This document shows positions 1-48,469 of a stretch of DNA of 48,469 nucleotides, piece after piece; the stretch's first letter is position 1; every line of letters starts with the position of its first letter. Source of the DNA: Promethearchaeota archaeon (GTDB taxonomy: Archaea; Asgardarchaeota; Lokiarchaeia; Sigyniarchaeales; SOKP01); assembly GCA_019057865.1 (NCBI GenBank), contig JAHLWP010000034.1, positions 1 to 48,469 on the forward strand. Reading direction: 5' to 3'. The notes under the pieces are model-generated. The model was not told where the DNA came from. It searched no databases and saw only the letters and a program-made list of their open reading frames with translations. The translations under genes were made by a program, and so were the position numbers.

Positions 1-105
1 GAAAATTGGAGAAATCATAGGAAAAAAGAATTAGCTCCTTCTGGTTTGCTAGGTCCTGTTGTAATAAAGCCTATACCTTTAGTTAAAATTATTGATATTA
101 AATGA
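1..105 (+). CDS. 3' end of a gene truncated by the window edge, probably a glycoside hydrolase (GH2/GH106-type sugar-binding C-terminus)
   Basis: Frame 1 reads ENWRNHRKKELAPSGLLGPVVIKPIPLVKIIDIK*; SGLLGPV is a typical C-terminal motif of these hydrolases. Confidence 0.5.
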   Translation, partial: ENWRNHRKKELAPSGLLGPVVIKPIPLVKIIDIK

Positions 106-192
106 TTATAACTTCATTCTCGAGTAGTAAAAAATTAATGATTTCTAATTTATTAATAAATTATAAATAAATTAAGACATAAATTTATTATT

Positions 193-1014
193 ATGCCATT
201 TGCAGAAGTTAATGGAACCCAATTATATTATGAAATTCATGGTGATGGATACCCAATATTCATGCTTCACGGATATGGAGCTACAAGTAAAGTTTGGGTT
301 GGTCAGATTGGGGCTCTTTCTGAACACTTTAAAGTGATAATATATGATCAGCGAAGTGCTGGGAAATCAGATCACCCCACAGATGATTATACGCTCGACT
401 CATTAGTAGAAGATTTAAAAAGATTAATGAATTTTTTAAAAGTGGATAAGACTCATCTTATAGGGCAATCTATGGGGGGTTGGGTATCTCAGAATTTTAC
501 ATTAAAATATCCGGATAAAGTAAATAAGCTCGTGTTAATAGGCACAAATCATAAAGGGGCAGGGGTGCATATTTTCAAGGAAACTTTAATTGACCTTTAT
601 GAACTTGCGAAAACTAATAAAGAAGAAGCTTTTTGGAAATATGGGAAAATGATGCACCATCGAAGATTTTTGAAAGAAATGCAAACAGATCCAAAGAAAA
701 AGTTCTATGGTTTATGGTCAGCTGAAGATTTAATAGAAGAATTTACCAATAATCGAATGACTCCCGAAGATTATGAGCGTCTCGCTAAAGCGGGTGCTAT
801 GCATAATCTCTTAGATCGATTATCTGAATTAAAACATCCTACAATAATAATTGGTGGTAGTAATGATAGAATATCTCCAAAATTAGTCTTAGATGAAATG
901 CTTGATGTATTGCCTAATAGTAAACTAGAACTCATTGATAAAGCAGGTCATCATGTTTTTATTGAGGAAGCACTAAAAGTTAATCAATTAATCTTCAATT
1001 TTTTAAATGAATAA
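193..1014 (+). CDS. alpha/beta fold hydrolase
   Basis: HG oxyanion motif, YDQRSAGKS, nucleophile elbow GQSMGG, Asp (SND) and His (AGHH). Confidence 0.9.
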   Translation: MPFAEVNGTQLYYEIHGDGYPIFMLHGYGATSKVWVGQIGALSEHFKVIIYDQRSAGKSDHPTDDYTLDSLVEDLKRLMNFLKVDKTHLIGQSMGGWVSQNFTLKYPDKVNKLVLIGTNHKGAGVHIFKETLIDLYELAKTNKEEAFWKYGKMMHHRRFLKEMQTDPKKKFYGLWSAEDLIEEFTNNRMTPEDYERLAKAGAMHNLLDRLSELKHPTIIIGGSNDRISPKLVLDEMLDVLPNSKLELIDKAGHHVFIEEALKVNQLIFNFLNE

Positions 1015-1058
1015 TTATTTTTTTTTTTTAAAAAAATTCGTCTTTTGGAGTTTTATCT

Positions 1059-2228
1059 ATGTATGACGTAATAATATCAGGCGCCGGTCCAGCTGGTTCA
1101 AAATGTGCTGAGATTGTAGCAAAAAGTGGATTTAAAGTCGCATTAATAGAAAAAGATACGAACTGGAGAAAACCATGTGGAGGTATAGTAAGTTCAAGAA
1201 TTTTTAAGTATTACCCTCAACTTCGCAAATCTAACTTCCAGCAAATATTTAGCATTTCAATGTATTCTCCAGATTTCTACAATTTCAGATATTCATGGAA
1301 AAATATGTTGGATCCTGCTATTAATGTAGATAGACTTGAATTTGATGATACCATTAGAAATGTTGCTATAGACTCAGGAGCAGAATTATTTGATAATCAC
1401 ATTTCTTTTGATTTTATAACAAAAGATAACCAGAATATAGGAATAAAAACTAGAACTCCTTCTGGTATAAAAGAATATTTAGGTAAAATTATTATAATTG
1501 CTGATGGAATGAGTTCCAAATTAGCTATTAAGTCTGGATTAAGAGAAAAGTGGAAAACTAAGGAAATTTATACTTGTAAATGTGCAATAATGGAAGGAAA
1601 AAACTTATTAGATAAAGAGTGCAATTACTTCTTTTTTAGACCATATAAAGGATATGGATGGATAATTCCTCTTAATGATAATAAATTTAATATTGGCGCT
1701 GGTTTAGCAAAAGAAGCTAATGTAAGCTTTAACGTAAATGAAATATATAGTGAATTTTTGCATGATTCCAATATTAAGAAATTTCTTCCAAGTTTAAATT
1801 ATAAAGAAATATGGAAAGCGGCTTATCCATTACCTGCTTTAGGAGTAAAAGAAAAATGTTTATTTGGGGATAATATTATGATTATCGGAGATGCAGCCGG
1901 TTTTGTTTCTCCTATTAGTGGTGAAGGAATACACGCGAGTATTGTGTCTGGTAACATTGCAGCTGAAACAGCTATTATGGCTCTTGCTAATGAAAAAATC
2001 TCAAGAGAGACTCTAAGAAGATACAAATCACATCCCTATATTAAAAAAATTATAAGAAATTTTAAGTTAAAAACTGCAATAGCAAATTTCTTTTTTGAAA
2101 ATAAAGGACGTAACCTTTCTAAGATGTTTCAATTAGCTGAAAAAGAAGAGAACTTTAGAGATGAACTAGTAAACATGTTTTTATTCAATCAAGCACCTTC
2201 AAAAGATTTTCTTTTAAAGCTGAAATGA
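1059..2228 (+). CDS. geranylgeranyl reductase family FAD oxidoreductase (DGGGPL reductase-like)
   Basis: GAGPAG, KPCGG, IIADG, YGWIIP, IGDAAGFVSPISGEGI. Confidence 0.88.
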   Translation: MYDVIISGAGPAGSKCAEIVAKSGFKVALIEKDTNWRKPCGGIVSSRIFKYYPQLRKSNFQQIFSISMYSPDFYNFRYSWKNMLDPAINVDRLEFDDTIRNVAIDSGAELFDNHISFDFITKDNQNIGIKTRTPSGIKEYLGKIIIIADGMSSKLAIKSGLREKWKTKEIYTCKCAIMEGKNLLDKECNYFFFRPYKGYGWIIPLNDNKFNIGAGLAKEANVSFNVNEIYSEFLHDSNIKKFLPSLNYKEIWKAAYPLPALGVKEKCLFGDNIMIIGDAAGFVSPISGEGIHASIVSGNIAAETAIMALANEKISRETLRRYKSHPYIKKIIRNFKLKTAIANFFFENKGRNLSKMFQLAEKEENFRDELVNMFLFNQAPSKDFLLKLK

Positions 2229-2307
2229 AATTCGAATAAAAAGTTCGATATTAGGGAAGTATAATTTTTAAAATAATTTTAAAGTAATAATAAATAATTC
2301 TATTTTA

Positions 2308-3237
2308 ATGGCTGAGCTAATAGGATTTATTCTAACAATTGATGCAATATTTACATGGGCTTTAGCCTCCTTAGTATATAAGTGGGCTCTCGGAAAAACC
2401 CCAGCTAAAGGAAATTTATTTTTTCGTCTTTGCTGTACTAGTGTTGGAACATTTCTTTTCTCATTAGCTTTTGGTAATTATTTATTTCTTAAAAACCTTA
2501 ATGAACAAGAACTAATTGGTTATCTTATAGCTTGTATTATATCTGGTCTAAGTGTTACTATTGGAGATTTATTTTATTATATGTCTCTGAAAAGGATCGA
2601 TTCTTCAAGAGCATATCCACTTGTCCAACTTTCACTTCTTTTTGTATATCCCTTTTCTTTTATCTTTTTTGATGAAGAGATCACCTTTTCAATCCTAATA
2701 GGAGGTCTTATAATTCTTTCGAGTGTGTTTATCTTAAGTTCTAAGGATAAACCTGAAAATAGTAATTCTATCAACGAGGATAAATCTCCAGAAAAATTAA
2801 TATTAGGAGTAATATTAGCAATAGGAACTGCTTTTTTTTGGGCTCTTGCAATAGTTTCATTTAATCAGGCAAGGATTATAACTGGAGATGTATTTGTAAC
2901 AAACTTCTTTAGGGTAAGTTTTGCGATGATAGTTATTGGATTATTAGGATTATTTCAAAGGGAATATTTTGATGGCTTTAAAAAAGAAAATAGAAAAAAT
3001 TTGAAATATTTCATATATATTGGAATGGGGGGCATATTATCTCTTGGATTTGCTGATACTTTATTTTATAAAGCAGCAGGAATCAATGGTTTAGTTTTAA
3101 CCTCCACATTTACTGTAAATACTCCACTGATTCAACAAATTTTTTCAATACTTATTTTAAAGGAGAAATTTCGGAAAAGATTTATATTAGCAGTATTTTT
3201 AATGATCGCAGGTAATTATATTATCTTGTTTTTATAG
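2308..3237 (+). CDS. DMT/EamA family transporter
   Basis: About 10 TM helices in two repeats; ILKEKF-type repeat end. Confidence 0.85.
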   Translation: MAELIGFILTIDAIFTWALASLVYKWALGKTPAKGNLFFRLCCTSVGTFLFSLAFGNYLFLKNLNEQELIGYLIACIISGLSVTIGDLFYYMSLKRIDSSRAYPLVQLSLLFVYPFSFIFFDEEITFSILIGGLIILSSVFILSSKDKPENSNSINEDKSPEKLILGVILAIGTAFFWALAIVSFNQARIITGDVFVTNFFRVSFAMIVIGLLGLFQREYFDGFKKENRKNLKYFIYIGMGGILSLGFADTLFYKAAGINGLVLTSTFTVNTPLIQQIFSILILKEKFRKRFILAVFLMIAGNYIILFL

Positions 3238-3256
3238 AGATGGAGGATTTAAGACT

Positions 3257-4282
3257 ATGATCAAAATAGAAATAATTCTATTAACTAATAATGTAGTTCT
3301 CCCCTTTCACAATCTGAAATATGATCACGGTTTAGAATTTACTGAGTTAAATAGATTATATACTACTCGTTCTTTGGCCGAACATGGTTTAGGATTTTTG
3401 ATTAACGTATATGACGTACATGATTCACAAGATAAAGAAAATTATAAACTTATAAAAAAAATAATATTCGATACAGGGGGTCCAAATTTAACTTTCTTGC
3501 ATAATTTGGATGTCCGAGGTTATACTTTATATGATATAGACTATATACTATTGTCACATTGGCATTATGACCATGTTGGAGCTCTTTATAAAATTTTAGA
3601 AAAAATTGAAAAGAGAATTCCAATAATAAGTCACGATAGTTCAAAATATGAGAGATTTCACAGAAGATCAAGAGATCTTAGAAAGGATGATTTATTAGGT
3701 AAAAGAAGAGAGGAAATATTACATTTATTGTCAGAATCAAAAATAATAAACCAAGAACCTATTAATGTTAAAACTATAAATAACTTAAATGGAGAGGTGA
3801 TTTTTACAAAGGATCCTTATGAATTACTAAATAGGGATGAATTAAAAATTATTTTATCAGGAGAAATACCAAGGATTCATAATGATGAAGATGTTGACAG
3901 TGCATTATCACTACAGGACGATGTTCTCAAAACAGACAAAATTCTGGATGATAAATGCTTAATATTTGAATTTAAGGATAAAGTCATTTTATTAAATGGT
4001 TGTTGCCATTCTGGTCTCAAAAATACATTAGATTATGTGAAGCAAATAACAAATAAACCTATAAGTCATATTATTGGGGGCCTCCATATGGCAGGTGCCT
4101 CAGATAATAGAATTAAAACGACAATTAAATATTTGAGGACATTTCAAGAATTTGATAATATTTTATATATCTTTCCTATTCATTGTTCTGGTGAAAAATT
4201 TATTAGAGAAATAAACAAAATAAATACCCCCCAAATAAAAGGTTTCAATCTTAGCGTAGGGACAGTGTTTACTTTCTATTGA
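3257..4282 (+). CDS. MBL-fold metallo-hydrolase (MJ0301/MJ0448-like)
   Basis: AEHGLG, FDTG, SHWHYDH, GCCHSG, GGLHM, HCSG motifs. Confidence 0.85.
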   Translation: MIKIEIILLTNNVVLPFHNLKYDHGLEFTELNRLYTTRSLAEHGLGFLINVYDVHDSQDKENYKLIKKIIFDTGGPNLTFLHNLDVRGYTLYDIDYILLSHWHYDHVGALYKILEKIEKRIPIISHDSSKYERFHRRSRDLRKDDLLGKRREEILHLLSESKIINQEPINVKTINNLNGEVIFTKDPYELLNRDELKIILSGEIPRIHNDEDVDSALSLQDDVLKTDKILDDKCLIFEFKDKVILLNGCCHSGLKNTLDYVKQITNKPISHIIGGLHMAGASDNRIKTTIKYLRTFQEFDNILYIFPIHCSGEKFIREINKINTPQIKGFNLSVGTVFTFY

Positions 4283-4420
4283 ATTATGATAATATTTATA
4301 TAATTAGTTGAAGAAATAAAGAACAAGGATTTATTGATAATTAACAATTTCAACCATAAAAATAATAATATAAAAAACAAAAGTATATAATAGACTTTAT
4401 TCTGCAAATGGAGAATAAAA

Positions 4421-5098
4421 ATGCCACCCCTAAACGTAATAATTTTAAATAGAGGAAAAGTAAGAGCTGATGATTTTATTATTATTTCAATAATTGGTAC
4501 CTTTATTGTCCAAGCATTATTCTTTAAGTTGATTGCCTTAATGTCAATCATAGTTTTCCCTATGTTTACATTATTCCTTTATGGGATATATAAATTAATT
4601 TTAGGTTTGCTTAAAAAAGGTAAAGAAAATGTGAAAGATTTATTAATGGGTGTATTTTCAATCCCATTTGGATTATTTATTCTTATTAATATTTTTTCAC
4701 AACCTCATATATCAAGAGGATATATAATCTATTTTATAGCTATCCCAATAATGATTATTGGATTTGCAGGAATAATAAAAGGATTTCTTATTGAAGTTTA
4801 TTCAACCTTTCATCGAGCCATAAACATAATAATTGGTATAATAACTTTAATTGAAACTACTTTTGCATATATTATCTCAGAGACCTTATTTTTATTCCAT
4901 ATCCTTTTACTAGGTAGTATGCTTTTATTCAATGGGATCGCGAGAACAGCGCTATATTTAAGTGAATATAGAATATCAATAATACATTTAAGAAATTTAG
5001 TAATTTTGAAATTTCTTTTTCAAATAATCTCAGAAGTTCCAATCGAATTAGTCTCAGAAGACGTTTTAGAATATGAAGAAAATAAACTAAACAAATAG
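4421..5098 (+). CDS. hypothetical multi-pass membrane protein (DUF308/HdeD-like)
   Basis: About 6 hydrophobic helices; GGAG upstream of the ATG. Confidence 0.6.
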   Translation: MPPLNVIILNRGKVRADDFIIISIIGTFIVQALFFKLIALMSIIVFPMFTLFLYGIYKLILGLLKKGKENVKDLLMGVFSIPFGLFILINIFSQPHISRGYIIYFIAIPIMIIGFAGIIKGFLIEVYSTFHRAINIIIGIITLIETTFAYIISETLFLFHILLLGSMLLFNGIARTALYLSEYRISIIHLRNLVILKFLFQIISEVPIELVSEDVLEYEENKLNK

Positions 5099-5260
5099 AT
5101 AATACTTTTTATAAGATTTTTTATAACCTATCTATACATTTTACTCTATTAAATAATTATTTAGATATTCATAAAAGAGAAATAATAAAAATTATATCGA
5201 ATCATATTAAACTAAGTATTAAATTAAAACACTTTTAGTAAATTTAAGAAATGATGAGCT

Positions 5261-6373
5261 ATGACCGATATTCATTTTAATAAAGAGAAAGGTTCTCAAT
5301 TAAAATTATTTACTCCAGGACCAGTTCATGTTCCAGAAAGAGTTCTGAAAGAGTTAGCAAAACCAAATGATACACATAGATCTCAAGCTTATTCAGAGAT
5401 GCATCAAATCGCAACAGAAGGACTTCAAAAGTTGCTTTTTACTAAAAACGAATGTTTAATATTTACATCAAGTGCTACAGGTATCATGGAAGCTTGTGTC
5501 AGAAATTTAGTGAAGGATGATGAAAAAGCGTTATTTTTTTCAATTGGGGCTTTTGGAGATCGATGGTACAATATAGGAGTAACGAACGGAAAGAATTCTG
5601 TTAAAGAGGGTGTTGAATGGGGCAAGGCAATAACCCCTGAATTTGCTCAAGAAGCATTAGATAAAGACAATTATTCAGTAGTTTTTATTCAATCAAATGA
5701 AACATCCACTGGAGTTTATAATCCAATTGATGAAGTAGTACCAATTGTTAAGGACACAGGTGCTTTAATATGTGTGGATGCTACTTCTTCAATGGCAGGA
5801 GTAAAAGTGGATGTTGATAGGTTAGGTATAGATGTTTGTTTAGCCTCCGTTCAAAAATGTTTTGCTTTACCACCAGGTCTTGCTGTTTGTTCTGTTTCTC
5901 ATGCCACTTTCGAGAAAGCAGCAGAAGTGAAAAATAGAGGTTTATATTTTGATTTTATTGAATTGAAAAAAAGAAGCGCTAAGCATCAAACTCCAACAAC
6001 TCCACCTATACCACAAATAAGAGGTTTAACTACTCAATTAGATTATATTCTAAATAAAGAAGGTGTGGAGAAAAGATTTGAAAGACATGAACAACTTGGA
6101 AAACGAACACGCGAATGGGTTCGCGATATGGACCTTAAAATGTTTCCTGAGAAAGGATATGAATCAAATACGGTTTCTACCATAAGCAACTCTTTAAATC
6201 TTGATATTCCTAAAATGGTTTCTAAACTCTTAGAAAAGGGATACCGAATTGTTAATGGTTACGGACAACTCGTAAATAAAACATATCGGATTGGGCATAT
6301 GGGGGAAATCCAAATTAAAGATCTTGAAGAAATGTTAAAAGATCTTACGGAGATTATAAACGAGTTAAAATAA
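5261..6373 (+). CDS. class V PLP aminotransferase (serine-pyruvate / archaeal phosphoserine aminotransferase type)
   Basis: FTPGP, NETSTG, VDATSS, SVQKCFALPPG, RIGHMG; adjacent to serA. Confidence 0.88.
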   Translation: MTDIHFNKEKGSQLKLFTPGPVHVPERVLKELAKPNDTHRSQAYSEMHQIATEGLQKLLFTKNECLIFTSSATGIMEACVRNLVKDDEKALFFSIGAFGDRWYNIGVTNGKNSVKEGVEWGKAITPEFAQEALDKDNYSVVFIQSNETSTGVYNPIDEVVPIVKDTGALICVDATSSMAGVKVDVDRLGIDVCLASVQKCFALPPGLAVCSVSHATFEKAAEVKNRGLYFDFIELKKRSAKHQTPTTPPIPQIRGLTTQLDYILNKEGVEKRFERHEQLGKRTREWVRDMDLKMFPEKGYESNTVSTISNSLNLDIPKMVSKLLEKGYRIVNGYGQLVNKTYRIGHMGEIQIKDLEEMLKDLTEIINELK

Positions 6374-6532
6374 AAATAAATTAGTAATTAGTTTATTTAT
6401 CAAAATTATTATATTTCTTCTAAATATTTTTCTAAAAAAAGCTAATTTAATTAAAGATGGACTTTAATAAAATAACACAAACTCTTTATAGATGTGTAAA
6501 CTAAAAAAAATATTCAATTTAATTAAATCCAT

Positions 6533-7477
6533 GTGATGCAAATGAAAATATTAATTAGCGATAAACTCCAAGATGAAGGTATCAAAATCTTAGAAGATAA
6601 TGGATTTGAGGTCATTAAAAATTTCAATATAACCAAAGAAGAACTAAAAGAGGAAATAGGAGAATACGATGGCATTGTAATTCGTTCAAGAACTAAGTTA
6701 ACTGCTGATATTTTAGAAAATGCTAAAAACTTAAAAGTTATCGGGAGAGCAGGAGTTGGTTTAGATAATATAGATAGAAAAAAGGCTTCTGAATTGAATA
6801 TCGGGGTTTTAAATACACCTGAAGCACCTGCTATATCCGTTGCAGAATTAGCATTAGGAATGATGCTAGCGCTAGCAAGAAAAATTGCTCATGCAGATCG
6901 TACAATGCATCAAGGCAAATGGAACAAAAATGAATATCTAGGATTTACATTAGATGGAAAAAAACTGGGATTGTTAGGATTTGGAAATACAGCAAAACAT
7001 TTAGCAAAAATTTCAATTGCTATGGGAATGAGTGTTGGTGTTTATTCTAGATTTAGTAAAGGTCAAGTAGCTATTGATGAAGCGAAAGAAGTTGGATGTT
7101 TAATTTATCCTTCAGTTGAGGATCTATTAAAAAATGCTCAGATTATATCACTACATCTTCCGTCTACACCACAAACTGAAAATATAATCAATGAGGATAG
7201 AATAAAACTTATGAGAAAAGATGCAATAATTATTAATACAGCAAGAGGCAATTTAATTGATGAAAAAGCTTTATTAAAAGCTTTAAAAAACAAAGACATT
7301 GCTGGGGCAGCCCTTGATGTTTATCGTGAAGAACCCTTAAAAGATCAAGAATTGATTAATTGGGATGAGAATTTAGTACTTACACCTCATATAGCTAGCC
7401 AAAGTATCGAAAATCAGTCTGCCGCCGCTACTATGATAGCCAAAAAAATGTCAGATTTTCTAAAAAAAAGTAAATAA
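6533..7477 (+). CDS. serA: D-3-phosphoglycerate dehydrogenase (short form, no ACT domain); true start may be the ATG a few codons in
   Basis: RAGVGLDNID, SVAE, INTARG, ALDVY.EEP, TPHIA. Confidence 0.82.
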   Translation: MMQMKILISDKLQDEGIKILEDNGFEVIKNFNITKEELKEEIGEYDGIVIRSRTKLTADILENAKNLKVIGRAGVGLDNIDRKKASELNIGVLNTPEAPAISVAELALGMMLALARKIAHADRTMHQGKWNKNEYLGFTLDGKKLGLLGFGNTAKHLAKISIAMGMSVGVYSRFSKGQVAIDEAKEVGCLIYPSVEDLLKNAQIISLHLPSTPQTENIINEDRIKLMRKDAIIINTARGNLIDEKALLKALKNKDIAGAALDVYREEPLKDQELINWDENLVLTPHIASQSIENQSAAATMIAKKMSDFLKKSK

Positions 7478-7485
7478 TTTTTTTT

Positions 7486-8688
7486 TTAAATTTCCTTTAA
7501 ATCATGCAGAACTAAGCCCGAAAGAACTTTTGGGTCAAACCATGTAGATTTTGGAGGGAGTACTCCTCTTTCTTCTGCGATAAATTCTATATCTCTGATA
7601 TCTACTGGATATAAATTAATAAATAAATCATTTCCTTCGCTAGTTATGTATTTTTCCATTTCTCTTGGATCCTGTAAACCTCCAATAAAGAAAAGATTTT
7701 CATCAGCACGAGGATCCTTTATGCCTAAAATAGGCTCCAAAACTCTATCTTGGAGGATACTTACATCCAAACTATCTTTCTTAGTGGTAAATTTTCTTTC
7801 CTTAACCATAAGTTTATACCATTTACCTTTCAAACAGATAGCCATCTCATTCTTCTTCTCTGGATTAAATGGTTTTTTCATAGGGTTTATGTTGAAATGA
7901 TCCTCTAATTTTTTTAAAAAATCGGTTTCAGATAATGGGAGTTTTTTAATCACACGATTATATGCCAAAATACGAATTTGGTCGTCAGATGCTACATAAG
8001 ATAATAAATAATGCCAAGGAGCTCCATTAGCTTTTTCTAAAACAGACTTTTTCAATTGTATCTTACGATATTCTGCAGCACTAGCGGCTCTATGATGTCC
8101 ATCAGCAATGTAAACTTTTTCGTTCTTAAATAAGTCTTTTAGTTTTTGTATTACCGTCTGATCCGTTTCTTGCCATAGCAGATGTCGATATCCATATTTC
8201 TTAAAATCAAATTTCGGTTTTTTTTGCTTTATTTGCTCAATTAAATCATTAATTTCATTATTAGTTTGAAAAACTGTCCATACTAAACCTGCCGCAACAT
8301 TAGAAGCAATAATATGATTAGTACGGTCTTTAAGCGGTTTTTCACGGGTGTGTTCATGTTTTACAATATTTCCATCTTCATAATCCTGAAGAGAAATCCC
8401 CAATATCAATCCTTGATGACTAAATTGAGCAGATTCTTGTCGATAGACAAAAATACTTGGTTTTTCTTCTTTTTTAATTACCTTGTTCTTTTTAAACTCT
8501 CTATAGGCTTTACCAGCATTTTTATAAATTTCTTCAGCCGTTCCTTCTGGTAAAATGAGATGTATTAATGAATTGGGATTTTTCTTTAACTCTTCCTCTT
8601 CCTCTTTACTTATAACATCATACGGATTAGTACAAAATTCTTCTGGATCTGAAGGAATATACGGTCTTATTGGAAAAATTAATACCAT
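7486..8688 (-). CDS. DUF1015 family protein (ParB/Srx-like fold)
   Basis: PYDVI, HEHT, IADGHHR, PPKSTWFDPK..SGL. Confidence 0.88.
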   Translation of the reverse strand: MVLIFPIRPYIPSDPEEFCTNPYDVISKEEEEELKKNPNSLIHLILPEGTAEEIYKNAGKAYREFKKNKVIKKEEKPSIFVYRQESAQFSHQGLILGISLQDYEDGNIVKHEHTREKPLKDRTNHIIASNVAAGLVWTVFQTNNEINDLIEQIKQKKPKFDFKKYGYRHLLWQETDQTVIQKLKDLFKNEKVYIADGHHRAASAAEYRKIQLKKSVLEKANGAPWHYLLSYVASDDQIRILAYNRVIKKLPLSETDFLKKLEDHFNINPMKKPFNPEKKNEMAICLKGKWYKLMVKERKFTTKKDSLDVSILQDRVLEPILGIKDPRADENLFFIGGLQDPREMEKYITSEGNDLFINLYPVDIRDIEFIAEERGVLPPKSTWFDPKVLSGLVLHDLKEI

Positions 8689-8866
8689 TATCCTCCGCTC
8701 TGCTGAAATTAATTCTTTTTAAGATTTGATCATATTAATTTCGAAAATTATATAAAATAAATCTCTCATACTAGTTATAAGTTGTGATTTAATAATTTAT
8801 TCTTATACACTAAATTAAAAATATTCTATAAAAACCATTTTTAACCAAATTAAGAGTTAGAGAACG

Positions 8867-9871
8867 ATGTCTAAAGATTTAAGGAATATGTTAGATGATA
8901 TCGAATCTAGTGAGAAAAAAACAGCTGTTTTACAATCAAAAGCAGATAGATTAAAAGAGTTAGTAGAAAAGCAAAATGGGATTATTAGCAATCAAGAAGC
9001 TATAATTGAAGAGCAAAAAGAAAAGATATCTAAAATGTATGATATTCCAGAAGATATATTGGAATTGAAGGAAATAATTGGAGAACAACGTCAACTTCTT
9101 AATGAAAGAGAGGTTGAATTGGAATATTCAAAAGGTGAGGTAGCTCAAGCAAAAAGGGAATTAGAATTGGTCCAAAAGCAAATTATCCCTACACAACACA
9201 AATTAGAAGAAACTTTTGAAACAATTGGAAATTTACGGACAGAATTAGCTGAAAGAAATTCTGAATTAATTCTAAAAAATGAAGCAATCAAGAACTTAGA
9301 AAATAGAATACAAGAGTTACAAGCTTTTACCGATAAATTCAAAGAAGAACAATTAGAAATGATAAAGGAAATGGAAGAAAAACGTAGAAAAGAAACACAA
9401 GAATTAAAAGTTGAGATTGGTAAACTTGATTCATTCTTGTTAGACAGTAAATTAATCTCGACTGAGAAATCTTCAGAAGCAAAAGATATGGCGTCTAGAT
9501 TTGAACAGATTCGAGAAAAATATGAGACCTTAATCAATAAAGTAGGGGAATTAAGTGATAAAAATCGAGAAGCTAACGCAGAGATTCTTAAACTTAAATC
9601 TATAATTGAAGGAACACAAGATGCCGAAGAAACAAGTATTCAAAAAATAAAATATTATGATAAATTAAAACCCTTAATGGAAAGAGAACCTCTTTTTAAA
9701 GCATTCCTAATCGTCGATAAAGTAGGATCGATTTCATTGGAAGATTTACGAAAAGCTCTTGGTTCTCCGATTGTGACAGTAAAAAAGAATATTCAACAAT
9801 TACAAGATATTGGTCTCCTTGAAACTGATGATTTTGGGAAAATTTCAGTTAAGAAAGTTGATGAATTATAA
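8867..9871 (+). CDS. long coiled-coil protein with C-terminal winged helix
   Basis: About 270 aa of heptad-rich E/K/L sequence, then ISLEDLRKALGSPIVTVKKNIQQLQDIGLL. Confidence 0.75.
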   Translation: MSKDLRNMLDDIESSEKKTAVLQSKADRLKELVEKQNGIISNQEAIIEEQKEKISKMYDIPEDILELKEIIGEQRQLLNEREVELEYSKGEVAQAKRELELVQKQIIPTQHKLEETFETIGNLRTELAERNSELILKNEAIKNLENRIQELQAFTDKFKEEQLEMIKEMEEKRRKETQELKVEIGKLDSFLLDSKLISTEKSSEAKDMASRFEQIREKYETLINKVGELSDKNREANAEILKLKSIIEGTQDAEETSIQKIKYYDKLKPLMEREPLFKAFLIVDKVGSISLEDLRKALGSPIVTVKKNIQQLQDIGLLETDDFGKISVKKVDEL

Positions 9872-9896
9872 TTTAAACCTTTCTTTAAATTTTTAT

Positions 9897-10274
9897 TTAG
9901 ATTTTCGCTAAATCTCGATATAAACTTGGTAATAACTTTTTAAATTTACCATCTTCAATTTTATCAAGAATTTCAGCAGCAATCGTTTTTAAAATTTCCC
10001 TATATTTATGAGGTTTCTCATCTCGTCTCAGTATAAGAGCAACAACATAATTTTCGACAGATATATGATCTCTTCCTACTCCAGAGAAAAATGAAACGAC
10101 TTTGTTATTTCTAAGAGAGATGCTTGCGAAACCAGGGTGAAGACTTTGGTACCTGTGGCTAGAGTATACTTGAGTAAGCAAATTATTAGTAATTTTTAAA
10201 TTACCAGGATAAAAGCCTTCATTGATTGGCCCAATCTCATTGTCCCACCGAATTACAAGGATACCCACAGGCAC
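9897..10274 (-). CDS. stand-alone longin/uDENN-like domain protein
   Basis: GTG start with GAGGT upstream; N-terminal ILVIRWDNEIGP...FYP matches the uDENN/NPR2-type longin strand-GP-YP pattern. Confidence 0.65.
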   Translation of the reverse strand: MPVGILVIRWDNEIGPINEGFYPGNLKITNNLLTQVYSSHRYQSLHPGFASISLRNNKVVSFFSGVGRDHISVENYVVALILRRDEKPHKYREILKTIAAEILDKIEDGKFKKLLPSLYRDLAKI

Positions 10275-10645
10275 GATATATACCTCAATCGATATTAAAT
10301 TTTTATAATAAGAAATTATATTCTTGTGATATCTATCTTATCTAATTTCTTATTAATAACTATAATCAATATAATTTTGCTATTATTTTAATATATTTTT
10401 ATTATTTATTTGTTATTATTTTTTTATAAATTTCATTCTTATTGGTTTAATTTTTACTAAATTTATTTTAGTAGTAATTTGTAAATATTGCTCTACTATT
10501 TGAAAAATTTACTTTAAGGGCATAATTTCAAAGTAAAAATTTAAATTAAAACTAAAATTTTTGAATATTGTCCATCAACGCAAATAGAAAATAAAAATCG
10601 TCTCTTAATGTAGGATTACGAGTTTATTTCTATCTCATAAAAAGT

Positions 10646-10800
10646 GGCGGGATTACCGAGTCTGGTCAAAGGTCACTTGTAGTTTCTTGAAATGGGTCAA
10701 GACCGAACATAGGTGCTGGACTTAAGATCCAGTGGCAAAGAAATAGTAATGCTACTATTCCGTCAAGAGGCCTTCGGGAGTTCGAATCTCCCTCCCGCCA
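10646..10800 (+). tRNA. trnL: tRNA-Leu(UAA) with two introns (41 nt in the D-arm, about 10670-10710; 29 nt in the variable arm, 10739-10767)
   Basis: Acceptor stem GGCGGGA/TCCCGCC, D-loop AGTCTGGTCAA, anticodon arm CTGGA-CTTAAGA-TCCAG (TAA at 10723-10725), T-arm GGGAG-TTCGAAT-CTCCC; CCA not encoded. Confidence 0.93.
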
Positions 10801-10910
10801 CACATAATTCTTAATTCTTATAAGATCATAATAACATTTTCTTATGTTTACAATATCATAAATTTTTTGCTAAACTGAGGGATATTAAACAAATCATTAG
10901 TAAATTATAA

Positions 10911-11624
10911 ATAAATGAATCGCTATTAGATTACACAAAGGATTTAAAAAGAAAGGTCGAGATTCAAATTTCCGAATATTTTACAATTGCGCTGTCGATT
11001 GAATATCTCATTATTACTCATAAGGAATCAAAAGGAATTATCTATTATACAACAGCAGGAGAATTTGAGTCGGAAATAATAGATTTATTTCGGGATACAA
11101 TCCAATATGAGATATTAGATTTTCCTATAGATGAAGGAAGAATTGAACAAGCTACACTTAAAGGAAAATATTTAATTACAAGAGCAGGTAAGATGATCTG
11201 GGTTAGTTTAATACTTAATGAAAAGCCCATTCCCTTTACAAGAGAACTTCTTGGTTTTTTTTGTAGCGTTTTTGAAGAACAATATGGTCAAGAAATTAAA
11301 AACCTATACAATCATTTTCAAGGAGATATCTCAATTTTTCGTAAGAATAAAAAAAGTAAAGAAAATATAGACCTGATAGTTGAAGAAGTTTTTCATCTAA
11401 GCCTTACTTATCCTCATAAGATTGGTCCTTCGAAAGGGAAAAAGATTTCTTCAAATACTAAAAAAGTATTTGAATTAGCAAAATCCATGGCTAATAAAAC
11501 TAAAGGAAAAATTTTTCTTTCAGATCTATTTATCGAAGCAATTAAATCTTTAGAGTATGAAAATAATGAGATTGCTAATGCTATTTTTTATTTAGTACAA
11601 AAAGATTTTCTTTTGCAAATTTAA
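10911..11624 (+). CDS. longin-like domain plus C-terminal winged helix (Asgard type); frame is open from 10911 and the start codon is uncertain
   Basis: Upstream in-frame extension EYLIITHKESKGIIYY...YLITRAGK joins the track ORF 11193-11624; FEEQY..FQGDISIF pattern; no ATG/GTG/TTG before 11193. Confidence 0.6.
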   Translation: MNESLLDYTKDLKRKVEIQISEYFTIALSIEYLIITHKESKGIIYYTTAGEFESEIIDLFRDTIQYEILDFPIDEGRIEQATLKGKYLITRAGKMIWVSLILNEKPIPFTRELLGFFCSVFEEQYGQEIKNLYNHFQGDISIFRKNKKSKENIDLIVEEVFHLSLTYPHKIGPSKGKKISSNTKKVFELAKSMANKTKGKIFLSDLFIEAIKSLEYENNEIANAIFYLVQKDFLLQI

Positions 11625-11777
11625 ATAGAATTTGTACAATTTAAATTATTTAATTTTTAGTTATAATAGGTTTATAAATCATCATTTAGTATGCTATATT
11701 ATGTAAAATCTTATAAAAAAAGATTGTAATATTTTTACTAATCAAGTTGTTTTAATTTAAAATTAAAGGTTAAAAAT

Positions 11778-13043
11778 TTGAATATTATTGAAATTGTTAG
11801 TTTAGAAGATAAACATGCGAAGCTTCTAAGAAAAGAAGGTATTAGCAAAGTTGAAGATCTATTACCACTTACTAGTAGTCAAATCAAAAAATTAGCTAAA
11901 AAGATAGGAGTCCCCCCTCAACTAGTTGATACATGGCAAGAACATGCGGATTTAATGAGAGTCGAAGGTATTAATCCTAAAATAGCAAACGCTTTAAATT
12001 TAATTGGCATTGATTCGGTTAAAGAACTTGCTCATAGGAATCCTAAAAGTACTTTGGAAAAATTAATACAATTAAATAAGGAAAAACCTAAAATTTTGAC
12101 CAAGAATCCAACCATAAAGGATGTAGAAAGCTGGATTGAAAAATCAAAAGATTTAGCTGATGTACCAAAAAAGATAACCCCTAAAAAAGAACCACCCCTA
12201 AAACCGGTTGCACCCATAGAATATGTGCCCATTAAAGAATTTGAGGGTGATTATGGAAACTATGGTCCAGATTATTGGAATAATAAATGGGAAAAGGCAC
12301 CAATAATTTACACAGGAAGAGCATTAAGAGGAGAATCGTACAAGAAACAAATAGATGTCGATGTCAAGGCATTCCTAAAGAAGGATGATGCAATTTTATG
12401 GCATGTTATTACTCAAATTGGTCTTAGAAGAGATACCCCTAATGAAACAGCCCTCGCAATACAGAATTTTGTTTGCAATTTTCTTAAATATAAGTATGAT
12501 GATCTTACATCTGATTGTCCTGAGTTTTGGCAATTCCCATTTGAATCCATCCAATCAGAAATAGGAGATTGTGAGGATGGTGCAATTTTAATTGCAAGTT
12601 TGTTGATTAATGCAGGATTACAGTCTTGGAGGGTCAAGGTCTGTGCTGCTCAAGTTATGGCTGATCCCGTGGTAGCTCCCTCAGAATCCGAACTAGGTGG
12701 TCATGCTTATTGTATTTATCTTGCTGATAGAGCTGATTCTAAAAGGAAACTTGAGTGGGTGGTGCTTGATTGGTGCTATTTACAGGATCCTGAAGTTCCT
12801 ATCGAAAAAAAACCTTTAGCCCGAGATGGTGGTCAAGAAGAAGCATATAAGGATATATGGTTTACTTTCAATGACGAACACTCATGGGCGCAAAGTGCAT
12901 TTGAAGTTAAAGATGGGAGGATTAGCAGAAATAGGAAAACCCAAAAAGATGAAGTTTTAGCTCCCTTAGAAGACATTTTGAAGAGACTAGCAAGTGAGGA
13001 ATTATTGAAAATATTTAAAAAATATGGGATAGATATTGAATAA
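11778..13043 (+). CDS. DUF4332-like HhH domain fused to a transglutaminase-like cysteine protease domain
   Basis: N-terminal W..HADLMRVEGI...L..IGIDSVKELA; C-terminal GDCEDGA, GHAY, LDW triad; TTG start. Confidence 0.78.
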   Translation: MNIIEIVSLEDKHAKLLRKEGISKVEDLLPLTSSQIKKLAKKIGVPPQLVDTWQEHADLMRVEGINPKIANALNLIGIDSVKELAHRNPKSTLEKLIQLNKEKPKILTKNPTIKDVESWIEKSKDLADVPKKITPKKEPPLKPVAPIEYVPIKEFEGDYGNYGPDYWNNKWEKAPIIYTGRALRGESYKKQIDVDVKAFLKKDDAILWHVITQIGLRRDTPNETALAIQNFVCNFLKYKYDDLTSDCPEFWQFPFESIQSEIGDCEDGAILIASLLINAGLQSWRVKVCAAQVMADPVVAPSESELGGHAYCIYLADRADSKRKLEWVVLDWCYLQDPEVPIEKKPLARDGGQEEAYKDIWFTFNDEHSWAQSAFEVKDGRISRNRKTQKDEVLAPLEDILKRLASEELLKIFKKYGIDIE

Positions 13044-13153
13044 TTAGGATTTAAACCATAGTAATTAAATTTATTTAAAAAATTTTATTCCTTTTAAGAA
13101 ACTTAACTATGAGCAAATTTATTGTGATTATCGGTTTTCTCTAATATCCATTT

Positions 13154-13798
13154 TTATGTATCGAATTCTTTTGTATCCCCTTCTATAGTAGGTAGTAAAG
13201 ATGTGTCACAAGTTGGGCAAAACTGTGCTTCTCGATTAATCTCAGAACCGCATTCTTGACATTTAGCTTTAAACTCAAACTTTAGCTTTAAACTCAAGCT
13301 CACATTTTCAAATGTTTCTTCTAATAGACTCTTTATTTCCTTTATGATTTCTTCTTTTTCTTCCTCTGGAAAAGAATGAATGTATATTGAAGAAAGTTCT
13401 ACTAGAAAATTCTCTGTAAATTTAAGTTGATCAAGATAATTCTTGTTTACCTTATGTTTTAAAATCGTTTCACCTGCTTCTGTTAATGAGTAAACTTTTC
13501 TTAATGGTCCTATTGGACTTTTAACGGTTCTTGATTTTAAAAAACCAGAATTCTCTAATTTTCTTAATATTGGATAGATTGTACCTGATTGAGCTTCCCA
13601 AGTCCCCGCAAACTGTTTATTTAAGTTATTTATCAAATCATAACCAGATTGCTCTTTACTGTTAAAAATTGTCTCTATAATTGTAAATTCAAGAGGAGTG
13701 AGTTTATCTTTTTTTAAACTGTCAAATAATCCTTTTTTTATCCTAGATCTTAAATCTTTTATATCTTCCTCAAGATCTAAAAATTTTCCTAGCCACAT
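13154..13798 (-). CDS. PadR family regulator with C-terminal zinc ribbon
   Basis: SGYDL, GTIYPILRKLE..G, RKVYSLTEAG; CQECG...FCPTC. Confidence 0.88.
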   Translation of the reverse strand: MWLGKFLDLEEDIKDLRSRIKKGLFDSLKKDKLTPLEFTIIETIFNSKEQSGYDLINNLNKQFAGTWEAQSGTIYPILRKLENSGFLKSRTVKSPIGPLRKVYSLTEAGETILKHKVNKNYLDQLKFTENFLVELSSIYIHSFPEEEKEEIIKEIKSLLEETFENVSLSLKLKFEFKAKCQECGSEINREAQFCPTCDTSLLPTIEGDTKEFDT

Positions 13799-13822
13799 TA
13801 TAATGTTAACTTACTCTTCCTC

Positions 13823-14341
13823 CTACTTCTTCATTCGTTTACGCATTTTTTCCATTTCCTTTTCAATAGCTCTCTCTCTTCGCGATTTAGTTTTACCTTG
13901 ATCATCAATTTTTCCTCGATAATATACCAAATACGCGATATTATGTATGACTAAAGCTGCACCCCAAAAAATTAATGGATATATTGCCCAGTAATAAGTT
14001 GGAATTGTGGTCAAATTAATTATAAATAGATACAACATCACAAATATAAAAGCACATGTATGGAATATTATACCTCTTTTAGCTATTGGATAAACACCTT
14101 TAGCATAAACAATATAAGCAGTTGTGTGTAAAACAACACCTATAAACCATCCAAAAAATGGATATATTACCCATAAAATACTTGGACTAAAGAATAATAC
14201 TTGGATTAAATTGATGGTTAACAGTAATGCCGATACAACAAGAAAAATACCAACATGAACCTTAACGGAAAGCCTAAAATTAACTTTACTTCTCGCTATT
14301 TCATACAAACTCTCTTCTGAAAATGCTTTATTTTCAACCAT
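13823..14341 (-). CDS. tandem 2TM-domain membrane protein
   Basis: Two repeats of H...F....L..INL...W..YP...W......H. Confidence 0.75.
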   Translation of the reverse strand: MVENKAFSEESLYEIARSKVNFRLSVKVHVGIFLVVSALLLTINLIQVLFFSPSILWVIYPFFGWFIGVVLHTTAYIVYAKGVYPIAKRGIIFHTCAFIFVMLYLFIINLTTIPTYYWAIYPLIFWGAALVIHNIAYLVYYRGKIDDQGKTKSRRERAIEKEMEKMRKRMKK

Positions 14342-14746
14342 AATTTTTTCACTTGTTCATTTATATCAAAAAACTGATTGATTATTCTTAATCTTATAAA
14401 GTTAATTCTATTATATAAATCCATTAATTTAATTTAATGGCTCCTTTCTGTTAAATAAAGAGAATCTATGAAGTATTCTTGGAACTTTTAATATAGCTTT
14501 TCTATTTTTACACTCAATTTTTAAGATCTTGATTCTTTTTAATATTCTGAAATTTTTATTTCAAATTTATAATTTCTCTTTCATCTCAATATAGCATATT
14601 AAAATATCGGAGAATTTTAGCTGATTTTCACTAAATAATACTAATTATATTCTTAATCATAAAATCAATCAAGATGATTAAAAGTCTGAAAAGTTTTTTA
14701 AGTACATATTTATATCCTAACTTAAATCCACCATTTAAATGAGCTA

Positions 14747-15394
14747 ATGTCGGTATTATCAGAATATATTGTGAAATTGGAGAATTGGGATCATAAAATT
14801 TTTTTAAACCTATATCAGAGTAAATTTAGTAAAAGAAGTAAAAATTTCGCAATAATCTTCAGTTTTTTTGGTAATTTTTATTTCTGGGGTTTATTATGGT
14901 TAGCTTGGTTTATCTATGGTTATGTCACTAAAGATTATTATCTTTTAGTTCTTTTTACTGGTGGTTTTGATCAGTCTATAATTATACATTCAATTATTCG
15001 CTATAAAATTGTCAGAAGAAATCGCCCATATATTACTCTTAAAAATGAGGGTGTAAAGAAACATGATGATTTTATAAGAATTCCATATCTTATGAGAGAA
15101 TCAGAGCAGAAATCATTTCCTTCTGGACATGTAACGTTTATTTTATTTTTTGGGATAATATTTTCATATTACTTTAATAGTTGGTTATTATTTTTTATTG
15201 TCCTTGGATTGAGTGTCGTTATGGCAATTTCCCGTCTTATTCTAGGAGTTCATTTCCCAATAGATGTAATATTTGGGTTTATGTTTGGGTTTCTTTATGC
15301 TTTATTATATCTTGGTGTGACTTATATTTATTGGGTTAAGTTTCATTATTGGATCGGTCCTATTTTTTCTAGTATTTTCCATTTTTGGAGATGA
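14747..15394 (+). CDS. PAP2 family phosphatase
   Basis: K...RNRP, SFPSGH, SRLILGVHFPIDV. Confidence 0.9.
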   Translation: MSVLSEYIVKLENWDHKIFLNLYQSKFSKRSKNFAIIFSFFGNFYFWGLLWLAWFIYGYVTKDYYLLVLFTGGFDQSIIIHSIIRYKIVRRNRPYITLKNEGVKKHDDFIRIPYLMRESEQKSFPSGHVTFILFFGIIFSYYFNSWLLFFIVLGLSVVMAISRLILGVHFPIDVIFGFMFGFLYALLYLGVTYIYWVKFHYWIGPIFSSIFHFWR

Positions 15395-15515
15395 GAAAAA
15401 AGCGTTCACTCTTTTTTCAAAATATTTTCACTCTTTTATTTTATAATCAATAAAATGAGTCTTACATACACAACCAAAATTTTTTTAGCGACGATAGGTT
15501 TTTCAAATTAATATT

Positions 15516-16835
15516 ATGTCATTATTCGTAAGAAAAAGCAAAAAAGAGTCAGTTCCAGACTCATATAAATTCACATCTGATTTTAATTCAGTTATTTTTA
15601 TAGTAGTGTGGAATTCATTAGGCTTTTTTTTTATTGAATTTATCATGGCATATTTGATTAAGCAAGTTTTAAATGCTCCTGCTGCTCAACTTGGACTATT
15701 CTTCTCATTCATTACTCTTGGAGGTTTAATTAGCGCCTTATTCATCGGTTATTTAACAGATCGGTTTTCTAAGCGAATTTTAGTCATGATTGGTTCTTTT
15801 GGCAGAGGTTTATCTTATTTTGGACTCTATGTTTCTGTAATAACACAATCTTTGATAGGAATGTATATCAGTGCTTTTCTGCTTGGACTCGGCGCGTATT
15901 TTTTTTGGATTCCGTTAGATACCATTATTTCTGAAAAATCATCAAAATATCATCGATCTTCCGCCTTTGGACGAAGGAGATTTGCATTAGGAATAGGAAT
16001 TGTACTTGGAACAGTAGTAGGATTTACTATCTTTGGATTATCCAATTTTCTTTACCCTGATAATGTTTTTATTATATATAGTGCGATACCCATATATGGA
16101 ATAGCTAATTTTTACGCAGGAATTCAATTCTCACGAAAAGTAGATGAGAATAAAAAATTTGAATATCCTGAGGTTGAAAATAATCAAGATACGCTAATAG
16201 AACAGAATTTAGACAGTAATAACATTGAAACCCCTTCAATTCACTTTTTCATATTAGGTATAATTCTGTTATTCTTTGCTTTTTTCTTCAGTGCTACCAA
16301 TGTTGGACTGTATCGACCGTTTATTCAGCCATATGTACTTGAAAATATCAATAGTAATGCTGGCTTAGTAGCATGGTTTTATCTTCCAACGTCTGTTATA
16401 GGAATGCTTATTGCTCCAAAGTTAGGAACAATGGCGGATAAATTTAATCCATATCTTACTATATCGCTTGCTAGTTTTCTAGGTGGAATAATAACATTTT
16501 TAATTATAAATTCGGGAAATTTATGGGTCTTTGCTCTTTTACTTATAGTCGATAATACAATTATGCTAACAGTTGGTTTTGTATTCGTTAATTTTCTTAG
16601 TCGTGTTTCTATAAAGCATCGTGGAAAAATGTTTAGTATCATAACCCTTTTTGAATCTATAGGTATGATAATAGGTCCATTCTTAGGAGGAATCATATGG
16701 GATTCAATTAGTCCTCAAGCACCTTTTATCATATCCATTTTTGTAGAATGGTCTCTAATCCCTATTTTCATAATTGGTATTTGGATTCTCAAACCGCATA
16801 TAGTCGAATCTTTAGAAAATAAGGAAAAAAAATAG
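15516..16835 (+). CDS. MFS transporter
   Basis: 12 TM; GYLTDRFSKR and GTMADKF motifs. Confidence 0.9.
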   Translation: MSLFVRKSKKESVPDSYKFTSDFNSVIFIVVWNSLGFFFIEFIMAYLIKQVLNAPAAQLGLFFSFITLGGLISALFIGYLTDRFSKRILVMIGSFGRGLSYFGLYVSVITQSLIGMYISAFLLGLGAYFFWIPLDTIISEKSSKYHRSSAFGRRRFALGIGIVLGTVVGFTIFGLSNFLYPDNVFIIYSAIPIYGIANFYAGIQFSRKVDENKKFEYPEVENNQDTLIEQNLDSNNIETPSIHFFILGIILLFFAFFFSATNVGLYRPFIQPYVLENINSNAGLVAWFYLPTSVIGMLIAPKLGTMADKFNPYLTISLASFLGGIITFLIINSGNLWVFALLLIVDNTIMLTVGFVFVNFLSRVSIKHRGKMFSIITLFESIGMIIGPFLGGIIWDSISPQAPFIISIFVEWSLIPIFIIGIWILKPHIVESLENKEKK

Positions 16836-17016
16836 GATAAGTTTAAGTTAAAAATTATATGAATTAAAAGAAGAACCCAAGTATATAAGAGTATTATTCT
16901 AATCATAGCAATGAAATCAGATAATAATTTTTCAACAGATTAAGATTTAGGAAAAGATATTATATTCATAAATCTAAATTTCTATATAACTTGATATATA
17001 AATTAGATGATTCAAA

Positions 17017-17733
17017 ATGACAATTGAAAAAAGGAATTCTAAAGATGAGGATGACAAGTTATTAATTAATCCTACATGTCATAAATGTAATAGTAGAAAT
17101 TATTGCACGATTGGGAGGGTAAACAAAAAGTTAAATAATTGTCCTATGAAAGTAAGTCCTGAAATTGAAAAGCAAGCAAGACAACTATATAAAACAGATG
17201 AATTTATAAAGAAATCAACAAGTGTAGCATCTATGGTAGAAGCTAAAGGATATATTCATTGGCCCCGTCTAAAAGACACAATAGAATATGCAAAAGGGAT
17301 GGGATTTACAAAATTAGGGATTGCATTTTGTATAGGTTTACAAAAAGAAGCAGAAAAAACAGCAGAAATTTTAGAAAAATATGGTTTTTATGTATGTTCC
17401 GTTTGCTGTAAGACAGGTTCGATTAAAAAAACAGATGTTGGTGTACCAGAAGAATTTACTATGATTTCAAAGACAGGTTATCCACTAGGTTTCGTAACGT
17501 GTAATCCTGTAGCACAAGCATTATTATTAAATAAAGCTGAAACTGAGATGAATATTATAGTAGGATTATGTGTGGGTCATGATATTACCTTTACAAATCT
17601 CTCAAAAGCCCCTGTTACTACATTAATTGCTAAAGATAGGTCAAATCCTCATAATCCAGCAGCAGTTTTATTTACTCATTATGGAGAATCGTTTTTTTTA
17701 AAAGATTTAAAAGAAATGAAAAAAATGATTTAA
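17017..17733 (+). CDS. DUF1847 family Cys-rich metal-binding protein
   Basis: KLGIAFCIGL, SVCCK, CNPVAQA, GLCVGHD, HNP. Confidence 0.85.
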   Translation: MTIEKRNSKDEDDKLLINPTCHKCNSRNYCTIGRVNKKLNNCPMKVSPEIEKQARQLYKTDEFIKKSTSVASMVEAKGYIHWPRLKDTIEYAKGMGFTKLGIAFCIGLQKEAEKTAEILEKYGFYVCSVCCKTGSIKKTDVGVPEEFTMISKTGYPLGFVTCNPVAQALLLNKAETEMNIIVGLCVGHDITFTNLSKAPVTTLIAKDRSNPHNPAAVLFTHYGESFFLKDLKEMKKMI

Positions 17734-17755
17734 TTAGGGTAATTTAAATAAAAAT

Positions 17756-18289
17756 TTAGAATAAATCTATAAAATCATCTATAAGTCTTCTCTCTCTTTC
17801 TTTTTTACGCTTTTCTTCCATTGCATTATCAATCACACCAACTGAAATAACACACATCAGTTCAAACTTATCAAGGGGTAGTTTAAAGATTTCATTAACT
17901 TTTTCTTTATTGTTTAGAATTTCACCGATCCAAACCGCACCAAGCCCCTTTGCATGAACCCCTAAAAGAATATTTTGGATGAAGGCTCCCATCGCAAGAA
18001 GATCTTTAACACGGTCATATCCTCTTTCTATATCTATGAATATGACGAAATTAACATAAGCACTCTCGATAATACCCCCATATTTGGTTTGTTCAGCTAT
18101 CATTCTTTTCACTGTAGGGTGTATTACAACGCAGACTCGCCAAGGTTGACAATTTTGACCTGATGGAGCCCATCTACCACATTCTAATATATCTCTAATA
18201 GTTTCCTTATCAATTTTTTGATAAATAAAGTTTCGAATACTCCTTCTTGATTTTATGAGGTCTATTAAATTTGATGTTTTTGATTCCAT
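17756..18289 (-). CDS. nitroreductase family protein
   Basis: RRSIRNF, APSGQNCQPW, GLGAVWIG. Confidence 0.9.
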   Translation of the reverse strand: MESKTSNLIDLIKSRRSIRNFIYQKIDKETIRDILECGRWAPSGQNCQPWRVCVVIHPTVKRMIAEQTKYGGIIESAYVNFVIFIDIERGYDRVKDLLAMGAFIQNILLGVHAKGLGAVWIGEILNNKEKVNEIFKLPLDKFELMCVISVGVIDNAMEEKRKKERERRLIDDFIDLF

Positions 18290-18396
18290 ATTTTAAAAAT
18301 AGGATTTTATAAGAATTTATATTTTTCCTAAAATTGAGATTTTCTTATATAAAACAACAAAAAAAACATTTTATTTAATAGTGAATTGAAATACTT

Positions 18397-20067
18397 ATGT
18401 TGTATGATTCGTACAAATGGTGGCAAAAAACTGTTGTATATCAAATTTACCCTCGCTCATTTAAAGATAGCACTGGAAATGGAATTGGAGATATTAAAGG
18501 CATTATTGAAAAATTGGATTATTTACAGGATTTAGGTATTGAAACGATATGGTTTAGCCCATTCTTTGAATCTCCTCAACAAGACTATGGTTATGATGTA
18601 TCAGATTTTCGTCAGATAGAGCCTAATTATGGGTCAATGAACGATTTTGATAAACTTTTGAAAGAAATGCATAATAGAAATTTGAAGATTGTATTAGATC
18701 TTGTTTTAAATCATACATCTATTAAACACCCATGGTTTATAGAATCCGCATCAAGTAAAGATAATCCTAAGCGTGATTGGTATATATGGCGTGATGGAAA
18801 AAAACCTGGAGGTAGAAAACCTCCAAATAATTGGAAAGCTATTCCTGGAAGTCCTGCTTGGCTATATTATGAAAATACGGATCAATGGGTGTATTTTCAT
18901 TTCTTACCTTTTCAGCCAGATTTAAACTATCGAAATCCAGAAGTTAAGGAAGAGATGTTTGATACTATAAGATTTTGGTTAGATAAAGGAGTTGATGGAT
19001 TTCGATTAGATATATTACATGGCATTTATGAAGATGAAAGTTTAAGAGATAATCCTATTACGTGGTTGTTGTATTCTGAAGAAAAAGCAGCTTATAATTT
19101 CCAATACCATAAATATGATTTGAACCTTCCTGAAACATTTAGTTTTACTTTAGAATTAAGAGAGATAATGGATGAATATAAACCAGAGAGACTTTTAGTT
19201 GGAGAAGTTACTGGATCTATTGAAGAATTGAAGAAATATTATGGACCAAATAATAATGGATTAAACATGGTTTTTCTTTTTGAATACACATCCATTGCAC
19301 TTAAATTTAAGCCTAAAAAAATATCTAAAGATATTTCAAGAATTGAAAAAAACCTCCCTATTCCTTATACACCTACGTATGTATATGGTAATCATGATAG
19401 AGATAGATACATTTCTCTTTTAAACAATAATACCCAGAAAGCGAAATTATTAGCTACAATGCAACTTACATTGAGAGGTGTTCCGTATATTTATTATGGG
19501 GAAGAGATAGGAATGGCAAATGTAAAACTTAAACTGAAAGCAAGCAAAGATCCAATTGGACGTAAATTTGCTAAATTCCCTTATCCTCAATTAACTAAAT
19601 TATTAGGTATTTTTGTATCTAGGGATGTTTGTAGAACACCTATGCAATGGAGTGGAGAAACTAATGCTGGGTTTTCACCAAATAAAAATGTCGAACCATG
19701 GTTGAAAGTATCAGAAAATTACAAAAAAGTTAACGTTGAGAAAGAAGAGAAAGATCCAAGATCTATTTTGAATTGTTATAAAAGACTATTAAAAGTGAGA
19801 GAGGAAAATTTAACGCTACAAATTGGTGAATTTGAATTTATCAATCTTGAAAAATTAAATAAAAAATGTATTGCTTATCGTAGAATTCACAATAAGCAAG
19901 TAGTTTATATTTATTTGAACTTTTCAGATAAAGAAATATTGTTGAAAACCCCAAAAAAGGAACCTAACTTAATTTTTTCAACGTTATCAAATAGAAAAGC
20001 CTTAGATCCAAAAGAATATAATAGAAACCTCAAATTAACTCCCTATGAAGGCATAATATTCAAATAA
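18397..20067 (+). CDS. GH13 alpha-glucosidase / oligo-1,6-glucosidase
   Basis: YQIYPRSFKDS, DLVLNHTS, QPDLN, GFRLD, VGE, NHD, YYGEEIGM, RTPMQW. Confidence 0.93.
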   Translation: MLYDSYKWWQKTVVYQIYPRSFKDSTGNGIGDIKGIIEKLDYLQDLGIETIWFSPFFESPQQDYGYDVSDFRQIEPNYGSMNDFDKLLKEMHNRNLKIVLDLVLNHTSIKHPWFIESASSKDNPKRDWYIWRDGKKPGGRKPPNNWKAIPGSPAWLYYENTDQWVYFHFLPFQPDLNYRNPEVKEEMFDTIRFWLDKGVDGFRLDILHGIYEDESLRDNPITWLLYSEEKAAYNFQYHKYDLNLPETFSFTLELREIMDEYKPERLLVGEVTGSIEELKKYYGPNNNGLNMVFLFEYTSIALKFKPKKISKDISRIEKNLPIPYTPTYVYGNHDRDRYISLLNNNTQKAKLLATMQLTLRGVPYIYYGEEIGMANVKLKLKASKDPIGRKFAKFPYPQLTKLLGIFVSRDVCRTPMQWSGETNAGFSPNKNVEPWLKVSENYKKVNVEKEEKDPRSILNCYKRLLKVREENLTLQIGEFEFINLEKLNKKCIAYRRIHNKQVVYIYLNFSDKEILLKTPKKEPNLIFSTLSNRKALDPKEYNRNLKLTPYEGIIFK

Positions 20068-20188
20068 TATGCAGGTATATATGATCATCTTTCCTCGATA
20101 ACTCTCTTATTTAAATTAGCCCTTAATCATTTTAATAATGAATAAAAAAGACTGATTTTTTTACGATTTTATAGGTTGTGTCTTAGTA

Positions 20189-20533
20189 ATGGCAAGATTT
20201 AAAGGAAAAAAAGAAGATATTGAACTTTTAGGGTCTCCACAAGAAGCAATGGGTTTCTCAAAAGAATTTTCTTCCCTTCTTCAAAATTTCTTAATTAAAA
20301 AATATGATTTTTCATCTCTTGATCAAATTGAAGATATAAAAAAACTATTATTAGGAAGAAGGATACTAATTATAAATGCCACTGAAATCCTTGAAAAAGT
20401 TGATCTTTCTGAACTTAAAAGAGGAATAGAAGATTTAAAGGCTTTTTTAAGAGAAAATGGTGGATCAATGGGGCGCCTGGGAGATCAATATCTTATCGTT
20501 ACCCCAAATTCCTATGTAAAAATTTCTAATTAA
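20189..20533 (+). CDS. sepF: cell division protein SepF (archaeal type)
   Basis: ILIIN...LKRGIEDLK.....GG.MGRLGDQYLIVTP. Confidence 0.75.
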   Translation: MARFKGKKEDIELLGSPQEAMGFSKEFSSLLQNFLIKKYDFSSLDQIEDIKKLLLGRRILIINATEILEKVDLSELKRGIEDLKAFLRENGGSMGRLGDQYLIVTPNSYVKISN

Positions 20534-20546
20534 TTGTATATTTACC

Positions 20547-20572
20547 TTATGGGTTTTTAAAATAACCCATAA
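20547..20572. promoter_or_regulatory. inverted repeat (operator or terminator hairpin)
   Basis: TTATGGGTT-N8-AACCCATAA with perfect 9-bp arms, 13 nt after the sepF stop. Confidence 0.4.
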
Positions 20573-20673
20573 TTGATACATATAAGTCTTTAAATATTGA
20601 TATAGCTTATTGATCTTTATTGAAATTTCTTATAAATAAGGATTCTAAAATTAATGAATGAAGGTAAAATAAA

Positions 20674-21885
20674 ATGAATAAAAGAATTGGGGCAACTTTA
20701 TTTATACTTTTCGCATTATTAGGGCAGTTTATTGGAATAGGACTCATAAAAGTTGAGATATTTCAAGCTGGAGAAAATACAAACAACTTATCTGAAGACA
20801 GAAATTCTAGCTTGCATTCTGCTTCTACAACTTTTATAATCCCCTCAGTTCCACACTATTACCAAACAACAAATTATTATTGTGGACCCGCGAGTGTACA
20901 AATGGTATATGACTTCTATGGACCATATATTTCACAGTTAGAAATAGCAGATGTTGCTAGAGCTGATTCATCGTATGGATGTTACACAGATGATCTGAGA
21001 AGAGCAACTCATTTTAGTAGATTAAGTACCTCTGTAGGTAATGATATGCCAGGGAGCATAACAGGATACACAAATAGATCAATTGGATATGGCGCATTTG
21101 AGGTTCAATTACTAACTGTTGATTATTTAGTCGATATAGTAGGAGATGGTCACCCAGTGGTAGTTTTGCAATATTACGATGAAGGACATAGTTCTGGGCA
21201 TTTTAGAGTAGTTATTGGTTATGTTAGAAATGGTGCTATTACTCAATTAATTGTACATGATCCTTGGTATTCAGGTCCTGGACCCACAGGACCCAATGTT
21301 TATATTGATTATAGTACATTTTTAGATTTATGGTCTTATTCTACGAATTGGGCACTTTTTATTTGCCCTTGGGATGTGACTGTAAGCAGCTCATCATTAG
21401 TAGCTATTAATTCAACCTTTACTGTTAGTGCTATTGTTGAATACGTGATTCCTTCACTTTTTACTCCAGTATATACCGCTTCGACATGTAAAGCAACTAT
21501 ACAGCTACCAGCAGGATTTTCACTTGCGCCTAGTGAAATGTATACTAAAAATCTTAATCCTGTATCTCTACCAGCTGGAGATGTTGGAACAGCTACTTGG
21601 CAGGTGGTCGCAGATGTTCTTAATAGTGAAGATTTTATTTCTGTAAATGCTAGCGGATCAGTGTCAGGTTCTGTATCAGCTCATGGACCTTACTCAGGAT
21701 ATAGTTATACTGATTTAATTGGAGGTAATGGAAGTAAATTAGTTAAAATAGTAGAAAAATTACCAGAAGATGAGAATATGCTACCTATTATTATCATCAT
21801 CACAACTGCTATAATAGGTGTTGTTGTTATAAGTATTGTTGTTGTATTGATAGTACGTAAAGCTAAGAGAAAAACTCCAGAGTAA
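20674..21885 (+). CDS. secreted, C-terminally membrane-anchored C39-like cysteine peptidase
   Basis: Signal peptide; YYQ...YCGPAS, GHFRVVIGY, VHDPW; beta-rich domain; C-terminal TM plus basic tail. Confidence 0.8.
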   Translation: MNKRIGATLFILFALLGQFIGIGLIKVEIFQAGENTNNLSEDRNSSLHSASTTFIIPSVPHYYQTTNYYCGPASVQMVYDFYGPYISQLEIADVARADSSYGCYTDDLRRATHFSRLSTSVGNDMPGSITGYTNRSIGYGAFEVQLLTVDYLVDIVGDGHPVVVLQYYDEGHSSGHFRVVIGYVRNGAITQLIVHDPWYSGPGPTGPNVYIDYSTFLDLWSYSTNWALFICPWDVTVSSSSLVAINSTFTVSAIVEYVIPSLFTPVYTASTCKATIQLPAGFSLAPSEMYTKNLNPVSLPAGDVGTATWQVVADVLNSEDFISVNASGSVSGSVSAHGPYSGYSYTDLIGGNGSKLVKIVEKLPEDENMLPIIIIITTAIIGVVVISIVVVLIVRKAKRKTPE

Positions 21886-21894
21886 AATAAAAAT

Positions 21895-23154
21895 TTATCT
21901 TTTTTTTCTTTTTCGAAGAATTTCTATGAAGCTCTCAATTTGATTGAGAACTTGGGTTTCATTCATCTTTCTTGGATCATTCATGTCGCTGTCAATTACA
22001 AGTGTGGGAATATCTGCTTCTTCCATTAATTTACGTTTCAAATCATACATTCCGCAAGCATTTGGTCTACAGGACATATTATTGTGTAATAAAACACCAT
22101 CTATTTTCCAATCTCTTATAGTTTCTTTAAACTTTTCGAATCTTGTCTTAAGATCGTAAATATACCAAAAGCTGAGAACTAACTCTGCCATTGATTCTAC
22201 TGGATTATTAATAACCATTTCTTTTGTTAAATTTGGGTTTGTATATTTCGTAAAAGCATAAACATATGGTTCATATACAATAATAGCATTCCATCGCTCT
22301 AAATTTGAAAAGAAGCGGAGATTATACCAGAAGGGTATTCCTTCAAACATTAATCGAAATTCTTCTTGTTCTAAAGCACCAACTCCGTTATCTACTCTTT
22401 CTTTAGCTTCTTTGTACATTCTTTTATAAAGTTTTATAGGTGATTTTAACCCTGTCATTGTGAATAAAGGAAATAATCCCCCAAATGTATCTCTAGTGGA
22501 AACAGGGCATGGAATATTTTTTCTTAATTCAAATACTTCCTGCCATATTTTCCCTAACTCATAGGAATTAAGAGCTACCTCTTTTGCCCTTTCTGGATTA
22601 AATTCATTACCAGTCACTTCAGTTATAAAATCTAATAATTCCCAGAGCTGTTCTTTTATGTATTTTTTAAAATAATCTCTTTGTCGATTATTTGTATTGC
22701 TAACTACATGAGGAACATCAATAGTGAAATGAGGTACATTAAATCTTTCTGCTTGAACCTGAAACCAATTCACATGGGTATCACATATTACATCACTTGA
22801 TAACATAAAAGTTGGTTTTCTTGTACCTCCAACACTCATATCAGCTTTGCTTAATACGGCCCCAACATTTGTTTTAAAATAGGAACAGAGATCATAGGAA
22901 AACCCTTCTTCTTCTGCTAGTTCTATAAATTCTTGGGATTTTTTTAAAGCAGCTGAAATTGTAGCTGAATTTTCTGGTAACATTGGCTGAACATTCATAG
23001 CATATAAAAACTCTACTGGTGTACCAGCAGTTGCCCAAGCAGTTGGCTTTCCATCTCTATATGCTTGTTCAATCGCTAAGAAATGCCTACCCATTTCATT
23101 TTTTAATTTATTCGTAGCATTTAACATTTTACCTCTTCTTTTCACTTCAGACAT
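21895..23154 (-). CDS. 2-hydroxyacyl-CoA dehydratase / benzoyl-CoA reductase family subunit (HgdA/BcrB-like)
   Basis: PEN, DLCSY, ICD....WF, MSCRP, IDSDMND. Confidence 0.85.
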   Translation of the reverse strand: MSEVKRRGKMLNATNKLKNEMGRHFLAIEQAYRDGKPTAWATAGTPVEFLYAMNVQPMLPENSATISAALKKSQEFIELAEEEGFSYDLCSYFKTNVGAVLSKADMSVGGTRKPTFMLSSDVICDTHVNWFQVQAERFNVPHFTIDVPHVVSNTNNRQRDYFKKYIKEQLWELLDFITEVTGNEFNPERAKEVALNSYELGKIWQEVFELRKNIPCPVSTRDTFGGLFPLFTMTGLKSPIKLYKRMYKEAKERVDNGVGALEQEEFRLMFEGIPFWYNLRFFSNLERWNAIIVYEPYVYAFTKYTNPNLTKEMVINNPVESMAELVLSFWYIYDLKTRFEKFKETIRDWKIDGVLLHNNMSCRPNACGMYDLKRKLMEEADIPTLVIDSDMNDPRKMNETQVLNQIESFIEILRKRKKR

Positions 23155-23167
23155 TTTTTTACCTCCT

Positions 23168-24205
23168 TTAGATTATTTCACTAAATGCTTCAAATCTTGT
23201 TGCTAATTGTTTATAAGATTCTCTATTATATTCCATTTCTACAAAGAGATATGGAATTCCTAACTTCTTAAATCTTTTATTAAAATATGGATGCCCGTAA
23301 AGTACTGGTTCACAAAACTTCTGGGCTATATTTATAACACCATCTACATTATAAGTTTGTGCTAAATTCTTAAGTGTTTCAAACCTTTCAAATGATGGAA
23401 ATTTAGTTGAATAAATTGGTTTATTTAAATGGTATTCAGCTAAAGCTTTGATTGGATCCCCGTTTTCATTTACTTTATTCCAAAAATATTTGGATCCAAT
23501 GCATAAATCATCACTAATGATTTGATAACCAACATTTTCTAAAAATTTAATAAATTCGGTATCATCTATTACTGAACCGGTTAATAATATCTTTTTAAGA
23601 TCTTCATCTGAAAATGGTTTTCTCTCTTTAATTTCTGTTAATGTTAACTTAAGTTTCTCAGTCATTTTATCTTTATCAGATTGTTGGACTTCTTTAACTA
23701 ATGCATGGAATTCTGAACCTTTTAATTTCATATCGACCCGTAATTCAGAAATTTCTTTCAATAATTCTCTGATTTGATTCATTTTCTTAATGGCAAGTTG
23801 GATTTTTTCAGTGGTAATTTTTATTTTAAACGATTCCTCTAATTGTAATATCAATTCTTTTATATCATCAATAAAAAATTTCAAAGATATTTCGTTTCGC
23901 TTCAATGGAGCGTTCAGAAAAAACAGAAAGTCTAAATTCACACATTCTAACCAAATATCGAATTCCCTATTCGTGCAATCACAACCATGAGTGCAAATTA
24001 TTCCTTTTATATCATTACCCAAACCATTAATTGCTTGCTCAAGAATATTTCTAGCCCAAACGCAGTGAGTTGGAGGGATATGCTCGTTAGCTTTATCAAT
24101 ACCTATTGTGGGATTTCCAAAAAGTCTAACAGGAATCATATCAGCAGCAAGAATAATTTCCTCCGGAGTTTCAATAGAAGCGTCAAAATAAGCTATTTTT
24201 TTCAT
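23168..24205 (-). CDS. 2-hydroxyacyl-CoA dehydratase / benzoyl-CoA reductase family subunit (HgdB/BcrC-like)
   Basis: PEEII.AA, HCVW, GCD, DDLCIG, KFCEP, TRFEAF. Confidence 0.85.
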   Translation of the reverse strand: MKKIAYFDASIETPEEIILAADMIPVRLFGNPTIGIDKANEHIPPTHCVWARNILEQAINGLGNDIKGIICTHGCDCTNREFDIWLECVNLDFLFFLNAPLKRNEISLKFFIDDIKELILQLEESFKIKITTEKIQLAIKKMNQIRELLKEISELRVDMKLKGSEFHALVKEVQQSDKDKMTEKLKLTLTEIKERKPFSDEDLKKILLTGSVIDDTEFIKFLENVGYQIISDDLCIGSKYFWNKVNENGDPIKALAEYHLNKPIYSTKFPSFERFETLKNLAQTYNVDGVINIAQKFCEPVLYGHPYFNKRFKKLGIPYLFVEMEYNRESYKQLATRFEAFSEII

Positions 24206-24329
24206 TTTTAATGTTAATTCATTAATTTGCTATTCTACAATCCTAATGTTATTTTAAATCCTTAAATATTTAAAAAAATATTTATTCGATAAAATAATTT
24301 TAGATAATAATTAGATAAATATAATAAAT

Positions 24330-24638
24330 ATGGCTCAACAGACAATTCATCGAACTTTATCGAAAGCGATACTAAAGGATGAGGTTCGCATCAAGTTGAA
24401 GATTTGGAATACTTTTTTAACAGGTAAATTAAAAATGTTTGATAATTACATGAACTTAATAGTTGAAAATGCTAAAGAAATTTATTTCGGACGTGGTGGA
24501 AAGCGAAGTAAAGATTTAGGAACAGTTATGATAAGGGGCGCCTCCATAATCTTCATAGGCCAGGATCGAGAGAAGCTAATCTTCGAGCAAGACGATGAAG
24601 AGAAATTGATGCATAGAAAAGAAGCGGATAATATATAA
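24330..24638 (+). CDS. Sm/LSm-like archaeal protein with C-terminal extension
   Basis: Sm1 GKLKMFDNYMNLIV, Sm2 IRG; directly upstream of L37e. Confidence 0.85.
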   Translation: MAQQTIHRTLSKAILKDEVRIKLKIWNTFLTGKLKMFDNYMNLIVENAKEIYFGRGGKRSKDLGTVMIRGASIIFIGQDREKLIFEQDDEEKLMHRKEADNI

Positions 24639-24659
24639 AGAAGAATAAAAGTGGTAAAA

Positions 24660-24875
24660 ATGGGAAAAGGAACACCTAGCAAAGGCAAAAAAAATAAAGC
24701 AGCAAGCCACAAAACATGTAGGAGATGTGGAAAGCACTCATATCATCGCCGAAAAAGGTTCTGTGCGAGTTGTGGTTTTGGTCGAACTGCTAAGTTAAGA
24801 CAGCCCAGTTGGCGTAATAGAAATCGTCCTTTTAATGGACAGAAGTCATTTTATCGCCATAAAGCTAAGGCATGA
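24660..24875 (+). CDS. rpl37e: 50S ribosomal protein L37e (ATG 24660 preferred over GTG 24651)
   Basis: MGKGTPS.GK, CRRCG..SYH.....CASCGFG. Confidence 0.95.
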   Translation: MGKGTPSKGKKNKAASHKTCRRCGKHSYHRRKRFCASCGFGRTAKLRQPSWRNRNRPFNGQKSFYRHKAKA

Positions 24876-24975
24876 AGAAAAGATAACATTAGCTATTTTC
24901 TAAAATTTTAAATATTATTGTCTGATATTCTTCTATTTAATAATAATTCAATTTTTAAATTATCTTGAAGATTAT

Positions 24976-25350
24976 ATGAATAACTCAAAAATTGAAAGCC
25001 TCCATAAGGAATTGGAAAAATTAGAAGCTATGAGTGATATTATAGGTATAGCGATTGCAAACCGAAATGGCTTATTAACTACTTCAATATTACCTATAGA
25101 TGTTGATGAGAGAAAATTTGGGGCAATGGCGGCTACCATGTTTGGTGCCATTGAAACGGCTGCTTTAACTTTAGGAAGCAATACTGTAAATAATATAACA
25201 GTAGAATTTAATAATTACCAAATTATAGTTATGGGTATTGATGACCTAGTAATTCTCGTTTCTATGTTAGATATAAATACAAATTTAGGTATATTTTTCA
25301 TAGAAATTGAAGAAGCTATTAAAAATATTAAAAAAATTTTAAGTAGGTGA
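24976..25350 (+). CDS. roadblock/LC7 domain protein
   Basis: AIANRNGL, FGAMAATMFGAIE, NLG..F. Confidence 0.88.
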   Translation: MNNSKIESLHKELEKLEAMSDIIGIAIANRNGLLTTSILPIDVDERKFGAMAATMFGAIETAALTLGSNTVNNITVEFNNYQIIVMGIDDLVILVSMLDINTNLGIFFIEIEEAIKNIKKILSR

Positions 25351-25356
25351 AATTCA

Positions 25357-26091
25357 ATTTTAAATGAAAAGCAAAAAGAGAGGTATTCAAGACAAATTAT
25401 CTCTCCATTAATTGGTGAAGAAGGTCAAAAAAAGATATCGAATATTAGTGTATTGCAAATTGGAGCCGGAGGCCTTGGCTCACCATGTTCTATGTATCTT
25501 ACTGCTGCAGGGATAAAAAAATTAACCATAATTGACAATGATGTTTTAGATATTTCAAACCTTCAAAGACAAATTCTTTATAATGAAAATCAAATAGGTA
25601 AAGATAAAGCAGAATCAGCAAAGATGGTATTATCTAATCTAAATTCTGAAGTTCAAATACATACTTATAAAGAATATATAGAGGAAGATTCGATAAAAAA
25701 ATACATTAAAGGACACGATTTTATTGTAGATTGTTCTGATAATTTCGAGACTAAATTTTTAGTTAATAGAATTGCCTTAGAATATAATTTAAAGTGTGTA
25801 ATTGCTGGAATAAAGGATTTTTATGGGCAAATCATTACTATAAACCCAAAAAAGACTGCTTGTTATCAATGTGTTTTCAATGAACCAGATAAGATTTCTC
25901 CAGAAGAAGGACCCTTACCAGTAATAGGTGTTACTCCTGGCATATTAGGAACGTTAGAAGCTCTTGAAGTTATAAAAACAGCATTAGGACTTCCAAATTT
26001 GGAAAATAAGCTATTAATGGTAAATCTATTAGATTTAAGATTTAATATAATAGATATCATTAAAAATGAAAATTGCATTTGCTCAAAATAG
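25357..26091 (+). CDS. ThiF/MoeB/E1-like adenylyltransferase (N-terminus extends upstream of the track's TTG 25453; probable ATT start)
   Basis: In-frame upstream ERYSRQI...IGEEGQKKI; GAGGLG, SNLQRQ, DCSDNF, CYQC. Confidence 0.88.
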   Translation: MLNEKQKERYSRQIISPLIGEEGQKKISNISVLQIGAGGLGSPCSMYLTAAGIKKLTIIDNDVLDISNLQRQILYNENQIGKDKAESAKMVLSNLNSEVQIHTYKEYIEEDSIKKYIKGHDFIVDCSDNFETKFLVNRIALEYNLKCVIAGIKDFYGQIITINPKKTACYQCVFNEPDKISPEEGPLPVIGVTPGILGTLEALEVIKTALGLPNLENKLLMVNLLDLRFNIIDIIKNENCICSK

Positions 26092-26114
26092 AAGAAAAGA
26101 AAACAGAAAAATAG

Positions 26115-26663
26115 TTAGTAGTTTGCAAATTCTGGATTTTTTTTAAAAAAAGCTTTAAAATCTCTCCCGTTTTGTGCATAATCTTTAGAAGTTCTTTCCC
26201 CCACTAACTTCCCTGTTTCTGGCAATTGTTTCTTTATATCCGCAGGAACTCCAACAACTAAACATCTTGATGGAAATTCTTTATTTAATAATACCGCTCC
26301 AGCACCAACTTGTACTCCTTCTCCCAGTTTTGCATTATGTAAGACATTTGCACCAATTCCAACAACGCATCCATTTCCTATTTCTGTTGGCCCATGAATC
26401 ATCGCATGATGTCCAACAATGACATCATCACCTATAAATACTGAACTATCTTGTTCAAGATGGATTGTTACATTCTCTTGAATACTTGTATTTTTTCCAA
26501 TTTCAATTGTTCCCCAATCTCCTCTTAATACGGCTCCGAACCAGACATTTGAATCTTCTCCTATTGTAACATCTCCAATAATTACTGCTGTGGGAGCAAT
26601 AAAGGCTGTTTCATGAATTCGGGGTTCTTTTCCCGTTCTTGGGCTTGGGATAATAATTGGCAT
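26115..26663 (-). CDS. gamma-class carbonic anhydrase family hexapeptide-repeat protein
   Basis: IGDVTIG..SNVW..AVLRGD, IQENVTIH, VGHHAMIHG. Confidence 0.9.
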   Translation of the reverse strand: MPIIIPSPRTGKEPRIHETAFIAPTAVIIGDVTIGEDSNVWFGAVLRGDWGTIEIGKNTSIQENVTIHLEQDSSVFIGDDVIVGHHAMIHGPTEIGNGCVVGIGANVLHNAKLGEGVQVGAGAVLLNKEFPSRCLVVGVPADIKKQLPETGKLVGERTSKDYAQNGRDFKAFFKKNPEFANY

Positions 26664-26753
26664 CTTTAATTTTCACGTTAAACTACATTTTTGATTTTTA
26701 AGAATTAAGCTAAAAATAATAAAGTTATGATAAAAAATAATTAAATTTTTTAC

Positions 26754-27212
26754 TTATTTCAATACATTAGCATCTTTTAACATCTTTCTATGATCAAATG
26801 CTAAATCAATTTCTTTCAATTTTTCTTTAGGAACAAGTTCTACTTCTTTAGCATCATCACCGCTTTTCATATCAGAAACAAGTCCCACTATAGAACATTT
26901 AAAAGCTGTACTTTGGATTTTTCCCCGAGGATCTCTCCCTGGTTCGTCATAAACACCAATTTTTTTAATTATTTTTATAGTTAAATTAGTTTCTTCTTTA
27001 GTTTCCCTAATAAGAGCATCTTTGGTTTTTTCTCCTTTCTCAATAGCTCCACCCGGAAGTGCATAGTAATCCTTGAATGGAGGATATTTACGTTTGATCA
27101 ATACTATATTACCCTTACCATCTTCTATAATTGCATCAACAGCTTTTCCAATACCTATTTCTTTAACTTGCATTTTCATAAATAGATAACCCCAATAATT
27201 TATTAATTTCAT
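26754..27212 (-). CDS. NUDIX hydrolase (ADP-ribose pyrophosphatase-like; true start probably about 11-13 codons downstream)
   Basis: Nudix box GGAIEKGE.....LIRETKEETNL, RDPR, LAFDH. Confidence 0.88.
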   Translation of the reverse strand: MKLINYWGYLFMKMQVKEIGIGKAVDAIIEDGKGNIVLIKRKYPPFKDYYALPGGAIEKGEKTKDALIRETKEETNLTIKIIKKIGVYDEPGRDPRGKIQSTAFKCSIVGLVSDMKSGDDAKEVELVPKEKLKEIDLAFDHRKMLKDANVLK

Positions 27213-27265
27213 CTTAATTTTATAAAGTATAATAATTTTCGTTAAGCAAAAACAGAAGAAGAAAA

Positions 27266-28483
27266 ATGAGTAATTTAGAATATAATAATGAATTGGTACA
27301 AAAATACTCGCAACTTAGCAGAACTATTAATGAAGAATTCATAAATATACACCCTATTCAGCGGGGAGGAATATTAACACCTGAAGCTTTTAAAGCGTTA
27401 ATAGCTTATGGAGATGGTTATAGCTTATGTGATAATTGTTTGAAAGGAAGGATTGATCAGATTGAGAATCCACCTGTAGTAGGATTTTTAAAAGATATGG
27501 CGAAATTTCTAAATATTGATAATATTATGGTTACAGCTGCAGCTAGGGAGTCTAAACGTTTAGTTATGGAAGTTCTTTCTAAGAAGTATCCTAAACGTAA
27601 AACTGTTTTAATCGATAGTTTAGCTCATTATACAACCTATTTAGCTATTGAATCAAATAATTTGAAAGTTAGTGAAGTGCCAAACTCTGGAAATCCAGAA
27701 TTTAAAATTGAAGCAAAGGATTATGAAAAAATTATTAAAGAAGTTAGAGATAAAGAAAATGAATTACCTTTATTAGTCGTATTAACTCATGTGGATTACA
27801 AATATGGAAATTATAATGACCCGAAACCTATTGGCAAATTATGCAAAGAGTTTAATATCCCTTTTCTTTTAAATGCTGCTTATTCTGGGGGAATTTTACC
27901 AATCGATTGTAAAGAGTATTCAGCCGATTTTGTAGCATGCAGTGGTCATAAATCTATGGCTGCTTCAGGTCCAATTGGAATTTTAGGATTTAATGATGAT
28001 TTTTATGATGATATCATGGTCAATTCAAAAATCCAAGGAAATATTACTTCTAAGTCTTTTCCAAGTAAACTCTGTACTGTGATGGGATGTCCTCCTGTTT
28101 ATGGTGCTCCTTTAATTACCTTAATGGCGAGTTTTCCCACAGTTGTAAAAAGAACCCAAAAGGAATTTGTTGATGAGGAATCTAAAAAAGCTAATTATGT
28201 AATAGATAATATTAAGAATGTAAAGGGGATTGAAATTCTTGGAAAATTACCAAAAATTCATCCATTAACTAATATTAAAACTGAAGGATTTGCAAAAGTT
28301 GCTGAATCCCATCCAAGAAAGGGTTTTTTTCTAAGAGATGAATTTAAGGAAAGAGGAATTATTGGATTACTTCCAGGAATCTCTAAAGAGATGAAATTCA
28401 GCACCTATGGTTTAACTTGGGAACAGATAAAGTACTTTAAAAAAAGTTTTATAGAGACTGCGAAAAAATACAATCTCCTTTAA
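27266..28483 (+). CDS. pscS: O-phosphoseryl-tRNA:Cys-tRNA synthase (SepCysS)
   Basis: PIQRGG.LT, GDGYSLCD.C..GR, AHYT, LLNAAY, SGHKSMAASGP, FSTYGL. Confidence 0.92.
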   Translation: MSNLEYNNELVQKYSQLSRTINEEFINIHPIQRGGILTPEAFKALIAYGDGYSLCDNCLKGRIDQIENPPVVGFLKDMAKFLNIDNIMVTAAARESKRLVMEVLSKKYPKRKTVLIDSLAHYTTYLAIESNNLKVSEVPNSGNPEFKIEAKDYEKIIKEVRDKENELPLLVVLTHVDYKYGNYNDPKPIGKLCKEFNIPFLLNAAYSGGILPIDCKEYSADFVACSGHKSMAASGPIGILGFNDDFYDDIMVNSKIQGNITSKSFPSKLCTVMGCPPVYGAPLITLMASFPTVVKRTQKEFVDEESKKANYVIDNIKNVKGIEILGKLPKIHPLTNIKTEGFAKVAESHPRKGFFLRDEFKERGIIGLLPGISKEMKFSTYGLTWEQIKYFKKSFIETAKKYNLL

Positions 28484-29917
28484 TTATTCTTTAGCTCTTT
28501 TAGGAAGAATTTCCTGTAATTTTTGTTTCTTTTCATCATGCATTTTGAACATTTTAGTTTTTATTTCTTCTAAGTGTTTACCATATAAAGGATTCATAGA
28601 ATATACAAATGCAGCTAAGAAAGCTAGAAGAGCAGGAATTACCCCCATCGCTAACTTAATACCTAAAATAGTTAGGTCTGATTGAGGTTGTTGTTCTCCC
28701 CCGATTGGTTCTGTATATTTAAATAAAAGTAACATGATTGCAATAAAACCTAGTGCAAAAGACTCCGCAGGTTTAGTTACAAGGGCATTAATCCCCATAA
28801 TACCAGCTTCACGTCTTCTTCCTGTGTCTACTTCATCTTCATCAATTACATCAGCAAAAGCTACATTAAATAAAGTCATAGCAGCATATATACCTACACC
28901 TACGAAAAAAAATCCGATAACAGCTATTATTCCAGGTAGAATTCCAACTAACAAGAAACCCAATCCATGTAGGATTATAGCACGGAGCATTGCCGTTTTT
29001 ACTCCTTTCTTTTCATTGACTTTTACTGTGTAATAAGTCCCAAACATGACTCCTACAACTGTAAAGCCTACAACCAATAGTAATAACAGATCTGAATTAA
29101 ACTCTGGAATTGCGTAGTAAGTATAGAAAAAAAGATTTCCAAAAAATACAGACTGTACAAAAATTAAGAAAAAGTTCATTATAACGGTTGTTAAAAAAGA
29201 TTTTCTTTTTAAAGTATTCTTAAAAGAATCAAAAAAACCAATAGGCTCATCAACATGAGAAAACTCCAATCTCTCTTTAACAGTTAAAGCAGTTATACTC
29301 ATTGTTATGAACTGTACAATAGCTAATATAATAGTTAAATAAATAAATCCTTCTCTCCCTGGCTGATCTAAAAATAACGAGGGTAATAATAATGCTATGA
29401 GAGTCCCCATTACCCCCAATGCTAGGGAATAAACTTGAATGCTTGCTCTTTCTCTATGATCCATACTTAACTCCTGCCCTAAGGCGGTCCACACTAATAA
29501 TGCTGCTGTAAAAGCTGTATCATAGATACAAATTAATATAAGCATATAAAAAAACACTCCAAGTTCACCTACTTCACCTTTAGTTGGACTTAACCATAAA
29601 AAGATAAAGGAGATCGCCATTATAGGCGTAAAAACTGCTAAATAAGGGATCCTTCTACCCCATTTCGTCTTTGTTTTATCAGAAAGCCAACCAAATAAAG
29701 GGTCATTTATAGCATTCCAAATTGCAAAAAACATAAATGCCCAAAAAAGATATACTTCTGGAAGAAGCATCTTTTCTCTAAAATAAAAAATAAGGGATGC
29801 TTGAAAAACTCCATGAATAACCTGAGTTCCTAATGATGTTAAGCTATAAGAAAATTTAATAGATGGTTTTACCAATTCTTCTGGGGCTATTTCACTTTGA
29901 TGCTCCACTTTAATCAC
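28484..29917 (-). CDS. MFS transporter, glycoside-pentoside-hexuronide (MelB/MFSD2-like) family
   Basis: WNAINDPLFGWLSDKTKTKWGRRIPY, DVIDEDE..TGRRREA. Confidence 0.9.
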   Translation of the reverse strand: MIKVEHQSEIAPEELVKPSIKFSYSLTSLGTQVIHGVFQASLIFYFREKMLLPEVYLFWAFMFFAIWNAINDPLFGWLSDKTKTKWGRRIPYLAVFTPIMAISFIFLWLSPTKGEVGELGVFFYMLILICIYDTAFTAALLVWTALGQELSMDHRERASIQVYSLALGVMGTLIALLLPSLFLDQPGREGFIYLTIILAIVQFITMSITALTVKERLEFSHVDEPIGFFDSFKNTLKRKSFLTTVIMNFFLIFVQSVFFGNLFFYTYYAIPEFNSDLLLLLVVGFTVVGVMFGTYYTVKVNEKKGVKTAMLRAIILHGLGFLLVGILPGIIAVIGFFFVGVGIYAAMTLFNVAFADVIDEDEVDTGRRREAGIMGINALVTKPAESFALGFIAIMLLLFKYTEPIGGEQQPQSDLTILGIKLAMGVIPALLAFLAAFVYSMNPLYGKHLEEIKTKMFKMHDEKKQKLQEILPKRAKE

Positions 29918-30068
29918 ATCACTGTTTTATTCTTAATTCAGATTTTTCTTTTAATTTAAAAATAATAAAATTTCAATTTTATTATATATAATGGTTATGT
30001 TTTAATTTTTTATAATCAGAGAACTTATTTTTAATTGAATTTTTATTCATATAAAAATAAAAATTTTT

Positions 30069-31010
30069 ATGACTGTTAAACAACTCCAAGAAGATATTTT
30101 AAAGCTAAAAAAAAATAATGATGTTATTATTTTAGCTCATTATTATCAGCCCATTGAGATACAAGAAATTGCTGATTATGTAGGAGATTCTCTTGGATTA
30201 TCTCGGACAGCTAAAGAAAAGGCTACTGAATATATAATATTCGCTGGTGTAGATTTCATGGCTGAAACAGCTTCGATCTTAAACCAAGATAAACATGTTT
30301 TAATTCCCAATCCTGAATCATGTTGCCCCATGGCAGCTTTTCTTACTCCTGAAAAAGTGAGAGAATTTAGAAAAAAATATCCTGGAATTCCAGCAGTATT
30401 ATATGTAAATTCTACTGCTGCTGTTAAAGCTGAATCTGACATTTGTTGTACATCTTCAAATGCTATTATTATTGTTAAGAAAATTAGTGAGGAATTTAAC
30501 ATAAATAAGGTTCTATTTGGACCAGACGCAAATTTAGCTGATTATGCTGAACAAATGTCTGGTATAAAATGCCTTCAAATGCCAGAAATTGGTCACTGTT
30601 ATGTACATTCGCAGATTAAACCAGAGCACATAATGGATGCACGAAAAGAGCATCCTAAAGCAAAACTTCTAGTCCATCCCGAATGTATAAGAAATGTAAG
30701 AGATTTAGCAGATTTTGTAGGATCAACTGCTAAAATTTATAATAGAGTCAAGAATAGTTCTTCTGAGGAGATTGAATTTATTATTGGTACTGAAGAAGGT
30801 TTACTTGAAAGGATGAAACAAGATTTTCCAAAAAAAAAATATTATTTAGCTAAGGAGAAATTAATTTGCTACAATATGAAAAAACATAACCTTGAATTAA
30901 TTAAATACCTATTGGAGAACTTGGATGATAAAACTCATGAAGTCAAAGTACCATCCGAAATTGCTAAAAAAGCACTCATTCCTATAGAAAAAATGTTGTT
31001 ATATTCTTAA
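30069..31010 (+). CDS. nadA: quinolinate synthase
   Basis: LAHYYQ, GDSL.L, FMAETA, CPMA, YVNS, CYVH, HPEC, GST, C.NMK. Confidence 0.95.
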   Translation: MTVKQLQEDILKLKKNNDVIILAHYYQPIEIQEIADYVGDSLGLSRTAKEKATEYIIFAGVDFMAETASILNQDKHVLIPNPESCCPMAAFLTPEKVREFRKKYPGIPAVLYVNSTAAVKAESDICCTSSNAIIIVKKISEEFNINKVLFGPDANLADYAEQMSGIKCLQMPEIGHCYVHSQIKPEHIMDARKEHPKAKLLVHPECIRNVRDLADFVGSTAKIYNRVKNSSSEEIEFIIGTEEGLLERMKQDFPKKKYYLAKEKLICYNMKKHNLELIKYLLENLDDKTHEVKVPSEIAKKALIPIEKMLLYS

Positions 31011-31026
31011 TATAAGTTAATATAAA

Positions 31027-32325
31027 TTATTCTTTTTTTATTGGTGTTAAACATTGAGGACAAACATCCCAATATGGTTTAACACTGTAATTACAGTTTG
31101 GACATTCAATTAATATCTCCATTTTAAGAATTTCTTTCTTATATTGCATGCTTTTTTCATTAGCTTCATCAATTTTGGTTAGTAAATCATTATCGTGGAA
31201 TTTATTTTCACATCTGGGACAAATATTAGACAAATCACTTTTCAAGATTGTTTTTCCACATTTTGGACAAAATCCTCGCATTTTTTCTAAAATTTCATCT
31301 AAGTCTACTTTTTTATATTCTGAAATTGAAACCAAATTTAAATCTTCATATCTCTCAGAGCCTTCGATTATATTTATTAGAGAGTTAATACCTGCTTTAG
31401 ATTTAGCTATTTTTTCGGATTGAAGAACTATATCCATTAATGTTGGTTTTGGGATACCCATTTCTATAGATGTCTTAATAAGCATTTTTTCAACTAAAAT
31501 TTCAAAAGGCTCAATAATACGATCCCAAATTAAATCCATTTTTACAAGCTTTTCAACAATTTCCTCTGCTATTCTATCTAAATCAAATACTGTTTTATCA
31601 TTAGCAATGTTTTTTTGAATAATTTCCTCAATTAACCTGTCTTTAATCAAACGTAATGTGGTAATTCCTATAATATCCTCTTCATGAAAGAAAAAAATAT
31701 CTTCACCTCGAACAAACATATTAAAGCCCAATTTACTTGACATGATTTTGTCTACATAGAACTCAATCCTAAGTTTCTTAACATTATAATGCTTACAAAA
31801 TTCATTTATCTCAAATTTATATTCGCGAGTTAAAACAGAATTCAAAAAAATATAAAACATTGCAAGATATAATTCACGGTTTTGCTCTATATTAAAGAAT
31901 TTGACTCCAATTTTTGTGATTTTTTGAATAATTTGGGAGATTATTGAATCAGCTACACCTATTTCTCTATAAAAAACTATTAAATCAGTAAGTCTTGAAA
32001 TATTTTCATTTAATCTATCAATATAAAATAAACTTTGTTCTAAACTGAAAGATGTTCCATGTATTTTTTCTGTTCCCCTTTCAGTTATAAAATATCGAGG
32101 TTTATTATCATCAAATATCTTTTTTTCAATAAAATATCTCTCTAAAAGTAATTTTAAGTATTTTGATAATGTTGATCTGCTTATATCACAATAAGTTTCT
32201 AAATCTGTGAACCTTTTAGGTCCTAAGTTCTTGAGAATGAATAAAACACGCTGATCATAATCCATCTCTTTAACCAAGGTTAACACTTTTTTCTCCAAAT
32301 CTTTTGAACTAGAACTTACTTCCAT
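31027..32325 (-). CDS. winged-helix DNA-binding protein with two C-terminal zinc ribbons
   Basis: KRFTDL.....ISRSTLSKYLK; CPKCG..CPRC and CPNC..CPQC. Confidence 0.75.
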   Translation of the reverse strand: MEVSSSSKDLEKKVLTLVKEMDYDQRVLFILKNLGPKRFTDLETYCDISRSTLSKYLKLLLERYFIEKKIFDDNKPRYFITERGTEKIHGTSFSLEQSLFYIDRLNENISRLTDLIVFYREIGVADSIISQIIQKITKIGVKFFNIEQNRELYLAMFYIFLNSVLTREYKFEINEFCKHYNVKKLRIEFYVDKIMSSKLGFNMFVRGEDIFFFHEEDIIGITTLRLIKDRLIEEIIQKNIANDKTVFDLDRIAEEIVEKLVKMDLIWDRIIEPFEILVEKMLIKTSIEMGIPKPTLMDIVLQSEKIAKSKAGINSLINIIEGSERYEDLNLVSISEYKKVDLDEILEKMRGFCPKCGKTILKSDLSNICPRCENKFHDNDLLTKIDEANEKSMQYKKEILKMEILIECPNCNYSVKPYWDVCPQCLTPIKKE

Positions 32326-32579
32326 ATAGAAATCTAAGAATTATTATAATTTATACTTTTGTTCGAACTATTAATGTATTACTATACTCAAACAAATGTA
32401 TAATACTAAGTAAATATAGTAAAAATTGCACGCCAAAAACTTACAATAAGAAATAACATCTTCCAATCAATAAAAAAGTTTAAATTCATAGTTAGCAATT
32501 AATCTATCGGAAAGCTATTTTAATTTATAAAATAAATCTTATTGAAAAAAATTTAATTTATTATAAAAATTCAGAAGTT

Positions 32580-32795
32580 ATGACGATAGAAAACCCAAAT
32601 TTATTAGAAAGGATTAGAAAAATTGAAAAAAGATTAGATGATTTGGAAAATCGATTATCATCTTTAGAAAGATTATTGAACAGAAGACCACTTCGATCAT
32701 TCCCTCGTCCCAAACCCTATCCTTCGCCTGAGCGTCCTGGATCACCTGGACCTCCAGGACCTCCTCCAGAGCCCTTTCGGTTTAAAGAAGATTAA
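32580..32795 (+). CDS. small coiled-coil plus proline-rich protein
   Basis: Heptads LERIRKIEKRLDDLENRLSSLERLL, then PRPKPYPSPERPGSPGPPGPPPEP. Confidence 0.65.
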   Translation: MTIENPNLLERIRKIEKRLDDLENRLSSLERLLNRRPLRSFPRPKPYPSPERPGSPGPPGPPPEPFRFKED

Positions 32796-32986
32796 ATATA
32801 TGTAAACTTGATAATGCAAATATCTTGATTTTAAGACCTAATTTTCTTGCTTTTTATGCAATATATCACAGTCAAATCATTTTAGACTGAAGTACATAAG
32901 ATTAGACAAAAATATTTAATTAAAAATTCAGACTATATCAATTTAACAACATATCAAATTAAAATTACAAAAAGACGTGATTAAAA

Positions 32987-33238
32987 ATTACTCAATATAG
33001 ATTTAGACTTACAGGGGTTCCACCTGATCAAGCTATAAAACTAATTGAGCTAGATCCAAATAGTTCAATAGCAGAAATTAAAAAAACTGTTCAGCGTGAA
33101 TATAAGTTAAATCCAATTTTAGCTATACAATTTATATTTAAGGGAAAAGTTTTACCAGATCAATTAAAATTCGCTAAAATAGGAATCCATCCAAAGAAAG
33201 ACGTAATTACAGTAATGGCAACCCAAGCAGGAGGTTAA
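32987..33238 (+). CDS. ubiquitin-like protein (83 aa, C-terminal GG), probable ATT start; absent from the ORF track
   Basis: ITQYRFRLTGVPPDQAIKLIELDPNSSIAEIKKTVQREYKLNPILAIQFIFKGKVLPDQLKFAKIGIHPKKDVITVMATQAGG*; SIAEIK and FIFKGKVL match ubiquitin TIENVK and LIFAGKQL. Confidence 0.85.
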   Translation: MTQYRFRLTGVPPDQAIKLIELDPNSSIAEIKKTVQREYKLNPILAIQFIFKGKVLPDQLKFAKIGIHPKKDVITVMATQAGG

Positions 33239-33251
33239 TTTTTTCAGTCGA

Positions 33252-33315
33252 GTGAGAAGAAACATCTCACGGGGTTTTTGAGAAGAAATAAATAAGCCGG
33301 CTTTTATTTTTTCTC
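33252..33315 (+). terminator. tandem hairpins downstream of the ubiquitin-like gene
   Basis: GTGAGA-N7-TCTCAC, then GAGAAGAAATAAATAAGC-CG-GCTTTTATTTTTTCTC followed by T tracts. Confidence 0.4.
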
Positions 33316-33456
33316 TTATTTTTTATTTTTTTCTAACGTTTTGGTAAGGATTTAAATTTATTTTAGTAAAGAATCGACCCAATTAAGTAAATTTGAATTT
33401 TAAATGCTTAATTGATTTTTAAGGGTTAAAAAGCTGGTTTTGTTTTAAATTGTATT

Positions 33457-33852
33457 TCAATAAGGAGAAGCTATAACTTCAGCTTTTTTAAGTTTAAGAG
33501 TAATTGGTTTTATAGGATGCTTTTTTTGTAGGAGTTTATCTATTTTTTTGCGTATCATTTTGCATTCCAAATAGATTGACTCGAAGTCCACATTCGCTTT
33601 AGTAAAAGCTGCAAATAATGCTTTATTACTAATTGGTAATATAAAAATATTTCCTCCTTTCGCTCTGACACGAAGAAATTTAAACTTTCCTTGTTTAACT
33701 TCTTTAATTGCAGTTTTTGCAACAGAACCAAGTGCTAACATCATTGCGGCAATTTTATGTTCATCTTTTCTTTTTAGAATCTCTGCTGATATAGGACTCC
33801 CCTCCAAAGAACATATAATTGCTCCTTCAATTTCTTCTGGTAACTCAATCAT
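33457..33852 (-). CDS. roadblock/LC7 domain protein
   Basis: IEGAIICSLEG.PI, IAAM..AL..VA......G. Confidence 0.8.
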   Translation of the reverse strand: MIELPEEIEGAIICSLEGSPISAEILKRKDEHKIAAMMLALGSVAKTAIKEVKQGKFKFLRVRAKGGNIFILPISNKALFAAFTKANVDFESIYLECKMIRKKIDKLLQKKHPIKPITLKLKKAEVIASPY

Positions 33853-34007
33853 AATAAATGTATTCTTTTATCTAGAATATGTAAGCCCAAGTTACTATTT
33901 AAATCCTTTTTAAATTCAAAGCTTAGAATTCAAGATTATGAAACAGTAGAAATCCATTTTTATCTTAAAGCTAAATTTTTTTATTTTTTTTAATATAAGA
34001 TACTAAT

Positions 34008-35225
34008 ATGGTTGAAAAAGCTAAAATAGCTATTCAAAGAATTAATAATGATGATGTAAAAACTGCTGTTTTTACAGCTTTAAAAATGATTAATGCTGAT
34101 CATTTAATGACTAAAGAAGGGATGGTTATTTTATTAAAACCAAACCTTTTAATGGCAAAACCACCTGAACGAGCAGTTACAACACATCCAGAAATAGTAC
34201 GTTCCGTTATTCAATGGTTAAAGCAGTATAATCCTTCTAAGATCTATGTTAGTGATTCTAGTGGCGGTCAAAAACCTGGTAAAACTGAAAATGCTATGAA
34301 AGTTAGTGGTATCTTAGCGGTGTGTGAAGAGGAAGGAGCAGAATGTATACCTTTTGAAAAATCTGAAAGAGAAATTTATAAAGTACCAAATCCACTTGAA
34401 ATGAAAGAATTTGTTAGTTCAAATCTGATTAAAGAAGCAGATCTCGTCATTAATTTACCCAAAATTAAGACTCATAATCAATGTGTTCTTACATGTTGCA
34501 TAAAAAATATGTTTGGAACCATCTTACGTAGTAATAAAGCTAAGACTCATGCACAATTTCCCCGATTAGAAAGATTTACATCGGCTTTAGCAGATATATA
34601 TTCTGTATCTAATCCACAATTAACAATAATAGATGGATATTTATGTCAGGAAGGGCAAGGACCATCTGGTGGAGATATTGTGAAATTAGATCTCATTATT
34701 GCCGGATATGATGGTGTTGCTTTAGATACTACTGTATGTAAAATTATTGGATTTGATCCTAAAGAGATCATATATCTAGAAAAAGCAGAACAAAAAAGAC
34801 TTGGAACAACTAATTTAAATAATATTGAATTTTTAGGAGAAAAAATTGAAGATGTGTATAAGAAGTTTAAGCATCCTAGAATTGCCCCAATTTCTATGCC
34901 TCTGCCAAAATGGTTGGGAAATTATGTTGGAAATAAAATTTTTAAAGCTACTGTAAAGTTTGATTCTAAAAAATGTAAATTATGTTCTACTTGTTGGGAT
35001 AATTGCCCTGGGAATGCAATCTCACCACCTAGTGAATTGAGAAAGGGAAATATTCCAAAATGGAATAAAAAAAGTTGTTTTACCTGTTATTGTTGTGTAG
35101 AATTATGTCCACATGAAGCAGTGAATTTTAAAATTAATTATGTAAAAAATGCTTTATTTTCATGGCCATGTGCTAGTATAATTTTAATTTTAGCTTTAAT
35201 AATATGGTTTTTTATGATTTTCTAA
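34008..35225 (+). CDS. DUF362 domain protein with C-terminal 2x[4Fe-4S] ferredoxin domain
   Basis: LLKPNL, TTHPE, NLPKIKTH, KNMFG, EGQGP; two CxxCxxCxxxCP motifs. Confidence 0.9.
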   Translation: MVEKAKIAIQRINNDDVKTAVFTALKMINADHLMTKEGMVILLKPNLLMAKPPERAVTTHPEIVRSVIQWLKQYNPSKIYVSDSSGGQKPGKTENAMKVSGILAVCEEEGAECIPFEKSEREIYKVPNPLEMKEFVSSNLIKEADLVINLPKIKTHNQCVLTCCIKNMFGTILRSNKAKTHAQFPRLERFTSALADIYSVSNPQLTIIDGYLCQEGQGPSGGDIVKLDLIIAGYDGVALDTTVCKIIGFDPKEIIYLEKAEQKRLGTTNLNNIEFLGEKIEDVYKKFKHPRIAPISMPLPKWLGNYVGNKIFKATVKFDSKKCKLCSTCWDNCPGNAISPPSELRKGNIPKWNKKSCFTCYCCVELCPHEAVNFKINYVKNALFSWPCASIILILALIIWFFMIF

Positions 35226-35695
35226 TCTACGTCGACAGAAACCTTACATTTGTTACAGCTTTTTGCTCCACGAAACAAGGGATTTCCGCAATTAGGACAA
35301 TGATATCTTTCTTCTTCCTCTTCAACAAACTTTTCTGTGCCAAATTCTCGCCAAGTTGGGATTGATCGTAGAATAACTTTTTTGGCTACAGGAACTGGAA
35401 AATTATTAATAAATTTACATGGAAACTCATCACATTGATGACATCCTTCAATTCCTTTTTCTTTAGTACATTTCTTTATTGGACACACTTTACACATTGG
35501 AAATACAATTCCATCAGATAAGCACCCAGTGCATGAAATATCTTCCACACTTTTTGCAAAAGCCTTGTATATAGGAAATAGAACTTGTTTAAATTTTTGA
35601 TTATTGTCCCTGTGAGCAATATATATAGAACATACACCACAATATAATCCACATGGAGCTAAAAGCTCTTTTTTAACTTCTACCATTTTAATCAA
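35222..35695 (-). CDS. DUF3795 family Cys-rich protein
   Basis: APCGLYCGVC, CTGC, C.IKKC, CHQCDEFPC, C-terminal zinc ribbon. Confidence 0.85.
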   Translation of the reverse strand: MIKMVEVKKELLAPCGLYCGVCSIYIAHRDNNQKFKQVLFPIYKAFAKSVEDISCTGCLSDGIVFPMCKVCPIKKCTKEKGIEGCHQCDEFPCKFINNFPVPVAKKVILRSIPTWREFGTEKFVEEEEERYHCPNCGNPLFRGAKSCNKCKVSVDVD

Positions 35696-35925
35696 TATTT
35701 AAGATTTGAATTTAAGAGAAATAAATATTATATTGTAATTATTTTTTGAGTTTTTAATACTCTTACTATTAAGACTCTAAATTATGTCTACCCAAAGCTG
35801 AAAAATTTAAAATAAATTAGATAAAAAATGAGATATTCTTAAGGTCATGTACCTGTATATTAGCAACCTTAGTATTTTTAATTATGTTGGGTGTAAGGAT
35901 ATTTTAATAAATAATTTTTAGTGAA

Positions 35926-36978
35926 TTAAACTAATTGTTCAATTGGAATTTTCTTTATTGTATTATATGCGTTCGTTAAACATTTTTCAGCATCATTAAT
36001 TATTGAATTAATAATGTCAGATACACTTTCTATATTATCTATAATTCCGATACTTTGCCCTAAAAGAACGGCACCTTCTTCTACGTTTCCTTCATAAGAC
36101 ATTTCCAGACGATTTACTTCCTTAACTACGTCGGAAACGAATTTTTCTTCAGACAATTTTGCTTCTTTATCTGAAACAAGATTATGAGTTGCTGAAAATT
36201 TGTTTTTTAAAACCCTAATTGGTCCAAATACACCTGTAACTAACTCAGTGTCAGAAGCTTTTGATGAAACAACAATATTCTTAACTTTATCATGAAATTC
36301 ACATTCTATTGAGGATATAAATCTGGAACCCATTGCAATAGCTCCAGCACCCATAGATAAAGCGGAAGCTAAACCTTCGCCAGTAGCAAATCCTCCACAC
36401 GCAATTATAGGAACATCAGGTAATTTTTTTCTGACTTGCTGAAGTAGGACCAGTGTACTTATATTTTCATATGATTGATGCCCTCCACCTTCACTTCCAG
36501 TAACAACTAATCCATCAACTCCCATATTTACGCATTTTTCAGCAAATTTTAAATTAGGTGTAACGTGGAAATGCTTTATTTCTGAACCACTTTCTTTCAA
36601 TTTCTGGAAATGTTTATTAAAAATCATTCTCGGAGATCCAGCGCTTGTAATTAAGTATCTGCACTGCTCTCTTATTTTTGAATTATCCAATATGAACCTG
36701 GGAATCTGTCTGCATAACTTTATAGCGTCAGGCTGCAATCTAGCAGTTCTAATATTAAAACCAAAATTTTTATCCGTGTTTTCAACGACATATTCCATAT
36801 TCTTTTTTAATTCCTCTACACTAATCTTTCCAGTCAAATTAATATGACTTAAAACACCTAAACCACCAGCTTCAGATACTGCAACTGTTAATTTAGTAGT
36901 ATAAAAGGGACCCATTGGGGCACTTAAAATAGGGTGTTTAATACCCAACATCTCGGTAATATTCGTTTCTATAACCAT
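35926..36978 (-). CDS. nitronate monooxygenase / FabK-like FMN enoyl reductase
   Basis: HPILSAPM, AVSEAGGLG, EGGGH, IACGG, MGSRF, GQSIG. Confidence 0.88.
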   Translation of the reverse strand: MVIETNITEMLGIKHPILSAPMGPFYTTKLTVAVSEAGGLGVLSHINLTGKISVEELKKNMEYVVENTDKNFGFNIRTARLQPDAIKLCRQIPRFILDNSKIREQCRYLITSAGSPRMIFNKHFQKLKESGSEIKHFHVTPNLKFAEKCVNMGVDGLVVTGSEGGGHQSYENISTLVLLQQVRKKLPDVPIIACGGFATGEGLASALSMGAGAIAMGSRFISSIECEFHDKVKNIVVSSKASDTELVTGVFGPIRVLKNKFSATHNLVSDKEAKLSEEKFVSDVVKEVNRLEMSYEGNVEEGAVLLGQSIGIIDNIESVSDIINSIINDAEKCLTNAYNTIKKIPIEQLV

Positions 36979-37442
36979 TTTACATCATATTTCTATTAAT
37001 TTTCGTATTTTAATCTAAAAGATTAAAAATTTAATTATTAAATTAAATAATAATTTATTTATATCAAAAGTTTATTTATAAAACTTTTTATTGAAATAAC
37101 ACTATTAGAAGTATTAAAATATTAAGGATATTATTAAAATTTTTTACGCATTTTATTAAATTTTAAAATTGAATCTTTTTTACTAAGAAAAAGGTGTTAA
37201 AATTGTTTACATTAGTAAGTTCTAATTTTCAATATTTTTAATCTGAAAGTTTCATAGCGAAGCTGAAATTCTAATTAAAAATAACCTCTTTTTAAGAGTT
37301 AAAATTCAGAAATATAATTCCAATTAAAAAGATTTAAAAATCTGAAAAATCTTTTAGGGATTTAGAATTTATAGTGAATTATAGAAACAATTAAGTTTTA
37401 TTTTTAACAACTTGTAATAATGATTAATAAAAATAGGTAATT

Positions 37443-37646
37443 ATGATGGTATGGGGGGGATCGCTTAACAAAAAGGGTTCTGATTATTTAAGGAAAATAA
37501 GAGAAGCAGACAAAGTTGTAAAATTTTTGGAAAATCTTAAAGAGGACTTACCTTCTGAAGAAATTGAAAAAATTTCCCAAACAGTAGAGATAATTGTAAA
37601 CTATATCTCTAAAATATCAGAGAACCCAAATTTGGATTCGTTATAG
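37443..37646 (+). CDS. small hypothetical helical protein
   Basis: 67-aa ORF with protein-like amphipathic composition; stop overlaps the hycI stop. Confidence 0.45.
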   Translation: MMVWGGSLNKKGSDYLRKIREADKVVKFLENLKEDLPSEEIEKISQTVEIIVNYISKISENPNLDSL

Positions 37647-38225
37647 ATTCTTTATAATCTTTTTTATTATTTCAATAATTTGATCTGCTACTTTTTGAAT
37701 TGTTTTTGTAAGATTCAATTCGAAAAATGGAAGATCCTTATTCTCACTACGTTCTTCTAATGAAAACTCATTTGCTTTATATAATTTCAGTTCTGTGAAA
37801 CCTTCAAGACTTTCTGGTACAAATCCAATCATGAAAACATTTAAGTGGGGTAATTTTTCAATTATTAAATCTATGACTAGATGGATTGGAATAGTATGTG
37901 TCGAAATAGGCACATATTCATGTATATTTTCCCGTTCTAATATAGCTACTGTTCCAGGAGGTTCATTTAAGGTACATGTATCTAACAACACTAAATGCGT
38001 TGGATTAAAATTAACGATATCTTCAATTCTATCCATTGGATCTGTAGCTGCATTGATAAATAGGATTTTTTCATTGTTATTGTCTAAGAGTTCAGAAATT
38101 ATGTAGGGTCCTACTCCATCGTCAGAAAGTTTTTCTTCACCAACCCCCATAAATACTATTTTTGAGGCACCACGTAACTTATTTTGCAGTTTTTCTAGCA
38201 ATTGATTCATGGTTTTATTAATCAT
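37641..38225 (-). CDS. hycI: hydrogenase maturation endopeptidase (HycI-like)
   Basis: GVG....DDGVG, LVLLD, PG, STHTIP. Confidence 0.8.
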   Translation of the reverse strand: MINKTMNQLLEKLQNKLRGASKIVFMGVGEEKLSDDGVGPYIISELLDNNNEKILFINAATDPMDRIEDIVNFNPTHLVLLDTCTLNEPPGTVAILERENIHEYVPISTHTIPIHLVIDLIIEKLPHLNVFMIGFVPESLEGFTELKLYKANEFSLEERSENKDLPFFELNLTKTIQKVADQIIEIIKKIIKNL

Positions 38226-38261
38226 TCATAATTTAATTAATCACGGTTAAATTCATTAAGT

Positions 38262-38885
38262 ATGGAATGCTATATTATAAGAATGTCTGAAAAACCTAAT
38301 GAAAAAATCGAGAAAACTCAAGTCGAAGGAATTTTAGAGAAAAGTAAAGTTATTATTTCCAATAAAGAAGGAATAGAAGAATTTTATAACAATTCATATA
38401 TAGGAACCATTGAGAAGATTGATAAAAGCGATGAAATATTAATTCTTGAACCTATAGAAGTACTTCTTTTAATTGAACGACGTCGAATTCTATTATGGGA
38501 AGATAATGATAAAAATAAAAGTTTGTTGGATTTTGAGAGTTTACTAACTTATTTTACTCAATTTGATGATAGATTATGGCAAAAGTATGTTATTTATATG
38601 GATTTAAGAAAGAGAGGATATATTGTACGTACTGGTTATGGTGATGGTATAGAATTTCGAGTTTATAAACGGGGTGCTGATTTTGAAAAGGATTCTGCGA
38701 AGTTTTTAATTTATCCTGTTTTTGAGGGGAATCCTATTGAACTAAGAGATTTAGATAAAATATCAAGAGTTGCAATGAGCTCTCGTAAAGATCTAATCGT
38801 TGCTACAGTAGATAGATTAAGTAAGCCGATCTATTATTCTGTGAAAAAATTTCAAATTTTAAATAAAGAAGAGAGTATTGAATAA
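38262..38885 (+). CDS. endA: tRNA splicing endonuclease subunit, probably the non-catalytic (structural) subunit; start may be ATG 38283
   Basis: Y.DLRKRGYIV.TG, FRVY, RVA..SRK.LIVA.VD, IYY; catalytic His position reads KDSA. Confidence 0.82.
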   Translation: MECYIIRMSEKPNEKIEKTQVEGILEKSKVIISNKEGIEEFYNNSYIGTIEKIDKSDEILILEPIEVLLLIERRRILLWEDNDKNKSLLDFESLLTYFTQFDDRLWQKYVIYMDLRKRGYIVRTGYGDGIEFRVYKRGADFEKDSAKFLIYPVFEGNPIELRDLDKISRVAMSSRKDLIVATVDRLSKPIYYSVKKFQILNKEESIE

Positions 38886-40543
38886 TGCCCGATAAGTTTT
38901 TGTGTGACACATCCATTGTCTTTAATGGATTAATTTTAGACCTTATAGAGCATGGTGAATTAGGTGAAAATCCTGAAATTTTGATTTCAAATATTGTTGT
39001 TGCTGAGATTGAATATCGTACGAATATCCATAAGGAGATAGGATTTTTTGGTTTAAATGTTCTAAAAAAACTAAGACAATTACATGCAGAAAATAAGATT
39101 AAATTACAGATTGTAGGGAGTCGCCCCTCTCGTGAAGAAATAAAGATGGCGCCAGGAGGTGAACTTGATGCCCTTATAAGAGAATCTGCACTCAAGAACA
39201 ATGCCGTTTTAATTACTGCTGATCGTATTCAAGGAGATGTTGGGATTTTTGAGGGATTAGAGGTTATGTCCGTAAAGGAAAGAGGGGCTCCTAAATCAAT
39301 GGAACCACTTACTCTTAAATTATTAGATTTTTTTGACGAAAAAACGATGAGCGTTCATCTCAAGAAGAATTTACCCCCTTATGCCAAGAAAGGTGGACCT
39401 GGCAATTGGCATTTAGTAAAGATAGGTCAAGATAGTATTTCATCTAAATTAATTGAAGAGATTGCTCTTGAAATAATTGAGAGTGTGAGAGAAGATAATC
39501 ATTCATTTATAGAAATTGAGAAAAGGGGAGCTGTTGTAGCACAATTACGTGAATTTAGAATAGTAATTACACGTCCTCCATTTTCAAATGATGTTGAAAT
39601 AACAGCTGTGCGTCCACTTGTAAGTTTAGAGTTATCAGATTATTCAATAGATGCAAAATTACAAAGAAGATTGCAAAAGGCTGAAGGGATTTTAGTATGT
39701 GGCTCACCAGGTGCAGGGAAAAGTACTTTTTGTGCTGCATTAGCTAATTATTATCTAAGTCAGAATAAAGTTGTTAAAACACTAGAAAGTGTAAGAGATT
39801 TACAAGTAAGACCAGAAATAACCCAGTATACAAAATTAGAGGGGTCTCTTGAGAATTCAGCAGATATTCTCCTACTTGTAAGACCGGATTTCACTATTTT
39901 TGACGAGGTTAGAACAACAAAAGATTTTGAAGTTTATGCTGATTTTCGTTTATCTGGAGTTGGTATGGTTGGAGTTGTTCATTCTTCATCTGCTGTTGAT
40001 GCAGTTCAAAGATTTATTGGTCGAATTGAACTTGGAATGCTCCCTTCAATTATTGATACAATAATCTTTATTGAAGGTGGTGATATATCATCAGTTTTAG
40101 TTATTAAAATGACAGTTAAGGTTCCATCAGGTTTTAGAGATAGAGATTTAGCAAGACCAGTAGTTGAAGTTAGAGATTACAAATCAGGTCAACTAGAATT
40201 TGAAATTTATTCCTTTGGACAAGATATTGTAATAAATCCAATAAAACCTAAAAAACCAAGATATAAACCAGATGAATATATGGATTTGTCTTCTTATAGA
40301 AAAAGCAAATCTAAAGCAGAACAAATTAATTTAGATATTGAAGTAAAGAAAGATAGGATTACTCTAAGAGCTTCTCCAAAATATGCGAGTCAAAATATCA
40401 TAATTTTTGCTAATCAAGAAGAGATTTTTACTGGCTCATTAAGTAGAAAAAGTGAAATCAATCTATCATTATCTAATAAAGAAGGAAGAAAAATTCTTAA
40501 AGAATTTGATAGAAATAAAAATATTTATGCTACAATAAAATAG
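38885..40543 (+). CDS. PIN-domain ATPase (PINA, PINc/VapC ATPase)
   Basis: N-terminal PIN DTS...D; Walker A GSPGAGKST; LLLVRPDFTIFDEVR; GVGMVGVVH. Confidence 0.92.
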   Translation: MPDKFLCDTSIVFNGLILDLIEHGELGENPEILISNIVVAEIEYRTNIHKEIGFFGLNVLKKLRQLHAENKIKLQIVGSRPSREEIKMAPGGELDALIRESALKNNAVLITADRIQGDVGIFEGLEVMSVKERGAPKSMEPLTLKLLDFFDEKTMSVHLKKNLPPYAKKGGPGNWHLVKIGQDSISSKLIEEIALEIIESVREDNHSFIEIEKRGAVVAQLREFRIVITRPPFSNDVEITAVRPLVSLELSDYSIDAKLQRRLQKAEGILVCGSPGAGKSTFCAALANYYLSQNKVVKTLESVRDLQVRPEITQYTKLEGSLENSADILLLVRPDFTIFDEVRTTKDFEVYADFRLSGVGMVGVVHSSSAVDAVQRFIGRIELGMLPSIIDTIIFIEGGDISSVLVIKMTVKVPSGFRDRDLARPVVEVRDYKSGQLEFEIYSFGQDIVINPIKPKKPRYKPDEYMDLSSYRKSKSKAEQINLDIEVKKDRITLRASPKYASQNIIIFANQEEIFTGSLSRKSEINLSLSNKEGRKILKEFDRNKNIYATIK

Positions 40544-40554
40544 AAGCTTCTATC

Positions 40555-41319
40555 TTATTTTTCTTTTAAGATTTGTTTAACCTTTTCCACTATTGGAGGG
40601 AGTACATCTTCAATTAAATCATCAAATCTTAGATCACATTCATAATCATAGGGTGTTTCGCCTTTATTTAATATTATCAATTTCGCTCCGCTTCTTTTAG
40701 CATAACCAGGCATATTGGCTGCTGGTGTAACAACTAATGATGATCCAACGACAAAAAACACATCCGCATTTTCAGAACGTTTTATTGATTCTTCTAATTC
40801 ATCATATGGAAGGGGATCCCCGAAATTTACAATGCTGGAGATAATTCTTCCTCCACAATTTGGACAAGTTGGTTGATCTTTTCGAACTCGTTGTGTTCTA
40901 TATCCTGGACCCCATTTATTTTTATCCCAACCAGCCTCTTCGAATAACATCTTTTTATTACATGATAAGCACTTTATGAAATATAAATTTCCGTGAAGTT
41001 CACTGAGTATATCAAAAGGGATTCCAGATTTAGCATGTAACCCATCTACATTTTGGGAAATTAAATAGTTTAACTTTCCCATTTCCATCAACTCCACAAT
41101 TGCGTAATGATTAGGATTAGGTTTCACTTGATCCCAAGGAGGGCTTCTTGGTGGAGGACGACCCTGATCTCGTCTAGTCCAAACGCCATCTGGGCCTCTA
41201 TAATCCGGTAATCCGCTACCAGTAGAAATTCCCGCACCAGTAAAAATTACTAATCGTTCTGATTCAGCTATCCATTTAGCAGCAATATCGATTTTTTCTT
41301 TCAATTCCATAAAAATCAA
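40555..41319 (-). CDS. NAD-dependent protein deacylase (sirtuin), class IV-like
   Basis: GAGISTGSGLPDYRGPDGVWT, SQNVDGLH, ELHGN, two CxxC, GSSL.V.PA. Confidence 0.93.
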   Translation of the reverse strand: MIFMELKEKIDIAAKWIAESERLVIFTGAGISTGSGLPDYRGPDGVWTRRDQGRPPPRSPPWDQVKPNPNHYAIVELMEMGKLNYLISQNVDGLHAKSGIPFDILSELHGNLYFIKCLSCNKKMLFEEAGWDKNKWGPGYRTQRVRKDQPTCPNCGGRIISSIVNFGDPLPYDELEESIKRSENADVFFVVGSSLVVTPAANMPGYAKRSGAKLIILNKGETPYDYECDLRFDDLIEDVLPPIVEKVKQILKEK

Positions 41320-41454
41320 TAAATAAAGCGAATATAAAAAGATAACGTCTAAAGATAGTATGACCTTTAAAAATTCTTAAATTATTAGATTGCTCTATTA
41401 GTTCCATCATTTTAAACGAGTATATCGTTTAAGCTAGGATACTGTGTAAAGATT

Positions 41455-42243
41455 TCATGATAGAAAGTCATCTAAAGTTGGATTTTTCATTATATAAGTT
41501 TTTTCATCATTTTTCGATTTATTTATGAATATACTTTTTGAATTACTGTATAATATTTTAGAAACTTGATCTACATCAATTAACTTTATATTTGCAATAG
41601 TTTCTATTATCTTAGGAAAGTCTTCTGGTTTTGTAATAGTACCTTTATACTTATATGGAGCGTTACTTTCTAATAATAGTCTATTTATAGGTATTTTAGA
41701 AATATATTTTTGATATTTCTTGAAATTGATAATGCATTTATTAAATGAAAAATAATAGCCATTTTCAAGAATCTTTTCGATATATTGAATATTTCCACTA
41801 TACCAGTGAAATACTACAAAATTCAGATTAAATGAACTTAAAATTTCTAAGATCTCTTCCTCGGCATTAACTACATGAAGTATAACGATTTTATCATATT
41901 TCTCAGCTATTTTTAATTGTTGTATTAAATATCTAAATTGAACTTTTAAAGAATTAAATTTTCTTAGAAAATCCAATCCACATTCACCAATAATATCAAC
42001 TTTTTCTTTAATAAGGTCTAATATACTACTTATTTCAAATTCGGAATATTTTTTATTTGGATGTAATCCAATACCTAAAAAAATATTCTTCTTTAGAGAT
42101 AATAATTGGTTTAAAAAAGTAAAAGAATTAATATCATCACATAAAGAAACAATGTTTTTTATATTAAAATAAAAATACTCCTTTATAACTGAAAGTGGGG
42201 ATTTAAATTGATCTAAATGTAAATTACAGTCGAAAAATTTCAT
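41455..42243 (-). CDS. qatD: TatD-family nuclease, QatD-like, with degenerate metal ligands
   Basis: GLHP, IGECGLDF, LH, FHWYSG, LLLESNAPY; N-terminal DCNLH. Confidence 0.75.
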   Translation of the reverse strand: MKFFDCNLHLDQFKSPLSVIKEYFYFNIKNIVSLCDDINSFTFLNQLLSLKKNIFLGIGLHPNKKYSEFEISSILDLIKEKVDIIGECGLDFLRKFNSLKVQFRYLIQQLKIAEKYDKIVILHVVNAEEEILEILSSFNLNFVVFHWYSGNIQYIEKILENGYYFSFNKCIINFKKYQKYISKIPINRLLLESNAPYKYKGTITKPEDFPKIIETIANIKLIDVDQVSKILYSNSKSIFINKSKNDEKTYIMKNPTLDDFLS

Positions 42244-42248
42244 TATTT

Positions 42249-43427
42249 CTATTGAGAATAATTAATTTTATATATTCTACTACTTTCATCATAAAAGGCT
42301 GTAAGTTTCCATTCAAAAGAATCTTTCTTAAGAGAGAAAAGAAAGTTATTACCCTGTACAAAAGTAGATAGAAAAATTCTTTCTAGTTCAGGAAAATAAT
42401 GTTTTAAAGACGCTTCAATATCCTCATTGCTAAAAGAATTATCCAGTTTAAAAAGAAACTTATAACATTTATTATCTGTATCAACTTCTATTTCTAAAGA
42501 TTCCCAAAAGTCCGATTCATATAATTTTAAACCCTTTAAACGTGGTCTATTCCATTCTTGAATATTATCACATAATATTAATAAACATCCAAAAGGATTC
42601 TTCAAAAAATTTACATTGATTTTTCTTTGTTTTTCAATTGAATGTATTGCTATAGCACAACAAGCAATATTTAATTCCTGTAAGTATTGAACCTTTAATA
42701 TTTCATTATCTAGAGAATCAATATCTAAATATATTGTATAATGTAAGAATAATGAACTCATTATACCATGATCACGCATTTTATAATTCTCAAGTAATTC
42801 ATTATAAATTATCTTCTTCTGTTCTTCTCGGTCATTGTTTTGCTTCAAAATAAATTTATTATTTTCTCCAATTATAATCCCCTCTGTAAGGATTTTCATA
42901 TAATCCTTAAAAATTTTATCAAGTTCATCAGATATTGTCAATCTAATCTCAGATAACTTTATACCTCCTATTCTTTCAAAATAAGTTCTCTGAATCTCAA
43001 TACCCAAATCAATTAACTTTTCAACCATATATCCAATATCATGATAAAAGGAAATTAAAAACCATGTCCTCAAAAATCTATTCATATTTGAAAAAAAATC
43101 AATCGGGAGACTTTCCACGTTTGCTCTTTCAACAATATAACATCCTAAGAGAAAGATTTGAAAAGAATGAATTAGATGGTCTCTGTAATATAAATATTTA
43201 TACAAAAAATCATCCTCGAATTTTTTCAAATTCATTAAAAATTGACGTGAATTTGAAAATCTTAAGAAATATCGCTCATGAAGTATTTTAAAAAGTTCAA
43301 GAGTTAATTCCCTTCTACGATTGATATTATCTTCATTAATATATTTTTTAATCAAATCTGTACCTAGATCTAGTTTTACATAATTCCAATGAATAGATTT
43401 TTCTAGTAGGAATTTATCTAATGTCAA
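42249..43427 (-). CDS. HD-domain metal-dependent phosphohydrolase
   Basis: RDH..H, HDIGY, DHG, AIH, CDNIQEW.R; TTG start 2 nt after the upstream stop. Confidence 0.8.
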   Translation of the reverse strand: MTLDKFLLEKSIHWNYVKLDLGTDLIKKYINEDNINRRRELTLELFKILHERYFLRFSNSRQFLMNLKKFEDDFLYKYLYYRDHLIHSFQIFLLGCYIVERANVESLPIDFFSNMNRFLRTWFLISFYHDIGYMVEKLIDLGIEIQRTYFERIGGIKLSEIRLTISDELDKIFKDYMKILTEGIIIGENNKFILKQNNDREEQKKIIYNELLENYKMRDHGIMSSLFLHYTIYLDIDSLDNEILKVQYLQELNIACCAIAIHSIEKQRKINVNFLKNPFGCLLILCDNIQEWNRPRLKGLKLYESDFWESLEIEVDTDNKCYKFLFKLDNSFSNEDIEASLKHYFPELERIFLSTFVQGNNFLFSLKKDSFEWKLTAFYDESSRIYKINYSQ

Positions 43428-43429
43428 TT

Positions 43430-44866
43430 TTATATAACACCTATTAAATCTGTGTCTTTTATTCTTTTACGTGTCTCTTCATAAAATTTATTTCTTATTA
43501 TGGTTCTAGTAATCAATTTATTTATTTTCCTATTGTAATAATTCCATATATAATAATCAGCATCTTGGTAGTCTGGATAAGTCTCAAAAAAGTAATACAA
43601 CCCAGTTAACATATCAAGAGCAAATCTCTTTAGTAATTGCCAAATATCCTCATAATATTTACTAATCTGTTCACATTTTTTAACAATAGGACGATATAGA
43701 TCATAATACTTATCCATCCGATGAATTCTTTCTTCTTCACTAATGCCTACATTTCTTCTAAGAGTTTGGTAACAAAACTTAATCAATTCTATAATCATTT
43801 TTGCTTCATCATTTGTATTGATATATGAAATATCTTTAGTAAAAGGATCTCTTTCATTATCAATATAATACCTTTTATCCTCATCACTTTTAGGATCTTT
43901 ATAATCAGGGTCATAGTTGTCATCATCATAATTTCCATATGCATAAGCAGAAAATCGTCTTACATAACATGGAAAACAAAAAAAACATGATTTCTTCTTA
44001 TGATAAAATACAGAACATGAATGAGATCGCTTTAGTATATCCTCTCGAACACTATCCATTAATTCTGCTTTTGTATATTCTCTAAAAGGTAATCTAACTT
44101 TTATTATTTCTTCATTCTCAAAATAGTTATATAAAAAAGTATTGAAAAAAGCTATAAACTCCGGATTTGTTGTATTTGTAAAAGTATGGGAACTTGTAAA
44201 AGGAGGATTAATAGTCAAGGGTCCATTTTCAGTTACTAAAATATTTTTTATCCCTAGAGCATAGTTTATAGGAACTGCATTACATAAATAAAGTAATGTT
44301 CTTGTTTGATTAATATTCATTTTTTCTATTCTATCTTTTCTACCTATATTTCTGATATCTGCTTTACTATAAAATTGGCCATCTACTTCAATAAGACGCA
44401 TTTTCAAATCTTTAATAAAATTCCTTATCATATCTATTGATGGAGTATTTTTATGATATATATGAGTAAAAATAATTTTCTTTTTATTCTTTAATACCCA
44501 ATGATTCGCACCGCACATACTGTCAACTCCCCCAGAGATAAGAATATTAGCATAATAGTCCTCAACATTTTCAGGTGTATCTATTTCATTATCAATTTCA
44601 TCAATTTCTTCAAATTCAACAAAAATCTTCTTTTTAATTCCAGTATACCTATATAATAAAACATTTATTAATCGGTCTAATGGTTTTTTTGAATTTTGCC
44701 AATTCCTAATATTTTTGGTCTCAAATATTAGATTATTATCTTCAGCAAACCTCTCAATGTAATAAATACATTTTCCAAATTGGGGGATCTCTTTTATAAA
44801 ATTAGGTATTTTATTATCAGGAAATAATGGTCTTATGTTCTTAAAAAAGTCATGGGACATTTCCAA
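43430..44866 (-). CDS. qatC: QueC-like PP-loop ligase of the QatC type (start could be ATG 44860, TTG 44866 or ATT 44884)
   Basis: SGGVDS, Q.R..LYL, ENG...INPP, T.TT.P.F, PF...TKAE, SCS...C..C.PC.VRR. Confidence 0.82.
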   Translation of the reverse strand: MEMSHDFFKNIRPLFPDNKIPNFIKEIPQFGKCIYYIERFAEDNNLIFETKNIRNWQNSKKPLDRLINVLLYRYTGIKKKIFVEFEEIDEIDNEIDTPENVEDYYANILISGGVDSMCGANHWVLKNKKKIIFTHIYHKNTPSIDMIRNFIKDLKMRLIEVDGQFYSKADIRNIGRKDRIEKMNINQTRTLLYLCNAVPINYALGIKNILVTENGPLTINPPFTSSHTFTNTTNPEFIAFFNTFLYNYFENEEIIKVRLPFREYTKAELMDSVREDILKRSHSCSVFYHKKKSCFFCFPCYVRRFSAYAYGNYDDDNYDPDYKDPKSDEDKRYYIDNERDPFTKDISYINTNDEAKMIIELIKFCYQTLRRNVGISEEERIHRMDKYYDLYRPIVKKCEQISKYYEDIWQLLKRFALDMLTGLYYFFETYPDYQDADYYIWNYYNRKINKLITRTIIRNKFYEETRKRIKDTDLIGVI

Positions 44867-44886
44867 AATTTCCGAACTTTTAATGG

Positions 44887-45240
44887 TTATCCCTCCAATT
44901 CCTTGAATAGGGATTTAATAGAATTAGCTTGTTTTTTTACAAGTGAGTCAACATACTTTTGGATTTTTTGAATTTCTTCTTGAAATATCTCTTGCGAAAA
45001 AATCTTATTTTTAATAAGAAAGTCTTTAAGTTCTTTAACTGAAGTTCTTATATTTTCTTTTAAATGAGAAATTAATTGTTCTTTGGTTTTACTTGGTAAT
45101 TCTTTAGTCTCGCCTGTAGATTTATCAATATAATAATTAAAGTTTGTACCTGTAAAATCTGTACTCATTATTCTCATAGATTCAGCATATAAATAATCTC
45201 TAACATATTCAATTAAAATATCAACATAATTTTCCGTAAT
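44887..45240 (-). CDS. helical protein, putative C-terminal part of a split QatB-like gene (frame open from ATT 45240)
   Basis: In frame with the upstream MGTAS ORF and separated from it by one TAA; GGAGGGG lies 7 nt before ATT 45240. Confidence 0.55.
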   Translation of the reverse strand: MTENYVDILIEYVRDYLYAESMRIMSTDFTGTNFNYYIDKSTGETKELPSKTKEQLISHLKENIRTSVKELKDFLIKNKIFSQEIFQEEIQKIQKYVDSLVKKQANSIKSLFKELEG

Positions 45241-45456
45241 TTAGATGCCCCTCCGAATATCTTTTGTAGAAATAAATGAATTAGCATCATCTAGAGCATC
45301 CATTATTCCTTGTGGACCGCTTACTTCAAGGGTAGCCCAATAAACAATCCTCGCTGCTGAATCATAGTCACTACTATCAATAAAATCAGAAAATAAAGAA
45401 GAACTATCAATTATTGCCTTATTTTTCCTCTTTCTCCTAACACTCGCAGTTCCCAT
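45241..45456 (-). CDS. 71-aa QatB-like protein beginning MGTASV (putative QueC-type modification substrate)
   Basis: ATG 45456 gives MGTASVRRKRKNK...; QatB N-termini begin MGTS; first gene of the cassette. Confidence 0.6.
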   Translation of the reverse strand: MGTASVRRKRKNKAIIDSSSLFSDFIDSSDYDSAARIVYWATLEVSGPQGIMDALDDANSFISTKDIRRGI

Positions 45457-45683
45457 AAAAGATCGACTTTTGGTAGAAAAGAATATTAATATTTGGTATT
45501 TAAAATATTTAATATTTTCCAAATTTTACTTTTTTGAAAAAAAGGGTTTTAATATAATAATTCTTAAAAATAAGTAAAAAAAGGATTTAAAAGATGAAAT
45601 ACAGGAATTAATAATGCTCCAATTACGCTACCTATTAAAACAAAGTTTGTATAAAAAATTTTATTAATAAAAACCTAATGGTG

Positions 45684-48469
45684 TTATAATATCTTTTCAT
45701 AAATCTTATGAAGATCGCCAGGCGATTTTTTACCTAATTTGCGAATTTGCGCCATTTGTTTAAGCGTAGGTCTCGCTATTTCCATTTTATAGACCCATTT
45801 TTTTACAGTTCGTTCTGTTATTTTTACTTTAAAAATTTCAAAGTGTAAATCAGCAATTTCTTCATAAGTCATATACCAAACTAATTGTTCTAACTGTTCT
45901 TTCGTAATCATAAACTTTTGCCGGCTTTGTGCGAAATTTCTCAATCTTTCCATTCTTTCTTGATGTTCTTCAAGTCTAATTCTTTTACTTGGTAAACTTT
46001 TTTGATAATTATCTAACATTTCATTGAATAATTCAGCCCCTAAAGTTAATCGCCAATAAATACCATCTTTATTTTTATTTTGTCTTACTTCATACCTAAT
46101 ATTAAATTTATTTTTAATGTTTTCAAGAAATCTTTTACTTTTTGAATCAATTTGAGAAGTTCCAGTTTCCCCATCTCCATCAAAAAAGCCAAGAAGGAAT
46201 GCTAAATATAATTGACGGTTCTTCCTAATATTTTTAAAATCAGGTAATTTTATACGATGCGATTTTTTACCGATATTCCAACCTAGTTCAATTAAAGTAT
46301 TTGGGAAGTCCATTCTTGAAAAACTGATTCTTATTCTTACAAAACCTTTCTTAAGATTATCATATTCTACATACTTTGGATTAAATCCTATAGCTTCGAT
46401 GAATCGAATTAATAGAATCTCATCTTTTTTATTGCATCCCACACCCCATTCTAAATATGGGTACCCTTCATGTTTAATTAGAGAAAGCCATCCTTCAGCA
46501 TATAACCATCCAAGCCAGTAAGCTTTTTCCTTAGTATCAATTTTTTTAAAGTAATTAAGATTGAAATCTGGGTGTTTATCTAATATTGATCCATAAGTAT
46601 ATTGTCTTAGAGTATTTTCATTTTTGTATTTTTCAAATAATAATATAATATTATGAGGTATATCCCTCCCTTTTTTCTTTAATGAAGTTTTAAGGTTTGA
46701 TAAATAACTTTGTAATTGCTCTAATGAAATTTCTGTTTTATCAGAAATTTTACTTTTAACGTGGGATTCGGTTTCTCCAAATAGCTTGCTTAAAACTCTA
46801 TTCTTAACTTTTCCTGCATAAATCTCATTGGTAGAAAGAAGAGGAGCTAACTCTATTTTAATCTCATTTAAAAAGTCAACAGCTTTATAATTAAATTTGT
46901 TAATCTTTTCTTTAATTGAAAAATAATCTTCCAACATTTTTATTTTAATATATCTATAGAAATCCCAGCCCCATTTGACATAATTTTTGGTATGCAACTT
47001 AAAAGATACACCAAAAATTTCAATTAATTGATCAGTATCCAGTTTACTCAGAAGTAATATTAAATTTTTTCTTTCTTGATTGCTTATAATCTCCTTATTA
47101 ATGATCTGTATGATTTTATCTTTATAATTTTCCTTCAAGTTCTTTATAGAGGCTATACTTTCATTTAAAAATTTCTTCCAATTTTCACCCTTTCTTAAAT
47201 TTTTTATTTCAGATAATTTTTTTGAGGCTTTTTTAGAGATTTCATATTTTTTAGACAGATTTCTGAGAAATTTATATTTTATTTCACTAATTAGCGCAGG
47301 ATTCCACCAATGACGTTCTTGAAAGTATGCTTTAAATCCGCTTATATTCAAATATATATGTAAGTGAATTAGATCGATATGATGGAGTCTGTTTATAATA
47401 GAGATTATTTTATCTCTTTCTTTTTCAGTTAATTCTCCGTTTTTATATTTTTTATATAATTCTTCCAAATCTTCATAGTCTTGGAAATTACAGAGTATCT
47501 CTTTCAGAATTTCTTTAAGTTCAGAGCTGAGCATCTCTTCTGGAGATCCCTCTATCCACTTTTTAAGTTTCTTTTGCCATTTCTCCTCTTTTAGTTCCTT
47601 CTCTTCTAATTCTTCAGTTTTTAATTCTTGCTGTTCTAACCATTGGCTAAATCCTTTTGTCTCTTTTCCAGCATATATCGGTCTTTTACCAGTTTCTTGG
47701 CGATATAATTGCTGGAGTTTATTATACTCTTCTTCTGTTTCTTCACTTTCTGACTTTTTTTCTTTCTCTATAAATTCCTTGCTTTTTTCTTGATAAGACT
47801 CTAGTTCATCTACTTCGATGTTATCTAATCCTGTGTAGATCTCCTCTTCTGCTTCCTTTTTTTCCATTACTTGTTGGGTTTCACTATTCTCTTCGTTATT
47901 ATGAATAAAAATTTGCCCAAATTGCTCTTGTTCTTCAAGATCCAAATATTCTCCATCAATTTCAACTTGTTTGATTCCTGATTCTTCACTCACATCGTTT
48001 TCTTGTTGACTTTCTTCTATTTCATTTAAGAAGAAATTATCTGCGATTTCTTCCATTTTTTCATCGATTTCTTCTTGAAATTTTCCTTGTTGGTATAATT
48101 CTTCTTCATTATCTGCAAGATATTCTATCGCACCTACTCTTTCGATCTCTTCTCTGGTATCCTCTTCATCTCCTTCATCGTCATGGTCAACTGACTTTAA
48201 TTTTTCTTTCTCTTGTTTTTCATAGAGCTGTTCAACACTCTTTAAGAGTGTATAAGTTTCTTCTGCTTCCTGCATTAAATTCCTTATTTCTTCAGAACTC
48301 TTCCCTTCTTGTTCATATTGTTCATATTTTTCCCATAGATAATCAAATTCTTCTGGTTCTATCTCTGCCGCTTCTGTTATATCATTGAGATTTTCCTCTT
48401 GTGTTTCACTAGAATGTATTTCCTCAATATGCTCTTCCTTCTCTTGTTCCTCCGAGTTTAGTTGCTCTT
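45684..48469 (-). CDS. large acidic protein with a C-terminal double-motif LAGLIDADG endonuclease-like domain and HTH; 5' end lies beyond the window
   Basis: Frame stays open from 48467; E/Q-rich N-terminal region; KAYWLGWLYAEG and LAFLLGFFDGDG; C-terminal MTYEEIA...TVKKW. Confidence 0.8.
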   Translation of the reverse strand, partial: EQLNSEEQEKEEHIEEIHSSETQEENLNDITEAAEIEPEEFDYLWEKYEQYEQEGKSSEEIRNLMQEAEETYTLLKSVEQLYEKQEKEKLKSVDHDDEGDEEDTREEIERVGAIEYLADNEEELYQQGKFQEEIDEKMEEIADNFFLNEIEESQQENDVSEESGIKQVEIDGEYLDLEEQEQFGQIFIHNNEENSETQQVMEKKEAEEEIYTGLDNIEVDELESYQEKSKEFIEKEKKSESEETEEEYNKLQQLYRQETGKRPIYAGKETKGFSQWLEQQELKTEELEEKELKEEKWQKKLKKWIEGSPEEMLSSELKEILKEILCNFQDYEDLEELYKKYKNGELTEKERDKIISIINRLHHIDLIHLHIYLNISGFKAYFQERHWWNPALISEIKYKFLRNLSKKYEISKKASKKLSEIKNLRKGENWKKFLNESIASIKNLKENYKDKIIQIINKEIISNQERKNLILLLSKLDTDQLIEIFGVSFKLHTKNYVKWGWDFYRYIKIKMLEDYFSIKEKINKFNYKAVDFLNEIKIELAPLLSTNEIYAGKVKNRVLSKLFGETESHVKSKISDKTEISLEQLQSYLSNLKTSLKKKGRDIPHNIILLFEKYKNENTLRQYTYGSILDKHPDFNLNYFKKIDTKEKAYWLGWLYAEGWLSLIKHEGYPYLEWGVGCNKKDEILLIRFIEAIGFNPKYVEYDNLKKGFVRIRISFSRMDFPNTLIELGWNIGKKSHRIKLPDFKNIRKNRQLYLAFLLGFFDGDGETGTSQIDSKSKRFLENIKNKFNIRYEVRQNKNKDGIYWRLTLGAELFNEMLDNYQKSLPSKRIRLEEHQERMERLRNFAQSRQKFMITKEQLEQLVWYMTYEEIADLHFEIFKVKITERTVKKWVYKMEIARPTLKQMAQIRKLGKKSPGDLHKIYEKIL

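Follow-up and report, generated by a model that had tools for sequence, protein, structure and literature searches.

The window, i.e. the whole stretch of 48,469 nucleotides analysed here, carries on its plus strand a frame of 83 codons that reads as ubiquitin-like and is opened by no canonical start codon. The locus thus raises the question of whether such a frame is a working gene and, if so, where its translation would begin and which kind of protein modifier it encodes. We consider it most likely that the locus is a real and intact gene for the ubiquitin of Lokiarchaeia, made from an ATT codon behind a Shine-Dalgarno (SD) box.

The ubiquitin gene (32987..33238, plus strand), an orthologue of Lokiarch_37670, comprises 83 codons from ATT at 32987 to GGT at 33233-33235, followed by TAA at 33236-33238. 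The upstream end of the frame reads TGA (32978-32980), TTA, AAA, ATT (32987), ACT, CAA, TAT and AGA, and the 3′ end reads GCA GGA GGT TAA, so that the protein ends in TQAGG directly before the stop. The segments SIAEIKKTV and IQFIFKGKVLPD are both found in the translation, and the sole in-frame ATG lies at 33215-33217, six sense codons before the stop. The preliminary description of this DNA had given the same frame (83 codons, an AGG-stop end, both segments, the lone late ATG and the TGA at 32978-32980), and all of these elements were recovered when the sequence was read again. In the ORF list of the window, no ORF of at least 40 aa opened by ATG, GTG or TTG occurs at the ubiquitin locus, and the expectation that gene callers would miss the gene therefore holds for callers limited to these three codons; standard gene finders miss it because its start is ATT and not ATG. 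The possibility that other data would show ATG at 32987 was also checked. Contigs of two other metagenome studies (X5 record 19 and X6 record 27) span 32892-33195, retain ATT and are identical to the window over 32977-32989; therefore, the ATT and the A5 run before it are not assembly errors. The conserved upstream neighbour of the gene is an ORF for a small protein of 71 aa (32580..32795, plus strand), coiled-coil and Pro-rich, whose Pfam matches were all sub-threshold; of 19 other congeners checked, 16 have its N-terminal 35 aa encoded ahead of their ubiquitin gene.

Over residues 19-82 the translation scores 37.2 bits with the Pfam ubiquitin family PF00240, whose cut-off is 25.4. No other protein of the genome matches PF00240 better, and none of the other PF00240 proteins of the genome has a GG end. 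In the PDB, the sequence is matched best by the Get5/Mdy2 UBL, ubiquilin and ubiquitin. A structure modelled with AlphaFold2 from 39 family members (pLDDT 92.5, pTM 0.81) presents a beta-grasp fold of the order beta-beta-alpha-beta-beta-beta, with strands at residues 2-8, 17-22, 46-51 and 73-79 and a helix at 28-38. Searched with Foldseek, the model returned 457 PDB matches at E ≤0.001, ubiquitins leading, and the top of the list was formed by the Caldiarchaeum ubiquitin (6fnn_C), ubiquitin, NEDD8 and SUMO, with TM scores from 0.75 to 0.84. The predicted structure is then a confident beta-grasp, nearest to archaeal and eukaryotic ubiquitin. The Pfam match, the modelled fold and its structural neighbours, together with orthology, uphold the earlier assignment of a ubiquitin-fold gene with a free C-terminal GG in an Asgard (Lokiarchaeial) genome.

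The same gene had been described as hidden and of the eukaryote-type ubiquitin-like (Ubl) kind; a new or hidden kind of Ubl is not supported, as the protein is the orthologue of one already published. Residues 2-83 of the window protein, compared by eye, are identical at 79 of 82 positions to Lokiarch_37670|Ub of Lokiarchaeum GC14_75, listed in Supplementary Data 1 of Hatano et al. 2022, Nat Commun (PMC9192718), and the differences are at residues 27, 28 and 31. The protein itself and its likely role are therefore known, and only the start codon of the window copy is unusual. In the NCBI records, ATG-started relatives carry the label 'ubiquitin-like protein'. Lokiarch_37670 begins with MTQYRF and ends with ATQAGGISIIH (PMC9192718). 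The two proteins share their length, the beta-grasp core, the VITVMATQAGG end and the stand-alone gene family; they differ in that the GC14_75 gene has an ATG start and a five-residue tail, ISIIH, past the GG, whereas the window gene has an ATT start and a bare GG.

The best structural match is the ubiquitin of Caldiarchaeum subterraneum (PDB 6fnn; Foldseek E 1.2e-5, TMq 0.76), at an identity of only 18%. Both proteins are archaeal with a GG end, and most relatives of the window gene are also short-tailed, with a tail that an Rpn11/JAB peptidase could cut. The Caldiarchaeum gene lies within its own E1/E2/RING/Rpn11 operon (PMC5654768, PMC6043591), whereas the window gene stands alone, with the E1, E2 and JAB genes on other contigs. 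With eukaryotic ubiquitin, NEDD8 and SUMO the window protein has in common the fold (TM 0.75-0.84), the GG terminus and an extreme sequence conservation; in addition, its segment FIFKGK aligns by eye with LIFAGK of ubiquitin, an alignment that would keep the equivalents of Ile44 and Lys48. On the other hand, the identity to eukaryotic ubiquitin is about 20%, the length is 83 residues against 76, and there is no polyubiquitin or ribosomal-fusion arrangement.

At the C-terminus, the two glycine codons (33230..33235, plus strand) stand directly before the stop, which corresponds to a mature-type end and agrees with family conservation: among the 39 family members G82 is invariant and G83 is at least 90% conserved. 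Since the window protein ends in Gly-Gly, it needs no C-terminal trimming. The mature GG end noted earlier is thus present in the window gene; however, it is the minority form in the genus, in which 48 C-termini were compared. Seven copies, the window included, have the bare GG; 36 have GG plus one varying residue (I in 15, F in 10, V in 6, A in 2, and R, N and S in one each); three have GG plus two or three residues; and two have a different, shorter C-terminus. A freely varying tail past an invariant GG reads as the signature of a trimmed precursor, and the extra residue of most relatives would presumably be cut off by a JAB/Rpn11-type peptidase.

Some variant copies were also seen. A second, more diverged ubiquitin copy (82-94% identical) is present in some congeners (G007:C104, G008:C116 and G018:C22), and a ubiquitin fragment of G018 is interrupted by three in-frame TAA codons. 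Among the relatives P0010, P0013 and P0056 and the loci L072 (G042) and L073 (G059), some are without the TVMATQAGG end: two forms run on for about 25 residues to FCC or EIC, and others end early at KKDVIKL, IRL or IKC. The ubiquitin match of G042 has an internal TAG.

Three E1/E2 sets and seven JAB genes are carried by the genome. The C41 set (G000 contig C41:59812-65170), a ubiquitin-type operon, includes two Ubls with acidic N-terminal extensions that end in STAG instead of GG, a membrane protein whose C-terminal domain is a Ubl, and then E1, E2 and JAB. The C18 set consists of a 528-aa E1 beside an E2, with no Ubl alongside, and the C54 set of JAB, E1 and E2. Within the genus, the C18 pair is 80-97% (E1) and 91-97% (E2) identical, an exceptional conservation that it shares with the ubiquitin. 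By inference only, the C18 E1 and E2 would be the likeliest cognate pair of the ubiquitin. Co-occurrence of the C18 E1 and the ubiquitin across 54 congeners did not help, since the gaps of the two genes do not coincide and there is no tracking beyond what incomplete metagenome-assembled genomes would give; the comparison is uninformative because the gaps look like incomplete genome assemblies. The C18 E2 (UQ_con; G000 contig C18:56758-57264, minus strand; locus L036/L132), next to the 528-aa E1, starts in the four-species clade of the window with ATC behind GGTGAT (TGA TGA GTA ATC), and in other congeners an in-frame TTG GTG is found a few codons upstream.

Two side observations concern these partners. 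In the E1 orthologues of G018, G019, G059, G062 and G067 the match is 30 nt longer and holds one in-frame TAA, possibly a recoding site or the result of a small insertion. A 362-aa protein of the same genome (G000 contig C86, locus L039:1162-2250, minus strand) has three RWD/UEV-like repeats and a C-terminal RING-like zinc finger and is a candidate E3 or ubiquitin receptor. The Pfam UEV family (PF05743) gave no match in the genome of the window, and the search says nothing because the control genomes were equally silent.

If the ubiquitin is handled as in Caldiarchaeum and eukaryotes, its Gly-Gly end would be adenylated by an E1, and an E2 would receive the protein before its transfer to lysines of the targets; conjugation of the window ubiquitin is inferred from this likeness. 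Ubiquitin-UEV interactions were found by yeast two-hybrid in Lokiarchaeota (Hatano et al. 2022, PMC9192718), where the GC14_75 ubiquitin is bound by UEV/Vps23-type ESCRT-I proteins.

The preliminary description had stated that the gene has no E1, E2, E3 or JAB neighbours. This is correct for the adjacent genes and incomplete for the wider locus, as a MoeB/ThiF-type E1-like gene of 244 aa (25357..26091, plus strand), itself with an ATT start, is found 7.6 kb upstream in the same orientation and shows a loose linkage with the ubiquitin gene. It matches PF00899 with 234 bits, the domain starting at residue 10. Its ATT lies two codons past a stop and 6 nt past AGGTGA, and its first canonical start comes 32 codons later; twelve orthologues present at the same start position ATT (eight), ATC (two) or ATA (two).

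This linked gene gives weight to a different view of the protein, namely that it is mainly a SAMP/Urm1-like carrier or modifier, activated by the MoeB/ThiF-type enzyme, without an E2 and not through a eukaryote-type E1/E2 cascade. Sulphur carriers, too, typically end in GG, and both genes have an AUH start preceded by a GGTGA box. In about 35 of 36 congeners, as well as in genus g5, the ThiF gene is found upstream of the ubiquitin gene, at a distance of 4.7-17 kb and with the same orientation. However, the two genes are neither adjacent nor operonic, and three complete or large genomes (G006, G032 and G038) show no linkage between them. The sequence and the modelled fold match ubiquitin, NEDD8 and SUMO and not ThiS/MoaD, for which the translation gave no Pfam match at E ≤10; with ubiquitin-type folds as its structural neighbours and the ThiF gene 7.6 kb off, the protein does not group with the ThiS/MoaD/SAMP type. 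In addition, the varying one-residue tail past the GG in most relatives points to maturation by a protease in the manner of ubiquitin, the genome has three true E1/E2 sets, and the GC14_75 orthologue binds a UEV protein in the two-hybrid assay (PMC9192718). A role mainly as a SAMP-like carrier is therefore unlikely, although of the explanations that compete with a conjugated ubiquitin it survives best.

Translation of the ubiquitin very probably starts at the ATT at 32987..32989. The 5′ ends of 63 ubiquitin copies were aligned, and at the codon that corresponds to 32987 the genus has 34 copies with ATT, 13 with ATG, one with ATA and none with ATC. In other genera ATG is found at the homologous codon or at most one codon away (MVQYRF, MAQFRF), and GC14_75 also has ATG. 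The choice among isoleucine codons is itself uneven, as the genome-wide usage of the three codons is about 53/35/13%, against 34 ATT, one ATA and no ATC at the start of the non-ATG congeners. The space for any other start is small: only TTA, AAA and ATT stand between the in-frame TGA and strand beta-1, which begins at residue 2 of the model, and in many ATT copies TGA and TAA, both in frame, are directly upstream, so that AAA and ATT alone remain.

The sequence before the ATT agrees with the start context of the genome. The 3′ end of its 16S rRNA is GGATCACCTCCT, and the consensus of 729 unambiguous ATG starts is GGTGAT with an A-rich spacer of 5 nt after it. The window has a GTGAT box (32977..32981, plus strand), which includes the in-frame TGA at 32978-32980 and ends 5 nt before the ATT, the spacing of the genome consensus. 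As a whole, the context GTGAT, TAAAA and ATT scores 6.19 bits, and the 90th percentile of the ATG starts is 5.14. Among the ATT-type orthologues the block from -14 to -6 (GGGTGTGAT) is 75-100% conserved, and the sequence further upstream is not conserved. The 3′ end of the 16S rRNA would pair with the GTGAT box and place the ATT in the P site 5 nt downstream; the AUU would then be read as methionine by the initiator tRNA, as is AUG in the relatives, a step suggested by the comparative and statistical evidence. The non-canonical start proposed earlier at this ATT is thus supported by the homologous ATG, the SD spacing, the unchanged independent contigs and the lack of a canonical alternative.

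The strength of the box differs between the two kinds of start. In every ATT-type ubiquitin gene of the genus at least 5 nt match the anti-SD exactly, with a median context of 8.3 bits, whereas the ATG-type genes match over 3-4 nt, with a median of 3.2 bits. This pattern is no more than suggestive of a stronger SD compensating for a weak start codon. When the start codon is placed on the C18 E1 tree there are at least three changes, which leave 2-3 independent contrasts, all in the same direction (sign test p = 0.5), a number of contrasts with which such a test cannot be significant. An AUU start would probably lower or tune the translation of the ubiquitin.

The ATT start is not special to the ubiquitin gene; it is a habit found across the genome and the genus. 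A scan for the best position-weight-matrix site upstream of the first canonical start gave only about 2-2.6-fold enrichment for ATT and ATA, and it was replaced by a stricter count of strong-SD sites because the matrix was too weak. In this count, candidate starts had to lie at most 12 codons past an in-frame stop, with no canonical start before them or within 15 codons after them, a coding-like downstream region and a strong SD context. The strong-SD 5′ ends of ORFs across the genome were ATG in 128 cases, TTG in 43, ATT in 23, GTG in 16, ATA in 8 and ACG in 5. For ATT the ratio of strong to weak contexts was 0.044, against about 0.005-0.013 for control codons, an enrichment of about 5-fold. 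In addition, 247 of 3,708 coding-like ORFs have at least 20 coding-like codons upstream of their first canonical start.

Textbook N-termini are found in the list of ATT starts, such as IRVGIIGCG of a Gfo/Idh/MocA oxidoreductase, IRAAVL of an alcohol dehydrogenase, and that of L7Ae. The likely non-canonical starts with a strong SD include L7Ae (C48:15435, plus strand), the Gfo/Idh/MocA oxidoreductase (C41:113454, plus strand) and the alcohol dehydrogenase (C37:19858, plus strand), all with ATT, and an aEF2-like N-terminus with ACG or ATA (C82:41095, minus strand). The gene of aIF1 (SUI1), the start-codon proofreading factor (G000 contig C77:24475-24804, minus strand; locus L131/L162), has no ATG, GTG or TTG before its zinc finger, with stops 2-3 codons upstream of the ATT, and its start is ATT in 29 of 29 readable congeners. 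This invariant ATT would fit feedback control by the fidelity factor and is no proof of it. Judging from these comparisons, the AUU start of the ubiquitin is one case of lineage-wide AUU, AUA, AUC and ACG starts behind strong ribosome-binding sites.

SD-directed AUU initiation is known from infC, the gene for IF3, and pcnB of E. coli. The fidelity function of infC/IF3 is discussed elsewhere (PMC9723500, PMC4705826). As in these two genes, the AUU of the ubiquitin stands at normal spacing behind an SD box, and in both organisms the proofreading factor is itself AUU-started, aIF1 here and IF3 in E. coli. Unlike in E. coli, the apparatus is archaeal (aIF1, aIF1A and aIF2), and at least about 20 strong-SD genes are involved, not two or three. 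A literature search for systematic AUU initiation in archaea gave nothing specific, and for SD-led AUU initiation in the Lokiarchaeial lineage the papers searched held only one methods remark, in which a 'rare ATT start codon' was proposed for the Lokiarchaeial tubulin AtubA (PMC13394414, Methods). That case is alike in that it comes from the same class of organisms and that the called protein lacked its first beta strand, which was restored from an RBS-spaced ATT. It is a remark on a single gene, without comparative or genome-wide support.

An alternative that keeps the frame and dispenses with the ATT start is a ribosomal frameshift, in which translation would begin at GTG 32977 and shift by +1 on GTG ATT AAA A|ATT into the ubiquitin frame, leaving the ATT as an ordinary isoleucine codon. 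The window does have this GTG in the -1 frame, followed by the A5 run; the same GTG and A run are present in the three closest relatives, and with A6 in many congeners, and in the relative P0007 (MIKITQYRF), which has one A fewer, the GTG is in frame. Not all congeners share this layout, however: several read GTG ATT AAC A, a non-slippery version, or GTG ATA TAA A, with a stop after two codons; in L006 the GTG is in a different frame, and in L019 it is replaced by TTG. The GTG lacks a separate SD and belongs to the GTGAT box, which stands at the consensus SD position, and other lineages put ATG in the place of the ATT and not of the GTG. The ATT starts of other genes are, moreover, independently supported. 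We therefore regard a frameshift as very improbable and retain initiation at the ATT.

The suggested search for conserved homologues showed that 36 of the 41 genomes sampled from the order, and 47 of the 54 from the genus, have kept the ubiquitin frame, with protein identities of 73-100%. Within the genus the protein is 95-100% identical, compared with about 41% for the neighbouring wHTH/zinc-ribbon protein. Across 45 congeneric copies the mean pS is 0.70, at which synonymous sites are saturated, and the mean pN is 0.0185, which gives a pN/pS of about 0.009; the gene is under very strong selection, and its frame goes well beyond what chance would give. That the lack of a canonical start marks a recent pseudogene, silent or decaying since an ATG to ATT change killed its translation, is practically negligible against 34 ATT-type congeners with an intact frame, synonymous saturation and a pN/pS of about 0.009, a conserved upstream SD box, and the same type of start in the essential genes of aIF1 and L7Ae.

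A more speculative proposal, which we put forward as a long shot, is that the AUU/AUH-started genes of the genus are a translational regulon governed by how much aIF1 is present, with the ubiquitin, the linked MoeB-type E1-like enzyme, in this clade an E2, and aIF1 itself among its members. If this were true, low aIF1 would relax the stringency of start selection, and the ubiquitin and its partners would rise together; protein modification would thereby be tied to an archaeal equivalent of infC/IF3 autocontrol. An enrichment of the ubiquitin pathway among AUH starts was considered and is weakened, as the ATC start of the E2 is confined to the four-species clade of the window.

The practical point of these results is the annotation of the ATT-started ubiquitin. 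The gene is present in 47 genomes of the genus, and in 34 of them it lacks an ATG, GTG or TTG start. Close relatives are found in public protein sets only as artefacts (P0002, P0003 with 328 members, and P0005): some begin with MW, consistent with a GTG followed by a TGA read as Trp, and others have long false N-terminal extensions. As the database copies are artefactual, surveys could wrongly score these Asgard genomes as being without ubiquitin. The gene also offers what appears to be a clean and well-controlled example of AUU initiation behind an SD box in archaea.

Regarding expression, metatranscriptome contigs of two studies (X19 and X20) closely match 33041-33299, i.e. the 3′ part of the gene only, and X19 record 2 shows 2 differences in 220 nt; the flanks are covered by DNA runs only. 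These contigs are a weak hint that the ubiquitin gene is transcribed, with DNA carry-over into the RNA libraries being possible, and no transcription start can be called because they are without the 5′ end. Past the gene, a T-rich low-complexity stretch (33288-33361) shows a thousands-fold 31-mer depth in all runs, which is an artefact of composition and not expression. The metatranscriptome contigs stop at the edge of this same stretch.

What the first reader, a model, noticed from the sequence alone, without database searches (positions are those of the whole stretch)
41455..45456. Candidate new Qat-like defence system in an Asgard archaeon: split QatB-like + QatC + HD phosphohydrolase + QatD, with no QatA
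Seen: five co-oriented ORFs with gaps of 0-20 nt in very AT-rich DNA, between a housekeeping sirtuin and a LAGLIDADG gene. The QueC-like protein has an intact PP-loop (SGGVDS), four Zn-binding Cys and the ENG..INPP/TT.P motifs of QatC rather than the shorter tRNA-pathway QueC. A TatD ends the operon. Known: QatABCD is an antiphage system made of a KAP P-loop NTPase, QatB, a QueC-like protein and TatD. Defence QueC homologues (QatC, Cap9 of type IV CBASS) have been reported to attach a deazaguanine base to the N-terminal Gly of a partner protein. Inference: no Walker A NTPase exists in this cassette and an HD enzyme sits between qatC and qatD, so this may be a distinct architecture in which protein deazaguanylation is coupled to an HD nucleotide-hydrolysing effector.
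Basis: partly seen in the sequence, partly recalled or inferred. Interest (0 to 1): 0.9.

Follow-up and report, generated by a model that had tools for sequence, protein, structure and literature searches.

The report
Asgard Qat-like cassette with HD enzyme
A small accessory operon in an Asgard archaeon looks like a rebuilt version of the bacterial Qat anti-virus system: its substrate protein is split into two small proteins, and an HD-type metal enzyme of an undescribed family stands where no QatA ATPase is found.

Summary
On the minus strand, 41455-45456 carries five tightly coupled genes. They encode a 71-aa protein starting MGTAS, a 117-aa helical protein, a 478-aa QatC-like enzyme, a 392-aa HD-fold protein and a TatD/QatD nuclease.

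The same cassette recurs in at least eight diverged lineages, all from metagenomes. The named ones are Asgard MAGs (Promethearchaeota, Helarchaeota). Flanks always differ. The HD gene follows the QatC-like gene in every locus; TatD is missing in two. No QatA/KAP NTPase was found in the genome, estimated 99.7% complete. A 77%-identical relative lacks exactly 41344-45593.

The "split QatB" is two real genes, not a broken one. The second starts at ATT or TTG at the first one's stop, behind a GGAGGGG motif, and lies in another frame in two loci. Homology to QatB is not detectable, but the N-terminal motif is invariant. A predicted three-chain complex puts residues 2-7 of the small protein against QatC (score 0.83, controls 0.00).

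The chemistry QatC installs is unknown even in bacteria, so "deazaguanylation" is unproven. The HD effector role and the defence function are inferred.

Verdict: a new variant of a known kind, not found in the papers searched. This scan has noted other QatC-core cassettes in bacteria.

The parts
45241..45456 (-). orf1: 71-aa protein with an invariant MGTA[S/G]xRxxRK N-terminus. Proposed acceptor substrate, functionally like the N-terminal tail of QatB.
   Evidence: It is 71 aa in seven related loci, 69 in L025 and 67 in L026. M1, G2, T3 and A4 are invariant in alignment A3. Residues 2-7 and 9 touch the QatC-like chain in the predicted complex. No PADLOC QatB hit.
45248..45254 (-). GGAGGGG Shine-Dalgarno-like motif inside the end of orf1, 7 nt before the ATT start of orf2.
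   Evidence: Read from the sequence. Related purine-rich motifs sit 6-9 nt before the orf2 start in all eight loci.
44887..45240 (-). orf2: 117-aa helical protein starting at ATT directly after the TAA of orf1. Proposed QatC-docking partner, functionally like the helical body of QatB.
   Evidence: The start is ATT in six loci and TTG in two. It lies in another frame from orf1 in L021 and L025. The first 21 residues upstream of the first ATG are conserved as protein. Residues 15-57 contact QatC residues 224-226 and 345-396 in the predicted complex.
43430..44866 (-). QatC-like QueC-family PP-loop enzyme, 478 aa.
   Evidence: PADLOC QatC 9.7e-18 and Pfam QueC 5.5e-7. The only PDB relatives of the clade profile are QatC 9vlk (7.8e-8) and 9zee. 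Motifs checked.
42249..43427 (-). 392-aa HD-superfamily metal enzyme with a small C-terminal beta-rich domain (about residues 305-392). It has no Pfam or PADLOC family.
   Evidence: AF2 model with pLDDT 79.6 and pTM 0.85. The best structural matches are almost all HD-fold: PPX/GppA Z 10.9 (rmsd 3.0, 163 aligned), PDE9A 10.3, YhaM 10.2, Cas3-HD 6.9, SAMHD1 6.9. H84, H87, H129, D130, H220, H262 and D287 are invariant in the clade and nearly so in 150 distant representatives.
41455..42243 (-). TatD/QatD-like nuclease, 262 aa, with N-x-H in place of HxH and, in this genome only, ESN for ESD.
   Evidence: Pfam TatD_DNase 4.8e-49 and PADLOC QatD 3.6e-30. Alignment A7.
41344..45593 (.). Extent of the accessory insertion relative to a congeneric genome.
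   Evidence: In G224, similarity to the window stops at 41343 and resumes at 45594, with about 780 nt in between instead of 4.25 kb. No terminal repeats were found.

Best explanation
This is a discrete, horizontally mobile five-gene operon. It is an Asgard-archaeal variant of the Qat anti-virus system, built on a QatBC-like core.

Step 1 (anatomy shown, binding predicted): the 71-aa orf1 protein and the 117-aa orf2 protein together take the place of QatB. Orf2 docks on the C-terminal extension and active-site loop of the QatC-like enzyme. The N-terminus of orf1 is Gly2 after Met removal, and it reaches into the enzyme's substrate pocket.

Step 2 (inferred from the PP-loop family mechanism and QatBC genetics): the enzyme uses ATP to adenylate a still unknown carboxylate substrate and joins it to the N-terminal amine of orf1.

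Step 3 (inferred): the modified complex controls, or acts with, the two hydrolases that are translationally coupled downstream. These are an HD-fold enzyme, probably with a two-metal centre (phosphodiesterase, nuclease or nucleotide hydrolase), and a TatD-type nuclease. The HD enzyme is the constant partner and the TatD is optional. No QatA ATPase takes part.
For: **Component identities**
- QatC HMM 9.7e-18 and QatD HMM 3.6e-30.
- The clade profile matches only QatC in the PDB.
- QatC-type motifs are kept and QueC-type motifs are absent.

**Recurrence**
- The gene order small + small + QatC-like + HD recurs in all related loci: L005, L007, L010, L021, L023, L024, L025 and L026. Their QatC-like proteins are 34-87% identical to the window's. 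Flanks are always unrelated.
- Start and stop codons overlap by 4 nt between QatC/HD and HD/TatD in several loci.

**orf1 and orf2**
- The orf1 N-terminus MGTA is invariant. This matches the essential MGTS motif of QatB (PMC13279940).
- Predicted complex of orf1 + orf2 + QatC-like: score 0.83, best of 3 controls 0.00. That mark was reached by 58 of 80 solved complexes and 2 of 110 mismatched pairs. The runs agree in at least 81% of contacts, and the partner pLDDT is at least 82.
- In that model orf1 residues 2-7 touch the enzyme. The enzyme's contacts include the TxT loop (224-232), the Zn-Cys region (297-299) and the C-terminal extension (345-404). This mirrors the published QatBC interfaces (PMC13279940).

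**HD protein**
- HD fold and conserved metal-ligand set.

**Accessory nature**
- 1 of 54 genomes of the genus carries the cassette.
- It is a clean indel against G224.
- Defence-type neighbours occur in other loci: HEPN, PIN, NYN, Schlafen-like helicase, NB-ARC STAND, a DNA methylase.

**Published background**
- QatBC alone suffices for defence in bacteria, and QatA and QatD are accessory (PMC13279940). A QatA-less system is therefore plausible.
Against: - No experiment bears on defence in any archaeon.
- orf1 and orf2 show no significant sequence or fold similarity to QatB. hhalign probability is 0.6-3%, there are no PDB fold matches and no QatB HMM hit.
- The complex is a prediction, made with my own shallow alignments and with three chains, which is unlike the calibration set.
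- In this window the neighbours are housekeeping genes, not a defence island.
- The TatD has N-x-H for HxH throughout the clade. In this genome it also has Asn for the metal-1 Asp, so it may be weakened here (residues per PMC13434339).
- The wider HD family sits in unrelated, non-defence contexts, so nothing independent marks it as an immune effector.
- The housekeeping queC and queD of this genome look fragmentary. If 7-carboxy-7-deazaguanine is the substrate, its supply is in doubt.
Confidence: 0.6

Rival explanations
1. The core is the same, but the HD protein is not the killing effector. It acts on the modification itself. It could remove or process the group put on orf1 (an eraser or maturase), or make or destroy a nucleotide signal. 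The TatD, or the QatBC-like complex itself, would then do the damage.
For: HD is linked to the QatC-like gene more tightly than TatD is: it is present in all loci, while TatD is absent in L023 and L026. Its structural neighbours include phosphodiesterases that process nucleotide-protein adducts (SidE-family PDE domains, Z 6.8-7.5) and cyclic-nucleotide PDEs (Z 9-10). Bacterial QatBC defends without any nuclease (PMC13279940). QatD is reported to be inhibited by NTPs (PMC13434339), so an NTP-hydrolysing HD could release it.
Against: No substrate can be read from the fold. Z values of about 10 for a helical protein show only superfamily membership.
Confidence: 0.2
2. The cassette is not antiviral. 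It is an accessory protein-modification or nucleic-acid-repair module, for example regulated N-terminal tagging of a small protein for some cellular or plasmid-related function.
For: No defence assay exists. The neighbours in this window are housekeeping genes. TatD enzymes also work in repair (PMC13434339). Other QatC-like enzymes noted in this scan sit in non-defence contexts such as surface-sugar clusters.
Against: The distribution is very patchy (1 of 54 in the genus). The cassette is an indel against a close relative. Flanks change constantly, and defence-type genes surround several copies. Two components are homologous to an experimentally proven anti-phage system.
Confidence: 0.15
3. 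It is a decaying canonical qat operon: a qatB broken by a nonsense mutation, qatA lost, and an unrelated gene inserted.
For: orf1 and orf2 share a frame, with a single TAA between them, in the window and five other loci.
Against: The split is conserved at the same codon in nine loci with 34-87% QatC identity. In L021 and L025 orf2 is in a different frame, with its own ATT start and SD-like motif. All five genes are intact and conserved as proteins. In the FastTree, the QatC-like proteins of the HD-linked loci group together, apart from canonical QatC.
Confidence: 0.02
4. The QueC-like gene is the housekeeping 7-cyano-7-deazaguanine synthase of the archaeosine pathway, as NCBI names its homologues.
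For: Relatives are annotated 'MAG: 7-cyano-7-deazaguanine synthase'. There is a weak Pfam QueC hit. The genome has arcTGT, and its other queC looks fragmentary.
Against: At 478 aa it is about twice the length of the Pfam QueC model (210 positions). YxDC and VPxRN are absent in 15 of 15 clade members. The QatC model outscores the QueC model (62 against 25 bits). Only QatC matches in the PDB. The gene is present in 1 of 54 genomes of the genus. E. coli QatC does not complement a queC deletion (PMC13329287).
Confidence: 0.02

Closest known systems
qatABCD anti-phage system (Gao et al. 2020), especially its QatB-QatC core (PDB 9vlk, 9zee; PMC13279940, PMC13376578, PMC13639016)
   Same: - A long QueC-family enzyme with SGGxDS, TxT in place of Tyr/Asp, P(x)4TK and a Cys4 zinc site.
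- An upstream partner beginning Met-Gly-Thr.
- A predicted docking mode that uses the enzyme's C-terminal extension and active-site loop.
- A TatD-family gene at the 3' end.
- Accessory, patchy distribution.
   Different: - No QatA.
- The partner is two polypeptides (71 + 117 aa) with no detectable homology to QatB.
- The second partner gene starts at ATT or TTG.
- An HD-fold enzyme sits between the C and D genes and is the invariable companion.
- The enzyme's N-terminal-extension motifs differ.
- TatD has N-x-H instead of HxH.
- All named hosts are Asgard archaea. A published survey of 631 loci lists seven gene combinations, none with an HD gene and all bacterial (PMC13434339).
Type IV CBASS Cap9-CD-NTase pair (N-terminal deazaguanylation; cited in PMC13279940)
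   Same: A QueC-family enzyme is paired with a protein whose N-terminal glycine is the acceptor.
   Different: Cap9 is minimal (about 185 aa) and keeps the QueC Tyr/Asp nucleobase pocket. Here the pocket is QatC-type (TxT) and the enzyme is long. There is no CD-NTase, Cap10 or cyclic-nucleotide effector.
Second split-partner variant in the same phylum (L031 and L032: G023, G011)
   Same: An MGTAS-protein, then a roughly 100-aa helical protein starting at the first one's stop, then a QatC-like enzyme (PADLOC 1.9e-27). The second small protein matches the orf2 profile weakly, at E about 1e-4 in a ten-sequence search.
   Different: The first protein is 130 aa. There is no HD gene. TatD is transcribed divergently upstream. 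Its QatC lies outside the group of HD-linked QatCs.
HD-superfamily phosphohydrolases and nucleases (PPX/GppA domain, class I PDEs, YhaM, Cas3-HD, SAMHD1, HD-GYP)
   Same: Shared helical HD fold and an H..HD..H..H..D ligand pattern, which from general knowledge of the superfamily is typical of members with two metals.
   Different: No Pfam HD hit (best E 0.22 in one of seven members) and no sequence match in the PDB. It belongs to a large unnamed family, with 2226 representatives at E up to 0.001, that has its own signature (RDHxxH, HDxGY, HG, H, CDxxQxWxR) and a C-terminal beta-rich domain.

Membership tests
QatC (QueC-family cluster 2 of PMC13329287) | SGGxDS PP-loop | tested here: met
   SGGVDS at 111-116; present in 15 of 15 clade members.
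QatC (QueC-family cluster 2 of PMC13329287) | Invariant TxT in place of the QueC/Cap9 Tyr/Asp nucleobase motif (PMC13279940) | tested here: met
   TNTTNP at 230-235 aligns with TRTTHP of 9vlk. TxTT[HN]P is present in 14 of 15 members and YxDC in 0 of 15.
QatC (QueC-family cluster 2 of PMC13329287) | Cys4 zinc site ending CxxCxxRR, and P(x)4TK | tested here: met
   C284, C294, C297 and C300 are invariant. CFPCYVRR and PFREYTK are present. The first spacer is shorter than in bacterial QatC.
QatC (QueC-family cluster 2 of PMC13329287) | Family HMM scores above the QueC model | tested here: met
   PADLOC QatC 62.3 bits against QueC 25.4 bits. The match covers only the core (model positions 96-374), and is far weaker than for a canonical Asgard-borne QatC (9.2e-117).
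QatC (QueC-family cluster 2 of PMC13329287) | N-terminal-extension motifs D(x)4R(x)7WxR and DxW/YxxxF | tested here: not met
   Found in 0 of 15 and 4 of 15 members, and not in the window protein. An N-terminal extension of similar size exists, but its sequence has diverged.
QatC (QueC-family cluster 2 of PMC13329287) | Forms a complex with an upstream partner whose N-terminus enters the active site | tested here: met
   Prediction only: score 0.83, best of 3 controls 0.00. The mark was reached by 58 of 80 solved complexes and 2 of 110 mismatched pairs. Contact agreement is at least 81% and partner pLDDT at least 82. orf1 residues 2-7 are in contact.
QatB | Extreme N-terminal MGTS motif with an essential Gly2 | tested here: met
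   MGTA[S/G] is invariant in eight loci. Position 4 is Ala instead of Ser.
QatB | Sequence homology to QatB (PADLOC QatB models; Pfam PF28083) | tested here: not met
   No PADLOC hit. No hit of three QatB models in the genome. hhalign against a 16-sequence QatB profile gives probability 0.6-3%.
QatB | One polypeptide of about 260-290 aa: disordered tail plus a ten-helix globular domain | tested here: not met
   Two genes of 71 and 117 aa. The read-through model of both (pLDDT 84.5) is a few long helices plus a hairpin.
QatB | Fold like solved QatB | tested here: inconclusive
   No QatB chain appears among the Foldseek or VIA matches. The structure library ends on 2026-04-08 and may not hold QatB.
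QatD / TatD nucleases | TatD TIM-barrel family membership | tested here: met
   Pfam TatD_DNase 4.8e-49 and PADLOC QatD 3.6e-30.
QatD / TatD nucleases | Type II HxH motif and the metal-1 Asp (His-8, His-10 and Asp-196 of A. baumannii QatD, PMC13434339) | tested here: not met
   The motif is N-[LI]-H in all six cassette TatDs. ESD is ESN in the window only. E87, H123 and H146 are kept.
qatABCD system (four-gene definition) | QatA KAP-family NTPase in the operon | tested here: not met
   No PF07693 match on the contig, and only marginal P-loop matches elsewhere. No QatA HMM match in the genome, estimated 99.7% complete. No Walker A motif in the cassette. QatA is absent from all related loci.
HD superfamily | H...HD...D metal-ligand motif | tested here: met
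   H84/H87, H129-D130, H220, H262 and D287 are invariant, and are kept in 135-149 of 150 distant representatives.
HD superfamily | HD helical fold | tested here: met
   Nearly all of the top 50 solved matches are HD-fold proteins. The best is 6pc0_A: Z 10.9, rmsd 3.0, 163 aligned. The Z values are moderate for a helical protein.
HD superfamily | Pfam HD (PF01966) model match | tested here: not met
   0 families at E 0.01. The best is 0.22 in one of seven members.
Canonical QueC (preQ0 synthase) | YxQxHxxE, VPxRN and YPDC catalytic motifs (PMC13329287) | tested here: not met
   Found in 1 of 15, 0 of 15 and 0 of 15 members, and none in the window protein.

The most novel reading that the evidence does not exclude
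The cassette is a distinct immune pathway so far seen only in Asgard archaea. In it a QatC-type enzyme writes a nucleobase-like or other carboxylate mark on the N-terminal glycine of a free 71-aa protein. The strictly linked HD enzyme reads, processes or is switched on by that mark. A protein N-terminal tag would then act as the second messenger that controls a metal-dependent phosphodiesterase or nuclease, without any NTPase sensor.
Probability: 0.15. Interest if true: 0.8.

Novelty: new variant of a known kind. Interest (0 to 1): 0.6.

Why it matters
What QatC makes, and how a tagged QatB stops a virus, are open questions (PMC13279940, PMC13376578).

This variant offers a natural simplification. 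The acceptor is a separate 71-aa protein, which should be easy to analyse by intact mass. The docking part is a separate 117-aa protein. The constant downstream partner is an enzyme whose activity can be assayed.

It also extends Qat-type tagging systems to the archaeal lineage closest to eukaryotes. It shows the QatBC-like core being recombined with different output modules. And it gives a first functional context to a large unnamed HD-fold family, with more than 2000 representative sequences.

The conserved ATT and TTG starts behind an SD-like motif are also a clean comparative case of non-AUG initiation in Asgard archaea.

Tried and rejected
- **QatB homology.** PADLOC QatB models on the proteins and on the genome gave nothing. 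Profile searches of orf1 and orf2 against PDB sequences gave nothing or noise. hhalign against a QatB profile was not significant. Its best local alignment joins orf2 residues 8-70 to QatB 185-241, which is only a hint.
- **Fold of orf1 and orf2.** The model of orf1 and orf2 read through the TAA had no convincing match in Foldseek PDB or the wide VIA search (best Z 7.0, dynamin stalks).
- **Read-through or recoding of the TAA.** Rejected, because orf2 is out of frame in L021 and L025 and always has its own ATT or TTG start and SD-like motif.
- **HD protein by sequence.** No Pfam, PADLOC or PDB-sequence hit. Foldseek PDB gave no clear hit. HD-CE (PF24391) came up only as a weak language-model lead and has no HMM match in the genome. 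A literature search for 'HD-CE' returned only unrelated papers.
- **More copies.** Species-representative genomes gave none apart from the own genome. JGI metagenomes gave only loci already known. IMG/VR viral contigs gave none. A protein search seeded with the L026 enzyme gave only itself and three known members.
- **Contexts of distant HD-family members.** No shared theme.
- **Terminal repeats at the insertion ends.** None above AT-rich noise.
- **Tree.** One script call for a tree failed without an answer and was redone with FastTree.

Full report
**1. The observation**

The window is the whole of contig C69 of a 4.26-Mb, 87-contig genome with estimated completeness 99.67%.

On the minus strand, five ORFs follow one another:
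- orf1, 45456..45241, 71 aa, starting MGTAS
- orf2
- a 478-aa protein, 44866..43430
- a 392-aa protein, 43427..42249
- a 262-aa protein, 42243..41455

Pfam and PADLOC identify the 478-aa protein as QueC-family. It scores better against QatC (9.7e-18) than against the QueC model (3.2e-6). The last protein is TatD_DNase (4.8e-49) and QatD (3.6e-30). The two small proteins and the 392-aa protein match nothing.

The flanks are a Sir2-family gene and a long acidic protein with a LAGLIDADG_3 match.

**2. Recurrence**

The QatC-like protein has only 14 relatives among 5.8 billion clustered proteins, at 43-87% identity. Every contig that could be read carries the same order: a 69-71-aa gene, a roughly 93-119-aa gene, the QueC-like gene, a roughly 386-393-aa gene and usually a TatD gene. 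The flanks are unrelated in each case.

The truncated ORF after the QatC-like gene in L025 is the same HD-like protein (4e-113). L023 has no TatD.

A more distant copy in a Helarchaeota MAG (L026) has a 67-aa gene, a 118-aa gene, a QueC-like gene of 445 aa and an HD-like gene of 401 aa. A NB-ARC/TPR protein follows, and there is no TatD.

So the constant unit is two small genes plus the QatC-like gene plus the HD-like gene, and TatD is optional. Named relatives come from Promethearchaeota and Helarchaeota MAGs, where they are annotated as 7-cyano-7-deazaguanine synthase. This supports the Asgard assignment.

None was found in IMG/VR viral contigs.

**3. Accessory nature**

Within the phylum sample of 400 genomes, only the window's genome carries a close copy. 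That is 1 of 54 genomes in its genus.

The neighbouring housekeeping block (tRNA-intron endonuclease, PIN-ATPase, sirtuin) is conserved in 50 of 54 genomes of the genus. In G224, which is 77% identical there, similarity stops at window position 41343 and resumes at 45594. About 780 nt lie in between, in place of 4.25 kb.

The rest of the window is housekeeping: NadA, EndA, HycI and an MFS transporter. No terminal repeats mark the ends.

In other loci the cassette sits among HEPN, PIN, NYN, Schlafen-type helicase, methylase and STAND NTPase genes.

**4. The two small genes**

In the window and five other loci, orf1 and orf2 share a frame with a single stop between them.

The comparison shows that this is not a broken gene and not read-through:
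- The stop is at the same codon everywhere.
- The protein sequence directly after it is conserved.
- orf2 begins at ATT (six loci) or TTG (two loci), at or overlapping the stop, 6-9 nt after a GGAGGGG-like motif.
- In L021 and L025 orf2 is in a different frame from orf1.

The true orf2 of the window is therefore 45240..44887, 117 aa.

orf1 has an invariant MGTA[S/G]xRxxRK start. Published work shows that QatB carries a highly conserved MGTS N-terminus on a long flexible tail. It also shows that Gly2 is essential, and that QatB and QatC form the minimal defence unit (PMC13279940).

**5. Are the small proteins QatB?**

By sequence and by fold, this cannot be shown:
- No QatB HMM hit.
- No PDB sequence hit.
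- hhalign against a 16-sequence QatB profile gives probabilities of 0.6-3%.
- The confident model of both proteins read through the stop (pLDDT 84.5) finds no solved relative. The structure library may predate the QatB entries.

Functionally the case is better. A three-chain prediction (orf1, orf2, QatC-like) scored 0.83 against a best control of 0.00. That mark was reached by 58 of 80 solved complexes and 2 of 110 mismatched pairs. The runs agree in at least 81% of contacts, and the partner pLDDT is at least 82.

In that model orf1 residues 2-7 touch the enzyme, and orf2 residues 15-57 pack on enzyme residues 224-226 and 345-396. This mirrors the two published QatBC interfaces, the C-terminal extension and the active-site loop, and the insertion of the tail into the pocket (PMC13279940).

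Caveats: this is a prediction with my own shallow alignments. QatBC structures exist, so some memory effect cannot be excluded, although sequence likeness is very low.

**6. The enzyme**

The clade profile hits only QatC chains in the PDB: 9vlk at 7.8e-8 and 9zee. SGGxDS, TxTT[HN]P, P(x)4TK and the Cys4/CxxCxxRR site are kept. The QueC motifs YxDC and VPxRN are absent, and so are the N-terminal-extension motifs of bacterial QatC (motif list from PMC13329287).

It is therefore a divergent QatC-type enzyme, not the tRNA-pathway QueC.

The literature proves deazaguanylation only for Cap9. For QatC the first substrate is unidentified, and the TxT pocket suggests something other than 7-carboxy-7-deazaguanine (PMC13279940, PMC13376578).

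In this genome the separate queC and queD on C53 look fragmentary, while arcTGT is present.

**7. The 392-aa protein**

The alignment of seven orthologues has invariant RDHxxH, HD, HG, H and CD motifs. The AF2 model (pLDDT 79.6, pTM 0.85) is a helical domain plus a small beta-rich C-terminal domain.

Foldseek found nothing clear. In the exhaustive aligner, nearly all of the top 50 matches are HD-fold proteins:
- PPX/GppA: Z 10.9, rmsd 3.0, 163 aligned
- PDE9A: Z 10.3
- YhaM: Z 10.2
- HD-GYP, Cas3-HD, SAMHD1 and SidE-type PDE domains: Z 6.8-7.5

The ESM Atlas search agrees.

A profile search finds 2226 representatives at E up to 0.001, but only five are at cassette level, at E 8e-64 or better, while the next-best hit is only 3e-32. 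The ten tested have no Pfam family. The seven candidate metal-ligand residues and a QxWxR motif are kept in 132-149 of 150 representatives.

This is a large unnamed HD-superfamily family of presumably active enzymes. Its other members sit in unrelated contexts. The substrate cannot be read from this.

**8. TatD**

All cassette TatDs have N-[LI]-H where QatD has HxH. The window's copy alone has ESN for ESD. In A. baumannii QatD the HxH histidines and Asp-196 bind metal 1 (PMC13434339). The clade may therefore use one metal, like type I TatDs, and the window's copy may be weakened.

**9. No QatA**

PF07693 gives only marginal P-loop matches, on other contigs. The QatA HMM finds nothing in the genome.

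The method is able to find it: another genome of the phylum (G013) carries a textbook qatABCD, with QatA 9e-121, QatB 4e-30, QatC 9e-117 and QatD 2.5e-66. Its QatB is 60-73% identical to Bacillota proteins.

Two further genomes (G011, G023) carry a third form: an MGTAS protein of 130 aa, a 102-aa protein, a QatC-like enzyme and a divergent TatD, without HD.

In a FastTree rooted on the canonical QatC, the HD-linked enzymes group together. L026 falls at their base, weakly supported, and the G011/G023 form lies outside them.

**10. Comparison with what is known**

Published surveys list seven qat gene combinations in 631 bacterial loci, none with an HD gene (PMC13434339). They report that only about a third of QatC-cluster genes sit beside qatA or qatD (PMC13329287). 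The Asgard defence survey mentions Qat only in a list (PMC11291487). A search for QueC with HD domain and anti-phage found nothing relevant.

This scan has itself noted other QatC-like cores joined to other output modules in bacteria: protease-PIN, a membrane protein with a small helper, and TIR-SLATT. The present cassette therefore fits an emerging pattern of one tagging core with exchangeable outputs.

**11. Verdict**

It is best called a new variant of a known kind.

Shown here:
- the gene set
- its recurrence
- its accessory nature
- the two-gene substrate with non-AUG start
- the QatC-type active site
- the HD fold
- the absence of QatA

Predicted: the ternary complex.

Inferred: the N-terminal modification, the role of the HD enzyme, and antiviral function.

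Noticed in passing
window 45238-45254; L005, L007, L010, L021, L023, L024, L025 at the orf1/orf2 junction: orf2 starts at ATT (six loci) or TTG (two loci), 6-9 nt after a GGAGGGG-like motif embedded in the last codons of orf1. This is a clean comparative case of non-AUG, SD-driven coupled initiation in Asgard archaea.
   Followed up: yes
window 41455-42243: The TatD has N-L-H for HxH, a trait of the whole clade. It also has ESN for ESD, which is unique to this genome; the 97%-identical L007 copy keeps ESD. The window's nuclease may be partly disabled.
   Followed up: partly
L030 (G013:C35:4330-8984): A textbook qatABCD sits in another genome of the same phylum. Its QatB is 60-73% identical to Bacillota proteins. 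This means either recent transfer from bacteria or a contaminant contig in that MAG.
   Followed up: partly
L031 (G023:C86) 7432-10299; L032 (G011:C43) 1578-4446: A third Qat-like form: a 130-aa MGTAS protein, a 102-aa protein starting at its stop, and a QatC-like enzyme of 456 aa. TatD is transcribed divergently, there is no HD, and Schlafen/AlbA_2 and NYN genes lie nearby in L032.
   Followed up: partly
L036 (G000:C53:4197-7421), positions about 1471-2200: The genome's canonical queC is only a 92-aa C-terminal fragment. The adjacent queD is split into two frames. An arcTGT is intact on C80. The organism may salvage rather than make 7-deazaguanine precursors.
   Followed up: partly
G000:C52:1473-2429 (L034, L035): A 495-aa paralogue of the unnamed HD-fold family lies elsewhere in the same genome (E 2.6e-8 to the cassette profile).
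   Followed up: no
proteins P0020-P0164: A large HD-superfamily family, with 2226 representatives at E up to 0.001, has no Pfam model. It has a near-invariant signature RDHxxH ... HDxGY ... HG ... H ... CDxxQxWxR. Lengths are 240-870 aa, and it occurs in bacteria and archaea.
   Followed up: partly
window 45684-48469: An acidic, low-complexity protein of more than 920 aa ends in a LAGLIDADG_3-like domain. It borders the cassette and runs off the contig. It is not part of the cassette in other loci.
   Followed up: no
L026 1-11540: The Helarchaeota copy lies between an N6/N4 methylase, a Schlafen-group-3-like helicase, a guanylate-cyclase-domain gene and a 940-aa NB-ARC/TPR STAND protein. This looks like a defence island.
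   Followed up: no

Follow-up and report, generated by a model that had tools for sequence, protein, structure and literature searches.

Two abutting reading frames head a five-gene cassette

The window analyzed here, a stretch of 48,469 nucleotides from an Asgard archaeon, carries on its minus strand five nearly gapless genes in the order ORF1, ORF2, a QatC-like gene, a gene for a 392-aa HD protein and a TatD/QatD gene. The features to which we refer throughout are as follows.

45244..45456 (-): ORF1, 71 codons, from the ATG at 45456-45454 (MGTASVRRKRKNK...KDIRRGI) to the stop TAA at 45243-45241
45248..45254 (-): SD-like GGAGGGG, within the final codons of ORF1 (RRG = Arg-Arg-Gly), 7 nt before the ORF2 ATT
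44887..45240 (-): ORF2, 117 codons, from the ATT at 45240-45238 (TENYVDILIEYVRDYLYAESMRIMSTDF...; ITENYVDILIEYVRDYLYAESMRIMSTDF…ELEG) to the stop TAA at 44889-44887
44891..44896 (-): SD-like GGAGGG, within the final codons of ORF2, 6 nt before the ATT heading the QatC-like gene
43430..44884 (-): QatC-like QueC-family PP-loop enzyme (PADLOC QatC, Pfam QueC, PDB 9vlk/9zee)
42249..43427 (-): 392-aa HD-superfamily protein, candidate effector, between qatC and qatD (from invariant residues and AF2/VIA)
41455..42243 (-): TatD-family/QatD-like gene at the end of the cassette (PADLOC QatD, Pfam TatD_DNase)

ORF1 and ORF2 share one frame of 189 codons, interrupted only by a TAA, and the ATT of ORF2 follows that stop directly and in phase. 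The 93-aa ORF (from TTG 45522) and the 96-aa ORF (from ATG 45177) that were originally listed here are mechanical ORF calls. A first-pass annotation of this DNA had described the region as a QatB-like gene divided by one in-frame TAA, and had preferred a genuine split (a small RiPP-like substrate peptide plus a 117-aa partner started at ATT) over a nonsense mutation or an assembly error. When we re-read the sequence, all of its coordinates proved correct on the minus strand, and the GGAGGGG motif was found where it had been placed, at 45254-45248.

Related loci point to a gene boundary between ORF1 and ORF2

A search with the QatC-like protein recovered 14 homologues, 43-87% identical, and the surrounding DNA was examined for 11 of them. 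The same block, formed by a small ORF, a second ORF, a QatC-like gene and a gene for a protein of about 392 aa, is carried by 12 other distinct metagenomic loci, a recurrence greater than chance would give. The 392-aa protein is present in every related locus whose contig extends that far, the TatD gene in most of them, and the flanking genes vary from one locus to another. ORF1 is 71 aa long in ten of the distinct loci and 69 aa in two, and its N-terminus reads MGTA[SG] in 12/12.

The junction between the two genes takes several forms. In the window and in loci L003-5, L006, L007, L012/13, L014 (where the stop is TAG), L015/16 and L019, one stop is followed at once by ORF2 in the same frame. 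In L008/9 and L010/11 the stop overlaps ORF2 as TAATT and ORF2 lies in another frame; L017 has a 5-nt spacer, with ORF2 again in another frame, and L018 has three consecutive stops, TGA-TGA-TAG. One allele, with ORF1 and ORF2 95-96% identical to those studied here, is represented by three independent assemblies (L003, L004 and L005), and all three have the same TAA as the window.

We also built a read-through profile from an alignment of the eight in-frame loci translated with table 6. An hmmsearch with this profile against 1.84 billion representative proteins returned 54 matches at E<=0.001, of which 42 (43-100 aa) cover positions 1-74 only and 12 (73-114 aa) cover positions 73-188 only. The first-pass annotation had suggested checking whether homologues are fused or split: all 54 are split, and none of them (0/54) spans both halves. 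A word-based homologue search using the read-through protein returned nothing. The dN/dS ratio was 0.04-0.36 for ORF1 and 0.06-0.56 for codons 2-21 of ORF2; by this measure, both genes were shown to be under purifying selection.

Programmed read-through of the TAA, for which the in-frame layout would have been selected and which would yield a fused 189-aa QatB-like protein beside the free 71-aa product, is in keeping with the eight of 12 other distinct loci that, like the window, have ORF2 in frame 0 right after a single stop, and with the one compact unit predicted by the read-through structure model described below. Because the junction geometry differs between loci, however, a fused product cannot be the conserved outcome, and neither read-through nor frameshifting can be the conserved mechanism. 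Fusion by read-through is impossible in four loci, namely L008/L009 and L010 (another frame), L017 (spacer and another frame) and L018 (three stops). Moreover, an SD motif followed by ATT or TTG at the junction accounts for the adjacency through translational coupling, and we identified no read-through context or structure. We therefore consider read-through very improbable. The shared frame and the single stop could also suggest that one 189-codon qatB-like gene has been interrupted by a nonsense mutation or by an error of sequencing or assembly, making the locus a pseudogene or an artefact, but the varied junctions rule this out for practical purposes, as do the same stop in three independent assemblies of a near-identical allele, the recurrence of a 69-71-aa ORF1 in 12 distinct loci (four with incompatible frames or multiple stops), the absence of a fused homologue from 1.84e9 proteins and the purifying selection on ORF1 and ORF2.

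An alternative genetic code was dropped as an explanation, as TAA, TAG and TGA each end ORF1 in different loci; it is also contradicted by the normal ORFs that fill the window under table 11.

The comparative data, from 12 loci and the profile search, thus strongly support the genuine two-gene split that the first-pass annotation had preferred, and indicate that the TAA is a true gene boundary and that ORF1 and ORF2 are two separate genes. Its description of a divided QatB-like gene, which implies a gene that was once fused, fared less well: we found no fused homologue among the 1.84 billion representatives and no similarity to QatB.

ORF2 and the QatC-like gene probably start at ATT

In every locus a stop in the ORF2 frame lies 0-6 codons upstream, which limits ORF2 initiation to a few codons. 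At the codon homologous to the ATT of the window, nine of the 12 other loci have ATT, two have TTG and one has GTT. The first 21 residues of ORF2 precede its first ATG in the window, and yet they are well conserved, with Y5 invariant and I6, L9 and Y12 nearly so. Further ORF2 homologues, recovered in the search of 1.84 billion proteins, for which canonical starts are called at the position of the ATT (MTKDYIDIL, MENEYIDTL, MSEYIEIL, MNEYLKFL and MTEKYVETL), begin M-[TSEN]-E-x-Y. In most loci an SD-like element (GGAGGGG/GGAGG(GG), AGGAGGGG, AAGGTGAT or AAGGAG) precedes the ORF2 start codon by 6-9 nt, and it is kept in L012 despite a change of the encoded residues to Glu-Gly-Asp (EGD).

At L018:608-619 the sequence reads TGA TGA TAG, followed by GTT where the other loci have ATT or TTG. 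ORF2 of this locus must start elsewhere than at the homologous GTT codon, and the nearest candidates are an ATT at 632 and a TTG at 638.

SD motifs at start-codon spacing were also counted genome-wide, over the first 12 codon positions of every stop-to-stop frame that reached 120 codons, leaving out codons followed within 17 nt by a canonical start triplet. The fractions of codons with such a motif were as follows.

ATG: 10.2%
TTG: 9.9%
GTG: 6.6%
ATT: 6.0% (36/599)
All other non-canonical codons: 2.1%

Compared with the other non-canonical codons, ATT had an odds ratio of 3.0 (Fisher p 1e-7). These counts suggest that a few dozen genes of this genome may use non-canonical starts and may have been shortened by gene callers.

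Initiation of ORF2 at ATT 45240 is well supported by these observations, because the codon is conserved, canonical starts occur at the same position in other homologues and ATT is linked to SD motifs across the genome. The 117-aa partner starting at ATT behind an SD motif, as first proposed from the letters alone, is thereby supported by both the comparison and the statistics. Bacterial infC has an AUU start codon, and ORF2 has in common with such coupled non-AUG-start genes a near-cognate ATT that lies behind a strong SD and abuts an upstream stop. In Asgard archaea, by contrast, we infer the use of ATT here from comparison and statistics only.

The next gene of the cassette presents the same arrangement. 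The N-terminus [M]KSSEIL of QatC is headed by ATG in L014/L015, by GTG in L012 and by TTG in L008/L010, and in the window and L003 it is headed by the ATT at 44884-44882, behind GGAGGG and 6 nt. The TTG starts of L008 and L010 are preceded by GGAGGT at the same spacing as GGAGGG in the window. Since this ATT aligns with the ATG, GTG or TTG starts of other loci, the most likely start of the QatC-like gene is ATT 44884-44882 (484 aa), TTG 44866 and ATG 44860 being less likely. Taken with the genome-wide signal, the two neighbouring ATT starts warn that genes in such genomes are shortened or overlooked by standard gene callers.

ATA was also raised in the genome-wide count, at 4.5%. Elsewhere in the genome (G000), examples of ATT with an SD motif lie at C54:118621, C60:893 and C65:6128, all on the plus strand.

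The cassette resembles a Qat system with an HD enzyme in place of QatA

The QatC-like protein, of 478-484 aa, matched the PADLOC QatC model (9.7e-18) and Pfam QueC; among PDB sequences it matched only the QatC entries 9vlk and 9zee. Across 13 sequences the motifs SGGxDS (S117-G-G-x-D-S), ExG (E219-x-G221) and P(x)4TK (P266...T271-K272) are invariant, as are C290/C300/C303/C306 and R309 of the Cys/Arg zinc motif; both the profile and these motifs are thus those of QatC (QueC-family, PF06508 cluster 2). The last gene of the cassette has the profile of QatD, with PADLOC QatD at 3.6e-30 and Pfam TatD_DNase at 4.8e-49.

The protein encoded between these two has no Pfam family, the Pfam HD match not being significant, and no PDB sequence match. 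In ten homologues, however, the residues RDH..H, HD, H, H and D are invariant (H84, H87, H129-D130, H220, H262 and D287), and the AF2 model (pLDDT 84.7, pTM 0.88) retrieved nearly exclusively HD-superfamily chains among the top 50 in VIA, with Z up to 10.9. These included the PPX/GppA C-terminal (HD-like) domain (Z 10.9), cyclic-nucleotide phosphodiesterases (Z 9-10), and also YhaM, HD-GYP, SAMHD1 and Cas3-HD. The H...HD...H...H...D ligands thus lie on a predicted HD helical fold, and we read the 392-aa protein as a putative HD phosphohydrolase or phosphodiesterase. It is probably the effector of the cassette, taking the place of QatA in the operon. The model also has a C-terminal beta-rich domain (strands 308-391) after the HD-superfamily domain.

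In 2020, Gao et al. are said to have defined QatABCD by a KAP ATPase (QatA), QatB, a QueC-like QatC and a TatD protein (QatD). The cassette has in common with QatABCD a QatC-like and a QatD-like gene in one tight operon within a variable, island-like neighbourhood. It differs in its 392-aa HD-superfamily protein between qatC and qatD and in its lack of QatA: we found no QatA-type (KAP-family) ATPase in the conserved block, either here or in the related loci. The host differs as well, an Asgard archaeon here, whereas the QatC cluster has been described as mainly bacterial (PMC13329287). The cassette is therefore best described as a Qat-type variant in an Asgard archaeon, in which a two-chain QatB analogue accompanies a QatC-like enzyme, QatD and an HD enzyme that replaces QatA. 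None of the papers searched names Asgard together with QatABCD.

ORF1 is a candidate substrate with a QatB-like N-terminus

ORF1 opens with an invariant MGTA, continues as a basic, Ser-rich and variable stretch of about 25 residues, and finishes with two predicted helices whose last residues are RRG[IL]. The ORF2 protein is helical, apart from one short hairpin. An AF2 model of the read-through form, made from the 8-sequence alignment with the two chains covalently joined, gave one compact helical unit (pLDDT 82.7, pTM 0.80), which suggests that ORF1 and ORF2 pack together, although the covalent link biases the model towards this result.

Similarity to QatB was sought in several ways. Neither ORF1, ORF2 nor their read-through form matched QatB at E<=0.01 when scanned with hmmscan against PADLOC, and when the entire genome was translated in six frames and searched with PDLC02213 (E<=10) and PDLC02212 (E<=1), nothing matched at the ORF1/ORF2 locus. 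Profiles of ORF1 and ORF2 found no QatB chain among the PDB sequences. With the read-through AF2 model, Foldseek returned no match at E<=0.001 and VIA returned only generic helical matches (Z<=6.6), in libraries that extend to 2026-04-08 and may lack QatB chains. Weak coiled-coil-type matches of the ORF1 and ORF2 profiles to RRF, GajB and Rpb6 were regarded as compositional.

Because no similarity in sequence or fold was detected, the resemblance of ORF1/ORF2 to QatB would be positional and functional: a pair located upstream of qatC, with a Met-Gly-Thr tail and a helical body of unknown fold. Position and tail are both consistent. ORF1, ORF2 and QatC adjoin one another in the window as in every related locus, so that the pair lies immediately upstream of qatC in one operon, and the Met-Gly-Thr N-terminus on an extended tail, known as Met-Gly-Thr-(Ser) in QatB, is found in ORF1 of 12/12 loci. 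The earlier proposal that Met removal would expose Gly-Thr, as at the MGTS N-termini of QatB, agrees with this MGTA start.

In QatB, the MGTS motif is conserved, the G2D mutation and deletions of the tail abolish defence, and QatBC suffices against some phages (PMC13279940). Edman degradation placed Gly at the N-terminus, and this Gly2 is essential and carries NDG (PMC13279940, PMC13376578, PMC13639016); the NDG-modified GTSKAY peptide of QatB was detected by LC-MS/MS (PMC13639016). Compared with bacterial QatB (P. aeruginosa, E. coli, A. baumannii; PDB 9zee, 9vlk), ORF1/ORF2 likewise lies directly upstream of a QueC-family QatC and combines Met-Gly-Thr on a flexible basic tail with an all-helical body of unknown fold. 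It differs in being two polypeptides of 71 + 117 aa (188 aa), the second starting at ATT, where QatB has about 265 aa and 10 helices, in missing the Pro16/Trp18 tail motif, and in matching no QatB model in PADLOC, PDB sequence or fold.

A second parallel is type IV CBASS, in which the QueC-family enzyme Cap9 modifies the Gly2 amine of the CD-NTase, according to Wassarman et al. 2025 as cited in PMC13279940. In both cases a QueC-family enzyme is encoded beside a Gly2-bearing partner, but the partner here is a 71-aa protein without a nucleotidyltransferase domain, and the enzyme belongs to the long QatC type rather than to the minimal Cap9 type.

The ORF1 family extends beyond Qat cassettes

The search of 1.84 billion proteins yielded 42 ORF1-type clusters against 12 ORF2-type clusters. 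About half of the ORF1-type clusters begin with MG (MGT, MGN, MGG, MGY), and the others with MY, MN, MA, MT and so on, followed by a conserved [AV]-P-R-K-x-R-K-x-P-x-I motif; many members of the family end in RRGL. The conservation of Gly2, on which the substrate proposal of the first-pass annotation had been made to depend, thus holds among the cassette-linked ORF1s, where M1, G2, T3 and A4 are invariant, and fails in the wider family, about half of which is without Gly2. The RiPP-like label is also loose, as ORF1 appears to be a folded, helical small protein with wider relatives.

Three relatives without Gly2 could be placed in context. One, of 70 aa (MYVIPKKPRR...NANSFIKRKKLRRGL, ending …LRRGL), lies at L026:5986-6198 in the 93-kb viral contig IMGVR_UViG_3300017963_000016, where an unannotated 739-aa gene overlaps it in ATGA fashion. 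In L022 the next gene encodes a phage-type Dam methylase (L022:4238-5061), and the third relative is that of L021. QatC was not seen in the sequence examined around the ORF1 relatives in L026, L022 or L021, that of L021 being short. In L026 and L021, the gene after the relative showed no similarity to ORF2, and two of three scans of viral contigs found nothing. Thus, the small ORF1 fold exists outside Qat cassettes, with the strict MGTA start marking the cassette-linked branch, and its Gly2-less relatives in other contexts imply a function independent of N-terminal modification.

These relatives bear on whether ORF1 is a substrate at all. It might instead be a small basic helical protein that binds nucleic acid or regulates, shared with archaeal viruses or mobile elements, in which case the QatC-like enzyme would act elsewhere and MGTA would be incidental. 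The basic R-K-x-R-K motif of the wider family, which often lacks Gly2, would fit such a role, as would the members found in a 93-kb viral contig and beside a phage-type Dam methylase with no QatC seen nearby, and the lack of detectable homology of ORF1/ORF2 to QatB. Against it, MGTA is invariant in all QatC-linked loci while the next 25 or so residues vary, it agrees with the MGTS rule of QatB (PMC13279940), and no other protein of the cassette has Gly2. We regard this non-substrate role as unlikely, and favour ORF1 as a candidate N-terminal substrate of the QatC-like enzyme.

A model for a two-chain QatB analogue

The reasons for favouring a substrate role are the invariant MGTA, the sole Gly2 of the cassette, the precedent of QatB, the invariant QatC motifs, the compact structure model and the presence of precursor genes in the host (see below). 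Our model, to which we assign a probability of roughly 0.6 as a whole, is that coupled ORF1 and ORF2 head a five-gene, Qat-like defence cassette without QatA, in which Gly2 of ORF1 is modified by the QatC-like enzyme. Ribosomes that end ORF1 at the TAA, or that are recruited by GGAGGGG, would initiate ORF2 at the ATT. Methionine aminopeptidase would expose Gly2 of the 71-aa ORF1 product, whose two helices would dock on the helical ORF2 protein, its proposed partner or scaffold, to form a two-chain QatB analogue. The QatC-like PP-loop enzyme would then conjugate ATP-activated 7-deazaguanine carboxylate (CDG) to the Gly2 amine, a step that we modelled on the reports for QatB and for the CD-NTases of type IV CBASS. 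Finally, the modified ORF1/ORF2 complex would control the HD and TatD enzymes during virus infection.

A variant of this scheme, which we consider rather improbable, has QatC tag a free-standing 8-kDa ORF1 at Gly2, upon which ORF1 leaves the ORF2 scaffold and switches on HD/TatD; the viral, Gly2-less RRGL relatives would then be unmodifiable decoys or the proteins being imitated. A decoy or mimic relationship between the ORF1 family and viruses is speculation at this stage.

To our knowledge, protein deazaguanylation by QueC-family enzymes was first described in 2025-2026. The cassette extends Qat-type systems to Asgard archaea. If the favoured model holds, with ORF1 as the modified chain of a two-chain analogue, a separate 71-aa protein bearing Gly2 would be a minimal substrate that can be purified alone for biochemistry and structure, and the split genes would set the tail apart from the scaffold genetically. 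The HD enzyme found instead of the QatA ATPase points to a different output module.

The cassette in its host genome

The host genome (4.26 Mb, about 30% GC, 99.7% complete) encodes actin (444 bits) and three paralogues, as would be expected of an Asgard archaeon. QatC was not found in the 36 genomes of the same genus that were sampled, and one weak QueC-like match was all that 60 relatives yielded in a search for QatC. The ORF1 profile had no match in 399 other genomes of the phylum, and a search of GTDB genomes for related loci, with QatC or with the ORF1 sub-alignment, found nothing. GC content is 25-27% in the cassette (41000-46000 of the window), compared with 28-32% elsewhere in the window. 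The cassette thus appears to be accessory in its host genome. Its neighbours are a Sir2 gene and a gene whose large acidic product exceeds 860 aa and contains a LAGLIDADG domain; the low GC and these neighbours fit an acquired island.

Sequences for arcTGT, QueD and a QueC-like protein were found in the genome, which makes it plausible, at the level of gene content, that the 7-deazaguanine precursor is available to the host. The housekeeping queC and queD matches, at G000:C53:5697-6390, look fragmentary. The QueC match is confined to model positions 136-209 and sits in an open frame of 92 aa, and QueD is divided between neighbouring pieces at 5969-6067 and 6076-6390. This fragmentation could have arisen through frameshifts, non-canonical starts or divergence.
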